Source of the DNA: Blasia pusilla
Taxonomy: Eukaryota
Reading direction: 5' to 3'
Length of the DNA stretch: 64,000 bases
Assembly (NCBI GenBank): GCA_050084515.1
Contig: CM114271.1
Coordinates: forward strand, 16,430,001 to 16,494,000
Below are positions 1-64,000 of the stretch, in pieces; within the stretch, counting starts at the first letter, position 1; the number at the start of each line of letters is the position of its first letter. A program made the translations under genes and the position numbers. The notes under the pieces were generated by a model, which worked only from the letters and a program-made list of their open reading frames with translations, ran no database searches and was not told where the DNA came from.

Positions 1-3000
1 GCAATTGGATGTTCATGTGTTTCCACACAAATAAATAATTATTATAATGAAGAATTTCCACCCAAGACCATCCTAAATAGCAAAAGAAAACCTGAGTGCC
101 ATTTGGAAGAATATACTTCGGCCAAAGTAGCTCAAAATCGTAGGAGTAGAGAGATGCTCGTGAAAACGAAGATGAATAGCCATTTAAAATTTATTCTCAA
201 AGTGGGGCCTACTTTCTTAATTTGGCTTGTTTTCCTATGTATGGTTGATCACAAATACGGATACAATTTACTAGAACTAATAGACTTGGAGCTCCAGATG
301 AAATTTTGATTACCCGTTAAGGCTCCATCCAAGAATGACCACAACGAGTGTGACTTAAATGATAAAAACACCAAACAACTTTACCGTGTATGGTCGGACA
401 GTAGAGTGTAGCTTAAATGATGGAAAAATCAAATAACTTTACGAGTGTATGGTCCAACAGTAGTCTGTGCACCTATAGATGGTAAGTCACTTTTCTTTGA
501 GGAAGTGTTACATGTATTGCAATTGTGAATAATTTTCTCATCAACCTTCACATGATTCAGATAAATGTATTGCAAGGTTAGAGACAATGGGAACTGCAGT
601 TCCTACACGACTTTTCTTGAATCCTGATCTGTCCAATCATACTAGGAGGGTATTCACCCGTGATACAATTGTCCATCACACCTCCTCCATGTTTCACATG
701 TGCAAGAATTCACCTCCATTGACACCAGAAACTTCATGGAGTGTGGCTTGTTATCTTGCAAGCATGTAAAAGAGGACGGATCAAGTCTAAATTTCAAATT
801 AAGTAAGCAAGATGCCAATTTCCTCATTATCATGAAAAAGGTGATGGCTTGTGCCAACTTCCACACACTATCAAAAGAGATGACAGAACTCCCTTTGAGT
901 TGTGTTGTTTTAGTGCTGAACTCAGATTGTCTTCTATTGCCTTTTTCCTTCCTTGGTTGACCAGTATAAACCCTCTCCATCACTTGCAGCATGAGAATAT
1001 CCTTTTTCATCGCCCTTGACCAACGACCCTATCTCACACACAATCGTATTAAAAAGTTAAGTAAAAGGTTAAGGCACCCCTCCAATGCTCCTTATCCCAA
1101 CCTCAGATGGAAGCTCCGAACTGATAACTTGACCTCGCAGAATAGGGAAGGACAGGCTAAAACCATTCAGCGGATTAACCTAATTGATCGACTGAATTCA
1201 CCTTCCGGTACTATAAACCCCAACTGCTGACCCCACCCTAACATGATGCATTAAGTCCGAGTAAGGAAGGCTTAGATAGACCATTCAGCTGATTCACTTC
1301 GTCTAAAATCCAGTGATATAAACCCAACTCATGATCTCATAATAAGATGAGACACTCCGTCTAATTTAGAGAGGCAGACGATCAACTCTGGACTCCCCAT
1401 TCTCTAGACATGGCATCTTTATCCTAGGCAGGATGAGGACTGTCACAGGACAATTGTAAGCCCAAAGCAACATGAAATACCTGGTGAAGCATGATCATGA
1501 TGCAACTGATGCTGCTGCACATTTCAAGTAACATGACCCTTCATCAGAATCACAAACACAGAAAACTTTGAAATCAATTCACTCTAATGTCTACAAGCCT
1601 TCTTGTTGGTGGACCCTACCTCGTTCATGAGCAAGGAGATACTACTGGATCACAAGCTTCCGAGAACGGAAATTCCATCTCAATTTTCTGTTTTCCATTA
1701 TGCATTCTTTCTCCATGAACAATTCTCTCTGGTACCACCCTGCCTCACTATTGGATACTAGAAGGAAGATCGACATGAAGGGATATATTTGGCAAATGAG
1801 GGAAGGACTTCCTAATTATCCATTCCTTTCGCAGCTTTGTGAGGCCTTCCTTAATTGCTGAGATCCCAAGCCCTTGGCATGCGGTCATGATACCAGTGAG
1901 GAAAAAGTTTCTAGGATCCTTGCAAGGTGTAGAACATCTGCTAGGTCAACACATGACTTTGGAGCAACTCATCACACTATGGTTGAGACATAATTGGACT
2001 TGCAAGACAGCAGTGGTTAAGGATTTGCGTCTTGCCAGATGAGTAAGAAATATCCATTTTACAAAAAACGCTGACCTCATGGGCATCCACAACAAATCAC
2101 TGCCCTAGATCAAACCTGCACCTCTCAGTTGCCTAAACTACTAACTAAATCTTGACTGCATTTCCATATGGCGTGTGGAACCCAACACCATCCTAATGGT
2201 GTTCTAATCCACTCCCACACTTTGAAAAGTTAGTTCAGAAGATTGGTTAGATTCATCAGAAGTGATTAAGGACATTATCCCATGAACATCACACAAAATA
2301 CCAGAGGCAGAGGCTAGCCCCTAAGAAGCTAAACTCTTCACTGCTCCTTGAATATCTGGAGTCTCATGAATATACACCATCCATAAACATATCATCCAAG
2401 CCTCTGCCTTTAATCATCTGCCAGAGGAACATGCAGAAAAGAGATCAGACCAATTGGCCGGCTATCAAACTGAACGGCCTGATTCAGTATGGGGGTGAGC
2501 AGACATCTGATCCATCACATATTTTCCCCAGTCTTTGAAAAACCATAATAGGAGGCTAACGTTCGAGAAGACCCAAGCGTGACTCACGTTACCACTGATC
2601 CGATGCCTTTTCTCCTAGCCCTAAATCTAAAAGCTTGATTCTCCCATTAACATAAAGAACTATTTAAGGATAAAGAGGAGATGGATTCTGCACCTTTTGC
2701 ATAGGATGGGTGACGACATCCGGGAGAGGGTATACAAAAGTGCCCAAGGAAAACCAAAGTGAAAGATGGTCACCCTAAGAAAAGGAGGGACAGTGAGAAC
2801 ACATCCACAAGTGATCTTGAAAGTGTATGTTTGGGGCAAGAAGCCACTTTAATTTAGACACAAAAGATTAAACTAGTACAATGTCAAACAAACTCTATTG
2901 AATACATAAGATTGGCCCGGAACAAGAGTTGAGCCTAAATGCATCTTTGAAAGCCAACAAGCATCTTCTTGGAAAACATTCTGTCCCGTGATTGTCTACC

Positions 3001-3202
3001 AAAAATTGCTTGAGGCCAATCTTGGTCTAACCCATACTCGCTCGCTTGTGGGGTTTGTGTAGATTTCTTGACATTGTGGACATAAGCTTGTCAATTGACC
3101 TTCAGGAAGAAGAAAAGAGTTACCCTGCGAAGTTCGAAAACCTTGAGGTACTTACCGAGTCAAAAAGATTCAAGGCGTCAATCTGTCCACAATTCACAGT
3201 AC

Positions 3203-5227
3203 TCAGCTGGAGAAAGACTTCCTTCTCTGCGTCATTGATCCAGATGATCCCTCAAACAGATCATTCAAGCTTGCCTCCACATCTTCAGCTGAAAATTTGA
3301 TGTACTTCTCTGGGTGCTTCCCAGTTTCCAGATAACCCCGATATCGGCCCAGGAAGGCACGATACGCAGCCAGAACCTTGTCGGCGATGGATATCCGGAG
3401 TTCATCGCGCAGCTGCGAGTCCGGGACAATCCAACTTGACTGCACCTTATGTACGTCCTCAAAAGCTGCGTTGAAGCTTCTGAACCTGTCCTTGAGCACC
3501 ACACGAGAAACACCACTCGCAGCATTGCCAGTTGCGTGTATACCCTCGTCTCTCAAGCATGCTAGAACTCTGCCCCAAGCTGCTCTTTGGTAACTTGTAG
3601 CATGCTGCCGCACCATAGCATTGTGCCTTCGAACCCAGTCATCGCCCAGTAAGCCGCGTACTTCCGAGTTCTTCACCTTTTGGGCGATGTAGTGCACATT
3701 ATTCATAAGAAAAAGGTAGGTCAAAGCGGGGTCTTTGTACAACTTCGACTTACCTTCTAAATTGTTCTCCAGAACATGCGTAATCCAGATGGTTTGTACC
3801 GCTAATGGAGACTTGTCGTTGTTCTTTGTTTTACCGTCATCTCCCAGGAAGTCAGTCAGGCCGTTGGTTTCCTCCCCTAGCAGCTTCGGAACTTCCTTCT
3901 TCTTGTCTCCGAAGAGTTGCTTCAAAGTCTCCGTGTAATCGAAGAGAAACCTGATATAATTCATGACATATTGAGTGAGGGCGTGTACAGCGCCTCCAGC
4001 CGCTGCAGTTCTGGATGTATCACGATGGATGGCGTTTTCGAACTCGGCGAATGTTGCCCGCGCGGCCTCTCCCAGCCGCATCAAAATTCCGGCCGCGTCC
4101 GACCTCACGCTAGCACAACCCTCTCCAGTGAAGATCGCCTCAATCTCGGGGCTAAGATCCCGTAGTGTCTCGTACATATCAAGCAGCTTGAACAGTTTTT
4201 CCGGGGACCGCCGACTTGCGGCAATGGCTTCACTGAAACTCAAAAGCTGCATTATTGAACTCTTCGCTACATCAGAGAAACAGGTTTCGCGCGTGGTGAC
4301 GAAGTCGGCGAAAACCTCATCACATAAGCGCCACTCGCTGGCAAACAGGACCTTGACGGACACTTTCATGGCCTGAATCCACTTCTTTACCCTGCCCTCC
4401 AATATGTCCCAAGGCATTTTCTGCACTTCATCGATGGTGAGCTTCTCTACTCCCAGCCTTCCCAAGCTTTCTTCCAGAGCGTTTCTCCTAATACATGCAT
4501 AAACCTGACAGCAGTCTCGTGAATACCCCGCCAAGATCATACGCCGCGCGATGTCACTCAGATGCGACACAATCTCCGGGGAGATCAGATCCAGCTGCAA
4601 GTCGGCTACAGGTCGCGCGACGGGCACATCCTCCTCTTCCCCTTCCTCACCAGAACTGTTGACTTCTGTCGCCGCTTCGGCCTCTTCTAAAGGGGAATTT
4701 CCAAAACCTCCTAGCAATGTCTCCATGAGCCACTCCGGATCTAGAGAGTCGCTGTGATTTAACAGCAAGTGGCGAAACTCGTCCTCCAATCGTGCCATCG
4801 CTAGCTGCTGGAGACTCTGCGCATGAGCTTGCACCGCGCTGCTGTTCTGTGACACCGACATAGACTCCAACAAGTTCTGCACTTCATCCACAGCCTGCAA
4901 ATACGAGTCGGACTCCTCCCCAGGGCAGTCCCATATCATACACGATCTGCCAGCCTCTGGCGCGGTCACATCCCACTGCATCACGACCTTCTCGATAGAA
5001 TCCAGGTCAGCCTCATTGCTCTCGTTGATCTCCTCCGTTGCTTCGTGGCTCGATTCGGCGGCAGAATCCGGCCTTCTGGGCAAAAGTTCATTCATGCTGG
5101 AAAAACGGTCGTCAAATTTGGACAAGATCTTCAGCATGTCATCAGTCATAGTCTCCGTTGTACCCAACGACCTCACGATATATTGCGCGGTGGCTAATAC
5201 TCTCTCCTCCCCATCAGATGCAGCCAT
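3203..5227 (-). CDS. EXO70: Exocyst subunit EXO70 family protein (intronless, EXO70.2/F-like clade), 674 aa
   Basis: Typical N-terminus ERVLATAQYIVRSLG...DMLKILSKFD; AMARLEDEFRHLL; RSPEKLFKLLDMYE; GGAVHALTQYVMNY; FLMNNVHYI; W-x-VPD-x-QLRDELR; KYIKFS-x-ED C-terminus. Uninterrupted ORF. Confidence 0.97.
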   Translation of the reverse strand: MAASDGEERVLATAQYIVRSLGTTETMTDDMLKILSKFDDRFSSMNELLPRRPDSAAESSHEATEEINESNEADLDSIEKVVMQWDVTAPEAGRSCMIWDCPGEESDSYLQAVDEVQNLLESMSVSQNSSAVQAHAQSLQQLAMARLEDEFRHLLLNHSDSLDPEWLMETLLGGFGNSPLEEAEAATEVNSSGEEGEEEDVPVARPVADLQLDLISPEIVSHLSDIARRMILAGYSRDCCQVYACIRRNALEESLGRLGVEKLTIDEVQKMPWDILEGRVKKWIQAMKVSVKVLFASEWRLCDEVFADFVTTRETCFSDVAKSSIMQLLSFSEAIAASRRSPEKLFKLLDMYETLRDLSPEIEAIFTGEGCASVRSDAAGILMRLGEAARATFAEFENAIHRDTSRTAAAGGAVHALTQYVMNYIRFLFDYTETLKQLFGDKKKEVPKLLGEETNGLTDFLGDDGKTKNNDKSPLAVQTIWITHVLENNLEGKSKLYKDPALTYLFLMNNVHYIAQKVKNSEVRGLLGDDWVRRHNAMVRQHATSYQRAAWGRVLACLRDEGIHATGNAASGVSRVVLKDRFRSFNAAFEDVHKVQSSWIVPDSQLRDELRISIADKVLAAYRAFLGRYRGYLETGKHPEKYIKFSAEDVEASLNDLFEGSSGSMTQRRKSFSS

Positions 5228-6570
5228 AGATCTTCCAGCCCCCTCTTTTTTTTCACCCCTCCTCCCGTGCCTTCGCTCCGATCAATCCAGTATTGAACGC
5301 AAAGCGCGTCCGCTCACTTTCACGGTCATCGCACACTGCTCCTATTTCTCCCTCGCTCCCCACTCTTCACTCCCTCACCCTCTCGGCCCTCCTGTACCTT
5401 CCCCAGACGCCTCCACCATCTGCCCCCGACCCGATGTAGCTCAAAACGACAGATCCAGATCCATTCGCCGTCTCTCTCTCTCTCTCTACTCGGTCGCTCG
5501 ACTCCCTCGACGGCAGCAGAAAGCGCTAAGCGAGAGAAGCAGCAAAAGGTTCGCTAGCTCGTACGCAGGCGAAGGCAAATGATGCAGAGCGGATGAGAAA
5601 AGGCCAGACCTGAACACAGCGCAAACGACTCCCGAAGACGAAGAAGAGATGCGGGGCAGGGAACCGGAGATACAGAGAAACTCCACTCCACTCCACTCCA
5701 CTCCAGGCGAAGGTCGGAACCGGAAAGGATCAACACGCGGAGGGAGAAAAAGGGAGGCACAAGCCCAGCTCACAGCGCTCGAACTGGGACGGAAGGGGTG
5801 GCCCCGGGGACACTGCAGCGAATAAGCGAGGGAGAACTGGACTGGAGTGGAGAAATGAAACACGGTTGCGCGGGATGGGTGACCGGCGACGCCGCGACCG
5901 CGGCGGGGGAAATAGCGGGTCGGACACACGGGCAGCAGGCCGGGCAGGCCGAATACCGAGCTGACGCTTGTGTGCCGCGGCGTGGCCGCAGCGATAGCGG
6001 GTCCTGCCCTTGCCGACGTGCTTTCGCGAACGAGTTCCCGCGTTCGCCTTTCCTTCCCTCGCCCTTCTCCGCCACTCACGGCGTCCGTCGACTATTTACT
6101 CCTCCCGCCGCCTTTTTAGCGCCTCCTCTACTCGCACCCCATCCGCTATCAGCCTTTCGATGGAGACGTCTATCTCCCAGCTTACCTCTGGAGCCATAAT
6201 AGCAAGCGTCATTTTTAGATGTCGTTTATAAGCACACTTTAGGTCATGCATTTTATATACCTAGGGTGGGGATATTTTTCCCCTGTTCACGGGCATGGCC
6301 AATTATCGGTTAAACCTAGCTACCCGGTCAATTACTAGGGCATTACCGAACTTGCTCTGAGTTTTTATTAAAAAAGAAAATTTATATTGAGCTGATGAAG
6401 TAAGCATGTTTGGAAATTTTGGAGGCTAAACCATGGATCATCATTAGTACCCATCTATGTTATTAACAAAGGAGGGGTTCTTCATTTGTGAATAGTCCCT
6501 CGGCTTGGCTTGGCTTGGCTTGGCAAGTGTCATTTGGATAATAAGATAAATTTTTATGATCTATTAGTTG

Positions 6571-6784
6571 TCTAATTTATATTATCATTAGAGAGTGCCT
6601 CTTTATTTGGAGATCGCTTTTCCTTTTTGACACAAGTCCTTTTAAGTCACTAAAATTGTTCGTTGTCGAAACCAATAGGATCGTTCAAATTCAATTGTAC
6701 GCTTAGGATGGGTAATTTCAAAATTATACACGGATGTCTAATTTTGAAATTATCCGTCCTAAACATTGCATAGGCACAAGCTAG
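6571..6784 (+). mobile_element. Non-autonomous mini-Helitron (family B)
   Basis: Starts TC(T/A)ATTTATATTATCATTAGAGAGTGCCTC and ends CTAG|T. Clearly homologous to the reverse complement of 30531-30701. Confidence 0.6.
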
Positions 6785-6970
6785 TGTGTTATTATGGGAG
6801 AACATATTCTTGATTTTCAAACATATATTTCATTGACACATGCACTTGGGAAAAAATCAACGCAATAAGAAAAAATTTGTGTGAAACATAATTTTTCACA
6901 ACTAATCATATGGAGGGCGCGGGATGCACAATATGTTTTCTTACATCTATGCATCTTACTTTTATTTGTA

Positions 6971-7184
6971 CTAGTAAGATAACCGTGCCATGCACAGAAA
7001 ATAAATAGGTGTCTGAAGAGCTTTTGCTAGTGTATAACCTATGAAGGGACTAATGATGTATACAAATTCAAAAAAATTTCTTACTGCCCGTAGCTTGTGA
7101 AATATTTTTTTGTCGTCAAGTTGCCATGTATCAAACAGAGAGGTGTTTGCAAATCAAGAAGGAACTCTCCAATAATAATATAGA
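6971..7184 (-). mobile_element. Non-autonomous mini-Helitron (family A), 214 bp
   Basis: Minus strand reads TCTATATTATTATTGGAGAG...CTGTGCATGGCACGG (hairpin)...CTAG. Sits between A and T with no TSD. Homologous to 26261-26431. Confidence 0.8.
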
Positions 7185-7435
7185 TATATATAAGGTGCCC
7201 ATACGATACATAGACGTAAGAAAGGGTCAATAGAAAAATTGGATCAATACATTTAGGGTCAAACTTTTAAGGCCTCTACAAATAGGTCTTCAATTTTATC
7301 CTTCTTCGGGATAGCTCCACCACTAGAACAAATCATAGTTTTAATAACTGGCTCATATGACTCATTTTAGTCATATATAACCATAAATGAATGGCCTTGA
7401 CTGGTGACTCATGGAGTCACAAAAGCCTAGTCATG

Positions 7436-7788
7436 TGTAACCATCCTTTGTTTGTCATAGTTAAGTTAGAATCTATGACATGAAGCGCATAAGTGGGAAA
7501 GAATCAACCAAAAAGAGAAAAGACAAGATACATGAGATAAAGATGAGAGTGGGGCCATAGGTTGGTGAAAAGGGAGATAAGGATGAGGTCGAGGAAGATG
7601 AGGTTGGGACATTAGACTCCAAAGGAGATTCTCTCATGCTATGAGAGTAGGACATGTGGCATAAGGATAGGTAGAGCTAATTTGTCTTCATTATACCTAT
7701 CTCTAAGTATATAAAGGAAGAGGAGAGGCCTTGAGGGCATTCTACCTTTGAGCAACTCTAGAGTGGTTCCGTGAACTGGAGAGTTACA
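7436..7788 (+). repeat. 5' LTR of Ty3/Gypsy element 1
   Basis: TGTAAC...GTTACA 6-bp terminal inverted repeat, TATATAA near 7708, directly followed by the PBS. Confidence 0.75.
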
Positions 7789-7789
7789 A

Positions 7790-7801
7790 TGGTATCAGAG
7801 C
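7790..7801 (+). promoter_or_regulatory. Primer-binding site (tRNA-iMet) of Ty3/Gypsy element 1
   Basis: TGGTATCAGAGC one base after the LTR-terminal CA. Confidence 0.9.
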
Positions 7802-8419
7802 AAGGTTGCTCTTCCAACGAGAGTGGATTACCCCTCTTGGAAGGATGACTAAGTAATGATATACTGTTTAGAGTAGATAGGTTGTTAGAGGGTGGCACTG
7901 GCTATAGAGCTGCAAGTAGAGTAAGGGGGAAGGGTTGTTTTGCAGGTAATGGATGGAGGGGGAGCGAGAGTGGCTCCTAATTTCCCGTTTCTTAATCCGT
8001 TCACCATCAAACTCTTATATGTAGATAGACACTGGTTCACGAGATACCTCGTATATCACTTTGGTGAAGTTTTCATGACGGAAGTGATGGAGTCTCGCTA
8101 TCCGGTGATCCTCCCTATTGTTACATATGATCGTGTGTGGGATTGCACTATTTATATATTGTTTTAGAGGAGATATGGGCAATGGATTTGAATAGGCCCC
8201 CACAAGTGTTTTTTAACACTCGATGTATAGCCCATGTGGTTTTTCAACCTAAGATAGCATATAGAGAGTTTATGGTGAGGAAGTTTGGTCAAGAGTATTA
8301 TAATGAAGTCATTGCGTCAACACTGCCTTTTGTAGTCCCTATTGTGCAAAGTTGGCAGGTGTATATCTTGATCTTATATTAGAGTGATAGTAAAGGGTCA
8401 GGGGAAAGTCGGAGCGATC

Positions 8420-9575
8420 ATGGAAGAAACTTTGAGGGATATGATTCGTGAATTGAGAGAGTTGAGAGTTGCATTTGATCAAAGTTAAAACCAAGTCCAA
8501 GAATTAGCGCAAGAAGTTGCTTCGGTCAGAAATATGAGAGTAGAGAGAGAGAGAGAGAGTTCTTCCGATAGGTGGGATGGAGACGGAAACCACGAGTGTT
8601 GTGACTTCTGGGGAGAGTGACGAAACCTTAAGGGCACGAGCATTGGAGGCCCAAGCAGCACAAAGAGTGATGGAGATGAATGCTCAAGCCTCATTGATAT
8701 TGAAAATGACAAAGGCATGCAAGGTAGAACCGTACAAAGGAAGTCGAGCCATGGGGGTATTAGAGGGTTGGATCACTCGGATGGAAATCCATTTATCCCT
8801 TTTCAACATTGATGATCATATTGCAGGGATGTTCGTAAGATCTTGGTTAATCGATCGAGCATTGACATGGTATCAAGGATGGGAGAGATCCTTGATTGAA
8901 ACAACTCAACAAATTACATGGAGCGGAATGAAGCAAGGGCTGCTCCAAAATTTCCAAGCTGTGGATCCAATCCTCAGTGCTAGAATGAAATTATGGCGAC
9001 TGGAGCAGAAAGGAAATGTGGAGGACTACATCGAAGAGTTTCGTGACTTGCATATACAAATCCGCGACATGAGTGGGCCAGAAGCTCTCGATCTGTTTAA
9101 GAGAGGTTTGAAGAAGAAGGTGCGTCAAGAGGTGATTCGAGACAACCCAAAAGATATCAATGAAGCAATCGCACGTGCCCAACGTATGGCAAATGTGTAC
9201 GAAGGAGGAGGAGAGGTGGTTGCTTCCATGAACAACCACTACGGACCCACACCCATGGAGTTGGGTAACCTTCGAGCACGAGATGGTTATGCGCCGCGAA
9301 GGTATAATGGAAGGGTGCCAATGGAGAGAGATCAGAATCTCAACATACAAGGGATTGCTCCTCAAACCGACGGGGTCGGGGTTCCTAGAGGAGGGAGAGA
9401 ATTCGAAGTCCGAAGAGATACACGCCAATGTTTTGAGTGTGGTAGATATGGTCATATAGCCATGAATTGTCGTCTTCGTAGGCTCGAAAATAGGCCATAT
9501 CATCGCCCCCTTAATCATCTTGAAGGAGGGCATATGCAGGAAGATGACGAAGAAGGCGGACCTCTGGAAAGCTAA
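8420..9575 (+). pseudogene. gag: gag of Ty3/Gypsy element 1
   Basis: Probable ATG at 8420 (MEETLRDMIREL, coiled-coil-like), then an in-frame stop and a frameshift near a GA run, then ORF 8577-9575 with capsid and CCHC knuckle. Confidence 0.85.
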
Positions 9576-11807
9576 CCACCACGATGTCGCGCCTCGCGGA
9601 TATACTGGTTCTAACAAAATGAGGAAAGGCGAGGGTCGACACAAACATGTGGAGGTAAATGGTTTGAAGAGAGGAGAAACACGTCTCATTGTTATAGACG
9701 GGGAAGTAGAAGGATCCCAAGTTAGAGTGTTGATTGATCCTGGGGCAACAGAAAACTTCCTTTCAAGAGCCATAGCTATGAAATTGGGCTTAGCTTTAGA
9801 GAGGGATCAAAAAGAAGAGGTAGAATTACCAAACGGGCAAACAGAAAAGATTGAGAAGCTTCCTCGAAGGGTAGAGTTGAGGATAGGAAAGTATCTAGAA
9901 GAGTTGGAGATGAAGGTCATTAGGTTAGCACGTTATGATGTTATCTTGGGAATGCCTTGGATGGAACAGTATAATCCAGAGGTAGATTGGAGAAAAAAAA
10001 CTGTGAAGACCCGAGAGTGGAAGCTTTACGGAGACAGAGTCAGATCACGTCCTAGAACCCTATCCCTATATGTAATAGGAAAAACCGCCATCAAACATCA
10101 AGATCTATGTTTCCTAGGTTTAATAAGAGATGTTTATGGTTTGAAAAAATATTCAGAGGTACCAGACGAGTTGAGAGAAGTATTGGAGGAATACAAAGAT
10201 GTATTCCCAAATGATTTACCATTAGGGTTACCACCCAAACGGAGCGTAGACCACAAGATTGAGATCCTTCCAGGAAGCACATCACCATGTAAAGCTCCTT
10301 ACCGCTTAGCTCCAAGAAAATTAGAAGAATGCAAAGCCCAAGTGGAGGAGATGCTGCAGAAAGGCTTCATCCAACCAAGCGTCTCGCCATATGGAGCCCC
10401 TGTCCTTTTTGTGAAAAAGAAGGATGGAAGCATGCGACTGTGTATCGACTATCGAGCACTGAATCAACAAACAGTCAAAAACAAATATCCATTACCAAGA
10501 ATGGATGATTTGTTCGACCAACTACAAGGAGCAAAATACTTCACAAAACTTGACCTTCGTAGCGGCTACAACCAAATTCGAATTGCGGATGAAGATGTGC
10601 ACAAGACGCCAGTACTAGGTATGGACACTTTGAATACTTAGTCATGCCATTTGGTCTTACTAATGCACCTGCAACCTTTATGGGCCTAATGAATGATATC
10701 TTTCGTCCATATTTAGACAAGTCTGTCACTGTATTCTTAGATGATATCTTAGTCTATAGTAAAACGATAGAGGAGCATATAAATCATCTACGATAAGTCC
10801 TTCAAATCCTAGGAGATAATGAGTTGTATGCTAAAGCATCAAAATATGAGTTCGGTAAAATAGAAGTTGATTATCTAGGGCATCGAGTAAGCGCAAAAGG
10901 TATCCAAGTGATGGGTGAGAAGGTAGAAGCGATCCAAAAATGGAGTGCACCTGAGGATCAAACTCAATTGAAGAGTTTTCTAGGGTTAACAGGATTCTAT
11001 CGAAGATTTGTCAAAGGTTTTGCTCAAATTGCACAATCCTTAACATCTTTACTAGGGAAGGGACAAAAATGGAATTGGGGCACATCACAAGAGATTGCTT
11101 TTCAATCATTAAAGGATGCCTTGATCAAAGCCCCTATATTGAAGTGGTATGATCCTAATCGACCCATCAAGTTGGCCACAGATGCTTCAGGTACTAGCAT
11201 TGGAGGAATACTACAACAAGAATGGGAGGATGGATGACATCCTATTGCCTTCTTTTCTCACAAGCTATTGCCAGCGGAGCAAAATTACCATACAATTGAG
11301 CGAGAAGAACTTGCTATTGTGTTGGCAAACAAGCATTGGAAACATTACTTGGGCGATAAGGAGGTTGTGGTGGAGACTGATCACAAGCCCTTGGTCTACT
11401 TAGAGTCCCAGAAGGAGCTCTCCAAACGTCAAATTCGATGGGCAGAATGGCGACAACAATTCATGATGAGAATTATCTATGTGGAAGGAAAGAAGCAGTT
11501 GGCAGACGCCTTGACTCGTATACCACACATGAATAACATATCTGAAGTGGAGATTCACTCTAGTTGGTGGAAAAAGTTATCCAAAGCCACAAAGGAGGAT
11601 GAAGAAATTACAGTGGCTATTCATGCCAACAGAGTATACAAGGCTAAAGGATTGGTTTTCCATAAAGGTAAAGTATGGATCCCACAAGATCCACAATTAC
11701 GCACTGAAGTATTGTCTGAAGCTCACGACACAGTCATTGCGGGTCATATGGGAGCTGAAAAAACCTTAGAGGGATTACAACGAGTTGTGATAGAAACTTG
11801 GTTTTGA
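9520..11807 (+). pseudogene. pol: pol (PR-RT-RNaseH-partial IN) of Ty3/Gypsy element 1
   Basis: ORF pieces 9520-10641, 10824-11237 and 11268-11807 carry consecutive pol motifs, with a frameshift near 10610 and internal stops. Confidence 0.92.
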
Positions 11808-12581
11808 TATCTCAGCCAATAAGGTTTCTTGTCCTCTCATCCAATATGATCTCTTGATCATTTCAAGTTGATTTAAGAGATCACTTAACAATTTTGGAGG
11901 TTAGTTAAGTGATTAGTCATACTTTTCTCTTAATATTAGGTAGTTTAAATTATTCATCATTGACTTATGTATGGCACTTGCATCCACTACTGCTTTTAAA
12001 GTAGTAAAATAATAGGTCCCAAGATATTATAGGTTTCTCTCCCCAAACTTGAGTGATATGAATTGGGATGAGAAACTTATGATATTAAGTGTTGATTTTC
12101 ATCAAGTCCTCCCATTTTCTTATTCTTCATGAAGTTTTATAGTCGAATATAAAATGTATTCGTATGGTCTCAAGTAAGGGTTGTGAAGGTTTGAAAAATA
12201 TTGGAGTCTATAATTTAGAAAGTACTTATTGAATGTTAATTACTCTCTCAATAATTATGCATACACTCTTCAATTTTTTTGATAACATGTTCATCTCTAC
12301 CTTGGATTGATTCTTTGTACATTGAGCAAGTTATCATCAATAAGCTTTCGTTGATTGGGTATCCAAGATTGGAAAGGATCATGTGCCTTTAGCTTTGGAC
12401 ATTGGAGACGACCTTAGAGGATTTGAGTCATATTTATCATATTGATGTTTTGAAAATACATGCATGCCTTTTGCGTCCACATTGTTTCTCATTAAAGATT
12501 GGTTTATTGATTGTGTTCTTGCAAACTACGAATGGCTTAAAAGGATGAGATAAGGGCATTTAGTTGGTGATGTAGTGATTT

Positions 12582-12830
12582 ATGCAATATGTCATAGGTG
12601 TTGAGAGTTTTATAGGAAATAAGATTAGGGAGAAAATATATGTTCCACAAATTCTGTTGATTTTATGTGATTATGAGTTGCCTTTTGATTTGCGTAGATT
12701 TGAATTTCCCATTCTCCCAAAGTTTGCCATGATTACTGATAAGAGGGAAGGTCAAAGCCTTGAAAAGGTTGGGCTGTTTGCATCATCTCATGTCTTTTCT
12801 CATGGCCAATTTTATGTGCATTATCTCGAT
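12582..12830 (+). pseudogene. Degenerate Helitron-type PIF1 helicase C-terminal fragment
   Basis: LPFDLRRFEFPILPKFAMITDKREGQSLEKVGL...VFSHGQFYV matches the PIF1/Helitron consensus RRQFP..AFAMTINKSQGQSL..VG....VFSHGQLYVA. Confidence 0.85.
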
Positions 12831-13504
12831 GAGTTTATAAGACTCACATGTAGAAAAATCCACTCAAAGAAGATGCACATACTTATAATATTTTCCTAGT
12901 ATCTAAAAAGACCATTTTTTTGTCATTTCAAATAAAATTTCCTAAGATATTAGCCATTTTAAATTTTTGTTCATAAAAATGTCATTATGACATCTATTCT
13001 TGCTCATCATGCTCCTAATTTTGTTTACATGTGTCACTAGTCAAGACTCTTTACTTCCCTTTTATCTATTAATTTTTTGTTATTTTAAAAAAAAGAGCTT
13101 TATCAAATCATTATCATCTATTTTATTATTAGAAAATGTTTGTGAACACTTCTTCTTTTGACGTCTCAACCAAAAGGATAGTTAAACCGATAGAATCATT
13201 CAAAATTGAAGAACAAGATAAGAAAACGTTAGAGATGAATCAAGTCATCACTCACAAGGTAATAACTGACCTTGATTTAAATTACTCCAAGCCCCCACTA
13301 ATTCTAGCATAAAAATTTATGTTGCCCCTTTTTCATGTTTTGAATTTTAGGATGGAAGAATTCACTCAAGGGAGTAATGTGGTGTTGAAAACCGCGAATA
13401 GCAACAAGCAAGGTTATTCGCGTTTCGATATTCTATATTGTATTAATGAAGAATTAATACTAACATGGAATCTTTAAAAACTCATATCATTATGTAATTA
13501 GAAT

Positions 13505-15215
13505 CTACTTCTCTTCGGGTCGGCCTCGCGGTGAAGGTGGGAAAGTGCAAGGCTTGGTCTTCATTAGGCTTGTCAGCGGATATTCATTTACCCAAGGGTT
13601 TTTTGACACATGCCGGAGGGCTTCGCGTCTTGGGAGTCCCACTTGGGAGCCTGGACTTTGTATCGAGTTTTGTGGCGGCGGCTCTTACCGAGGATCTTCT
13701 TCATGTCGACGATCTCACGAGGATTGGTGACCCTCAAGTATCTTATGGAATCCTCTCGTCATGTTTTGCCCGTGGACCTGGTTATCTGTGTAGAACCGTG
13801 TGCGCAACTAGCCATATTTCTTCCTTGTATAGATCCTTTGATAGAAAGATTATGCAGGCGTTTGGGGATCTTCTAGGACTCGGCTCATTAGAGTGCCCCG
13901 CGGGGGAGTTAGCTCGTAGACAGGCTTCTTGGCCGATTGCCTTTGGTGGAGTAGGTCTCATAGCGACTGAGTTAGTGGCGTCTTCAGCCTTTTTAGGGAG
14001 TTGGGCCACTGTAGTACCCCACCTTTGCACCCGATTTTTGGTTAGGGATAGACCGCTACTTTTACAGTACGTTTCCCAGGTTGAGGATGGTCTTTTCCCA
14101 CTTCAGTCTTCACTCACAGCTTGTAGAGACTCCCTTCTTGTTGAGGCTAGAGCAGTTCTTCCCGCTTTCTCTTCCCTAGTTACCTCCGGACAGTATGGGC
14201 TCCAATCTTCTTTGATGGAAGCCCACTTTGATGCATTGTTTAGAGCTACTATGTCGGACGGGAATATCCCCATGGAGGTTCGGGCCCGTATTCGCTCTTG
14301 CTCCGGAAAGGGGGCAGGCTCATGGGTGGGGGCTCGTCCCCTCATCCCGGCTTTCCGCATCGCACCACTTACCTACACTACAACGATGAGGTTCCAACTA
14401 GGCCTGCCCCAACCAACGGTGGTTGGTTCGACACATTGCGAGTGTCGCGGGAGTCTGGATCCACTTGGTGTGTATTTGGCACGGTGTCTTGTTGGGGGTG
14501 AGAGGATAGCCACTCACGATGCAGTGCGGAGTATTATGTTCTCTATTGCTCGGGAGAGTGGATTCCATATACAAAGAGAGAGGCACTACTCCATGCGGGA
14601 TTCCCTTATCCGTGTTGATCTCTACATGACGAGGGAGTGTGAGGTGGTGGTAGCGAATGTTGTAGTGACGGATCCTACGCAGGAGGTGGTGCGAGCCCAA
14701 GTGGTAGCACAAGGGAGATTGCTACAAGGAGCGGCGGCGGTCAAGAAGTCCCACATTTATAGTCGACTTCATGACGGACATCGATTTATCCCCCTAGCCA
14801 TTGAGATGTACGGGGCGATGAGGGAGAGGTTTGACTCGTTCCTTACGGATTGCGCCCATCATCTCCACTCGAGAAATGGGTTGTTCTTAACCACTGCGAT
14901 ACTTTATTGTAGGCAACGGGTCTCCATGGCTTTACAGCCCGCCCAGGCAAATGGGCTTCTACGGTGGGCTCAGGCGGTTGGAGACGCCAATGCTAGAGGC
15001 CCACTCAATAGTAGTCATAGTTCTTTACGTGTTGCTGATATTGTCTCTGCCTGTTGATGATTTTGGTCGTTAGGGGGGCAGGCCCCCTTCTTTCTCCTCG
15101 GGGCCGGTTCTGGACTCTTGAGGTCTATTTTCTGGCTCTCTATGCCCCCTCTTTTGTATCGTGATGGATTTCCCATCCTTTTTCTACGTATAATTTATTT
15201 GGCCAATAACAAAAA
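13505..15215 (+). mobile_element. 5'-truncated non-LTR retrotransposon with C-terminal restriction-like endonuclease (CRE/R2-group-like); open 508-aa ORF 13531-15057
   Basis: RT tail (GLAVK..K, VLGVPLG, GGVG), zinc-knuckle-like CECRGSLDPLGVYLARC, ATHDAVR, RVDL, KK-x-x-Y and FIPLAIEMYG RLE motifs. The 3' end and UTR are repeated at 37942-38230. Confidence 0.85.
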
Positions 15216-15330
15216 GTGAAAACAATGAAGACTCATGTCGTTTTAACCGTACAAATGGTTTATCATCCCCTAGGAGTGATGACACAGCGTATGAAAATAC
15301 CTCTTAGAAAACCACCCCTGGCTGAGAAGT

Positions 15331-15740
15331 GCGCAAGCTGGAGGCCCTCCAAATAAGAGGCGGAGAGCGAGGAGCCCGCAAGCTTAAAAGAGGGAGAGTT
15401 AGGAGCCCGCGAGCTGGAGGCCCTCGGAATGAGAGCGTGAGAGTCCGCAAGGTGGAGGCCCTCCAAATTGAAGAGTGAGAGTCCGCAAGCTGGAGGCCCT
15501 CCAAATGCGAAAGAGTGAGGTCCGCGAGTTGGAGGCCCTCCAAATGCGAAAGAGTGAGGTCCGCGAGTTGGAGGCCCTCCAAATGCCAGAGTGAGAGTCC
15601 GCGAGCTGGAGGCCCTCCAAATGAGAGAGTGAGGTCCGCGAGCTGGAGGCCCTCCAAATGCCAGAGTGAGAGTCCGCGAGCTGGAGGCCCTCCAAATGCG
15701 AAAGAGTGAGGTCCGCGAGCTGGAGGCCCTCCAAATGAGA
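15331..15740. repeat. Minisatellite, about 10 units of 37-39 bp with palindromic core (T)TGGAGG-C-CCTCCA(A)
   Basis: Unit approximately GAGTGAG(A)GTCCGCGAGCTGGAGGCCCTCCAAATG(CGAAA/CCA/AGA), counted directly. Confidence 0.95.
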
Positions 15741-16141
15741 GGTGGCAGAAAGTGATTCGGGTTGTTGAAACACGGAACAATCATGGTATGAAAGTCGGCA
15801 ATGTGGTCCTAAAGAAAGTGAAACTGCGCGCAGTCAATAGAGGAAGAAAAGCAGTCGCTGATTATGTTCTACGGCCTCGGGAGGCTGGAACCCTGGCGCC
15901 ATCGCCTTCCTCTGTTTGTGTTTGCGCCTTGCAACTTCCAGGGACCTGGGTAGGACAGTCTTTGTCGTTCGGGAGGTGGTAGTGCACCGAAGTTCGCTGC
16001 GGTGCTTCGACGCGAAAATGATCAACGCGATAGCAGGACAGTCGTGAGCGCTGGAGTGCCGGTGCCGGTGATTCCGAGTTCGAGGAAGTGCAGGGAGCAA
16101 GCTCGAGACGCACAGAAGATTGGTCGGGACCAGGGGGCAAC

Positions 16142-18837
16142 ATGTCGAGCGGCTACACGAGTTTGGGGTCCGATGCCGTGACCGGATCTGTTCCCGTATG
16201 TGCACATAACATAACCCTTGCCCTCTGCCCTATGCCGTGGTGTGCTTTGCTGGTTCCATGACTCCCCTTTTCTCGCCAATTCAGATCCGAGTGCGTCGTC
16301 AGGGTTTGTTATTGCTGCCACTTGAGGCGGAGCTTTCAGGATAGCATCGGGGGCCGAAATCTCTTGTCGAGGCCTGCTTCGCTGTCATTCTTGAAGTTCA
16401 CGATCACCGCTCGGGTGATCTTGCGTGCCGGCGGAGGGTTTCGTGGGCCGCTAGATATGACAATGCGGCCGCACTTGTACTGAATTGGATTGATGTCATG
16501 TAGATCTGCTTTCGGCATTTGTACATTGTTCTGTGGGATAAGGGAATAAAGGAGTAGACAAGATGGACCCAGGTTTTGAAGGAGGCCAAGTACACCAAGC
16601 ATGCTACGAGTTCTATCGATTGGATACGTCTTCTCTCACATCTGCGTAATGCGGATCGCCGGGAATACCTGCGTTGGCTTATTTTGATCTTCACGGTCGT
16701 TGAATCAGGGAAATGTTGACTAACACTGATCTTTGCCGAGGTGCAGGTTGCAGCTGCCCCCGATCACAGACTGCAATTTCAAGGTGCCTTGCTAACCAAT
16801 GCCAGCGGTGTGCCCGTTCTTTTCGTCCTTCGTGAATTTGCGTGTATCTTTTGTGGTTCGTGGGTCGCATTGGAGAGTATTCTGTAGTTCACCTCATGGA
16901 TAAGTTTTAAAACTGGTTCGGGATTTGTCAGGGCCCTTGACCTACGTGAGGAAGGGTGATTCCTTCTCCTATACTGGAACTAAATGGAGATGACAGTAAT
17001 TATTCCGTCAATTTCTCTCCTTACAAATCAACTTAGTAGGTTAGCCATCTTCATGGGTTCATCTTCAAGGAGTTTGCGCAAGAACTAGGGCTCCTATCAC
17101 AAACTTCGCTTCCAGATGACAAACGATCTCACTGATCAAGACGTTTACGGATGGAAAATGGGTGCGAATGTGACTAGGATGACTTGAAAGTAGTGTGAAG
17201 GAAACGAGTGTTACATTTTCCTTCTCAATTTGGCCAAGATCATGTCAGTGCTTTCAGCAATAGCAGCTTGGTTTCTTTGTCGATCATGGTAGGCATGCCA
17301 TCATACTCTACAGAAATTACTTGAGGTACGGTGATTAACTTTTGCTGGGAATCTGCTTGCAGAATCCAGTTTGCAAACTTTTCCTCCTAATGACAGTCGC
17401 GGCAAAGTTACCGGGTCTTTCCAACCCCCACATGATGCAGATGGTATGCAAACAATTACCTAATAAATTGTAGCGGCATCAGTGAGTTGCCACATCTCTT
17501 GTTTATTACTGGGTGCAAAGTCAGCACCGTTACATCTGATCATTGACAATGTCTGCCACACAGAATTTGTGGTTGGTAGAAGGTAATTACAAGGCTCTTC
17601 TGTGTTTACTGACCGAATGCTTGCGGGATAACAGATACATTTTCTAAGCCGGGGCCAGGAGTACAAGGGAGTGATGGCGCAATCCCAACCGGCATAATGG
17701 GATTCTTCAGTGTGCTTTCTTACCGACCTTACTTCAATGTTGACACTTCAGATGTTCTGGAAAGAATCAGGGATTCTCTTTTCCCTTTCAGAGGGGACTT
17801 TGTGGAGAAGACCAGCCATAATCCTGACATGTATGGCTATGTCCCTCTCTCAATGACTCATTTTTTGGAGTGTTGTAGGCAGAGTCATTATCGATGTTAG
17901 ATAGTTGGAGTAAAATACGTCATTCCAAATTGGTATGACTGGGTGGCAAGAGACTGTAAGGCCGTGTTTCTGCTTTGAATTTGTGGAGAAAATCTGAAAT
18001 CACATAAAATCATAATAAATGCACACAATCCCCACTCCGGAGATGTACTGTAAGCAAGAGAAACCCCACCTAACAATTGTAGGTGGGTTACAGGTATGGA
18101 CCTTTCTGGATCTGCTCAACTCTGGTGTTTTTAACAGCAGCTATAGGGAACTTTGCAGCATATCTAGCACACAACAGATATACAGATGGAAGCAGTGCAT
18201 GGCACTATGACATAAACAAGGTTACATGGTCAGCCGGGTTGTTCTATGGTTATGTCGGAATAGTGCCTTTGGCACTCTACTTCCTTCTCAAGTATTTGGG
18301 CGTTGTTTCTGGGCTTGTTCAGCTTTGGTGCCTCTACGGCTATTCTTTATTCGTCTTCATCCCTGCCTCGGCAAGTTTCTTCTCCATCACTACTACTTCG
18401 ATGATCGTCAAGACTATTTCTTAAGCTCAAGCATGCAGTATACTGTAATGATGCCGCTTTGAAGATTGAACGTGCTTTCGTAGGTTTGGTCAGCGGTGTC
18501 CGTCTTTAGAATACTGATTGAAAACAGGATTCTAGTATGGGTAGCTTACTGGCGAATTTTGTTGTCACTTTGCAATGGCTGTTGCACTCATGTTGTGTTT
18601 TTGGTGTTCCAGTTCTTCTCAGTGGTGCCAGTTGAGCTCATTCGATGGATAGCGGTTGGTATTGCTGGAGTGATGTCTGCACTGTTTTTGGCTCTGAACA
18701 TACGAGCACACATCAAGACTGCAAGCGAGCGTTGGTTTTTGATTGTAACTGGATCTGCTGTGGTGCAAATGGGCCTGGCTCTGATCATCAAGTTGTATTT
18801 TTTTACCTTCTTTTATCAGGACAAATTGCCTGTGTAA
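16142..18837 (+). CDS. YIP1: YIP1-family (YIPF1/2-like) integral Golgi membrane protein, 6 exons, about 289 aa
   Basis: Exons 16142-16195, 16747-16783, 17363-17443, 17635-17830, 18094-18370 and 18613-18837 join in frame: MSSGYTSLGSDAVTGSVP/VAAAPDHRLQFQ/ESSLQTFPP...DAD/DTF...YRPYFNVDTSDVLER...NPDM/YGPFWICSTLVF...CLYGYSLFVFIPAS/FFSVVPVELIRW... Four GT-AG introns and one GC-AG intron. Confidence 0.95.
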
Positions 18838-19404
18838 ACACCTTCTAGTAGTAGTTTGAATACACATCCATTCTTTTGCTGCCTATGTAACTCATCCAAG
18901 GCAGGTGCTTGCGGTCCCAGGTTTGTAATAGAGCATAGGCGACCATGCTGGAACAGTTCCATGTGTCACATTGTACTGGGGTGTGAGCAACTGAAATTGA
19001 TCGGAACCAGCATTCTTGTTGGAAGACACCTGGAAACGAACACAGCTACTTCAGGCCCTAAGCGTCTTGCAGTAATAGGTGGATGCAGTGCTGCTTACAC
19101 AGGCACTGGTATTGCTTGCCAACTCTCATGTAGACGACTCCAATCTGGTTCACTTACTGCAAAGTTATGTGCTGACATTTTCCCTAGAGTCTGTTCCAGT
19201 TACTCAACAGGTCTGGTTTTCGAATCGAATTCATTTTAGAGTTACTCTTTCAGCCCCAAGAGAAAGATACGGAAGTTATTACTGTTTTGAAGCATTCTAC
19301 TCAATGCGTGTGGATAATGTGCATAGCTTCTGGACTGCCCGGACAACTTTCTTCAGTTGAGTGGAAGTACAAAAGCCGGTATTTTTATAATTACCTACCA
19401 CGTC

Positions 19405-19483
19405 CATGACCCTCAAGTCCTTTAGACACCTCCATGACAAGAATACAATCTTGTCATGGAGATGACTAAAGAAGACTAGCATG
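19405..19483 (-). ncRNA. Stem-loop (candidate miRNA/siRNA precursor or MITE remnant)
   Basis: 23-bp arms 19420-19442 and 19449-19471 with a 6-nt loop. On the minus strand there is one mismatch and one G-U pair. Confidence 0.35.
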
Positions 19484-20819
19484 ATATTTAGCAGCAGTTT
19501 CTAAATTAGTTACTGCAAGGTTGACTATTTTTATGATGATCCCTAGAGAGTTGGAGTTCACATCATTTTTCCGGACCTCACACCGTTCTTGCACCATCCA
19601 AAATCAAGGGAATTAGGTTCTTTATATGTTTCATTGACCAACTTCGTTAGACACAAGTCGGTGGGAAGGCCGTAAACGGGAGCTCAAAGGTCAGTAATAA
19701 ACTCACAGTCAATCGTCAAGGACCTGGATTCCGTCATGCCATGTGTATACCCGGTAGGGTCTCTACATTTTGGAAAATTTTAATTCTCCCACCCACAGGG
19801 TTTTGCGTCTTCTCCGTACGTACGCACTGCATGTTACGAGAGTGGTTCCCGAGGGTCTTCCAAGTCAACCCGACGTGGACTTGATATAGGGCGTTCTTGC
19901 AGTAACACACACGCAAGATTTGGCGATCCCCCTGGGGATCGCCTCAGATCTCGTAGCCCTCGTTCGCAGCTGTTGTTCACTCGGAGGATCTGGCTGCTAC
20001 AGCACACAATACCTCTCCATTCTTGCGAAACCCCCACTGCATGGCTCCAGTTGTCGGATCCACAGCGGATCCTCGACCTGCCACGGGTACCGCGGCCCCA
20101 CTTCATCTCACCGAGCAGTGAATAGACAGACGCACGTCATGTGCCCCTCCAAAGTCCGATCCTCATCACTTCGTGACAAGGCTTCCCGGCTCCTTCCGGA
20201 GACCCCTAGCGGTTCGAACGGAGACAAGCACTCGCCGCACTCCACACTCACCTCGCGTCGCCGGCGTCGCGGGCAGCTCGTGAAAACCACAGCGTTTTTC
20301 TCCCGTCTTCCCTCGATCCGACCATTGATACCTCAAAGCAGTCGCCATATTCAGAGTGCGGACGCGACCAATCCCCTCTCGCCGAGAAGGGCTTTCACGG
20401 GCACTGAGCGACTGAGCCCCAAAAATGCCGAGCTCCTGCACGAACGGACGGACGGACCGAACCGAACCGAACATTCGAAGTACTGTAGTCAGCTGAGCTC
20501 CTGTGGAACCCTATCCATTCCCGTAGGAGCCAACTGGGTGTGTACACGTCCGCCGGTGGGCTGAGCTGGCCCCAGTGGCTCGGCCAGCTCAGCCCTGGTT
20601 TCGACCAATCCACTCCATCGACGCCGTCTACGAGGATCGTGCGCAGCGCATTACACGTGGAGTGACCATGCACTTCGCTCGGAGAGTTCTTGCGAAGCCG
20701 ATTATGATAGGCCCTAAACGGGCGCATACGACTTTGTAATGCCGTAAAATTTAGGGATGGAGAGGCGACCTAATCCAAACCATGTGTTCGAACGACCCGA
20801 GTTTTTTTTCAAAAAAATT

Positions 20820-20972
20820 GGTAAGGTGTCTTGGCGATGCAAGAGAAATAAAAAGGTGTTTGAAAAATTTTCATTACTGTAGAATCTATGAAGGGATTAA
20901 TGATGTTGCATACAAATTCAAATATTTTTGTAGTTGCACGTAATATATGAAACATTTTCTTGCTGCCGAGTT
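20820..20972 (-). mobile_element. Partial mini-Helitron family A copy
   Basis: Similar to 6975-7125 (e.g. CTATGAAGGGA(C/T)TAATGATGT..TACAAATTCAAA). Confidence 0.6.
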
Positions 20973-20974
20973 AC

Positions 20975-22347
20975 TGAATGGGGAGGAGAATTGGGCAGCT
21001 CCCTAGCTGCACGGTTCGCTGGTTCAGCAGCTGCGACAGGTTCTTAAGGCGGCGTTGCCGCCTCACTCACATTGTCGAAAATGGCTTGGTGCAGCTGCTC
21101 AAGCTCATCCTCGCGTTCTTTGAGTCTGATTTCGAGAGCTTCCCTTTGAGCTTCCGCCTGCGCTAGATGCTGTTCCATCTCTGAACTTGATCCACGGAAT
21201 CGTGTGTGCACCATCTACCTACTAAGGTCCAGATCTGGTGCTCTGATACCAAGTGACGCCGAGAATTTCTTCGCTGTTTTTCCCAAGCTGCAAACCTGCA
21301 ATCACCAAGCAACAAAACGAGCAAGACTACAAGCTGCAACGCTTAAAAACTCAGCCTCCCGGCGCACCACCAAACCTCTCGGAGTTTGGCTCCAGCTTTA
21401 CCCACTCACACTCTCTGATTTCTAATCACCAGGGCTCAGTTCTCCGCATTAGTAGCAATCGAGGGAACCACACTCAGAACTCAGCCAGCCAACCTGATTT
21501 CGACGGCGCTTCCGCGTGACTCACTACTATGCTGAACCAAAGAACCTCACTCTCTCACTCCAAGGCCAAGACACTCTAATCCAACAGACCCTGAGCTGAT
21601 TGCAATCTGATCTAGCTTCAAACACTTGTCCAGAAATCTTGCCCAAGCTCGCTCGCTGTATCCTACTCAACCAAGCGCTACACTCCACCTCCCGAGACTC
21701 CGTCTCGAGCTAAGAGGTCGTGCGATTCCCCGATTTCACAACACCCCTTCCTCTTTGCGCATGAACGCTGATTGCTACAGATCTGATCTCACTGCCCGAA
21801 ACCCCGAAATGGAAGCGCCTGCTTCCCAGCTTTCTAATGCATCCGATAACTCCCAAAACGGCCCCCATCTCAACCCCCGCCTTGCAGTTCTACTGAACTC
21901 AACTCCTGTCGGGTTCCGAGACTGCCGCGGCGGTTCGGCTCTTTCACGCTCCGCGACTAGGACGTACTCCCGTACCCAAACTCGCGCCCAGTTCCGAGTA
22001 CGTTTGGTACTCACGGCGATCCACTTGACCTTGGTTGCTCTTCCTCTACGTGCTGCGGTTCTAGCTACCACTACACACTTTGCGGCGCCGAATCCTTGGG
22101 CGGCGGTTTTGGCGGCCGCCCAAGTTAGATCCGCGGCAACCTTGTTTATCTCGCCGCTGATTCTTGACAAGTACAGACGCAACCTAGACCTTGTACAAAT
22201 ACAACCTAGACCTTGGCGCATGGCTGACTCTGAGTGGCGTCTTTCCTGGTGATCTTGTCATAGCCCGTTTTCAAGTAAACAACGGTGATCGGCGATACCT
22301 TGTGGCAGCGTGCTTGGGTTCGCGGGTTCAGAATATACTCCGCGACA
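20975..22347 (-). mobile_element. Ty3/Gypsy element 2b: 5' LTR (21254-22347), PBS (21240-21251) and start of gag, minus strand, truncated
   Basis: Minus strand reads TGTCGCGG...CGGCGTCA, CT, TGGTATCAGAGC, then a gag 5' segment that is the inverted near-copy of 22348-22600. Confidence 0.85.
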
Positions 22348-24765
22348 CTTAGTAGGTAGATGGTGCACACACGATTCCATGGATCGAGTTCAGAGATGGA
22401 ACAGCAGCTAGCGCAGGCGGAAGCTCAAAGGGAAGCTCTCAAAATCAGACTCAAAGAACGCGAGGATGAGCTTGAGCAGCTGCGCCAAGCCATGTTCGAC
22501 AATGTGAGTGAGGCGGCAGCGCCGCCTGAAGAACGTGTCGCAGATGCTGAACCAGCAAACCGTGCAGCTAGGGAGCTGCCCAATTCTCCTCCCCATTCAA
22601 TAACGGCGGCAGAGCGCTCGGGCGCACAGATTCAAGGTGAGAGACGCGGGCTGCTGTGGCCAAAGCCGGCGGAACCGCTTGTCTACAATGGAGAGCGGGA
22701 CCTGAGTTTATTCGAGTCTTGGGAATTTGTTATCTCGTTGTATCTACAGTGTTTTGCTTAGGCAGGGTGGTTCACGTACGCATGTTCCCGCTTAGGAGAA
22801 GTGGCTCGTCGCTGGTTGATGGCGGTGCAACGCGAGCGTGAAGCCGCCGCGCAGCCGCCCATTAGCACCTGGGAGGAGTTGAAGCAATTGATCAGAGCGC
22901 GGCTAGTGCCCGCCAATGAATATGTAAATGCAAGGCGATGGAGTCTTTATGTCAGACCCGTAGTATTCGCCATTACATATTTGAATTTGGTCACCTCGCG
23001 ACTCTAGCGGGAATGACGAATGTGGAAGAGAGGCGCTATCGGTTCATCTCAGGATTACAACACTTCTACGCCATGAAAGTGGAAGAATGGGGAGATGAGT
23101 TGGCGCTGGAAGCCGTATTTAAGAAGTTGGAGAATGTGGAATTCGCACGGAGAGAGCACGCTGGTCCGGCGACAACTAGACCAGCAGCACGCTAGTTCAA
23201 ACCGGCAAGAAGATGGAGAAGTGGCAAAGTGAGCCGCCAGATTCAAGGCCGCGGACGGCCGGGAACCAGCGGGAAATTTAGCACTACAGCGCGGGGATCT
23301 GGTGCCCTGCCACCGCGAGGATCTGGAGGTTCATCGGTGGGGTCAATTCTGAACCGGGCCGCCCAAACGCCAGCTCGAAACACGGGCGCGCCGGCCAGAT
23401 CTGAGACACCAAGATTTGGAATGCGGGCCAATTTGGCAGCGGCACCGGGCAGATCTTTGATGACGCCCGCTGTATCTGATGCATGCCGTTGTTTTCGATG
23501 CGGCCAAGGGGGACATTTTGTGAAGGAATGCCCGAACGCTGCTCTATTCTTCACTGATGGCGAGCATGCGGGTGAACCAGATCAGCAAGACGCCATCGGC
23601 GACACTAGAACCATTGAAGGCGTGGCTGAATTGGGATCAGGTATGCCTGAACTTGGTACAGCAGTGAATAGATGTTTGCCATGGGTGCGCATGTCCATTA
23701 AAGGGCAACCTATGTATTTCTTGTTGGACACGGGGGCTAATGTGAATGTGATGAATAGATCAGAGAGTAAGAGTCTTGGGCTTGCCGCAACCAAGATAGT
23801 CCAGCCCTTGTTAGTTCGGTTTGCTCAAGGATCCACGCAAGTGGATAGAAAATGTATGTCGGTTCCATTGTTGATAGGAAACACCGAACGCAGATCTGAA
23901 TTCTTGCTGATGGACTTACTGGGATCATTCATGGGAATTCTCTCTTGGAATTGGTTGCGGGAATTCAAAGCCATAGTTAATATCCACGAGGGATTTCTAT
24001 CCCTTTACGATAGATTTGGACAATGGAAAAAAGTTCCCTTGCTGAGGGCGCCTAAAACTGTAGAGGATCCCGAAGCCATGGCGCTGCAATTCAGTGAAGC
24101 GCGAGTAACCCACCAGGTTTGCTCCGCGCGTCAGTTTGACAAACTCCTAAAAACTTCCGATGAAGCTTGGACAGTTTTGCTGTCACAAGCCCCTACAGAA
24201 TCTGAACACCGTCACTTAAAACCGGAAGACGCCCGGCTTCATCCCGATATGAAAGCCTTGCTAGAGCGATACGCTGATTTAATGCCCAAGGAACTCCCGC
24301 CTGAATTGCCGCCTAGGCGCGCGCTCGTTCACAAGATCGAGATTCAGCCGGGCGCGGATATCCCTAGCATGGGGCGATGTTGCCGCATGACATGCACCGA
24401 GATGGAAGAAATCAAAGCCCTGAATGATCTGTTGAACAAGAATCACATTCGACCCAGTGTGTCGCCATACGCTGCCCCAATTCTGTTTGTGGCAAAGAAG
24501 GATGGGACGCTTCGGATGTGTGGCGATTATCGCGCTCTTAACAAGGTGACTCTCAAGAACCGCTATCCACTCCCGCTGATGGACGAGACTATGGATAGGC
24601 TCGCCACGGGGAGGTTCTTCACAAAACTCGATCTCAGATCGGGTTACCATCAGATTCGGATCGCTGAAGGAGATGAGTTCAAGACGGCGATCAGAACTCG
24701 ATATGGTCTTTACGAGTATGTGGTGTTACCCCTAGGCTTAACCAACGCCCCCGCCACATTTTGCA
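22348..24765 (+). mobile_element. Ty3/Gypsy element 2a internal region (gag-PR-partial RT), chromovirus-like, disabled
   Basis: gag 22360-23195 with stops and frameshift; [20 protein letters not shown] protease; [42 protein letters not shown], then truncated before the catalytic DD. Confidence 0.93.
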
Positions 24766-25142
24766 CGCTCTCTTCAAGAACCTTGAGCTCAATGTGCTAT
24801 GCCAACAAAAACATATACTTGAGAGTAGGTGAACCAACATGTCAGAGAGAGTCGCATCATGTATCCTCTTCTGCATCTCACAATGTAGAATCGCATACCA
24901 CAATTGATGCTATTAGCAATAGGATGTAAGCTAATCCATAAGTAACATTTAGCACTCCGAATGACAAAGATTGATTCATACAAATCTAACTAGGTGGTTC
25001 ACGAACTGACACGCAATTACAACAAAAGGGTTGCAAAATCTAGCTCAATGAATGACATGAAGCAGGAGATGACTCACAATGAGGCACAAGGAAAAAAAAA
25101 GAGCTTTAAAAGAAGAATTGTAACAGAATGGATGACGTTATT

Positions 25143-25147
<5 letters not shown>

Positions 25148-25227
<80 letters not shown>
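25148..25227. repeat. (GA)n microsatellite, about 40 units
   Basis: Seen directly. Confidence 0.98.
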
Positions 25228-25229
<2 letters not shown>

Positions 25230-25812
25230 CTTGTTGGTGTTTTCATTGCTTTTGTAGGTTGGCACTTCAACATATTTCTTCAATTCTAAAATAAATTTTC
25301 AATTTCTCAAATTAATCGGTCTCATGTACTCTCAAATGGTCATGCTCTATAATCTTACAAGCATAGAACACCTCCAATTGAACATTGAACCTGAAATCAA
25401 TTTCTCGATTTCCTCTTCATCTTTTAGTCACAAAATCACCATTTACATTTACATTCCAAAATCAGGTAGATCTCAATTATAAACATGCTCCAAAGATCTA
25501 ACTCCCCTCTTTCAAAATTCTGGCACAATATTCACTCAAGACTCCCACGAACTCAAGCTCCATATCTCTAGGGAAGGCGATCAAATAATCAATGAAGCAA
25601 TCTGCAAGATCGGCGCATGCGAATTCCTTCTCCATGGTTGTTGGCAATAATTTTTGTGTAAAAGGCGACTAAAAGGTTGTAGGTTGATAATCCACCTAGA
25701 GGAGTCGTGATTTCTCGTAGTTGCGGTTGGAAGATTGCAGTCCAATGAATGACCCTAGTAGTCGCCGTGATCATCGAGAAGAAAAGTGTCACGAAATTAT
25801 GACGACTCTAAC

Positions 25813-26092
25813 ACATACTCATCTCTTTTTTTCTCATCATCTGAGCTATCCACATGTCCATCACACGTGTATATTAATTACTTTCTCCCCCCACCACTCT
25901 CAAAGGGCCGTACGTTGGTTTCTATATGTGGGTGCCAAAATCGTGATTACTACTTTTACGTATACTCGGTCATTTTTTTCTCACCATCTACGCTATCCAT
26001 ATATCCATCATGCGTGCATATTAATAACTTTCTCTCCCCACCACTCTCAAAGGGCCGCACACTAGGTACCATAAATGGGTGCCAAAGTCATG
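25813..26092. repeat. Diverged two-copy tandem repeat, unit about 148 bp
   Basis: Shared blocks TTTTTTCTCA.CATCT, CCACCACTCTCAAAGGGCCG and GGGTGCCAAA recur about 148 bp apart. Confidence 0.85.
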
Positions 26093-26260
26093 AACTTTTT
26101 GGTTATAATGGGAGAAAGAGGTGGAGAGAAATCTTCACCAACACATTTTGGTTATGATTGGAGAAAGAGGTGGGAGGTAAAGGGCGGAGACACAAGCGAA
26201 AATGAACTTTTTTTCACCATATGCAAAGTGACCATTTTGAAGGGCCGATATAATTAGTCA

Positions 26261-26431
26261 CCTATATTATTATGGGAGAATGCCTTCTTGATTTGCAAAC
26301 ACTTCTTTGCTTGACATGTGGCAACCGGAAAAAAAAATGTTTTCTCATCTATGCACAACAACAAGAAAAATATTTTGTGTCCAACATGATTAGTCCCTTC
26401 ACTTTCGTGCATGGCAAAGACCGCCCACTAG
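26261..26431 (+). mobile_element. Non-autonomous mini-Helitron (family A), 171 bp
   Basis: A|CCTATATTATTATGGGAGAATGCCTTCTTGATTTGCAAACAC...CGTGCATGGCA...CTAG|T. Homologous to 6971-7184. Confidence 0.75.
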
Positions 26432-26696
26432 TTTGTTGAGTAGACCTTCTCCGCTTCACATAAAGAGGGTTAACTACTAGAAAACTTCGGGGGTTTGAGA
26501 ATGAGATCGGTCAATGACAGTGGGAAGTGATGCGCCTGCAGCTGCGTAGGAGAGGAAGTCGAGCACCAGTCTTTGAGAGCCAAAGGTGACTCTTGGCGTG
26601 GTAGATTCACCAGGTCTGTTGCTAGCATGTTAGAAATGGAGCATACTGGATGGGGTTCCATCTCACTGAGGCTTGAACTCTGCTGGGATTCAACAG

Positions 26697-26900
26697 TCTG
26701 AACCCTAAATTCAACGAAAGGCTGAGCGACCTTCAATGATGCTACTAATCCCGATCATTTCCTGTCAGCAGGAAGGGGTAGTAGTACCCCACGACTTGTC
26801 TGAACCCTAAATTCAACGAAAGGCTGAGCGACCTTCAATGATGCTACTAATCCCGATCATTTCCTGTCAGCAGGAAGGGGTAGTAATACCCCACGACTTG
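26697..26900. repeat. Recent 102-bp tandem duplication (one mismatch)
   Basis: 26697-26798 versus 26799-26900. Confidence 0.95.
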
Positions 26901-29900
26901 AGAACAGTTTGAACAGAGCGTCCAGAATCTGAACTGCGGGATCATTTCCCTGGAATGAAAGATTGCTTTGCTCATGGAGTCCAGCATCGATGATTATGAC
27001 TTCGGATCTGATGAGTAGGATGACTTGCTGGTGTCGAACTGAAAGATGAACCCTAAATCGTCCGTGAGTACTGATTAGAAACCCAGAGTGGAGAAGGCTG
27101 TCTTGTTGATGCACGAGCAAGAATTGAGCAAGAGACCTGACAGAGCAAGGTTCATGTTTCCATCGTCTCACATGGTCCTGGTGCTACATTCATGAAAGAA
27201 AAAACCATTCATCGGCACTCTGCCCGTCATGAGTACGTTAGTGACGAGTCTCTCACTGAAGAAGGCTGGGTATGACGACCATTTCTTCGCGGGACACTTG
27301 AACAAACGCTTCGATTTGTCTGCTACTCTCTTTTCGAGATACGAATTACTAGTGGAAGGACTCTCTCTCTTCGCTTCTCGATCCTCTCAGGTAGAATTAA
27401 CGATTTTACATCACGACGTCGGCGACATGAATACATTGCAAGCATTGCCTGTCACTCTGCACGGAGTCCGCACAGTGCATCGTGCATAGTTCCACCAGAG
27501 GATTCCCAACGCGCGTGATCGGCAAGAGTCGCTCTGCGGTTAGAAAGGAGCGAATGTGACCATCGGATGAGGACTGGCGAACTGAGAAGGTTGCTCTGAA
27601 CCACACATGACTTGATTTACGCTTACCCGTAACCCCCGGCAGAATGACATCATTAACCAAAAAAATTCGTCGATGGTCTCACTCGGTGCACATTTGGAAG
27701 CGAGGACTATGCTTCCAGACAAAGCTGATCGGTGAATCACAGGAGGTTTTGTGCATCCTGCGATCGGCGTCATTTTCGGATGTGTTCTTACGACATTAGT
27801 AGCATACGCGGAGGGAGAAATTACGAAGCTTAAAGAGTGGGAGACTTACCTGTGCATTGTCACGGCCAGAGATCTGTACCGGTCGCAGAATACTCTCTGA
27901 TGCTGTTGCCAATACTCGAGACAGCCAGTGTATCTATCGTCCATAGACTGGTGCCAGCATACCGGTGTCTGTGATGGACATGACATAGACCTGGCAAGAA
28001 ATTCTTCAGCTTGTGGTGGGTGGTTCATGAATCCCCATGAAGCTCTCAGTTCACCAGAAGAGGAAGTTATGATTGATGCGCGTGATGCTATGGAAGACTA
28101 TCAACCATAACTCCGTCTCCGAGTGACCTCAGCGCTTCAATTTCTCACGATTCGCTACTGTGATCTCTCGTAGCAATCCCTCGCAACTTAAATCGTCTAA
28201 TCCGAATCGGATTAGAGGTATGCGATGGAAATCGAGAATCTGGAAAATGGAAACCACATAGCGAAAGGCTGCACGAAGAAGGAACCGAAGACTTCGAAGG
28301 CCGTGACTATCTGTCGTTTCTATAATTATATTCTTTTCCCTCCCACAACGCAACTTCAACTGCTTCCGTTTGATCCGAGTGGCGTACGAAACGTGGAAAA
28401 TCAGATTCGGATGTGGAGAGCAGAGATGCGGAAACAGGACATAAAGAGACGAACGAATCAGGATCTCCCCCGGGAAGCCTCTGCGAAGCATCCCTCCTCC
28501 GCACGCATTCGATCGACTCCATCTCCGACTTCGGACACGTGCAAGTCGGCAATGGGAAACGGGCCCTGGGCGGAACTCTGGAAACGTTACAATTGTTCGC
28601 ACGCGATGAGTAACTCGTCGACCCCAACCGCTGTGGTCCGGTGCTTACCAATCAAGCCGGTATAATTTCCTGCCGTAGAGGCCTCACTACAGTATCTCGA
28701 GCCTTTCCCCCTGATATAATTCTTTCTTTCTCTTCCGTAGGAGCGGAGCATGTCACGTTGCATCGTTAGAAAGGCTTCTTCCCCATCCATGCAAGAGTGC
28801 TTTTGCCTTTCAAATTCCATAGGCACGCTGAGCCTACACGCAGCAGTATCCCGAGACCCTGAGCCCTTTAAGACCATACGCATCCGTATCCCAAGCCCGG
28901 CACCGATGACGAATCCGTTCCATGTGAGACTTGAGGAGAAAGGCGCGATGGGTTTTTATACCTCCTGACCTGGTAGCTGCTACCGGATGGTTGTCGATGA
29001 GATGAATTGTAGGCGGTGGTGGTAGTAGTAGTAGTCAATCACGCTCGCGGCTCGGCTGACATGTGGTCTTCTGATTCGCTTCATGTCCGTCTATCGATCG
29101 ATCTCATCCCAGCTTTGGCTCTAGCGGTCTCCGTGTCCAAATCGAAGCTTCCTACTCAGGTGAGGTCGGGTGTGGCCTTAACTGTTCAGACATTTACTTT
29201 TGTGTACTGTGCTGCACTGTACTGGACTGTAGTGTCGTGATTGCGAGGATCGGATCTATGGATTCATGAATCTATTTAATTTCAATGCTCACTGCTGCTC
29301 TCTTGGCTCTCCAAGAATCTTCTTACCGGGGCCTGATTGTACTCTCCGATTGCCAGCCGTTTTTGAAGAAGACTCTGGTTTCCCGGAGCTCTCGACGGCT
29401 ATTCTTCGGAGCGCGCGGGAATGGAGTCTTCCCGATCGGCACTGGCACCTAGGGTTCGCGGGATTAGTGAATCTATACGGTGCTCTTCTCCTGACTTCCC
29501 TTCCCTACCCTACCCTACCCGACCCGACCCGACCCAATCCTGCCATTCTGCCTCAACTCCGCACTGCGCATTCATCTTTCAGCTGCTGGAGGACTCCAGA
29601 CATTTTACATACAGCTTTCAAGGTGTTTAGGGCATTCAAGAATCCTTTCGGTGCTGTCTGTCTTACCTGTCTGGCCGTGTCTGATTCCTCTCTCGAGTTT
29701 CCCATTGTCCACTTGTGAGAGAACTCTTGCTCACTAGAGCGTTCAAGACTCGCGAGCCATTCTGAGAATCTGTGCAGCCGCAGGGAATTCAGCGGCCTTC
29801 CACTTCGCAGTGCCATGAAGGAAAACCCTGCGAGTCAGAGACTCCCTCAATCAGCCAGCCAGCCCCGTCAGTCTCCATGTCGAGTTACTCACTTTCTGTC

Positions 29901-30324
29901 TCGCCGCGAGGGATGCCCTGGAAATTGGAACTCGGACAAACACCAATGATCGCCATGATTCGTACATTATTATAGACAGATGATCGATCGTCCTTGCACC
30001 GAGAGAATTAAGTGTTTCGTGGATCACATTGACTGGAAGCCCCGACTCGGACGATCTGTCTGGGGGATTCATTGATTCGTTCATTGTTGCGATGAGGCGG
30101 GAAGCGTTTTATTTCGGAGTTCCTCGCGCCATTGCATTCGACTCGCGCCGCCATCTTGTTCCCCATGTGTGTTCTCTGACTCTAGTTTTGGGCCATATTG
30201 CCTCAGCTTCCGCTTTAAGGGTTGGCACTAACCTTAACAAGTTTCCTCATGCTTAACTTTAAAAGAACGTCATATTAGGGTAATATACATCTTCAAAATC
30301 GACGTTAAATGATTTCAAACTCGT

Positions 30325-30492
30325 ATTAGTATATAGCCCACCACACGGGAGTGAAGGGAATATAAAAATGCACACATATTTTAATTTCTTTTTCCTTGCG
30401 GTTTATAATATGGGAAATATTTTCTTGGAGTCCAATTGTCAAGTATACGTGTGTTTGCAAATCAAGAAGATACTTTTCAAGAATAATATAAG
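30325..30492 (-). mobile_element. Degenerate mini-Helitron family A copy
   Basis: Contains GTGTTTGCAAATCAAGAAG...AATAATATA (family A 5' block) and GTGAAGGGA. Termini are eroded. Confidence 0.5.
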
Positions 30493-30530
30493 TGATCAAA
30501 AATTGGAGAGGGTTGAATTTGAAGTTGTAA

Positions 30531-30701
30531 CTAGTTGGTGCCGGTACATGCATGCACCAATGTCTAATCTTAAATGTACAATTGAATTTGAGGGATCCTA
30601 TTAATCTAAACAACAAATGACTTTATTGACTAAAGAGACATGTGTCAAAAAGAGAGGTGATCTCAAAATGAAGAGGCACTCTCCAATGATATAGGTATAG
30701 A
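30531..30701 (-). mobile_element. Non-autonomous mini-Helitron (family B), 171 bp
   Basis: Minus strand TCTATACCTATATCATTGGAGAGTGCCTC...GGTGC..GCACC hairpin..CTAG, between A and T. Confidence 0.75.
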
Positions 30702-32469
30702 TTAGCAAAAACACTACGTGTTCGGGGAAGGAGACTTAGGAGAGGTGCGTAGCACTCCACCATAGGGAGAGCTCTTTATACTTTTCATTAACAACCACCT
30801 CTTGGTCTCACACTTCTCCTATGGCCTTTTCTTGGGACATTAGTGACATCTAATTATCTTAGTGGATGACTTGTACATTGCATTCTTTCCTTGAATGATA
30901 ACGATATAGGTATTGAATATAATATTGGAAGAATATATCCAATATGGATACTTGGGAGCTAACCCTATCATGACCTTATGGTGTGAAATTTTACATGTCT
31001 CTTATGTTTAATTTTACCCCATATTAAGATAAATAGTAGAATGATCAAAAGGTTTTAAGGGTTAGATTTATTTTTGTTTGAAGAAGTTTTAAATCTTAGA
31101 AAAGATAAATAGTAGAATCAGGGTATTTAAGTTTAGTTTGGGGGAAAATTAAGTAATCTTTTGGGAAAAATGAGAATGGATGATAGAAATGGCGGGATAA
31201 GAATTATTCTTCAAAATAATGAAATTTACTTTATTCTAAGTCTTTTGAATTTTCAAGGTTGGTTGGGAGGAAAAAATTTCATATTTTTGTTAAAAAATAA
31301 TCAAAGGGTGATTTTCTTTTCTTAGTTGAGAGATTGAGAAAAATATGATCTATTTCTACGTCATCTTTTTGGATTTTCAACTCTAGAAATTCAACACGTA
31401 TCCAATGGCTTCACATTCTCATCCTCCATATGTTGGATTTTTTCTTTTCCTCCATTTGATATAGTGCATCGCACATGCAACAAATTACTAATGTTCTCTC
31501 ATGTCCTTATGGGTCTCTTGCTCCCAATTTTGATCAAATGCCGAACATGATGCTCCAAAGAATATTATGCTCTGTGTATATTATTATGATTCTTACATTA
31601 AATTCACTAATAAATCATTTGAGATTAAGTTTTACGGTTAATTTGGAGTTCTTTTCATATATTGGATTGGATGGATGAAAACAAAAAAAAAATCACAAAA
31701 AGATTTAATGGACTTCCAACAAAGGAAAATTGACTTGGTTGATTTTTTTATTAAATATTTTTATTTTTGGCCATGGTCGGAATTGTGATATGAAAATTTT
31801 CCCCAATTTTATATTTTGGGCCAAATGTTTTAGATGGTGGAAATTTGACTTGAAACTTTGTTATGGGAAATTTGTAGCAAACCCAAAAAATTGCAAAAAT
31901 ATCATCTGAAGACCTTGGAAACATATTGCAATTCTGGAGTTTAACTTGCAAGAAGATAATATATAAAAATAGATTAGATACATTTGTGGGAAAATATATT
32001 ACGATGAAATCTAACATGGGAATATTTTAACTTATATTAGAAAGAATGATCTACATCAGAAAATATTTTATTCCTTAAGATAATAATTTACAATAAATTA
32101 TTTTGTGTCTTTATTTTGATCCACTATATAAAAGAAAGAGGTACGTTCTTTTGAACATACCTTCCAAGTTTCAACAAATGATAATCCTCCCTTGTATTAA
32201 AATATAGATATTGATAAATTTTAGACTACAAGAAAATTTAAAATAAAGATAATAATCTAGTATGCAAGAAATGACCTCTCTTGAAATTCTTGATTTTTTA
32301 TTTATGCATCTCTTTAATTTTTTATTTGTGTTATTATCTCTTGTTCCGTGACTCTAGTTTTGAGTGACATAGCCTCATTAACAATATTGGAACTCTTATT
32401 AGACATGGTTTTTGGATTCATGAAGATATTTCGGCTATTTTCTACAATTGAAAATAACTTTTGGAATTT

Positions 32470-34460
32470 TGATGGAATCTCCGGATAATCAATCAATAAC
32501 CTCCTCCCCAAATGGTTGCATACTTCATTGTGTTCCTATATTATGAAATTGCTAAATTCTTCAAAATACCGTGGGTATGACTCTTTGAAATATATACATC
32601 CTCATAGAAGATGCTAGCATCTACTCATAGAAGTTATTGAGCTTCATCGTCTCATTAACATTATAAAAAATGAACGTAGCTAAATCTGGCTCTTGCTGAA
32701 AAACCAAAAAATTAAGGCAAAAAGGATCCCAAAGATGCTTGCATGCTAAACCCATATCCCATCTTTAACAATGGTTGATGTGGGTCTTGATCTTTTAGAT
32801 GACCTCCCTATAGACTGTAGTTGTGAAAGCCCCTTTACACCATCTTGAGAACACACTCGACTAGACCATCTATCTTAGGATGATATTATGATATCCTATG
32901 ATGGTCGATAAATGCTTTATCACGGAAGATTTGAAACTCCCCGTAAAGCTTGAGGCTATGGTACGTCAACATTTATGCTAGTGTCACATACTAACTCATG
33001 CTATCTATGTGTCTTGTATTCTATCGATTACCATTGAGACACCTAAATGGTAAGCTTGCTCACCATTTGCATCTATTATTGCCTTAGCAAGGGGGTTAGA
33101 GGGAGATGGGAAGGTACTATACATGTACTATTCTTGTGGCATATGGTTGAAGTTGCATTAGGGTTTAGATTCATTCCACTTGCGTAACTTTAGGCTCGAG
33201 GAGAGAAGCTTGTAGAGTTCATGATGTACAATGAGTGCAAATTTTAGTAGAGCAATATGATAGTATTTAACCGTGGATGCAACTTTTAGATAAGAAGTAA
33301 TCCACGTATATCATATGTGATTTATTTGAGTGATTGTCCAATTTTCTTCCAACAACTAAATACTTTGATGAGAAATTTATATATTGCTCCCTCACTCACC
33401 ATGTGGGGGAATGCAACCAACTCTATCCACTTCGAGAAGTTCTCGACCATCACCAACATTTATCAATTATGGAATTTTGTCAATAATTAAGGGCTTGAAA
33501 TTAAAATCCAAAGTCCATTTGTAGCCTAAACTCATTATTGGAAGTGGATGTAATTGTACATGTGAAGTTGGAGCATTTAATGATGCAAAAAAAAGGCAAT
33601 GTGTCAAGCTTCCCTATAAGTTTGTTGGATCCCATCAGCTCGTGTCAATGGTTGATCATCAAGGAGTTACCAAACAAGAACATCTAGAATGGATGATGAT
33701 CCACACTACAATGAAACACTCTCCCTTATTCAAGTTTTATTTCACCTCATCAACATTTTTTAGCGGCTAGCCTAAGCCACTATAAATTCTCTATCATGAT
33801 CGTCATGTTGAGTAAGAACCGTTCCAAATCTCATTAGACTCTTATCTGTATATATTTCGAAATTATCCCTTGTAATTGATCTCCGCAAGATAAACGTGGC
33901 CTCCGATAATTCCTTAAAAATTTTAAATACTCTCTCTTACTCATCTCCCCACTACCACTTTTGATCCACTTTTGTAAATAAGGTTAGAAGTTTTGCAATC
34001 GCAATGAATCTCTTGACGTATCATCGATATAAGTTTTCCAATTCCATGAATGCACAAACTTGACTCACATACATAGGGCATGTAATGCGTGAGATAGGCC
34101 CTACCTTCTTTTTATGAACACCAATTCCACTTGGGTATATCATATGACCCCAGTTGAATGGGTGAGATAGGCCCTACGTTCTTTTTATGAACACCGATTC
34201 ACTTGGGTATATCGTATGACCCTAGTTCTCAATCTGGTCATAGAAGAACCTACACTTGTGTGGATGTAGCTTCACCTCATGTGATTGCAATGTAAATAGC
34301 TCTACAAGGTATTGCTCATCACAACGCAACAATTGGCGGTACGTTGCAGATACAGACATCATGACATGATACTCGATCAAGTAGAGTGGCTACCAATCAC
34401 TATGCATGGCAAAGAAAAAGTTGAAACTCAAACCTATCAATAAAAAAAAACTCAAACCCA
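32470..34460 (-). mobile_element. Old, internally deleted relative of the DNMT/PHD Ty3 element (leader + RT/RNase H + integrase remnants)
   Basis: Reverse complement aligns by eye to 56020-56150 (34310-34450), 61670-61900 (34000-34290, with an internal ~72-bp duplication), 62060-62260 (33630-33820) and 63150-63640 (32470-32980). Confidence 0.8.
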
Positions 34461-37080
34461 TCATAAGGCGGCCAATGCATGCTTATTTGGTGAATATTGA
34501 TCGATAATGAGACAAGAGTCCGAGTCACGATATCAACAATAGCAATGAATGATGGTCAATGACTTAGAATTGTAGATGGTCACTAGTGTTGCATGGCCAT
34601 ATCCGACAACAATGAAAAAAAAAGGCGACGAAGGGCGAAAAAGTGGCAATGATGATGGCTGAATATTTTTTATGGAGGCCCTTAAAATATCAACAACAAG
34701 CCTACGGTGGATGATGATTCGCTGAAAGGTAGGTGTGTGGTTGACTAATGGAAGAAAGTGAAATAGTGACAGTTACAAGCTAGGAAAAAGGGGATGAGAA
34801 ATGGGGAAAATGGATAGATGGAATAGTGATGGGTGCAAGCATGTATACACTTGTCAATATAGGCAAAATGCAAGGGCGACCAAAATTTGAGTGGAGGGTG
34901 AACCAGGTCAGTTGCTATGCCATGAGGTCATGAGTATTGCGACTACAAGATGACCTTGATTGCGATATGCTTGGAAAAAATGGCATATTGGTAGCCAATG
35001 CTTCTTGATATGCTGTTGAAAAGCCACTCCATGCAGTTTGGGACTACGAGGGAAATAAGGGGAGGGTGGCTTGAAGGTGGCCCCCTCCCTTCGATCTCCC
35101 AATGCCCTTTTTTGATGAACTACTTGAGGTTCCCCTACAATTTTGGGTCAATCTCTCACAAAAGAATATGTTACTTACAACCCCCCACACAAGTTTTTCC
35201 ACTCCACTACCCTCCAAATTAAAATGTGAACTTTTCACTCAATATATGACCCTTCAAATAACTATGTACTCCAAAAACTTCTAATTTGTTCTCCCACATA
35301 GTAGAATTGGCTGGCCCTACACGCCCAGATAAAAATAGCATGTCGTTTGAATGAAAAAATGTGTGGCTCCGTATACTCCAATACCAAGACCTTAGAACGA
35401 TTTTATTTATTTTTGGCCTAAGATCTACTTATAGCTCTCTCTTTTTCCAACATAGGATAAAAAATTATACATATATCTATTTTTAAATTTTTAAATGATT
35501 ACTATTTTAATATTAATTTATTCTATTAATCAAAGGTGCTCTATTATTAGGATAATATCATAGGTGTGAAATGTGTCATATTATGAACTAAGTGATTTCA
35601 AAATAAAGTGTATAGTTTAGAGGTGAAGTAGAGTATTAAAAGAGCTTGGGAGGAAATTTTCCTTTTTAAAGAGAAAGAAAATGAAGTGGATGAGGTTTTC
35701 TTTTTTATTTTTCTAAAAATGTGAAGTTTTATTTCCTAAGTAAGGCGGTATGAGTGGAAGTTTCCAAAATGATACAAAAGGGCAACATAGACCATGGTGT
35801 AGTGCATAATAGTTAAGAAGGAGGAGTGAATTATTTTTCCTCTTTTAAAAATAGATAGATGGGAGATTGGAGCAGGACAAAGTTGAGAGGATATTAATTC
35901 AAATTTGTTTGTTCCGGAAACAAGGAAGTGTTAAGGGTGGATACAACGATTCATTTTAATTTCCCAATGATAAAAATTTAGATATTAGTTAAGTGAATGA
36001 GGAAATTTTATTTCTTCTACTTCCATGACCATGCTACTCACGGTGAGGATATTCTTTTTTTAATGTTTTAAAATTTTATTTAAATAATTTTCTTCTTTGG
36101 TCCTAAACCCTTAATAAACTTCCATGTCTCCACTCTCTTGTCCTAAATAATTTGATGTCCTCCTCCAAATTTTACATCCACCAATGTGTCAAACCTCAAG
36201 AGAAAATTCAAAATCAAAATAGTACAAAATCTTACTGTACATGCCATGTCGACAATGATAATATGGGTGAAATAAGAAAAGTGAAGGAGAGGGGAGGTTT
36301 TTTTAATCAAGCAAGTTTATTCGTTTTTCTTAAATAAGTAGGTAGGAGTGGGAAGTTTCCAAAGGGAAGCTAGAAGGGGAGGGGCATAGAAAAGGTGGAG
36401 GAGAAGTAAAGTTTAAAATGAAGAGGTGGAATACATAAGAGACAAGAAGGGGGGATCCATGTTTTTCAATATTGATCTATTCTATTATCGAAAGGTATCC
36501 TTTTCTCTTCGTTGCGACATAATATGATACAAGTTCTATTACAAGACAAAAAAAACTTCAAAATAAACCATTACTAATCTATGTTATTACCTATGTTAAG
36601 GATAAAAGATTGTAAATTGGTCTTAAAACATCAAATGTCCTTTTCTTCGGAAAAATAAGATGTTTTTTGTCATTAATGTTTACTTATAAGTTGCCTTCGT
36701 ATATACAAGTGGGATTATTTCTTATGAAAGAAGCAATCTAAATCTTTATCAATTTATTGCAACATTTTTGTGTGTGTATCTTGACAGATACTTTGATTAC
36801 TTTCAATGTTTATATTATTCTTTTCTTTCTTAGTTTCTTTCCTTAAAATTGGATCTTATATGCAATCCACATCACTCCAATAATCAATGTGTGGCCCTTT
36901 TTTTATGGAATGGGTAAAAACGTGTGAATGGATGCCAAATTTAATATAAGTACACACGAGCCTAGAAATTTCAGGTTTGTATCCATGTGGTGGGATTAGA
37001 ATGGCATTTGATGGAAGAATGGCATGAACAACAAAATCTTAAAAAAATATTCCAAAGAATGTCTTTATGAAAATGTATTA

Positions 37081-38257
37081 TCTATATAATTAAAAGAGGA
37101 TGGGGTTAGAGGAAACCCTTCCTTCGTGTGACACCTGCTCCCTTTTAAGATCCTTCTATCTCTGACATTTGTAAGTTTTAAGACCCTTCTATTATTAACA
37201 CATGTCATTTAAGGATAATTAAATGAAGAGAGAAAACTATCTAACCCAGATAACATACTTGTTTTCTATGAGATGTGATTGCAACTCATTCCATGTAATA
37301 TTTTTCCTGAGTGATGCACTCACTTGATCGATGGAAATGAAAATACTTCACAAATGGAGAATATAATGAAAGCATTACATCCGACATAGGTTGAAATTAT
37401 AAAGTTGAAAAATAAACAATAAAGATAAGTCTTTGCTTAAATATATGAAGAATCATGAGACTCTAATTTTGATTTTTATCTCTTCCCTTATTAAGTAAGA
37501 AAGAATTCAATTATCCTTATTTTTCCTACCTATCTCTTAATTAGTAAAAAAATGATTCATTTTGATCCAAAGTTTGTCTCAAACTATTCTTTAGAAGTCC
37601 CTCACCATTCAAAGCTTTAAATTTTTTAAAATAATTTTCATCTTTTAGAAAAATATTGGAATTTCCAATATTTTGATATTATATTTATATTTTTTTATAA
37701 ATTAAGATTTAATTTCCCTTCCAAAATTAAGTTGAAATTGGAATTTTTGTTTTTTTCTGAATATTTAAATAAATAATTTAATTTTGAAAAAACAATTAAC
37801 ATGAGAAAGACTCCTATCTTTAGATGAAGATTTTCTTTAAAATTTTTAAATTATTGGAACATCCTTTCTATTTAAATTTTGTCAGACTTTGAAAATCTTC
37901 ACACGTGGCCTTCACATGGGAACCTTTGAGACCCGTTGCCTTGTAGGCAACGGGTCTCCATAGCTCTGCAGCGCGTCCAGGAAAATGGGTTTCTGCGGCG
38001 GGCTCAGGCGATTGGAGACGCCATGCTAGAGGTCCACTTAGTAATAATCATAGTTCTCTAGGTGTTGCTGATATTATCTCTGTTGTTGGTGATTTTGTTC
38101 GTTATGGGGAAGGCCCTTTCTTTCTCCTCGGGGCTGGTTCTGACCTCTTGAAGTCTATTTCTTGGCTCTCTATGCCCCCTCTTTTGTATCGTGATGGGTT
38201 TCCATCCTTCTTCTACATATATTTTATTTCTCTCATGGGAACATCCATCGAATATGA
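37081..38257 (+). mobile_element. Candidate non-autonomous Helitron hosting a non-LTR insertion
   Basis: A|TCTATATAATTAAAAGAGGATGGG 5' end resembles the 5' end of 38258-38411. Degenerate CACGTG..CACATG hairpin near 37902-37920. 3' end uncertain. Confidence 0.4.
37924..38233 (+). mobile_element. Short 5'-truncated copy of the RLE non-LTR element, with a 9-bp TSD
   Basis: 37942-38230 matches about 14907-15200. Flanked by CATGGGAAC at 37915-37923 and 38234-38242. Confidence 0.9.
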
Positions 38258-38411
38258 CTAGTAAAATACACGGGTGAAAATCACCCGTTTCTTAATTTAA
38301 ATTCAATGACCATTTTATTAATTCGAGTCTATTTTCCACGTGAAAAGCCACAATACATACGTGTCATCACGAGAGGACGGACCCGTCCTCTTTTGATTTA
38401 ATTATTATAGA
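38258..38411 (-). mobile_element. Non-autonomous mini-Helitron (family C), 154 bp
   Basis: Minus strand TCTATAATAATTAAA...; perfect ACGGGTGA/TCACCCGT hairpin (38270-38288) 8 nt before the terminal CTAG; between A and T. Confidence 0.8.
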
Positions 38412-39426
38412 TGACGATGATACGTGTAACTCTCCCACTCAACTCGGGAAGGTGTGTAGTCCTTGAATGAGGATGTTTAATCGAGAGTCTTGATTAGAAA
38501 GATAGATGACGATGATGGAAAACCCATCGAAGTACAAAAGGGGACTCAAAGAGTCCCACTCAACTCAGAAAAGGAAGGTGGGCATTCCCCCTTGAAATTC
38601 ATGAGGATGACAATATGTAGCTTGACTATTCTAAGTCTTGATTAGTGGGCATTATTTCCTCCCGCATTATTGCGTCCTGCCAATGAGATCGCTCATCAGT
38701 TACTGCCCTAGGGCACTGGAGATCCTCGTGAAATGAGCTCACACGAACTACTTCATGCGCCAAAGGAACCCGAGACCGAACGAACGGTAACCCCGGTTAG
38801 TCCACGACTGACCGCGCAGATTGGGCAGCTGCGTAGTGCGCAGGACGACCCGGGGGCGAGATCAGTATCCCTCGCGTACGAACCATAGGTGAGGAATGAC
38901 GGGTCCCGGTGCAGTCTTCTCATACGGACCCGGTCCGACCGTATGCGTGGATGTGAACGGCTACTGCAGTAGAATGTAGGGTTCATAAATGCGACAGACG
39001 TACTTACTCCTCCGTCCAGGAACATGGATGCCCCTTCCTTCTGCTTAGGGTTTAGTGAGCCGTAAGCGTCTCAATCCGCGCGGGGAAGAGGAGTTTCTCG
39101 TCGTGTGTGCGTGTGCTGGGATCGAAGTCGAGCACGAAGAAAGAAGAGGCATGCACACTGCGAATCAGCCACGAGCACGAGCGCGTGGTGGTCGTCGTCT
39201 ACTGTCGCAGGGACGCAGAGCAGGAGGAACAGTGGGATGGGATTTGAGCTGGATGATGGTGAGAGCGTTAATGAAATCCAGCCTCGGGTAGCCACGATAG
39301 GTTGGGCGGATCGAGAACCTGTCTGCTGTGGAGGTAGGGGTTCACGGTGCAAGCTCTTGATTTAGGCAATCAGTGTGGATCATGTGCGAGGCACTGAAGT
39401 CATGAGCCCACCTTGGAGACCAAGTC

Positions 39427-39522
39427 CATGGGCATAGCTGGTACAGGGGCTTGTGCAAGCAGGGTAGCACACCTGTTTATCACGCTTGCTTGCGCAGAAC
39501 CTGTGCCTGGCACGCGCTCTTG
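39427..39522 (+). ncRNA. Candidate miRNA precursor hairpin
   Basis: GGTACAGG pairs with CCTGTGCC, TGTGCAAGCAGG pairs with CTTGCTTGCGCA (G-U pairs favour + strand), and there is a lower stem CATGGGC/GCTCTTG. Lies in a GC-rich island without a credible ORF. Confidence 0.4.
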
Positions 39523-41325
39523 TTCCTCCATTTTTACGCCAGGCGCATTGGTTGTGCATGCGTAGTGGAGGCGGTTAAGAGAGCGGCGATGGAAGTCGAG
39601 TCAGAGGGCATCGTGTTCAGGCATTTTGGAGGGTTTTGGAGATGCGGTTTTAAAGAGAGAAGCCTTGCCTCCAGAGGGATCCTTACACATGTGTGCCGGA
39701 CTTGAAATAGAGAGAGAGAGAGAGAGAGAGAGAGGTGCAATTGTTTGCCAGGTCCCCACTGTAAATGTGAGGGGTTGACGCAGATCATGATCACATGTCT
39801 CGATCATGGGATGCACTGAAATTTTTTGGAGCTTTTGAGATCATCTCCTTCGTTTTCTTGTGCTCGTGCAGTTTGTCTTTCTCGACGGTTCTGCGAGACC
39901 CGCCCATTCTTCTTGTTCTCTTATTGAGCATGGTGAGAAAACATCCCGACGAACTTTTGCATTATTGCTGTCGACGTCGTGGTGAACTTGGAACAAACGC
40001 CCGCTTTCCTGCTTTCCGTCACTCTTACTGTGGACGACTCCCAAAAGCAGTTCCTAGAATCTTGACAATGGGTGCTCCTGACTGTGTCTAGTGAAGGTGT
40101 AATTCCTTGCCGTCTTGTTCTCCGTTGTGACAAGAATTGAATACGTACGGTTTGCATTTTCTATAGTTCAGAAGCACGCCGTGCCAAGCTAGGTGAAGGC
40201 CATTGCCCGACTTAATCTTCCTTTCTTCTCCTCTGCTCATTGACTTCTCTTTTGTTGTCGAGGTCTTCGTCTGTTTCCCGAGTCACTTAGGACTTGCAGC
40301 ACAGAATAGGTTGAACACTGTGCCCTGCGACAGTCCCAGGCATTCTAGAGCTTCCGCAATGCACCATCTGATAAGTTTCAGAGACCTCCAGATTCCGATT
40401 TCGTCTTACTAAACGTGGGCAACGAATGGGAACGTTCAATTCGGCTACCTGCAAAAGATCTGCGTTTGTACAGACCCGAGAATGGAAACTGCGAAGTCTG
40501 GAATTTGTCGTAAACCGAGATTATCAACTTCCTTTCTATCAACTTACTTCAGTGAAGGCTCGTGTTGAGCACGAAAGACTCAAATCCCCCGGACAGAAAA
40601 GAGTGCGACATCGTCACTTTGAATTATTGGTCCTCCCCCCCTCCGCGTTCGGTCACTTGAAACCGCTGATACCTTGAGGCGAAGGCCGTTGCATCAACCA
40701 TTCCTACCATAGCCCAATAGCTCAAGTTCGATCTGGAACTCGCGCGAGTTGCCTTGTAACAAAGAAATTGCATGAAGTTTATGTGTGGAATACAACGAAC
40801 TTACTATCTATGACAACTTAACACCGAGGACGTCTGCTCAGTTCCGCACCATGATAATGGAGGTTGAGGACAGCAAATGACTATGCGCAGCTTTAACTTA
40901 AGCCTGAGACACAGCGACACATTCAGTTCGACTGTTGTCATAGGCGGTGCCCATTTGAGGGGACCTTAGTTCATCCATTTGAAAAGTGCATGGCGCCCCT
41001 TAACCACCACCTACCAACTACTGCAGGGGCCGCTATGCTAACATGCTTGCACGTTGTCCACCGTCTAGGTTCCTCACACTAGAAAGAAATGCAGATATTT
41101 GCTACTTTAGATTAAGAAGAGCATGATCCAAGTGCAAGGTACCAATCTTAAATCTCTGACCTCTAATCCTCTGCTATGAGCTTTACTAGTACCGGAGGAC
41201 GACTGGTGCTTCTCGGAGACTACAAAAGTGCCAAATTCGGAGATTTGACACCATATCTAGCAATATTGCCACTGCTGCTGCCGCATGAACGAAATCTGAA
41301 GTGGAGAGATGGGACGAGGAGAGCG

Positions 41326-42417
41326 TCACAATCTCTTCTTGTTGTAACTCTTGTTGAATTGATTCATTTGGAACCTCCACACCAGTACGAGAACGCCGAA
41401 CAAACCTAAAATCATGAGTATCCAGAGAGGGCTATTCGCCGAATCGGCAGGAAACTCGATCTCCTGAATGTTGAAATCGTCGCGGCTGTTTCCTTTCCAC
41501 TGGTCGGAGAGATAACTCGCGAGCGTGTAGGTCTGAAGATCCCTTGCAACCGCACTGGTTGTGAGGACTGACGCATCCAACTTCACTTCCTCGATCACAG
41601 TTGCAGAACGCCAGAAATCTCTACTGCTTATCAACCACGCTGATGGTGCGGACACCACTACCAGCGATCCATCAGAGCGCAACGCCATGCCATCGGCTCC
41701 CGCCATCGTCACCTCTTTCACTATTGCCACCCTCTGCACCGACTTGTCGGACAGCTTCACCCTGATCAAAGCTCCCGAGTTTGACTGATCCACCAGCAGC
41801 AGCCCCTCATGATACACAATTCCATTCAGACCCGCATCGGCAAAGCCCGGCTGATCCCAAACTACAGGCTGCTGCTGCTCTACCGCGACCAACAAACTCT
41901 TCTTTCCGGATAATCCCACCTGCCAAATGGAATTGCCCCAAGTTTCTGTCACATAGGCATTTCCCTGACCGTCAACCGCAACGTCATTGAACAAAACTTT
42001 ACCCCCTCCATCTTCATCCAGGCGCACAATTAGGGTTCGGTTTTTGGTACCCAAATCGTAAGCGACCAAAGCGGCAAACTTCTTCTCGAGGCCCTGCCTC
42101 GGACCGCTCTGCACCACAGCCAGCACGCGGTTCCGTTTGGCATCTACACACACGCCATGGATGCGTGCTCTGCCTGCGTACTCCTCGTCATTCACGAACG
42201 TTTCCACCTCCCCTGCGTCGCTCACACTCATCAGCTTTCCATGTGGTCCTGTCGATCCCACGATGAATCGGCTGTGCTTCTCGTCCCAATCGAAGCTTTC
42301 TGGAAACAACTGCGGTGCTTTGTACTCGATTCGGTGCAGCTCCGCCTCCACCACGCCTAGCACCGTCAAAGCCCATAGCAGCAACGCGAGCGCTCTCGTC
42401 CCTTTTCCTCCCACCAT
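41326..42417 (-). CDS. SMP-30/gluconolactonase-like (NHL, Ca-dependent phosphotriesterase superfamily) beta-propeller, type I membrane protein, 363 aa
   Basis: Signal peptide (ALALLLWALTVLGVVEA), LFPESFDWD..FIVGS, NDVAVDGQGNAYVT, GLNGIVY, GADGM, C-terminal TM followed by WRFQM..KKRL. First ATG is at 42417 (the ORF track starts at a GTG). Confidence 0.9.
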   Translation of the reverse strand: MVGGKGTRALALLLWALTVLGVVEAELHRIEYKAPQLFPESFDWDEKHSRFIVGSTGPHGKLMSVSDAGEVETFVNDEEYAGRARIHGVCVDAKRNRVLAVVQSGPRQGLEKKFAALVAYDLGTKNRTLIVRLDEDGGGKVLFNDVAVDGQGNAYVTETWGNSIWQVGLSGKKSLLVAVEQQQPVVWDQPGFADAGLNGIVYHEGLLLVDQSNSGALIRVKLSDKSVQRVAIVKEVTMAGADGMALRSDGSLVVVSAPSAWLISSRDFWRSATVIEEVKLDASVLTTSAVARDLQTYTLASYLSDQWKGNSRDDFNIQEIEFPADSANSPLWILMILGLFGVLVLVWRFQMNQFNKSYNKKRL

Positions 42418-45400
42418 CCCACCCACCCTTCCCTCAATTTCCTTCCAGACTCACCCTAAACCCTCGGAACCAAAGGAAGCCAAAATTGTCACTAGAATTG
42501 TAGGATTGCAATAGCGGCGAGAATCGCTTCACTGCCAGTGTAATTCCGCCGATTAATGAACAGGATTAAAAGAGGCAGAATTGAGTGCGATGCAAGAAAT
42601 GAGAAGCGCGACAAAAGAGCAACACGAATGGAACAGTGCCGATTTATGTACCGTTACGAACGGGCCGAGGTCCCACCGTCGGAGACGATCCCAATGCTTT
42701 TGGTTGCAGGCGTTCACAGACGAGAGCTCTGTGCTAGCGCGTCAGAAGTCAACATTCCATCGAAACAATGGACACCTCCAGTTGCTGTGCTGCAGTTAAA
42801 CTACTTTCTACCAATTAAGACGAAATGCTGGAAGCGTATCGCGCAAAACTCCAGCTGTTCGGAACCTTTTACTTCCACAGAATTCTTCAAGCTCCTCCAC
42901 AAACTCTACTCCAAGGCCGGAGAACCAACCGACTGCGGCCGATTTCTTATAAACCCTCTTAAGAAGACCCCATTTTCCCCACTCATAAGCAGGTTTTTAG
43001 AGCCAAACTGAGTTAACTCTCTCAGACCCACACACCGTTCCCATTCGGAAGGCGCCAAAAACCCTCTCCCAGGCCGGACACCCTTTGACCGTTCCATGAG
43101 AGCCAGTACCCAGATAAATTCAGGCCCCTCCGATATTTCAGCTTCCCTAGTTCCCATGGATTCCCAGGTGCGTTCGAGCGGACTCGGAGCCTTGGCCAGA
43201 GAGAGCCCCATGGCACGTTTTTCACGTAGTCCTTGTAGGTGTCGTAGTTTCCCAGGCCAAGGAAGCAGCCCAGACAAGTATTGCAGCTTTCGAGATCAGT
43301 GTCATGGCAGTGTGGGCTCCGGAGTAGTCGAATGCAAGTAACCGATGGATTGCGGCACATCCAGGTCTTGTTTGGAGCGTGAATTCATCCGGTCAGACTC
43401 CTGGGAATGTGCGACGGAGCTGGATTCATGAACGTGTCATCCGTCTACGAGAGAAGTCGGATCTTGAGATGCACTGACTCAGCAGATGATGCGTGGGGGG
43501 AGTAGGTCGGTCTCCCAAGTCCGACGCCAACGCCTCCATTTTTTACAGCCCATTCGGCACAGCGTATGATGACCGGATTATGATATTTGTTTGTTTGTTC
43601 GAGTTGCGGAGAGTTCACCAATAGAACGATTGGTGAAGAATTCTCGGTAACCGAAAAGAATTCTCGAATCAGCTTTTGCAGGAGCGCTTTTAAATTGAAG
43701 CGTCGCTTCTTCTTTGAACAGACGTTCCTCGGATCCCACGCAAACTGTGCTTTAGATTTCAGATTAAAAGAAAAGGATATTGAGTTGCGCTGGTTCCTAA
43801 CAAATGGAATCGACGACGTCCTTGTTTCCTGAGCCACTGCAGTCTCTTTGACATGTACTTGACCATCCACCGGACTCTCTAATTCTTCAACCCCAACCTT
43901 CGACATTTTCAGTGCATGATCCTGCCGAGTTCACCTCGCCGAGACGCTGGCGATCTTCACATGTTGACACTCCCCATTCTATAATCGTTTCCAATCACCG
44001 TACTTCACCTCGACTTGGGATTCGGTGTCCATGAGACGCAAGGTGATGAGGTTGACATTCCGCGTTCAGATGGATTTCCGCATTCCGCAATTCATCTGAG
44101 CGCACCTCTCGTGCGCTTTGGGGGAGTTCAACTGCAAGGTCACCAAGTTGACAATCCTCGATCCGTTGGGATATACACTTGTTATGATCGAACTGCGGGA
44201 GTTACCCAGCAGCCTAGTTCGGGGTCGACACTCCAAGCTCCATACACCCTGCAAACTTTGGGGGGTTTCGCCGAACGCAGGCAAGATCACAGAGTTTTGG
44301 AAGGGAAGAGCCAGCAAGTATTGAGCAAATAAAACTGGTTGTAGCAAGCAAATACTGGAGCTCGTTTTATTTGGTTTGAGTTAAGTAATGCACATGTTAG
44401 AATCTCACCGAACATGTTAAAGAAGAGGTAGAAAGCTTCGACCCACTGAACATATTGAAAGAGTGGCGGAAGGTAGAGGAAAGACCCAGCCGTGGTACTC
44501 CTACGGACACTTCAGTGTCGGGTTCACTCCGTGGGCTTGCTAATTTCTTCTCATCCTCTGTTCTTTTCCATCGCGTGAGTGAAAGTACCCTTAATAATAG
44601 ACATTTGGGGTTGAAAAGAAATGATCATGTCGCTGGCGATAGGCTGACCTATAGATCGGAGTTTTGGCTTTCCTGAAAAGTTGCTCGTGACATTCAACCA
44701 TAGCTTCACTGTCTTTGGTCTCTAGTTTCCATCAGGTGGAAAGGCCATTCTTTTTTTCTCTAGCACTACGGTAACTCCCAGAACTTTGACGCCCCAAGTA
44801 GCCTTCAGTGAGGGTGACTACATTTGCCTCATGGAATCTGAGATGTGTTGTGAGCTCCCACACGAGGAAGTTGCCACTGCTATGCTTCAGTGGTAGCGTG
44901 ACAATAGCACTTCAGCATTCCTTGGACTCTCGCTGAAGTCTCTCTGGGTGTATGCGCCGTTCCCCACAGGGATCGATTTTCCTCACTGCTGAAGCCAGAA
45001 GAGCTAACTAATGCAGAGATAGTTCACCCGATGCAAGCGAGATTACCAATCAACCCAGTTTTATTCGTTTAATATTTACCACTACAATGGTGTGCATCAG
45101 AGTTAGTTCGGTAACTTGAGTGGAAAGCTGGCCGTACCTAGCTTTTCAGTATGTGTTGATTGTGGGTTCCAACTTCTACGTACCCGACTCTCAGTTTCAA
45201 GGAGAGATGATGAGTTCTGGAATGCCCTCACTTGTTTTAGAAGAGTGGTTCGTTTGTCTTGATCCTGTTTGTTTTTTCCTCCTGCTACCATACTGAAAGA
45301 TGCATAGTCTTGTGGCGTGATCAACACAGACTTGTCTTTCGATTTCTAGCTTGTGATTAAACTCGTGTAATCGTGCTCATTGTATGTATCATACTTGTAG

Positions 45401-48400
45401 CGTAACTCAGCTACCCATGACCACCAGAACCTCAACGCTGGTGGATGAGCAATGCGGAGATTCATTCCCACATTGGACTTAGAGCTGATGATCCGTTAGA
45501 CCTTGGACCCACTTGGTGATGCGAGACGGTTGTGCAGAACACTGAGCTCATCTGTCGGTTGAAAACCTGAGGCTGTTTGTTTTTCTATGATCCTCATCGG
45601 TTACACAGGACACGGGTCCGATATACTTACCCAACAAGAAGAAGTTCGTAGACATTCGGTGCTTGGGATCGTCCTCAATTGGCAGACCTGTGTTTCCCTC
45701 ACGGAGCCAATGCTATCACGAATCTACGGCACATAGATACCAGAAAGCATAGGTTAACCTACAGCTCTGAAAGTGAATGCAGTGACCATCATAGAGACGA
45801 TCGACCATGGTATCAAAGGTCTCGTGCTGCAAGGTACAAAGATCGAAACTGGGAATTCGTGAAGCGTCTGATGAGTCTACGAAGCCATGGATTTCACCTG
45901 GAGCGCCTGAAGATTCACTCTTGCCATAGTGTGGACCCACCCTATTGGAGTAACAACTCCGCTGCAAATGCCCATCGACCGTCACGTTGCTGTAGAAGAG
46001 CAACAAATGAACAAGGGTAGAGTTGGATGCTACGTTTTACACATTAAAGACCACAACTCAATGCGCAAACAAGTCCAAAGACAAATTCATTATCAGACCT
46101 TCTACTCACCATTGCAGGTTACCAACTCCCTGGCTGGCAATGTCTACAGGTACATCGTCTACTGATCGAAAGGCTTGACCCCAAAGAGGAGAAGCACTGT
46201 TGAGTTCTTCCCACCTTCCAACTGTTGACCATGAATGACACGTTTGCTCCGGTAATCCACGCATCACCGTGACACAATACGCACTATGAGGTCTGAAAAG
46301 AATGCAAATTCATGAAAAGGGAACAATAAATCTGTCAGACTGGTTCAAGAAGTAGACCGTCGGACCCGAGCAGGAAATAAAGATGTCATCGCCACTTATT
46401 GCAGCCACGCTTGTTCTTCTCAACATATCATTACTTAACCAAGACCCAATTAACTAACTCCTTTAGCTTAACTAACAGAGGAAACTATGCAAGGTAGGAC
46501 GGTGAATCGATCTGCACCTAAACCAGCGTTAGGGTTGCTCGTGTATGTTTGGTGAGGGAAGCAGTGGTACAAATCCCACTTCTCTTCATCTCCACTTCCT
46601 GCTACTCCACCGTAATGAGAATGCTCTGCTCAGCACTAGCAAGACCTGCAAACCCCAGCAATAATCTCGAAGGAAAGTCTCTACTTCTTGAAACCGCATA
46701 ATAACTACACTGGAGGTGCCGCTTCTGGTAGGATTCAATTCACGTAATGGCGCAAGCAAGAAGTAAAGTTCCATACCACTCGAGCGACAAAAGCAGAGCC
46801 TCCGGCCATTCAGGGAGGGAGAAATAAAATAAAAGGCACAAGCCAATATCTTCCCACCGCTAGTTTCTGTCAGCTACTTATTTAGAAAAAAGCTGCTTCT
46901 CCTATTAAACCATAGTAGCAACAGTCCCACACATGCCCTTTACTCTCCGCGAGGAAAGTAAAATTGGCAATGAGTACAAGACAGCTCAACCCCATCTCCC
47001 GCTGGCTCTACATATTCATGCCCATAGCGCAGGGGGAAGAGCCAAAATCCCAAGTAGCGTCTCTCGATTCATATTCTGCGCAGCCATCATCTCCAAGCTC
47101 GTCTCCTGCTGGTGTCATCTTGGCATGTAGCCTCCTTTCCGGCTCCAGTCTAATGAATCGCAGCATAAAGACCTAGCTTCTGACGGGAGATTATACGCAT
47201 CGCATTGATACTCCGAGAGTGGCGGACGCTGCAAACCTGAGAGGACATTATTGGGAGCGGATCGGTGACGATCATGAAACTCCGGGGCCCGGGGCTCGGT
47301 CAAAAGTCAACAGGAGAAGTCGGAATTGAGCTAGTGCGATACAGTCCCGCTCGAACACGAGTCACGTCTCCGAGTAGGTGCAGCAGCAGCAGCCGGGTCG
47401 GAAACGCAAGCAACCAACAAATCTAACTAACGAGACACATCGCGATATGTCAGTCGGTCCGTGAGGCTCCGATTCCCAGCATCGATCGAACAATAAAGAC
47501 TCACCCGCATTCCTGTGTGCGGGGAAAGTCATAACTGTTTTCTCATCTCGGGCCGACGAGAAGGCCCAGGGTCGCAGAGCGAGGGACGGTGTAAAGTTGT
47601 GCGCGTCACCAAACCGCAGACAAACACTTACTCCTCACTGTGGGTCGGAAGCGATCGAACGCGGTACTTCGGACAGAAGCTCTCCTCTCTCTCTCTCTCT
47701 CTCTCTCTTTTCGGGCAGGCCTGCCAGTGCCCCTAAACCCTTTTTGCCCGTTCGCTCGCTGCTCCCTGCCCGCCTTCGAGGCTTTTCCGGGCGGGCCCTA
47801 CGGAGTGAGTGCGCCGTGACACGAGCTTGACGCGATCGCTTGCCTTCTCTTGGACTTCTCTTGATCTGATATTCTCCCGCGACCCCGTATTCTTTTCCGG
47901 ATATATTCATGCCCTCCTCTTCAAGCTCCGGCGCTTTTCCTGTTCCCTTCCCTTCTTCTGGTGCCATCGCGTATTCCAAACCGGTAGCTTGCTTGACTGT
48001 GGATGTCGTACGCCACGTGGCTCGCTCGTGACGCCTGTCCCACCCGGTCAACTCCGTGTCTTTCCCGTCCGACTTTGCCTACCATTCCCGGCCACGCGTA
48101 GGGCCTCTTCATTCGGCGAATTTCTTTCCGTTCGCTCATGTGTAGCCAGGGAAGTTTTTCTTTTCATGTTTTCTTTCTTTATTTAATGGTATTGTGCTGA
48201 AAGTGTCATTATAGTTTTTAAAAAAAAATTGTTTCTTGAAAAGGAAAGAGGGCACTGATTATCTATCTATGTACTAATCGGAGGATGTTATTTTTTTCAG
48301 CTGCTCCTCAAAAATACTTCAGTCATGTTAATTAGGGTCATATAGAGAGATTGGTAAGGACACATGAAGGAACCGTGCATCGCATTCGCCGTTCCTTCCT

Positions 48401-51400
48401 TGCTTACAGGACCCTAATGGTGACTTTAATTCTACAATACAAGATTTCAACATAAGAGGAAGGGGGGTCTAGTATTAAGGGGAGTTCTATATGTAAGTGC
48501 GGATCTAAATTTTGTGGGAGGTTGAATGTAGCCTTTGGGTTAATGCCATTGCTTGTTAGGTCTATTGGAAAAATGGGTATTGCCCCATGTTATTTTTGTT
48601 GATGGCCCTAATGGTGAAATTTTTTTTAATCCATGGGGATTTTTTTAAAAAAATCCTATTGCCCCTAAGAAGCGACGATGTAGTAGCCCCTTGCATCGCA
48701 TCAAGCAAATACAATTGAATGAATATGACATGTTGTCAAATGCATAAATTATTAGGATGGAGGGCATATATGGATGATGGTCAATATTGTATTAAAATGT
48801 GATATTCATTCCATATTCATTAGAAGGTACGCATGTACCGCATGGGATTAGAAATGATTGTAATTTAACCCATCATTATTTTATGTAAACAAATGATTTA
48901 ACCTGCCCTATTTTACTTTTGAATGATTCTATGGACCGAGAGGGTGAATGATCCAATTGGTTGAGAGGACTAGATGTCAAGAGGAGAGGCGATTCAAAAT
49001 CAAGAAGGCATTCTCCAATAATCATATAGATGTTTTATATTCATATTATTATTTATATGTATAGGCATCTCCCTAAGAAACTTGTTCACCACCATACACT
49101 CGTCATAGACGGCCCTACAAAGACAACTAGGGTGTATTTGACTCCTTGCCAAAATACCCCCTATTAACCTAGGTTAGAGTTCTCAACACAAACTAGAGTT
49201 ACCCATGAGGAATATAAGTAACATTTTCTACCCTTAAATTTGATTTAGTAAGGCTAAGGGGCTCAATATTGAAAACCCATGAGTATGGAACTTTTAAGGA
49301 AAGGTAAGCAAATTTTGAAGGACAAGACAAAGCCTATCAAGACAATAATGAATAAAGTGTTAGATTATATTTCAAAGTGACATGCACGTCACTTTTTTGG
49401 ACCACATATTTTATCATAGTCAACTGTAGAAAGAAAATGGACTTCACTTTATAATGAATATAAGAAAATGTTGTGAGACATAGAATTATAATAATGAGTG
49501 GTCTCCATACTTGGAATTTATCAAAAGTTCATTCACATGTAGAATATATAAAATAGTTCCAACCACTAATAGCTATTCACTTTTTGAATAAAAAAAAGTT
49601 CATTTGACTTGAATATTCATCCAAGTGGTTTCTTTTACAATCCATGACAAGGTTTTCTTTTCATATATTCGATACATTGAATGGTCAACCTTTGCTTACT
49701 ACTTCAACAACCTAATGAAAATCCACCTTAATTTTTATATTTTAATTCATGATAAATTAAACATGAACTTTTTATATTCTATTCTTGTATGAAGAATATA
49801 ACATTATAAAATTATATATTGATAATATAATGGAAATTATTTTTTATATAGAATTCCCATTTTATTGTATACTTGCAATGGGAATCAATGGGGATGAATT
49901 TAAGAAAAACTTTATACTATTTACTAATAATCCATCTTATTATTAGTACTAGGAGTTAATGAATAGAAAATTTTTTTGTCACATATCTTTTTTTCAAATA
50001 TCAAATTTTTTTCACTAAGATTTACTTAAATATGTCTATTTCATATTCTAAATAAATTTATTCATAATTTTTGAAAAATTTCGAAAATTTTAAAAAATAT
50101 ATTTATAGCTTCGCATATGCCTTTAAACTAGTTAATTAAGGATATGGACGATTATTATCCATCATTTTCATCTCAAGTTGATGTATATGGATTTAACACA
50201 CTCAAATAAGGTCCTTTTTAACCTTGGATGGAATGATTTTCCAAGGTGGGAGTTTCCGTGAGTCCATCTCTTCACCATGGGAATAGTCAGAAACATATAT
50301 TGAAAAAAAATTCTACCATGGTGCATACAAGGAAAAATTATGAAAATTTTTCTATAGATTATGACCTATACCATTGAAATTTTTTCATATAGAAAGCCAT
50401 AAAATTCATTATAATCAAGTTACGTATATAAGGACATGAAAGGAAAAGTCCTCACATTTCAAATTTTGGCATCAGAAAAAAATAAATCTAGGCCATACCT
50501 TTTATAGGTTGGCTACTAAACGATAAGAAGTTGAAAAGGAGCACATCACACTAAACATATGTGCAGTCCTTTTTTCCATTACCTTCTTTTTTATTTACAT
50601 TAGGGAAATCACATATCTCATTCTCTCAACGATGAAGGATTGGCCAAAATGGTGAAAGGAATGTGTGTTATCTATACACAACTTATAATCTACATCATTA
50701 TCAACATATTCCTCCAAGTCGGAAAACCACACAAATATAGACATCAATACCTCCCTATGCAAGTTCTATGGTGATACTATATATAGAATGATATAATCAA
50801 GAGATCCATATATTGAGAAAGTATCATTCTCATAGGTGCTCCTTGATCATACCTCGAATGTTGGAAATATCTTCATCATACCCTACTCAATTGCAATGTT
50901 GCCACATGAATCACATTTTCACCCTATCTAGTGATGTGGAATTATAAGTGTTACTATATCCAAAGTCTATATAGAATTTACTTAACCATTCTTAAGCCGT
51001 GCAAGGACATTGCATATTCAAGCATTCATCAATGTTTAAGTGTGCTTCGTGCGAGAATAGTGAAGTGTACTCCATGGGAGAATCATGATCTAAGAGTTGC
51101 ATGAATGCTATATATTGCATTCAACATAATTATCATATTTTATTTGGATTTACTATGCCTTCTCCACACTCAGTCTGCTACTTGTGAAAATTAGTCTCCA
51201 ATAACAATAAAAAAATATTATGTATTCAAGTATTCTTAAACTTGAAGTGTAACTTTGCATGAGGTATGAGGTATACTACACACGGGAACAATGACTTGGG
51301 AGTTTCAAGAATGGTATAATTGAACATTATTACATCATTTTCTCCTGATTTATTTTGTCTCCTCCGGATTTACTATGCTTCTAGGGGACCTAGGGAGAAG

Positions 51401-51449
51401 GAAATGACTAGCTAGTCGTTTGCATTTGGATTTATCTCCAATCAAAAAT

Positions 51450-54400
51450 CTTGAAAACGTAATTTTGGCTTAACCGATTTCCACGCTATTATTAAGCCTA
51501 GTGAAACATTACCACAAATTAGTAGAAATGGGTGTGATGAAACATTTGAATTCTTGAAATAGTATGAGAATATCTTCATTGTTAAGAAGACCAAGGATCA
51601 ACTGAAGGGCAAGACATTCCACCAAGGTATATTTTGTTGTTTAGGTTTTCTCAAAGATTAATTTATTTTGTTTTCTTTGTGTCTTCATAGGATATGTTGA
51701 TAGAGGACCTATTTTATTAATTCGTTATGGTTGCCCAATGAATAAATTTGGATCTAGATATTGTACCTTTGTTGACTTGGATTTCACACTCTAGAATTGG
51801 AGTGCTTCTATTCTATGGAGTACATCTAGCTTACTTGAGAATCCACACAACCCATCACTTTTGTGTAGGGGTGTGTATTTGATGAAGGCTCATAAAAAAA
51901 AAGGTAATCAATAATATTCAATACATGCTTGGATGTGTCAAAGGGCAAGGGGATGAAGTCATATGGTGAGGAGAATAATGTCAAAAGTGGAAATATATCA
52001 CAAAATGACTCCTTAAAGAAAATACCAATTTTTTAAAAGTTATGCAAGGCTAGAAAGGTATGGCACTCCATAAATTGAATTCCAATATCTTGATTGATTC
52101 TACAGTTGTAGAAGATATCAAAATTTAAAAATAAAATTAAGGGGAAGCAAAAGGTTTGATAGGATATCACATCTTTTTGTGCAAATATTTATACCAATAC
52201 ATTGGTGATTTCCCATCATAAGTCACAAAAAATCAAGAATCTGAATGCAAATAAATTCCAAGGGAATGGAGAAGAAAGCAGTAGTTCAAGAGTGCAAAAG
52301 GGAATGTGTAATGGCTTATTCTATGTTGTTGAAGCACATGCATGGTTTCCCTCTTGGAAACAACAAAAAAGTAGTAGTGAAGGTGATGGCTTTAGGGGAC
52401 ATGGTTGGTGAGATGATAAGAAGAAGGAAATGGGAGTCAAATAGATACACCTACAAGGAATAGCAACGTACATGAACATCCTTTGGTAATAGATGCCTAA
52501 ATGGAAAGGCTAGTAGTGAATAAATCAAAACCTCAAAGAAGTCATCGGAGAGCTTGATATCAATGAGTAAAGGAGACGATGGATATCATCATCACTAGAG
52601 TGAACATTATCCATAATTTCCCTAGCCAAATTTATAATTGGTGTGGTCCAAAAGAATCAATCCATATAAGTGGTTAGCTACTATCCTTGCCAAAAACATA
52701 TATGTTGACAAGAAATTCACACATAAATTATCTAATCATAAACCATAAATTCAGTGTTGAGTTATTGAATCCAAGAAATTTATCTAGTCATACAATTTTT
52801 CTAATAGTGTTATTGATATTGTCCTTACGGCAAATCTACATGGATTTTGAGGCATGTGAAGTTCACAATCTAGTGTAAACTTCACCACTCATCTTCTAAG
52901 TCTTTAAAGCTACAAAAATATACTCATATTCCTTGGGCAAGGAGCCATCTTATAAAATATCCCCTTTTGGGTATGTATTCATATTTGGAAATTTAGGCTT
53001 CAAAGAAACAACCATTTTTTTTCCCTTAATGCCAATAGAAGTTGAACACAAAGAAGCAACTATGGCAACATATAAATATTTTTGGTAGAATAACCTACTT
53101 TTAGATACATGGTTATAATGGTCACTTAAAATTTTCATATACATGGATAATATCATTTTCATTCATTTGACAAACAATACAATGCTAAGTATTGGGTCAA
53201 TGCACATTGAGGTACATTATCAATTCATTAGGCTTCCAAATGTTCCCAAAGAGAAGATCCCAATAATTTAGAGACATCCATAGGATTTATTGAAAGTTAA
53301 GATTATGTATGAAGAAATATTCAAGATACATTATTGATGGTCCTAAATATTCCATAAAATCCACTTATATTCCAAACAAGTCGATGTAAGATATCTCAAA
53401 TCTAAATTATCTTGTGTGAGCAAATTATGCTTATTAAGGGGGAATTTGGAAAAAAAATAATCTGGATACTCTTGGCATAATTATAATCTTTGATAGGATT
53501 ATATTTGATAATTTAGTTAACTTTGTGGATTGGTAAATATGGCCCTTGGGATAACAAGTTAGGACTAGGTTGGTGACTTGTGTACATAATTTACACTCGG
53601 AGTTATATATGAGTGTGGGTTATCCATGTGATAGAAGATTTTTGAGCTTATTCTCTTTTTGTCGCATGTTTTGTTCTATTTCACAAGATGTGGCATAACC
53701 ATTTCAATACATGAAATATCCACATTCCTTTCAAATACCACTCAAATTTTTGAGATTGCATCTCCGACTATCCTTGTTACTATGACATCTTTTTCTTGCT
53801 TTGTAGAATTCTTATTTAAGCTACTTTGCTAGACAAGGTGTTTAATGTATTTTTTGTTCAGTAAATGAAGTTCAAACTCTTAGTCTACAAAATTCCTCCC
53901 AACTCAAAGAGAATAAGATACTTGAATGTTCCTCATAATGGGAAATCCCCCATTGGAGCACATGATCCTTCCTCATTATGATTACCATTGACCTTGTCCT
54001 CCTCATTTGCAAGTAGTGCTTCAAAGTAAAGGTTGACTTTGATGAGTAACTCTTCGATTTTACTTTAATGCCCTATTCTTGTTAATGGAAAGGGAAATTT
54101 TATCTTACAAAGTTTCTTACTAGAGATGGATGCTTGATCCATCTCTAACTCATAAATTCACCCACTTTTTTGGATCATTTGTTCCAACAAAATCTTCATA
54201 ATACCCATCATTTGAATATAGAGAACCGAGATATTTGATTGAAGGCTAAATTCACCTCTCAATAATTCTTATGCTTAGATCTTGTTGGTGTGATGCTTAC
54301 CACAATCTCCTTCTTTGGATTTTGGTCAAGTAAGGGTTTAACTCTTATTTTTTGGCATTTGATCCAACATGTGAATGAAGATCCATCCACCATTTCTATC

Positions 54401-54627
54401 TTCAAGCCCTTTTCCATTCAAATTCTTTCCTTGTCTTACGTCCCTCACCAAGTTTCAATCGCAACTTGTAGTTTGGAGTCCATACTCACCAGGGATTAAC
54501 TCTGTTACCAAATGTCATGCATGATGCACCTAGTCCCTTGAATTTCGATCTTGTGTGTTGTGAAAGCCTATTTTCAACATGTTCAACTCTCCTTGTTATT
54601 TGCACCCAAACGCACTCACACTAGTAA
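51450..54627 (-). mobile_element. Highly degraded LTR retrotransposon remnant (probably Ty3/Gypsy)
   Basis: Minus-strand LTR end GCATGACA followed by PBS-like TGGTAACAGAG (54500-54510). Faint RT-start-like (IVLFVK, about 53170) and RNase H-like (ECLAL, about 51610) traces in the expected order. Confidence 0.45.
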
Positions 54628-56664
54628 TGTCACGTCTTTTAGGATAGATCGGTGGGATCTAATAGAGCGCCTTCATGAGTAGTGGAGGACACGCCCAGTA
54701 GGTCGAGGGTGACCTGCTGAGGCCCTTGGAAACCTGAGATAACAGGTTTCCCCTTCGTTTCGGCTCATTTGGAGCCATATTGAGGAACTTACTATTTTAG
54801 GTAAGTACCATTTTGAGTATATGATCGACTTACTATTTTTGGTAAGTGGCTTTTGACCTCCTACATCAGGTCAAGAGCCAAGGAGGTGACTTGGGAGAAT
54901 AGGTTACCATGGAGAGAGCTTGGGACAGGAGAGGGGTATACCTCAAGGAGAGAGAGCTTGAGAGATCATTCTCTCTTTGTTGAACCTCTTGGCATGAGGC
55001 GGCGGAGCTATGGTACCTTGCCTTGTGAGTGTAACCCAAGCCTCTCATTAGGAGAGTGGGTTTGGTTTGACATGAGAGAGAGTGCACACCTTTGAGAGCT
55101 ATGGTGTGAGATGGTGGAGAGAGAGATTGGATCTTACTTTACAAAGAGAGAATGAGAGAATGAGAGAGTGAGAGAGTGAGAGAGCTTCATGAGGGAGCTC
55201 GCTAGTCACTTGTTGTTTTTGCAGGTTGGGGACCGTGTTCCCCATTCAGCGGCTCATGGGAGTGCTCACCGGAGCAAGGGCTGCTTTCATTACTCTTTGC
55301 ATTTACCGATTTTTCGTGTGGAAGAGTGGCGCGCGGAAGCGCTGCCCAATTTCTGATAGGGATTGAGTATGGGGGCAGGTTGCCCCATGCTGGTGCTCTC
55401 GGGAGCACCATGTAGCTTGTTGATATGTATTTTTACAGATGTTACATTTTCGTTGGGAGAAATCAGCGCGGGAGCGCTGCCAAATTTTGTGTAGGAGAAA
55501 GAGACATTGGGCTTTACGACAGTCCCCGTCAGTTTTTACTGAAATGTCTGATTCTAAATATTTTTGATAGTAGCGTAGATCGTGAAGCTGTGCACGCTGT
55601 GCAACAAACAATGCACAATTTTGAGTTGCGAGCAAAAAGTTATGGGCAATCTTGTAAAGCTGCCATTGCTAGGCGATTTTTAGGGTTAAATCGTGCAAAC
55701 CCTAAATCAGCCGCCACACCGGCGGCGGCCGTCGCCATCATAGTCACCGTCAACGGTCAACCATCACCGTCACCGGTCAACCGTCACCTTTGACGGTCAA
55801 CCGTCACCGTCATCGGTCAGCCGTCACCATCAGCGGTCAACCGTCACTGTCAAGGGTCCACCGTCCATTGTCCACCCTTTGGGTGCCATTGCCGCCATTA
55901 CGGAGTGGAGGGTCTTCCATGACGTTCGTTGATTCCTTGACTTGCGTCGCCACCACGTACTTTGTTTTGGCCGCCAACGTCATCGCATTTCTTCATCAAC
56001 CGTGAAGGAGATGACCTCCGGTTATGGTGTTTGAGTTTTGATTTCATCTTTCGCTATGTTGTGATTGGTAGCCGCCGACGACGATCGAAAGTATCGCGTG
56101 CCGTGACGCCGTGAGCCGCAACACGCCGCCGATTGCCGCGCCGTGCGCTGCGGGCCGCACCGCACACCATCTCGATTGCGGAGCCGCACCGTCATTGTGG
56201 AGCGAGTGTGGGATTATTATTGATTGAGGAGGGTATGGCTGGAGTGCCACATCCCACCATCGAGGGCCATGCCGTTCGAGCCGTTGCGCCGCCGCAACGC
56301 CGCACGTTCGCTGGGACCGCATTGTCTATCGAGGAGTTTTGAGCAAAGACATCGACGGGAGGAGTATGACTTGCTGATTGGAGGAGTTGTCTCCACGATC
56401 GAGTTGGGGTCGAGATTTGCGATTCTTTGAGGAGCGACATCGACATGTGTTCAGTTACCCATTCTCGGTCCTTTACCCGCACGTGTGAAGGATTTCGGGA
56501 TTTATTTGGGGATATTGGGTGTGTGGATGCCGAGAGCATCATTTATGTATGTGGTTTAGGGGACATAGACCGTGTGGGATGTCCGGAGTTGAGGGTAGGT
56601 TGTCGATGAGATGATAGCCTGGTCGATTTGCCGCACCACGCTGGGCGTGTTGCCGCACGTTACA
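54628..56664 (+). repeat. Putative ~2 kb 5' LTR of the DNMT/PHD element
   Basis: TGTCACG...CGTTACA imperfect terminal inverted repeat; GC shift at 54628. No tRNA-Met PBS follows and the second LTR is not in the window. Confidence 0.4.
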
Positions 56665-56949
56665 CGTCTTGGGGGAGAGAGTGTAGATCAAGTGCCGCAT
56701 GTTTGGGATGAGTGATTGAGGGATTCCTCACGAGGTTCAGAGTGATCGGGTGAGAGGGGCACGAGGGTCATCACGGAGTCCTGCATTCGGGACTTTGAGA
56801 GGCGAGGTGGTGAACCCGAGAGTAGCTCTAGAGGTTTTACGCGGAGTGGCGCGAGGTTTCGAGGGTCTCCACGTGAGGGACCACCTCGACCTCCTTCTGT
56901 GTCATCGTCAGACGAGGGGGAGGGTGTAGAGGAGTTTGTGAGCACATCA

Positions 56950-57976
56950 CCACACATTGTGAGTGGTCCTACCAGTTGGGCGTACGAGATGGATGACCGG
57001 GGTAGAGGACCGCGTAGGTTTTCAGGTGTAGTAGGCACGATTGAGTTGCACGATTTTATAGCAGAGTTTAGGAGTTGGTGCGACTCCCAGCGGGCCAGGA
57101 ACTCTAGAGAGTTTAACCCGTTTATAGCATGGAACGGTATGTTCCAACATTTAGAGGGGGCGCCCATGGACGATTACCATGAGTTCTCTCAGAGATATGC
57201 ATGTGAGATCGAGGCGTGGAGGCTCTACTATGACCCACATTATGTGTCATGGACGGAGCCGTTCCCGATGATGAGGAGGAGGAGTCGAGAGGCTCCGCCT
57301 CTTCCACTAGTGACGTTTTAGGAGGGGTCACTCGCACGGGAGCAATTGCACCGTCTAGTCGGGTTCGTCCCACGTTCAACCTTGTGGTTGAGTTCTTTGC
57401 TGAGTTGAGGGCGAGCTACCAGGGGGTATGGACGGAGAAGTTGCGGAGCATCCACGACTTCTAGAGGCGCTCGGGTGAGAGTTTGCGTGAGGCTTACACT
57501 CGCTGCGCGCCGGTTGATCAACGTCACTCGGGGGTGATAGAGGCTCAGCTATCCAGTCATGGTATGCGATGCTGGACCGGACCCTGCGGACACGGGTGCG
57601 GGAGGGGGTGCTTCTTATGAACACCTCCCCTACGTTGAGAGATGTTTTTAGGACCGCCGAGAACATTGAGCGCAACATGGCGGAGGAGAGCGTAGCCACC
57701 ATGGGTTCTGGGAGAGCGAAGCACGATTGTCTGCACCACCCTGTGCAACAACGTGGACTCCGAGATAGGTCGACTGTGGCACCACGAGCTCGGGGAGGAT
57801 ACCGAGAGGCCGTGCCACGAGACCCACGCCTTCATATGAGGCTGGAGCAGCCGCCTACTATTACTTGTTGGTCATGTGGTGGAGCCCATCATCGCCGCGA
57901 TTGCACTCGGGGGTCATGGACGTGTGCCTCAAAGATGGAGGAGGAGATGGTGCGCACCAGGAGGTTATTAGCATGA
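56950..57976 (+). pseudogene. gag: gag of the DNMT/PHD element
   Basis: PRRFSG...ELHDFIAEF..WCD, ESLREAY-like major homology region near 57480, CCHC knuckle from 57866. Frameshifted. Confidence 0.75.
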
Positions 57977-58879
57977 CTATTGTCGAGGTATGGTCATACA
58001 CGCCAAGTGTTTTAGTTTACATCCTGAGTTACGTCTTGGACCGAGGGCCGAGAGGGCACCAGAGCGAGTAGCCGGTCCGGGTGGGCCTAGAGATCGTGCT
58101 CAGGTGGTCCCGTTGGGGACGAGGAGTGGAGTTGCCCCGACAGGGTGGTGGAGTTGCCGTGGAAGAGGTAGAGTACCACCACCTAGACGCGCCAAGGAGA
58201 TGCCGGACGTGAGGTCGGGATGGTCGCCGATACATGGCGCGACTACTGAGGAGCAGATTGCCGCTATGGCATTGAGGTTACCCGATGCCGGATCCATGGC
58301 ATCGACATCATATGGAGCAGCCAGAGATCCGAGGATCCTGGATGGATGTGCGGGGTTGCCCAGATGGAGGCCGCCGCAGATTTGTGATGCGTGGAGCAGC
58401 CGCAGAGTTGGATCACAACGAGGGGAAGCCGATGGACAGACTAGGCTTCCTCAATCTTTCACGTTGTCCGAAGCGATGAGGACCCCATCGATGGGTCCTC
58501 ATCAAAGTTCCTGGAGAGTTGGTAATGTTGTTGGTGTGCAAGCACGGAGGGCGATGGGAGAAGCGAGTGCGACGACTCCTATTGTTGATGCTCAGGAGGG
58601 GCATGTGTCGAGCACGTTGTTGGGGGCGGCCACCGTTGTGTACCGCACTCCTTTATTTTTTGCTTCCGATGTTGTGACGTTGGGAGGTACGCCCGCCGAG
58701 GCTTTTCGGCTGGCCGCTTCACTATGTGAGCGCGGAGTTGGAGTTCCTGCATCACGTTCAGAGGTGATTGCAGAGGAGGTGATGGACCGCCCTTGAGCGG
58801 ATGCTCGGGCCGCCCACGTCGATTCATGGCAGTGCGGTCGCTAGTATGGCGGGATGCCCGCTAGACCCGCGATAGAGCG

Positions 58880-59160
58880 TGCCATGGCTTCTCCTGGTGT
58901 TGTGTTCTTCGGATAACCGAGGAGAGGTCTTCCAGTTGGTGAGTCCTGGAGGTAGAGCTTTTAGTCCGCAACACGCGTCTTGTTGGTTTGGAGCGCAACC
59001 CTTGATGTTGGGGAAAGCGTCATTCAGAGGATTGGGCTTGACGAGAGCCGATGTGGAGTGTTGTCCATTTTGGATACAGACATCCTTGGGTAGAGCGAGT
59101 ACCACACAGTATATCACCCGACAGGAGGTCATGGTGAGGATTCGCCGGGACATCCTATAG
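58880..59160 (+). pseudogene. Aspartic protease region of the DNMT/PHD element
   Basis: RVLL-(DS)-GAQPLMLG..GLGL with a damaged catalytic motif at about 58975-59010. Confidence 0.6.
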
Positions 59161-59688
59161 ATGAGTCCGTGGTGCGCGCCAAGGCGATAGTGATCGATCT
59201 TGAGTCCACGACGTCTTGGTTGGTGGAGCGTGTTATACCCGATGGGGTTTTCGGGATTATTGGGAGGAGTCATCGTCCCCTGCACCAGGATGGCGATCGG
59301 TGATGGGCGCCTTAGCTCATTACCCGTTCGATTCACAGTAAATGATCGAGCAACGGCCGAGAGATGGCGACCTTAGCAAAGATTTAGCGGTGCCATCACT
59401 TGGCCTAGTGATTTGATTGAGGGACATGTCCATGCAGAGGATACTCCGTTCGACATTTCTATGGAGAGGAGTGTTATGGTAGCCGCATCATTCCGTGGAG
59501 GAGAGGTGCCGTTGTGGGGCTCGATTGAGGAGCTTCAACGATTGGCGGATCGACGCGAGATCGGCTGCGTGGAGCGAGGCGTTTGCACCGAGCGTGACGG
59601 GTCCGAGAACCCGAGGTAGCGGGGAGTGCTACGATGACACCCTTGGATACAACACCCATTGTGTGGTGTACCGGGAGGAGGGTTTTCG

Positions 59689-60620
59689 AAAGTGTTAGAT
59701 CTCTTTGGAGGGATTAGCACCGGGTTAGTCATTGTTTTGCGAGCATGAGTGCGAAAGTCAAAGAAGATTTGTATGTGGAGAGTGATGATGTTGCAGGCGC
59801 GTCTCACTACGACATGTGGCGCAATTACGCCACGTTTTCCCGACTTATTGTCTGCGTCCGTAGTACTGGGTACCGAGTTTCCCTACCGAGGATATTTTGT
59901 TGTTGGGGCGCAGGACTTAGAGCGGTAGGACCATTGATTTGGTCATTGCCGGTTGGCCATGTCGCCAATCGAGTCTTTGGACGAGGCGGCGGGTTGGCCG
60001 ACACTCGGTCCAGGTTGTTTTGGGAGATGTTGAGGGTCTTGGCGATTCAGGAGCACCGGCCTCGTTCTCCGGCCTACATTCGGAGAATGTGCGATCTTAG
60101 AGACTCAGGTCACGGGTCGTGACAAGTGCTCATCAAAGTGCGTGCCTGGATCGCCCAAAGCAGGTGTTCTTGGATGCGGCGAGTGTAGGTTCTAGAGCCC
60201 ATCGCCCGCGTCTATGGTGGACCAACTTGGTGCCCCATGCGGTGTTATGGAGGCCGTATGCGAGAGTGGAGCGCCCCTCCCCTTTGTTAGTGGATTCCAT
60301 TCTGGATCCAGGTCATCGATCACAGGCAGTGAGGCACGATGATCGACCACCGCTGATTGTGGTCAACAAGGTAGGCAGGCCACGGGCAACCTTGCCCACG
60401 TTTGTGAGTTTTCCCGCTTCCTATGCATACAAGGAGGCCGGTCCTAGCTTGGTTTGGGATGACCAGGTTCAGCGGTTGGTGGAGCCCAACGCCGAAGAGA
60501 GAGAGAGCGAGCGATGGGATTTCCCACATGAGTGACGGCAGTACCATCAGTGTCAGAGGCATCACGACGCCATGTCTTCGGTTAGGCGATGGACTTGAAC
60601 TGCTTGACATGGATCCTCAG
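59689..60620 (+). pseudogene. DNMT3-like C5 cytosine DNA methyltransferase domain embedded in pol
   Basis: Motif I KVLDLFGGISTG (59689); II LYVESD; III EDI; IV IDLVIAGWPC (Cys codon 59960-59962); GLADTRSRLFWEMLRVL; VI ENV (60083-60091); VIII LDAASVGSRAHRPRLWWTNL; IX EERERAMGFP; X RRHVFG*AMD. Canonical order and spacing, broken by frameshifts and 2 stops. Confidence 0.9.
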
Positions 60621-60965
60621 CTTGGGAGTGGTTGAGCAGCGTCGTATGAGATCGCGACAGATCACAACGGTTGCTTTGGTGAGCCCCATGCCTACCGAGA
60701 CGGTGGAGGCAGTGGCTGGGGGCGAGACCGAGGAGATCTACGCACCATGGGAGATCGGGAGAGACACCCTTGGACTTCTTGGGATGTTTTGAAGGTAAGC
60801 AAGGAGATGATAGCCACAGCATCGAGCGTGGTTTCGGGCACTGCACGTGGAGGAGATCAGAGTTTGCAGTTGGCTGCAGGAGTGCGGCCGAGTGTTGTTG
60901 TTCAAGACGGGGTTGCACCATAGCAACCACCGATACCTGCGCCGGAGAGTCCTACCGTAGTCACG

Positions 60966-62360
60966 ATGGAGACTTGGGATCTAGATATGGGCCCTAAGTT
61001 GACAGGAGGAGAGCGGCGCCGAATACATAAGTTCCTCAGGAGTTATAGGAGCTGCTTTGCGTTTAGCATGGAGGATTTGGGTACGCTGAAGGGACCGGGG
61101 ATCCGCATTGAGTTGTCGAGTGATATGCCGATCTTCCGACGACCCTACAGGTACAGTGATATGGAGAGGGCTCTGATTCAGAGTAGGAGCCAAGACTTGG
61201 TCGGAGCAGGACTAGTGGAGATGTCGCATGGGGAGTATGCATCTGCCAATGTCATGCCCGCCAAGAAGGATGTGCATGGCAACTGGACGGATAGGCGGAT
61301 GTGTGGGGATTACCAACCTATCAATCGGCAGACGAAGTCCGATAGGTATGCCATGCCCACCCTTGAGGAGATCTTTGATGCGATTGGTCACGCAAAGGTC
61401 TTGATTCATTGATTTTGAGCCGATACCATGTTGCCTCTCGATTGGAGGACAGCGTAAGACGGCATTTTGGGGCATCGATCCTCACGGGAAGGATTGTTTG
61501 TACCAGTGGCGGTTCTTACCATTTGGGTTAAAGAACGCCCCGGCTGAGTTTCAGAGGGTCATGGATAGGATCTTGGCTGGTCTGGATTTTGCTAGGTGTT
61601 ATATTGATGACATCGTAGTCTTTAGCGCCACGGTTGAGGAGCACGAGCAACATCTAGAGGAGGTGTTTCGACGATTGCAATCACATGGGCTGAAGCTACA
61701 TCCAGGCAAGTGCAAGTTCTTCTACGACCAGATTGAGTACTTGGGTCATACGATATACCCAGGGGGCCTTGGTGTTCAGCAGACGAAGGTAGAGGCTATC
61801 TCACGCATTCCACGCCCTACAGATGTGAGCCGTGTTCGCGCATTCATGGGATTGGCGAAATTCTATCGGCGATACGTCAAGGGATTGATTCGATTATGGC
61901 GCTGACCTTGCTCACCAAGGTGGATCACGAGTGGCACCTTTGGGGGGATGAGCGGAGCGAGCATTTCAATTGCTCAGGGCAGGTTGGCGTCCGCACCCAT
62001 CTTGAGGAGACCGATCGGGGCGTCCTTTCGATTGCACGATTGGAGCATGTTGGGGCTTGGAGTGGTGCTCACCAAAGCATGATGATGAGGGTAGAGAGTT
62101 TGTGGTGGCTTACGCTAGCCGCTCGAACAACGCCGCAGAGGCGAAATCGGCTTGTATGAGGGTGAGTTTGGTCGGTGTGGGTTGTCGCGCATTTTAGGTG
62201 TTACTTATTCGGCAACCCCTTTACCATCATCATCGATCATCAACCACCGAAGTGGTTGATGGAGTCCGACAAGCTTACAGGGAAGCTTGCGAGATGGGCT
62301 CTGTTGTTGCAGGAGTATGATTTTTGGTACATAGACCTGGAACGCTCAACCAGGATGTAG
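60966..62360 (+). pseudogene. pol: RT and RNase H of the DNMT/PHD element
   Basis: RRMCGDYQPIN, YAMPTLEEIFD, PFGLKNAPAEFQRVMD, YIDDIVVFS, YLGH, VVAYASR, DHQPPKWL, GKLARWALLLQEYDF. Confidence 0.95.
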
Positions 62361-62632
62361 ATGGGTTGAGTTGTAACCCATGCCCGAGTCAGCGAGATGC
62401 GATTGGATCTCGATGGCATGGAGAGAGTGATGAGGAGTCGGTGCCAGGATGGCACGCGTCAGCCTATTTAGGCATGTTGGCTATGGAGAGCCAGAGTGTG
62501 GAGACTTTGATGGCGAGGTCTAGTGGAGAGTCTTTGGATCCCGAGGCGGTGAGGACACGACAAGTGGCGAGATATTCATGATGATGGAGTAGTCTTAGAG
62601 TACCTTCAGACATCGGCAGCCTTGCAAGCACC

Positions 62633-64000
62633 ATGGATGCTAGAGAGCGGGATCGGATCCTACAGCGGGCCAGACGGTTCCGTTGGGAGGGGACACATGT
62701 TTTGAGGGTTTGGGAGGATGGCAGAGTACCGCGAGTGCCGCATCCTTTGCAGAGAGCACGACTAGTGCAACATGCCCACGAGGAGTTGGGTCACTTTGGG
62801 GTGAAGCGGACGTATAGCTTGCTCCGGATTCAATATTGGTGGCGAGGCATGCAGGCAGGCGTTCAGCAGCTTTGTTGCCAAGTGCATGGTGTGTGATCGG
62901 GTCCGAGCATCGTTCAATGCTCGACTCCACAATTGCATCCATTACCGATCATGGGCTTAGGGTATAGATGGAGTTTGGATTTTGCGGGACCTTTGCCCTT
63001 GACGGAGCGCCACGATCGTTATGTGTTGGTGATGGTGAGCACTTCTCGAAGTGGATCGAGTTGGTTGCATTGCCGACAAAGCAAGTGAGGGAGTAGCTTA
63101 TGCCTTCCTTGACAGAGTCTTTGAGTCATTATGGCGCACCGGTGAGGTGTTGATGACCAGGGTACCGAAGTTTCGCGGTGAGTTCCAGGCCTTGTGTGAC
63201 GGGCGATCGACCATCGCGCGACCGCGAGATCATCCCGAGGCGGATGGATTAGCGGAGAGAGTTGTGCAGACGGTGAAGAGGCGTTTACGCAAGTATGGCT
63301 TGCAGAGAGGTCACCTAGGAGATTGGGACCTCTAGTTGCTATGGTTGGCGATGGGATACAGATTCAGCAGGCAGGCATCCTTAGCGTCTTTTTCACCGTA
63401 CTTGCTACTTTATGGCCGAGAGCCACATTTACCTGCGGCCATTCGTCGAGATGCTGGTGAGATGGTGAACCTTGATGACCCAGATGTATGGGTGCGAGCA
63501 TGTTCTCAGAGGGCTGAGTTATTTCGGAGAGTGATGCTCATGGCGTTCGAGAACTTGGCGATTGCACAGCATCGGGATACGTTGAGGTATGCGACTATTT
63601 GAGGTGGTAGTTATCGACCAACTATCCGGAGGTTTCATCAGGGAGATTATGTCTATTTGCAGCAGACGGCACCGATGATGTTGGATGTGACTGCAGGGCG
63701 CACTATCCTGAGAGTGCGTGACATTTTGCCATCGGGTGTTCTCTTGCTTGAGGGACGCGATGGTATGGTATGGAATGACCATGTGCGTAATTGTGCGCCA
63801 TGTCACCTTCCTAACATTGATGGTACATTAGATCCGAGCTTAGTAGTAGTTCCTGCAGGCTTGCGTTGTATGTTGTGTGGTTCTGCCCGTGGTGCGGCCA
63901 CGATGCTAGTCTGTGATGGCTGTTCGAGAGGATGGCATATGGCATGTTTGACGCCACCTCTCACTAGGGTTCCTCAAGGACGATGGATGTGTCCCAGATG
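62633..64000 (+). pseudogene. Integrase with C-terminal PHD finger (63867-64000)
   Basis: HEELGHFG..YWW, WSLDFAGPLP, HPEADGLAERVVQTVK, FSPY.LLYGR, then in frame after the TGA at 63600: CMLC...MLVCDGCSRGWHMACLTPPLTRVPQGRWMCPR(C). Confidence 0.92.

Follow-up and report, generated by a model that had tools for sequence, protein, structure and literature searches.

A decayed Ty3/Gypsy retrotransposon of the liverwort Blasia pusilla and its high-copy family with a DNMT3-type methyltransferase domain in pol

The window analyzed here is a stretch of 64,000 nucleotides of the Blasia pusilla assembly GCA_050084515.1 (contig CM114271.1, positions 16,430,001 to 16,494,000 of the forward strand). Positions 54628 to 63998 cover the first nine kilobases, counted from the 5' end, of a Ty3/Gypsy LTR retrotransposon copy in decay; its features are collected in Table 1. 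At the left border, the GC content climbs from ~0.34 to ~0.5, the depth of DNA reads rises from ~3 to more than 3,000 (with a maximum of ~11,200 in 54800-55199), and the loose ends of 3,652 DNA reads fall immediately ahead of this position. The element runs past the window end, and neither a second LTR copy nor an LTR pair is found within the window. Within the same limits there is no tRNA gene and a motif search identifies no PPT, and for the primer-binding site TGG-type motifs point weakly to 55327 and to 56847, neither of which is convincing.

Table 1. Features of the element and motifs of its methyltransferase domain, in window positions
Feature	Position	Strand	Basis or remark
5' LTR	54628..55300	+	TG start at 54628; 3' limit loose, around 55.2-55.5 kb
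20-nt tandem repeat, 5 overlapping 60-nt copies	55743..55882	+	leader between LTR and gag
gag over three frames	57004..57904	+	tblastn of Marchantia P0017, P0016, P0022
Linker and aspartic protease region	58005..59600	+	colinear tblastn with Marchantia polyproteins
DNMT3-type C5 cytosine methyltransferase domain, decayed	59616..60777	+	motifs, tblastn, protein-to-DNA alignment
Motif VLDLFGGI	59692..59715	+	frame 1
Motif YVE	59772..59780	+	frame 3
Motif (E)DI	59888..59896	+	frame 2
Motif DLVIAGWPC	59936..59962	+	frame 2
Motif ENV	60083..60091	+	frame 2
Motif AHRPRLWWTN	60197..60226	+	frame 2
Motif ERAMGFP	60505..60525	+	frame 1
Motif RHVFG*AM	60568..60591	+	frame 1
Reverse transcriptase (RT)	60975..62076	+	RVT_1 E 2.5e-25 on ORF 61405-61905
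RNase H	62018..62707	+	RT_RNaseH E 1.1e-13 on ORF 62166-62360; tblastn of P0019
Integrase	62585..63866	+	Integrase_H2C2 E 3e-12 in ORF 62585-62896, then fragmented core
PHD finger, C-terminal end of pol, cut by window end	63867..63998	+	PF00628 E 3.9e-11

The Pfam matches in the window follow each other as RVT_1, RT_RNaseH and Integrase_H2C2, which is the order of Ty3/Gypsy pol, and the relatives agree. In gag, one CCHC zinc knuckle (CWSCGG) is located at 57866-57883, and the Marchantia relative P0017 has two. The protease region contains LMLGK at 59002-59016; its catalytic Asp is lost, with CWFG in the window copy versus LLDSG in the relatives (P0017 VLLDSGAQPLMLGK; window ORF 58876-59160 ...ASCWFGAQPLMLGK). 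None of the pieces of this region gives a Pfam protease match in the window, and Asp_protease_2 is matched at the corresponding position in the relatives P0047, P0078 and P0200. The window RT shares 67-74% identity with Marchantia P0019 in tblastn. As for the integrase, no Pfam match is obtained for the core pieces in the window; the part 62765-63943 has ~75% DNA identity to positions 11353-12535 of the relative L008, a segment that aligns with the part of P0212 and P0049 spanning integrase and PHD; both proteins have rve and PHD domains. The PF00628 match at the end corresponds to residues 89-132 of ORF 63603-63998.

The original prediction placed eight C5-methyltransferase motifs in canonical order on one strand between the protease and the RT of one LTR element. 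All eight are present on the plus strand, distributed over three frames, and the location in the element is borne out by colinear tblastn with Marchantia polyproteins together with the Pfam matches in the window. The motifs YVE, DI and ENV are alone too short to carry meaning. The order of the eight is I, II, III, IV, VI, VIII, IX, X, and the relatives, in which these motifs are intact, likewise read from I to X, hence the domain is non-permuted and, as had been proposed, differs from plant DRM in this respect. The predicted span of 59689-60620 does contain the motifs, but the domain is wider than that. A splitting of the ORF by frameshifts had also been foreseen, and the protein-to-DNA alignment requires 11 frame changes and crosses 2 in-frame stops (60529 and 60583), with 227 of 392 aligned residues identical between the window domain and Marchantia Mp_4g09160 (P0017). 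The reading passes from frame 1 at VLDLFGGI to frame 3 at YVE, with the ENV motif in yet another frame and then a stop. Overall, the domain shows no fewer than 11 frameshifts as well as 2-3 stops in frame; with about 1,000 copies of the repeat, some of these indels could stem from misassembly. The catalytic Cys of motif IV (GWPC) is retained despite the broken reading frame. That this very copy encodes a methyltransferase does not hold: frameshifts and stops run throughout, it encodes nothing, and judged from its sequence it is dead and makes no enzyme. Because of these frameshifts and stops and the missing protease Asp, the window copy says nothing about function.

Comparison with relatives makes the identity of the segment clearer. 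The window domain matches the methyltransferase domain of Mp_4g09160 with a tblastn E of 7e-68 (1.5-kb subject), and a search of 5.8 billion proteins with a 144-aa in-frame piece of the window returns 27 relatives, the best with E 2.3e-49, of which 17 carry a precomputed PF00145; going by these values, the similarity is far above chance level. The profile check with PF00145 has a divided outcome. Among the relatives scanned first, 8 of 10 pass the gathering cut-off (P0016 and P0022 are without match), as do another 8 of 10, namely P0047, P0049, P0030, P0078, P0095, P0056, P0200 and P0204 (P0052 and P0119 are without), and all 30 matches of an ESM Atlas search have PF00145. The window's own fragments fail, with 0 of 5 single-frame DNMT pieces matched in Pfam and no PDB chain matched by the 144-aa piece in phmmer. 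Since no single-frame piece of the window reaches PF00145 or a PDB chain, the profile evidence is taken from the relatives.

The DNMT3 type named in the original prediction is indicated by both the profile ranking and the fold comparison. Searched against the PDB, the family profile (A1) has as its 29 best distinct sequences only DNMT3A, 3B or 3C, with E from 1.3e-13 to 3e-9. They are followed by DNMT2 (6e-6), tobacco DRM (7.5e-6) and HhaI (8e-6), so that DNMT3 leads these three by ~7 orders of magnitude. The AlphaFold model of the member P0009 (pLDDT 90.4, pTM 0.89) gives in Foldseek against the PDB only DNMT3 among all the rows listed, the best with E 7.5e-19 and TM(target) 0.84, and TM(target) is up to 0.85 among the top DNMT3 matches. 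The domain is closest to DNMT3 among solved methyltransferases, an assignment based on the PDB ranking and the fold. The segment is very probably the DNMT3-type methyltransferase module of the family, carried in Gypsy pol.

The host is a liverwort, in accordance with the predicted land-plant origin. This is seen from a host Exo70 gene, which is 81% identical to its counterpart in Marchantia and 77% to that in Calypogeia, while no other match of comparable coverage exceeds 63%. In reads labelled as the same species, the DNA depth is ~1,300-11,200 over the element versus ~1-6 over the flank, i.e. about 1,000-fold. RNA coverage in three runs is zero over the flank and 5-200 over the element, and more than 90% of the RNA reads have one orientation, which is sense under the usual dUTP convention (protocol assumed). 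Most of these reads are only 90-95% like the window copy, so most of the RNA comes from other copies of the family. Thus the copy number is about on the order of 1,000, and family members are transcribed from one strand.

We then consider the family as a whole. Its order is LTR-gag-PR-DNMT-RT-RNaseH-INT-PHD-LTR, with a single gag-pol frame; the methyltransferase follows gag and protease and precedes RT. In tblastn, the colinearity between Marchantia polyproteins and the window extends from gag to RNase H; among the other relatives, P0047 has the order CCHC-PR-DNMT-RT-RH-INT, and L008 has gag-PR-DNMT in one frame. Direct LTR pairs with 86-94% identity bound L008, L031 and L051, and the PHD finger is located ~300 nt ahead of the 3' LTR in L051 and L031. 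Relatives are present in Marchantia, Calypogeia and Sphagnum, and the family also occurs in Closterium and Klebsormidium nitens; Marchantia polymorpha by itself has at least 14 protein records of the TE-borne domain family. No PWWP or ADD domain is found in the polyproteins scanned. Decay is common, with 1-15 in-frame stops in the domain of 73 of 80 metagenome relatives.

It might be supposed that the segment is a one-off capture, either a pseudogene of host DNMT3 or some other element that chance has nested in one Gypsy copy. Two observations go in this direction: no continuous frame joins protease, methyltransferase and RT in the window copy, and the depth over 59600-59999 (~1,770) is about half of that in the adjacent bins. 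However, the Marchantia ORFs P0016, P0022 and P0019 run unbroken through gag-PR-DNMT-RT, the elements of K. nitens and Closterium have the same order, the DNMT bins still have ~570-1,200 times the flank depth, and none of the read joints listed (667 further ones fall outside the list) is an abundant one that jumps over the domain. Moreover, relatives are encoded by 208 stretches of metagenome DNA, and those of full length that were examined keep the same gene order, so that other copies do bear the segment, as the original prediction demanded. The gene order of the relatives, the depth of the DNMT bins and the metagenome loci together rule out the capture of a host gene in this one copy, which we consider hardly credible. 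We favor, with a probability of about 85%, that the window contains a decayed copy of a high-copy liverwort Ty3/Gypsy family with the architecture gag(CCHC)-PR-DNMT3-RT-RNase H-INT-PHD, belonging to the KnitGypsy-Dnmt3 lineage.

Retrotransposons with cytosine methyltransferases were described in 2018 from dinoflagellates and one charophyte (PMC5890265). The charophyte element mentioned in the original prediction turns out to be of the same lineage: P0078 is GAQ93235.1 of K. nitens, has the order CCHC-PR-DNMT and is colinear, sharing with Mp_4g09160 29% identity over 569 aa from the protease through motif X (E 2e-54). On this sequence comparison, the family and KnitGypsy-Dnmt3 (de Mendoza et al. 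2018, PMC5890265) form one lineage, so the kind is already known; KnitGypsy-Dnmt3, too, is an LTR element of Gypsy type whose Pol contains a non-permuted domain of the Dnmt3 type. The differences lie in the host (Blasia, other liverworts and Sphagnum here, the charophyte K. nitens there), in the copies (on the order of ~1,000 here versus few in K. nitens as reported there), in the repeats (plain direct LTR pairs in the relatives here versus a DIRS-like arrangement according to the Fig. 4 legend of that paper), and in the PHD finger which closes pol here, the word PHD occurring 0 times in the main text of PMC5890265. In a search lying outside subscription journals and supplements, no explicit report of a land-plant Gypsy-DNMT3 is found, while supplementary DNMT surveys may list TE-borne sequences of bryophytes. 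The texts of PMC12344493, PMC11982613, PMC9406493, bioRxiv 10.64898/2026.05.21.726589 and bioRxiv 10.1101/2021.02.12.428880, as far as accessible, are without such an explicit report, and two papers use the word 'streptophytes' where they cite the 2018 work (PMC5890265). The land-plant members of the lineage are therefore apparently unreported before.

The wide distribution of the family raises the question of whether the bryophyte, Closterium and Klebsormidium elements gained DNMT3 independently or exchanged it horizontally, instead of sharing one ancient TE-borne module. We regard this as decidedly unlikely. In its favor, an acquisition in the K. nitens lineage was inferred in PMC5890265, the wider family has two insertion points (PR-DNMT-RT and RT-RH-DNMT-INT), and our tree is built from TE-borne domains only, with no outgroup and no host DNMT3s. 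Against this, the insertion point is shared by all three streptophyte groups, and protease, linker and DNMT are colinear among them, down to the long stretch peculiar to the family that separates motif VIII from motif IX. The A1 profile matches the K. nitens protein with E 1.1e-57 versus 1e-13 for DNMT3A, the two databases being of differing size. In addition, the branching in the tree, taken without an outgroup, goes from bryophytes to Closterium, to Klebsormidium and then to the remainder including the chlorophytes Scenedesmus and Cymbomonas, which is the order of the host phylogeny. For the shared module, on which the favored reading of one lineage builds, the published inference of a K. 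nitens-specific capture (PMC5890265) would need revising.

The conservation of the domain is summarized over 224 domains in 213 proteins. The catalytic Cys is retained in 186 of 187, Glu and Asn of the ENV motif in 194/199 and 188/200, and the two arginines of motif VIII in 194/204 and 199/203, respectively. For 90 pairs with dS >0.8, which is near saturation and leaves out 678 saturated pairs, dN/dS is 0.11-0.22, and between close copies it is 0.56-0.81. In the same pairs, dN/dS is higher in DNMT than in RT, with 0.51 vs 0.44 (32 pairs) and 0.66 vs 0.38 (38 pairs). These last values and those of the close copies show that most copies decay neutrally and that the domain is less constrained than RT. 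Since most copies are dead, dN/dS within subfamilies is uninformative on function. The purifying selection on which the original prediction had staked itself is accordingly seen between subfamilies and at the catalytic residues, and is largely relaxed among recent dead copies.

Conserved as it is, the module need not methylate DNA; it may bind DNA or AdoMet as a pseudo-enzyme, or methylate RNA, and serve a structural, targeting or RNA-marking role in Pol. Three observations speak for such a role, which we hold to be unlikely: across the wider family, 90 of 186 domains have Glu in place of the motif IV Pro, the RNA enzyme DNMT2 is the next-best PDB match behind DNMT3, and the KnitGypsy-Dnmt3 domain gave no detectable methylation in yeast, in the sole assay published for this lineage (PMC5890265). 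However, the catalytic Cys, both arginines of motif VIII and ENV are nearly invariant, which would not be required of a pseudo-enzyme, the bryophyte members read PC in motif IV, and profile and fold put DNMT3 far above DNMT2 as given above. The yeast result was itself called inconclusive by its authors, because human DNMT3B failed in the same assay as well (PMC5890265). As a mechanism for the family we tentatively propose de novo methylation of its own DNA by a Pol-borne enzyme, together with integration steered by the PHD finger. In intact copies, the methyltransferase domain would be made within Pol and, using AdoMet, would methylate cytosine-5 de novo in the element's DNA, be it the newly made cDNA or a fresh insertion. 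The original prediction had likewise suggested packaging of the enzyme in the particle and methylation of the cDNA, both of which are hypothetical. The methylated copy might thereby gain a host-like methylation state, and the C-terminal PHD finger may read histone tails and so steer integration. A more speculative scenario would have DNMT3 captured once by a Gypsy lineage before the split of Klebsormidiophyceae, Zygnematophyceae and land plants and kept competent since, with the roughly thousand transcribed liverwort copies being a second source of de novo methylation in a land plant that marks its own new DNA and possibly host DNA.

Several other systems share parts of this design. SymbioDIRS-Dnmt3 and SymbioLINE-Dnmt of Symbiodinium are also retrotransposon-borne cytosine methyltransferases, the DIRS one also of Dnmt3 type and with de novo CG methylation in yeast, but they belong to the DIRS and LINE classes and to another host lineage, and are treated in the paper as unrelated acquisitions (PMC5890265). 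Chromoviruses have a chromodomain after the integrase, where the family here has its PHD finger. In both chromoviruses and EpiLTRs a chromatin-reader or DNA-modifying module is joined to pol as here; the methyltransferases of EpiLTRs, as described in bioRxiv 10.64898/2026.05.21.726589, are located at the 3' end of pol, unlike the position upstream of RT here, and are sister to DNMT4, not DNMT3.

By the present analysis, land plants harbor the lineage too, in many copies and with RNA from the sense strand. Since Marchantia polymorpha carries the family and is routinely subjected to knock-outs, transposition assays and methylome profiling, it offers a tractable system, in which one may approach whether self-marking, camouflage, self-restraint or host manipulation is exerted with an enzyme class that hosts use for silencing. 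With the host DNMT3 enzymes (DNMT3A/3B/3C, and MpDNMT3b, Mp5g09290, in plants), which rank highest in both the profile and the fold comparison, the family shares the motif order and the signatures FxGxxxG, PC, ENV, RxRxxWxN and ERxxGF. It differs in reading PCQ instead of the PCN of DNMT3A in motif IV, in a motif VIII-IX region ~26 positions longer than in DNMT3A, and in being embedded between retropepsin and RT without PWWP or ADD in the polyproteins scanned. In the sources available, Mp4g09160, Mp8g17980 and the other TE-borne records of Marchantia are genes distinct from MpDNMT3b, and such records named "DNA (cytosine-5)-methyltransferase" in the Marchantia and Sphagnum gene sets are not to be counted as host DNMT3 genes.

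The original prediction was that a Ty3/Gypsy element in the window carries a C5 DNA methyltransferase (DNMT) inside pol, with eight conserved motifs split by frameshifts. Three-frame translation of 59560-60720 with a motif search recovers all eight on the forward strand, in the order I-II-III-IV-VI-VIII-IX-X. The breakage is also borne out, with motifs scattered across all three frames. A frame-change-tolerant protein-to-DNA alignment against residues 858-1262 of the Marchantia protein Mp_4g09160 places the domain at 59616-60841, with 227 of 392 aligned residues identical, 11 frame changes (59667, 59687, 59746, 59793, 59843, 59931, 59978, 60105, 60497, 60718 and 60807) and two in-frame stops (60529 and 60583); ENV stands in a further frame, with a stop after it. 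Because of these many frame changes and stops the window copy is a wreck; the host Exo70 ORF of the same window is unbroken across 692 codons. There are no N bases in the window, and part of the indels may be assembly errors, the family being highly repetitive. On the whole, the domain is real and was correctly read, and the copy of it in the window is dead.

As for homology, single-frame pieces of the window domain match neither Pfam PF00145 nor any PDB chain. The expected C5-methyltransferase profile match is found instead in the relatives, of which 8 of 10 scanned pass the curated PF00145 cut-off, the Marchantia polyproteins P0016 and P0022 falling below it. The 144-aa in-frame piece 60101-60535 retrieves 27 longer proteins (best E 2.3e-49) from Sphagnum, Calypogeia fissa, Marchantia polymorpha and metagenome records, and 17 of them bear a precomputed PF00145 domain; tblastn of the Mp_4g09160 domain against window 59400-60900 gives E 7e-68. 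When a profile of 12 family domains is searched against all PDB sequences, DNMT3A, DNMT3B and DNMT3C take all of the first 29 places among distinct sequences (E 1.3e-13 to 3e-9), followed by DNMT2 (6e-6), tobacco DRM (7.5e-6), HhaI (8e-6) and Arabidopsis DRM2 (6e-5), with the alignment in two blocks, motif III through VIII and motifs IX-X. The AlphaFold model of one member (P0009), made from a 38-sequence alignment, is confident (pLDDT 90.4, pTM 0.89), and the Foldseek matches listed for it in PDB are all DNMT3 (best E 7.5e-19, TM(target) 0.84). By this profile ranking and predicted fold, the family enzyme is classed as DNMT3-type; its motif order is, as anticipated, not permuted, unlike that of DRM. 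In motif IV, the Pro of the Pro-Cys pair is replaced by Glu (W-E-C-Q-D) in 90 of 186 domains of the wider family (P0028-P0213), with the Cys retained; the bryophyte clade has PC.

Features of the element and of the rest of the window
Feature	Position	Strand	Basis or remark
5' edge of element	54628, begins TG	+	GC rise; loose ends of thousands of reads
gag	57004-57904	+	Colinear alignment with Marchantia polyproteins
Protease region	58005-59600	+	Same alignment
Methyltransferase	59616-60777	+	Same alignment
Reverse transcriptase (RT)	60975-62076	+	Same alignment; Pfam RVT_1 on ORF 61405-61905
RNase H (RH)	to about 62700	+	Same alignment; Pfam RT_RNaseH on ORF 62166-62360
Integrase_H2C2	ORF 62585-62896	+	Pfam
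PHD finger	63867-63998	+	Pfam; residues 89-132 of ORF 63603-63998, cut at window end
Exo70 exocyst gene	3203-5281	-	ORF and protein identity; intact, intronless, 692 codons
Gypsy-type elements or fragments	8544-11807 (+), 23196-24929 (+), 33387-34291 (-)		gag-PR-RT-RH ORFs
Long ORF, 519 aa	13498-15057	+	
Long ORF, 374 aa	41326-42450	-	Hydrophobic N-terminus and C-terminus

The Marchantia polyproteins are colinear with the window from gag to RNase H, and Mp_4g09160 has two CCHC knuckles, a protease (PR) with LLDSG and then the methyltransferase. The window copy reads CWFG at the site where relatives have LDSG, and therefore its protease is also dead. Its 3' LTR is absent from the window and lies beyond the end. 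In three metagenome relatives (L051, L031 and L008), direct LTR pairs of 86-94% identity enclose the order LTR-gag-PR-DNMT-RT-RH-INT-PHD-LTR (INT, integrase), and in L008 gag-PR-DNMT is one continuous frame. The PHD finger stands at the pol end, downstream of the integrase, in the window as in L051 (9923-10057) and L031 (10067-10201), in the latter two some 300 nt upstream of the 3' LTR; it also occurs in the distant members P0049, P0052 and P0212. Chromoviruses have a chromodomain at the post-integrase site, whereas here a PHD finger holds that position, and it may read histone tails and so steer integration. In the leader between LTR and gag there is a 20-nt tandem repeat (55743-55882), whose copy number differs among family members, as seen from read joints.

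Searched against 1.84 billion cluster representatives, the family profile matches 6,205 proteins at E <= 1e-3, 1,036 at E <= 1e-10 and 315 at E <= 1e-30, many of them polyproteins of 1,000-3,456 aa. The few matches that are named include 14 Marchantia polymorpha records and one of Sphagnum fallax among bryophytes, and among algae Scenedesmus sp. ('pol'), Klebsormidium nitens GAQ93235.1, Closterium sp. NIES-54, three more Closterium strains and Cymbomonas tetramitiformis. Two architectures are present, PR-DNMT-RT-RH-INT (P0047 and the window element) and RT-RH-DNMT-INT-PHD (P0049 and P0052); the two DNMT positions across the green-lineage family, in the PR/RT or the RNase H/integrase gap, suggest module shuffling or two captures. 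A FastTree of 185 DNMT domains, midpoint-rooted and built from family domains without outgroup or host enzymes, places Marchantia, Calypogeia and Sphagnum together with environmental sequences; Closterium lies further out, Klebsormidium beyond it, and beyond that a large remainder in which the named chlorophytes Scenedesmus and Cymbomonas fall.

De Mendoza et al. 2018 (PMC5890265) described KnitGypsy-Dnmt3, a K. nitens Gypsy element with Dnmt3 domains within its Pol ORF and Ka/Ks < 0.2, and inferred an acquisition within the K. nitens lineage. GAQ93235.1 of this alga carries, in turn, zf-CCHC, an aspartic protease and the methyltransferase; its 569-aa match to Mp_4g09160 (29% identity, E 2e-54) extends from the protease to motif X and takes in the long segment, specific to the family, that separates motifs VIII and IX. 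This shared order and colinear alignment therefore place the window element in the KnitGypsy-Dnmt3 lineage. From these sequence comparisons, the capture seems to predate the K. nitens lineage, and horizontal spread is also possible. Full-text searches, covering main texts outside subscription journals, returned no explicit land-plant report of the Gypsy-DNMT3 family; two later papers, one of them bioRxiv 10.64898/2026.05.21.726589, cite the 2018 work when they mention DNMT3 in retrotransposons of 'streptophytes'. DNMT-bearing Gypsy elements are a kind already known, to which the window element adds a member; what makes it of value is that the host is a land plant, that the element is abundant and has RNA, and that the family occurs in a genetic model. 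Some TE-borne records are annotated 'DNA (cytosine-5-)-methyltransferase' in public gene sets, such as Mp_8g17980 and a Sphagnum troendelagicum record; the host MpDNMT3b (Mp5g09290) is a separate gene, and such records could inflate host DNMT3 counts in Marchantia and Sphagnum gene sets.

Four runs sharing one species label supplied raw reads, which were mapped to window 52000-63998 at >= 88% likeness, the DNA run being a Hi-C library of which about 1% of reads were taken. Summed DNA depth is about 1-6 per bin on the flank 52000-54399 (mean about 3) and about 1,300-11,200 on the element, with about 1,770, 2,400 and 3,790 in the three methyltransferase bins; the ratio puts the number of copies or fragments on the order of a thousand. 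The three remaining runs are RNA; they leave the flank uncovered and reach a depth of 5-200 over the element, with > 90% of first mates on the reverse strand, which is sense RNA under the usual stranded protocol. Most reads are 90-95% like the window copy and therefore derive from other copies. At several of its indels at least half of the family reads differ; the two extra bases at 60497, for instance, are missing from 1,575 of 3,141 DNA reads and 120 of 206 RNA reads.

Decay is also seen in the relatives: of the 208 found in metagenomes, 80 loci were examined, and the DNMT domain is interrupted by 1-15 in-frame stops in 73 of these and by none in the other 7. These loci (L001-L080) are poor in CpG (observed/expected 0.23-0.85) and rich in TG+CA, while among genomic read differences C>T plus G>A prevail (741 of the DNA run's 1,360 variant positions), the mark of methylated-cytosine deamination in silenced copies. 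Nei-Gojobori dN/dS over 53 loci with one long match each, stop codons masked and 678 saturated pairs left out, is 0.61 at dS 0.1-0.2 (260 pairs), 0.56 at dS 0.2-0.4 (323 pairs) and 0.11-0.22 at dS > 0.8 (90 pairs). In 21 loci holding both domains, DNMT and RT have 0.51 versus 0.44 (32 pairs) and 0.66 versus 0.38 (38 pairs), showing DNMT somewhat less constrained. Counted over 224 domains in 213 stored proteins, the catalytic Cys is retained in 186/187, the Glu and Asn of ENV in 194/199 and 188/200, and the motif VIII arginines in 194/204 and 199/203. Our reading is that a catalytic enzyme is under long-term purifying selection in the replicating lineages, with inserted copies decaying neutrally.

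Since the catalytic residues are near-invariant and the predicted fold is that of DNMT3, intact copies most likely encode an active AdoMet-dependent cytosine-5 methyltransferase. The lineage's domain has a single published test, that of KnitGypsy-Dnmt3 in yeast; it detected no methylation and was termed inconclusive by its authors because human DNMT3B failed too, while SymbioDIRS-Dnmt3 methylated CG there (PMC5890265). We tentatively propose, at a probability of roughly one in three, that the enzyme of intact copies would act on DNA of the element itself, either its cDNA or a new insertion, and that the PHD finger would guide integration.

For the host, the window Exo70 has 81% identity to Marchantia polymorpha, 79% to another record and 77% to Calypogeia fissa, and at most 63% to other matches of comparable coverage (Diphasiastrum 61%, Sphagnum 57%); Riccia fluitans has 70% with only 71% of the query covered. 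By these protein identities the host is a liverwort other than M. polymorpha. By tblastn, no methyltransferase is found in the three other Gypsy-type elements or fragments of the window, of which the reverse-strand fragment has 80-86% DNA identity to RT and integrase of the methyltransferase-bearing element.
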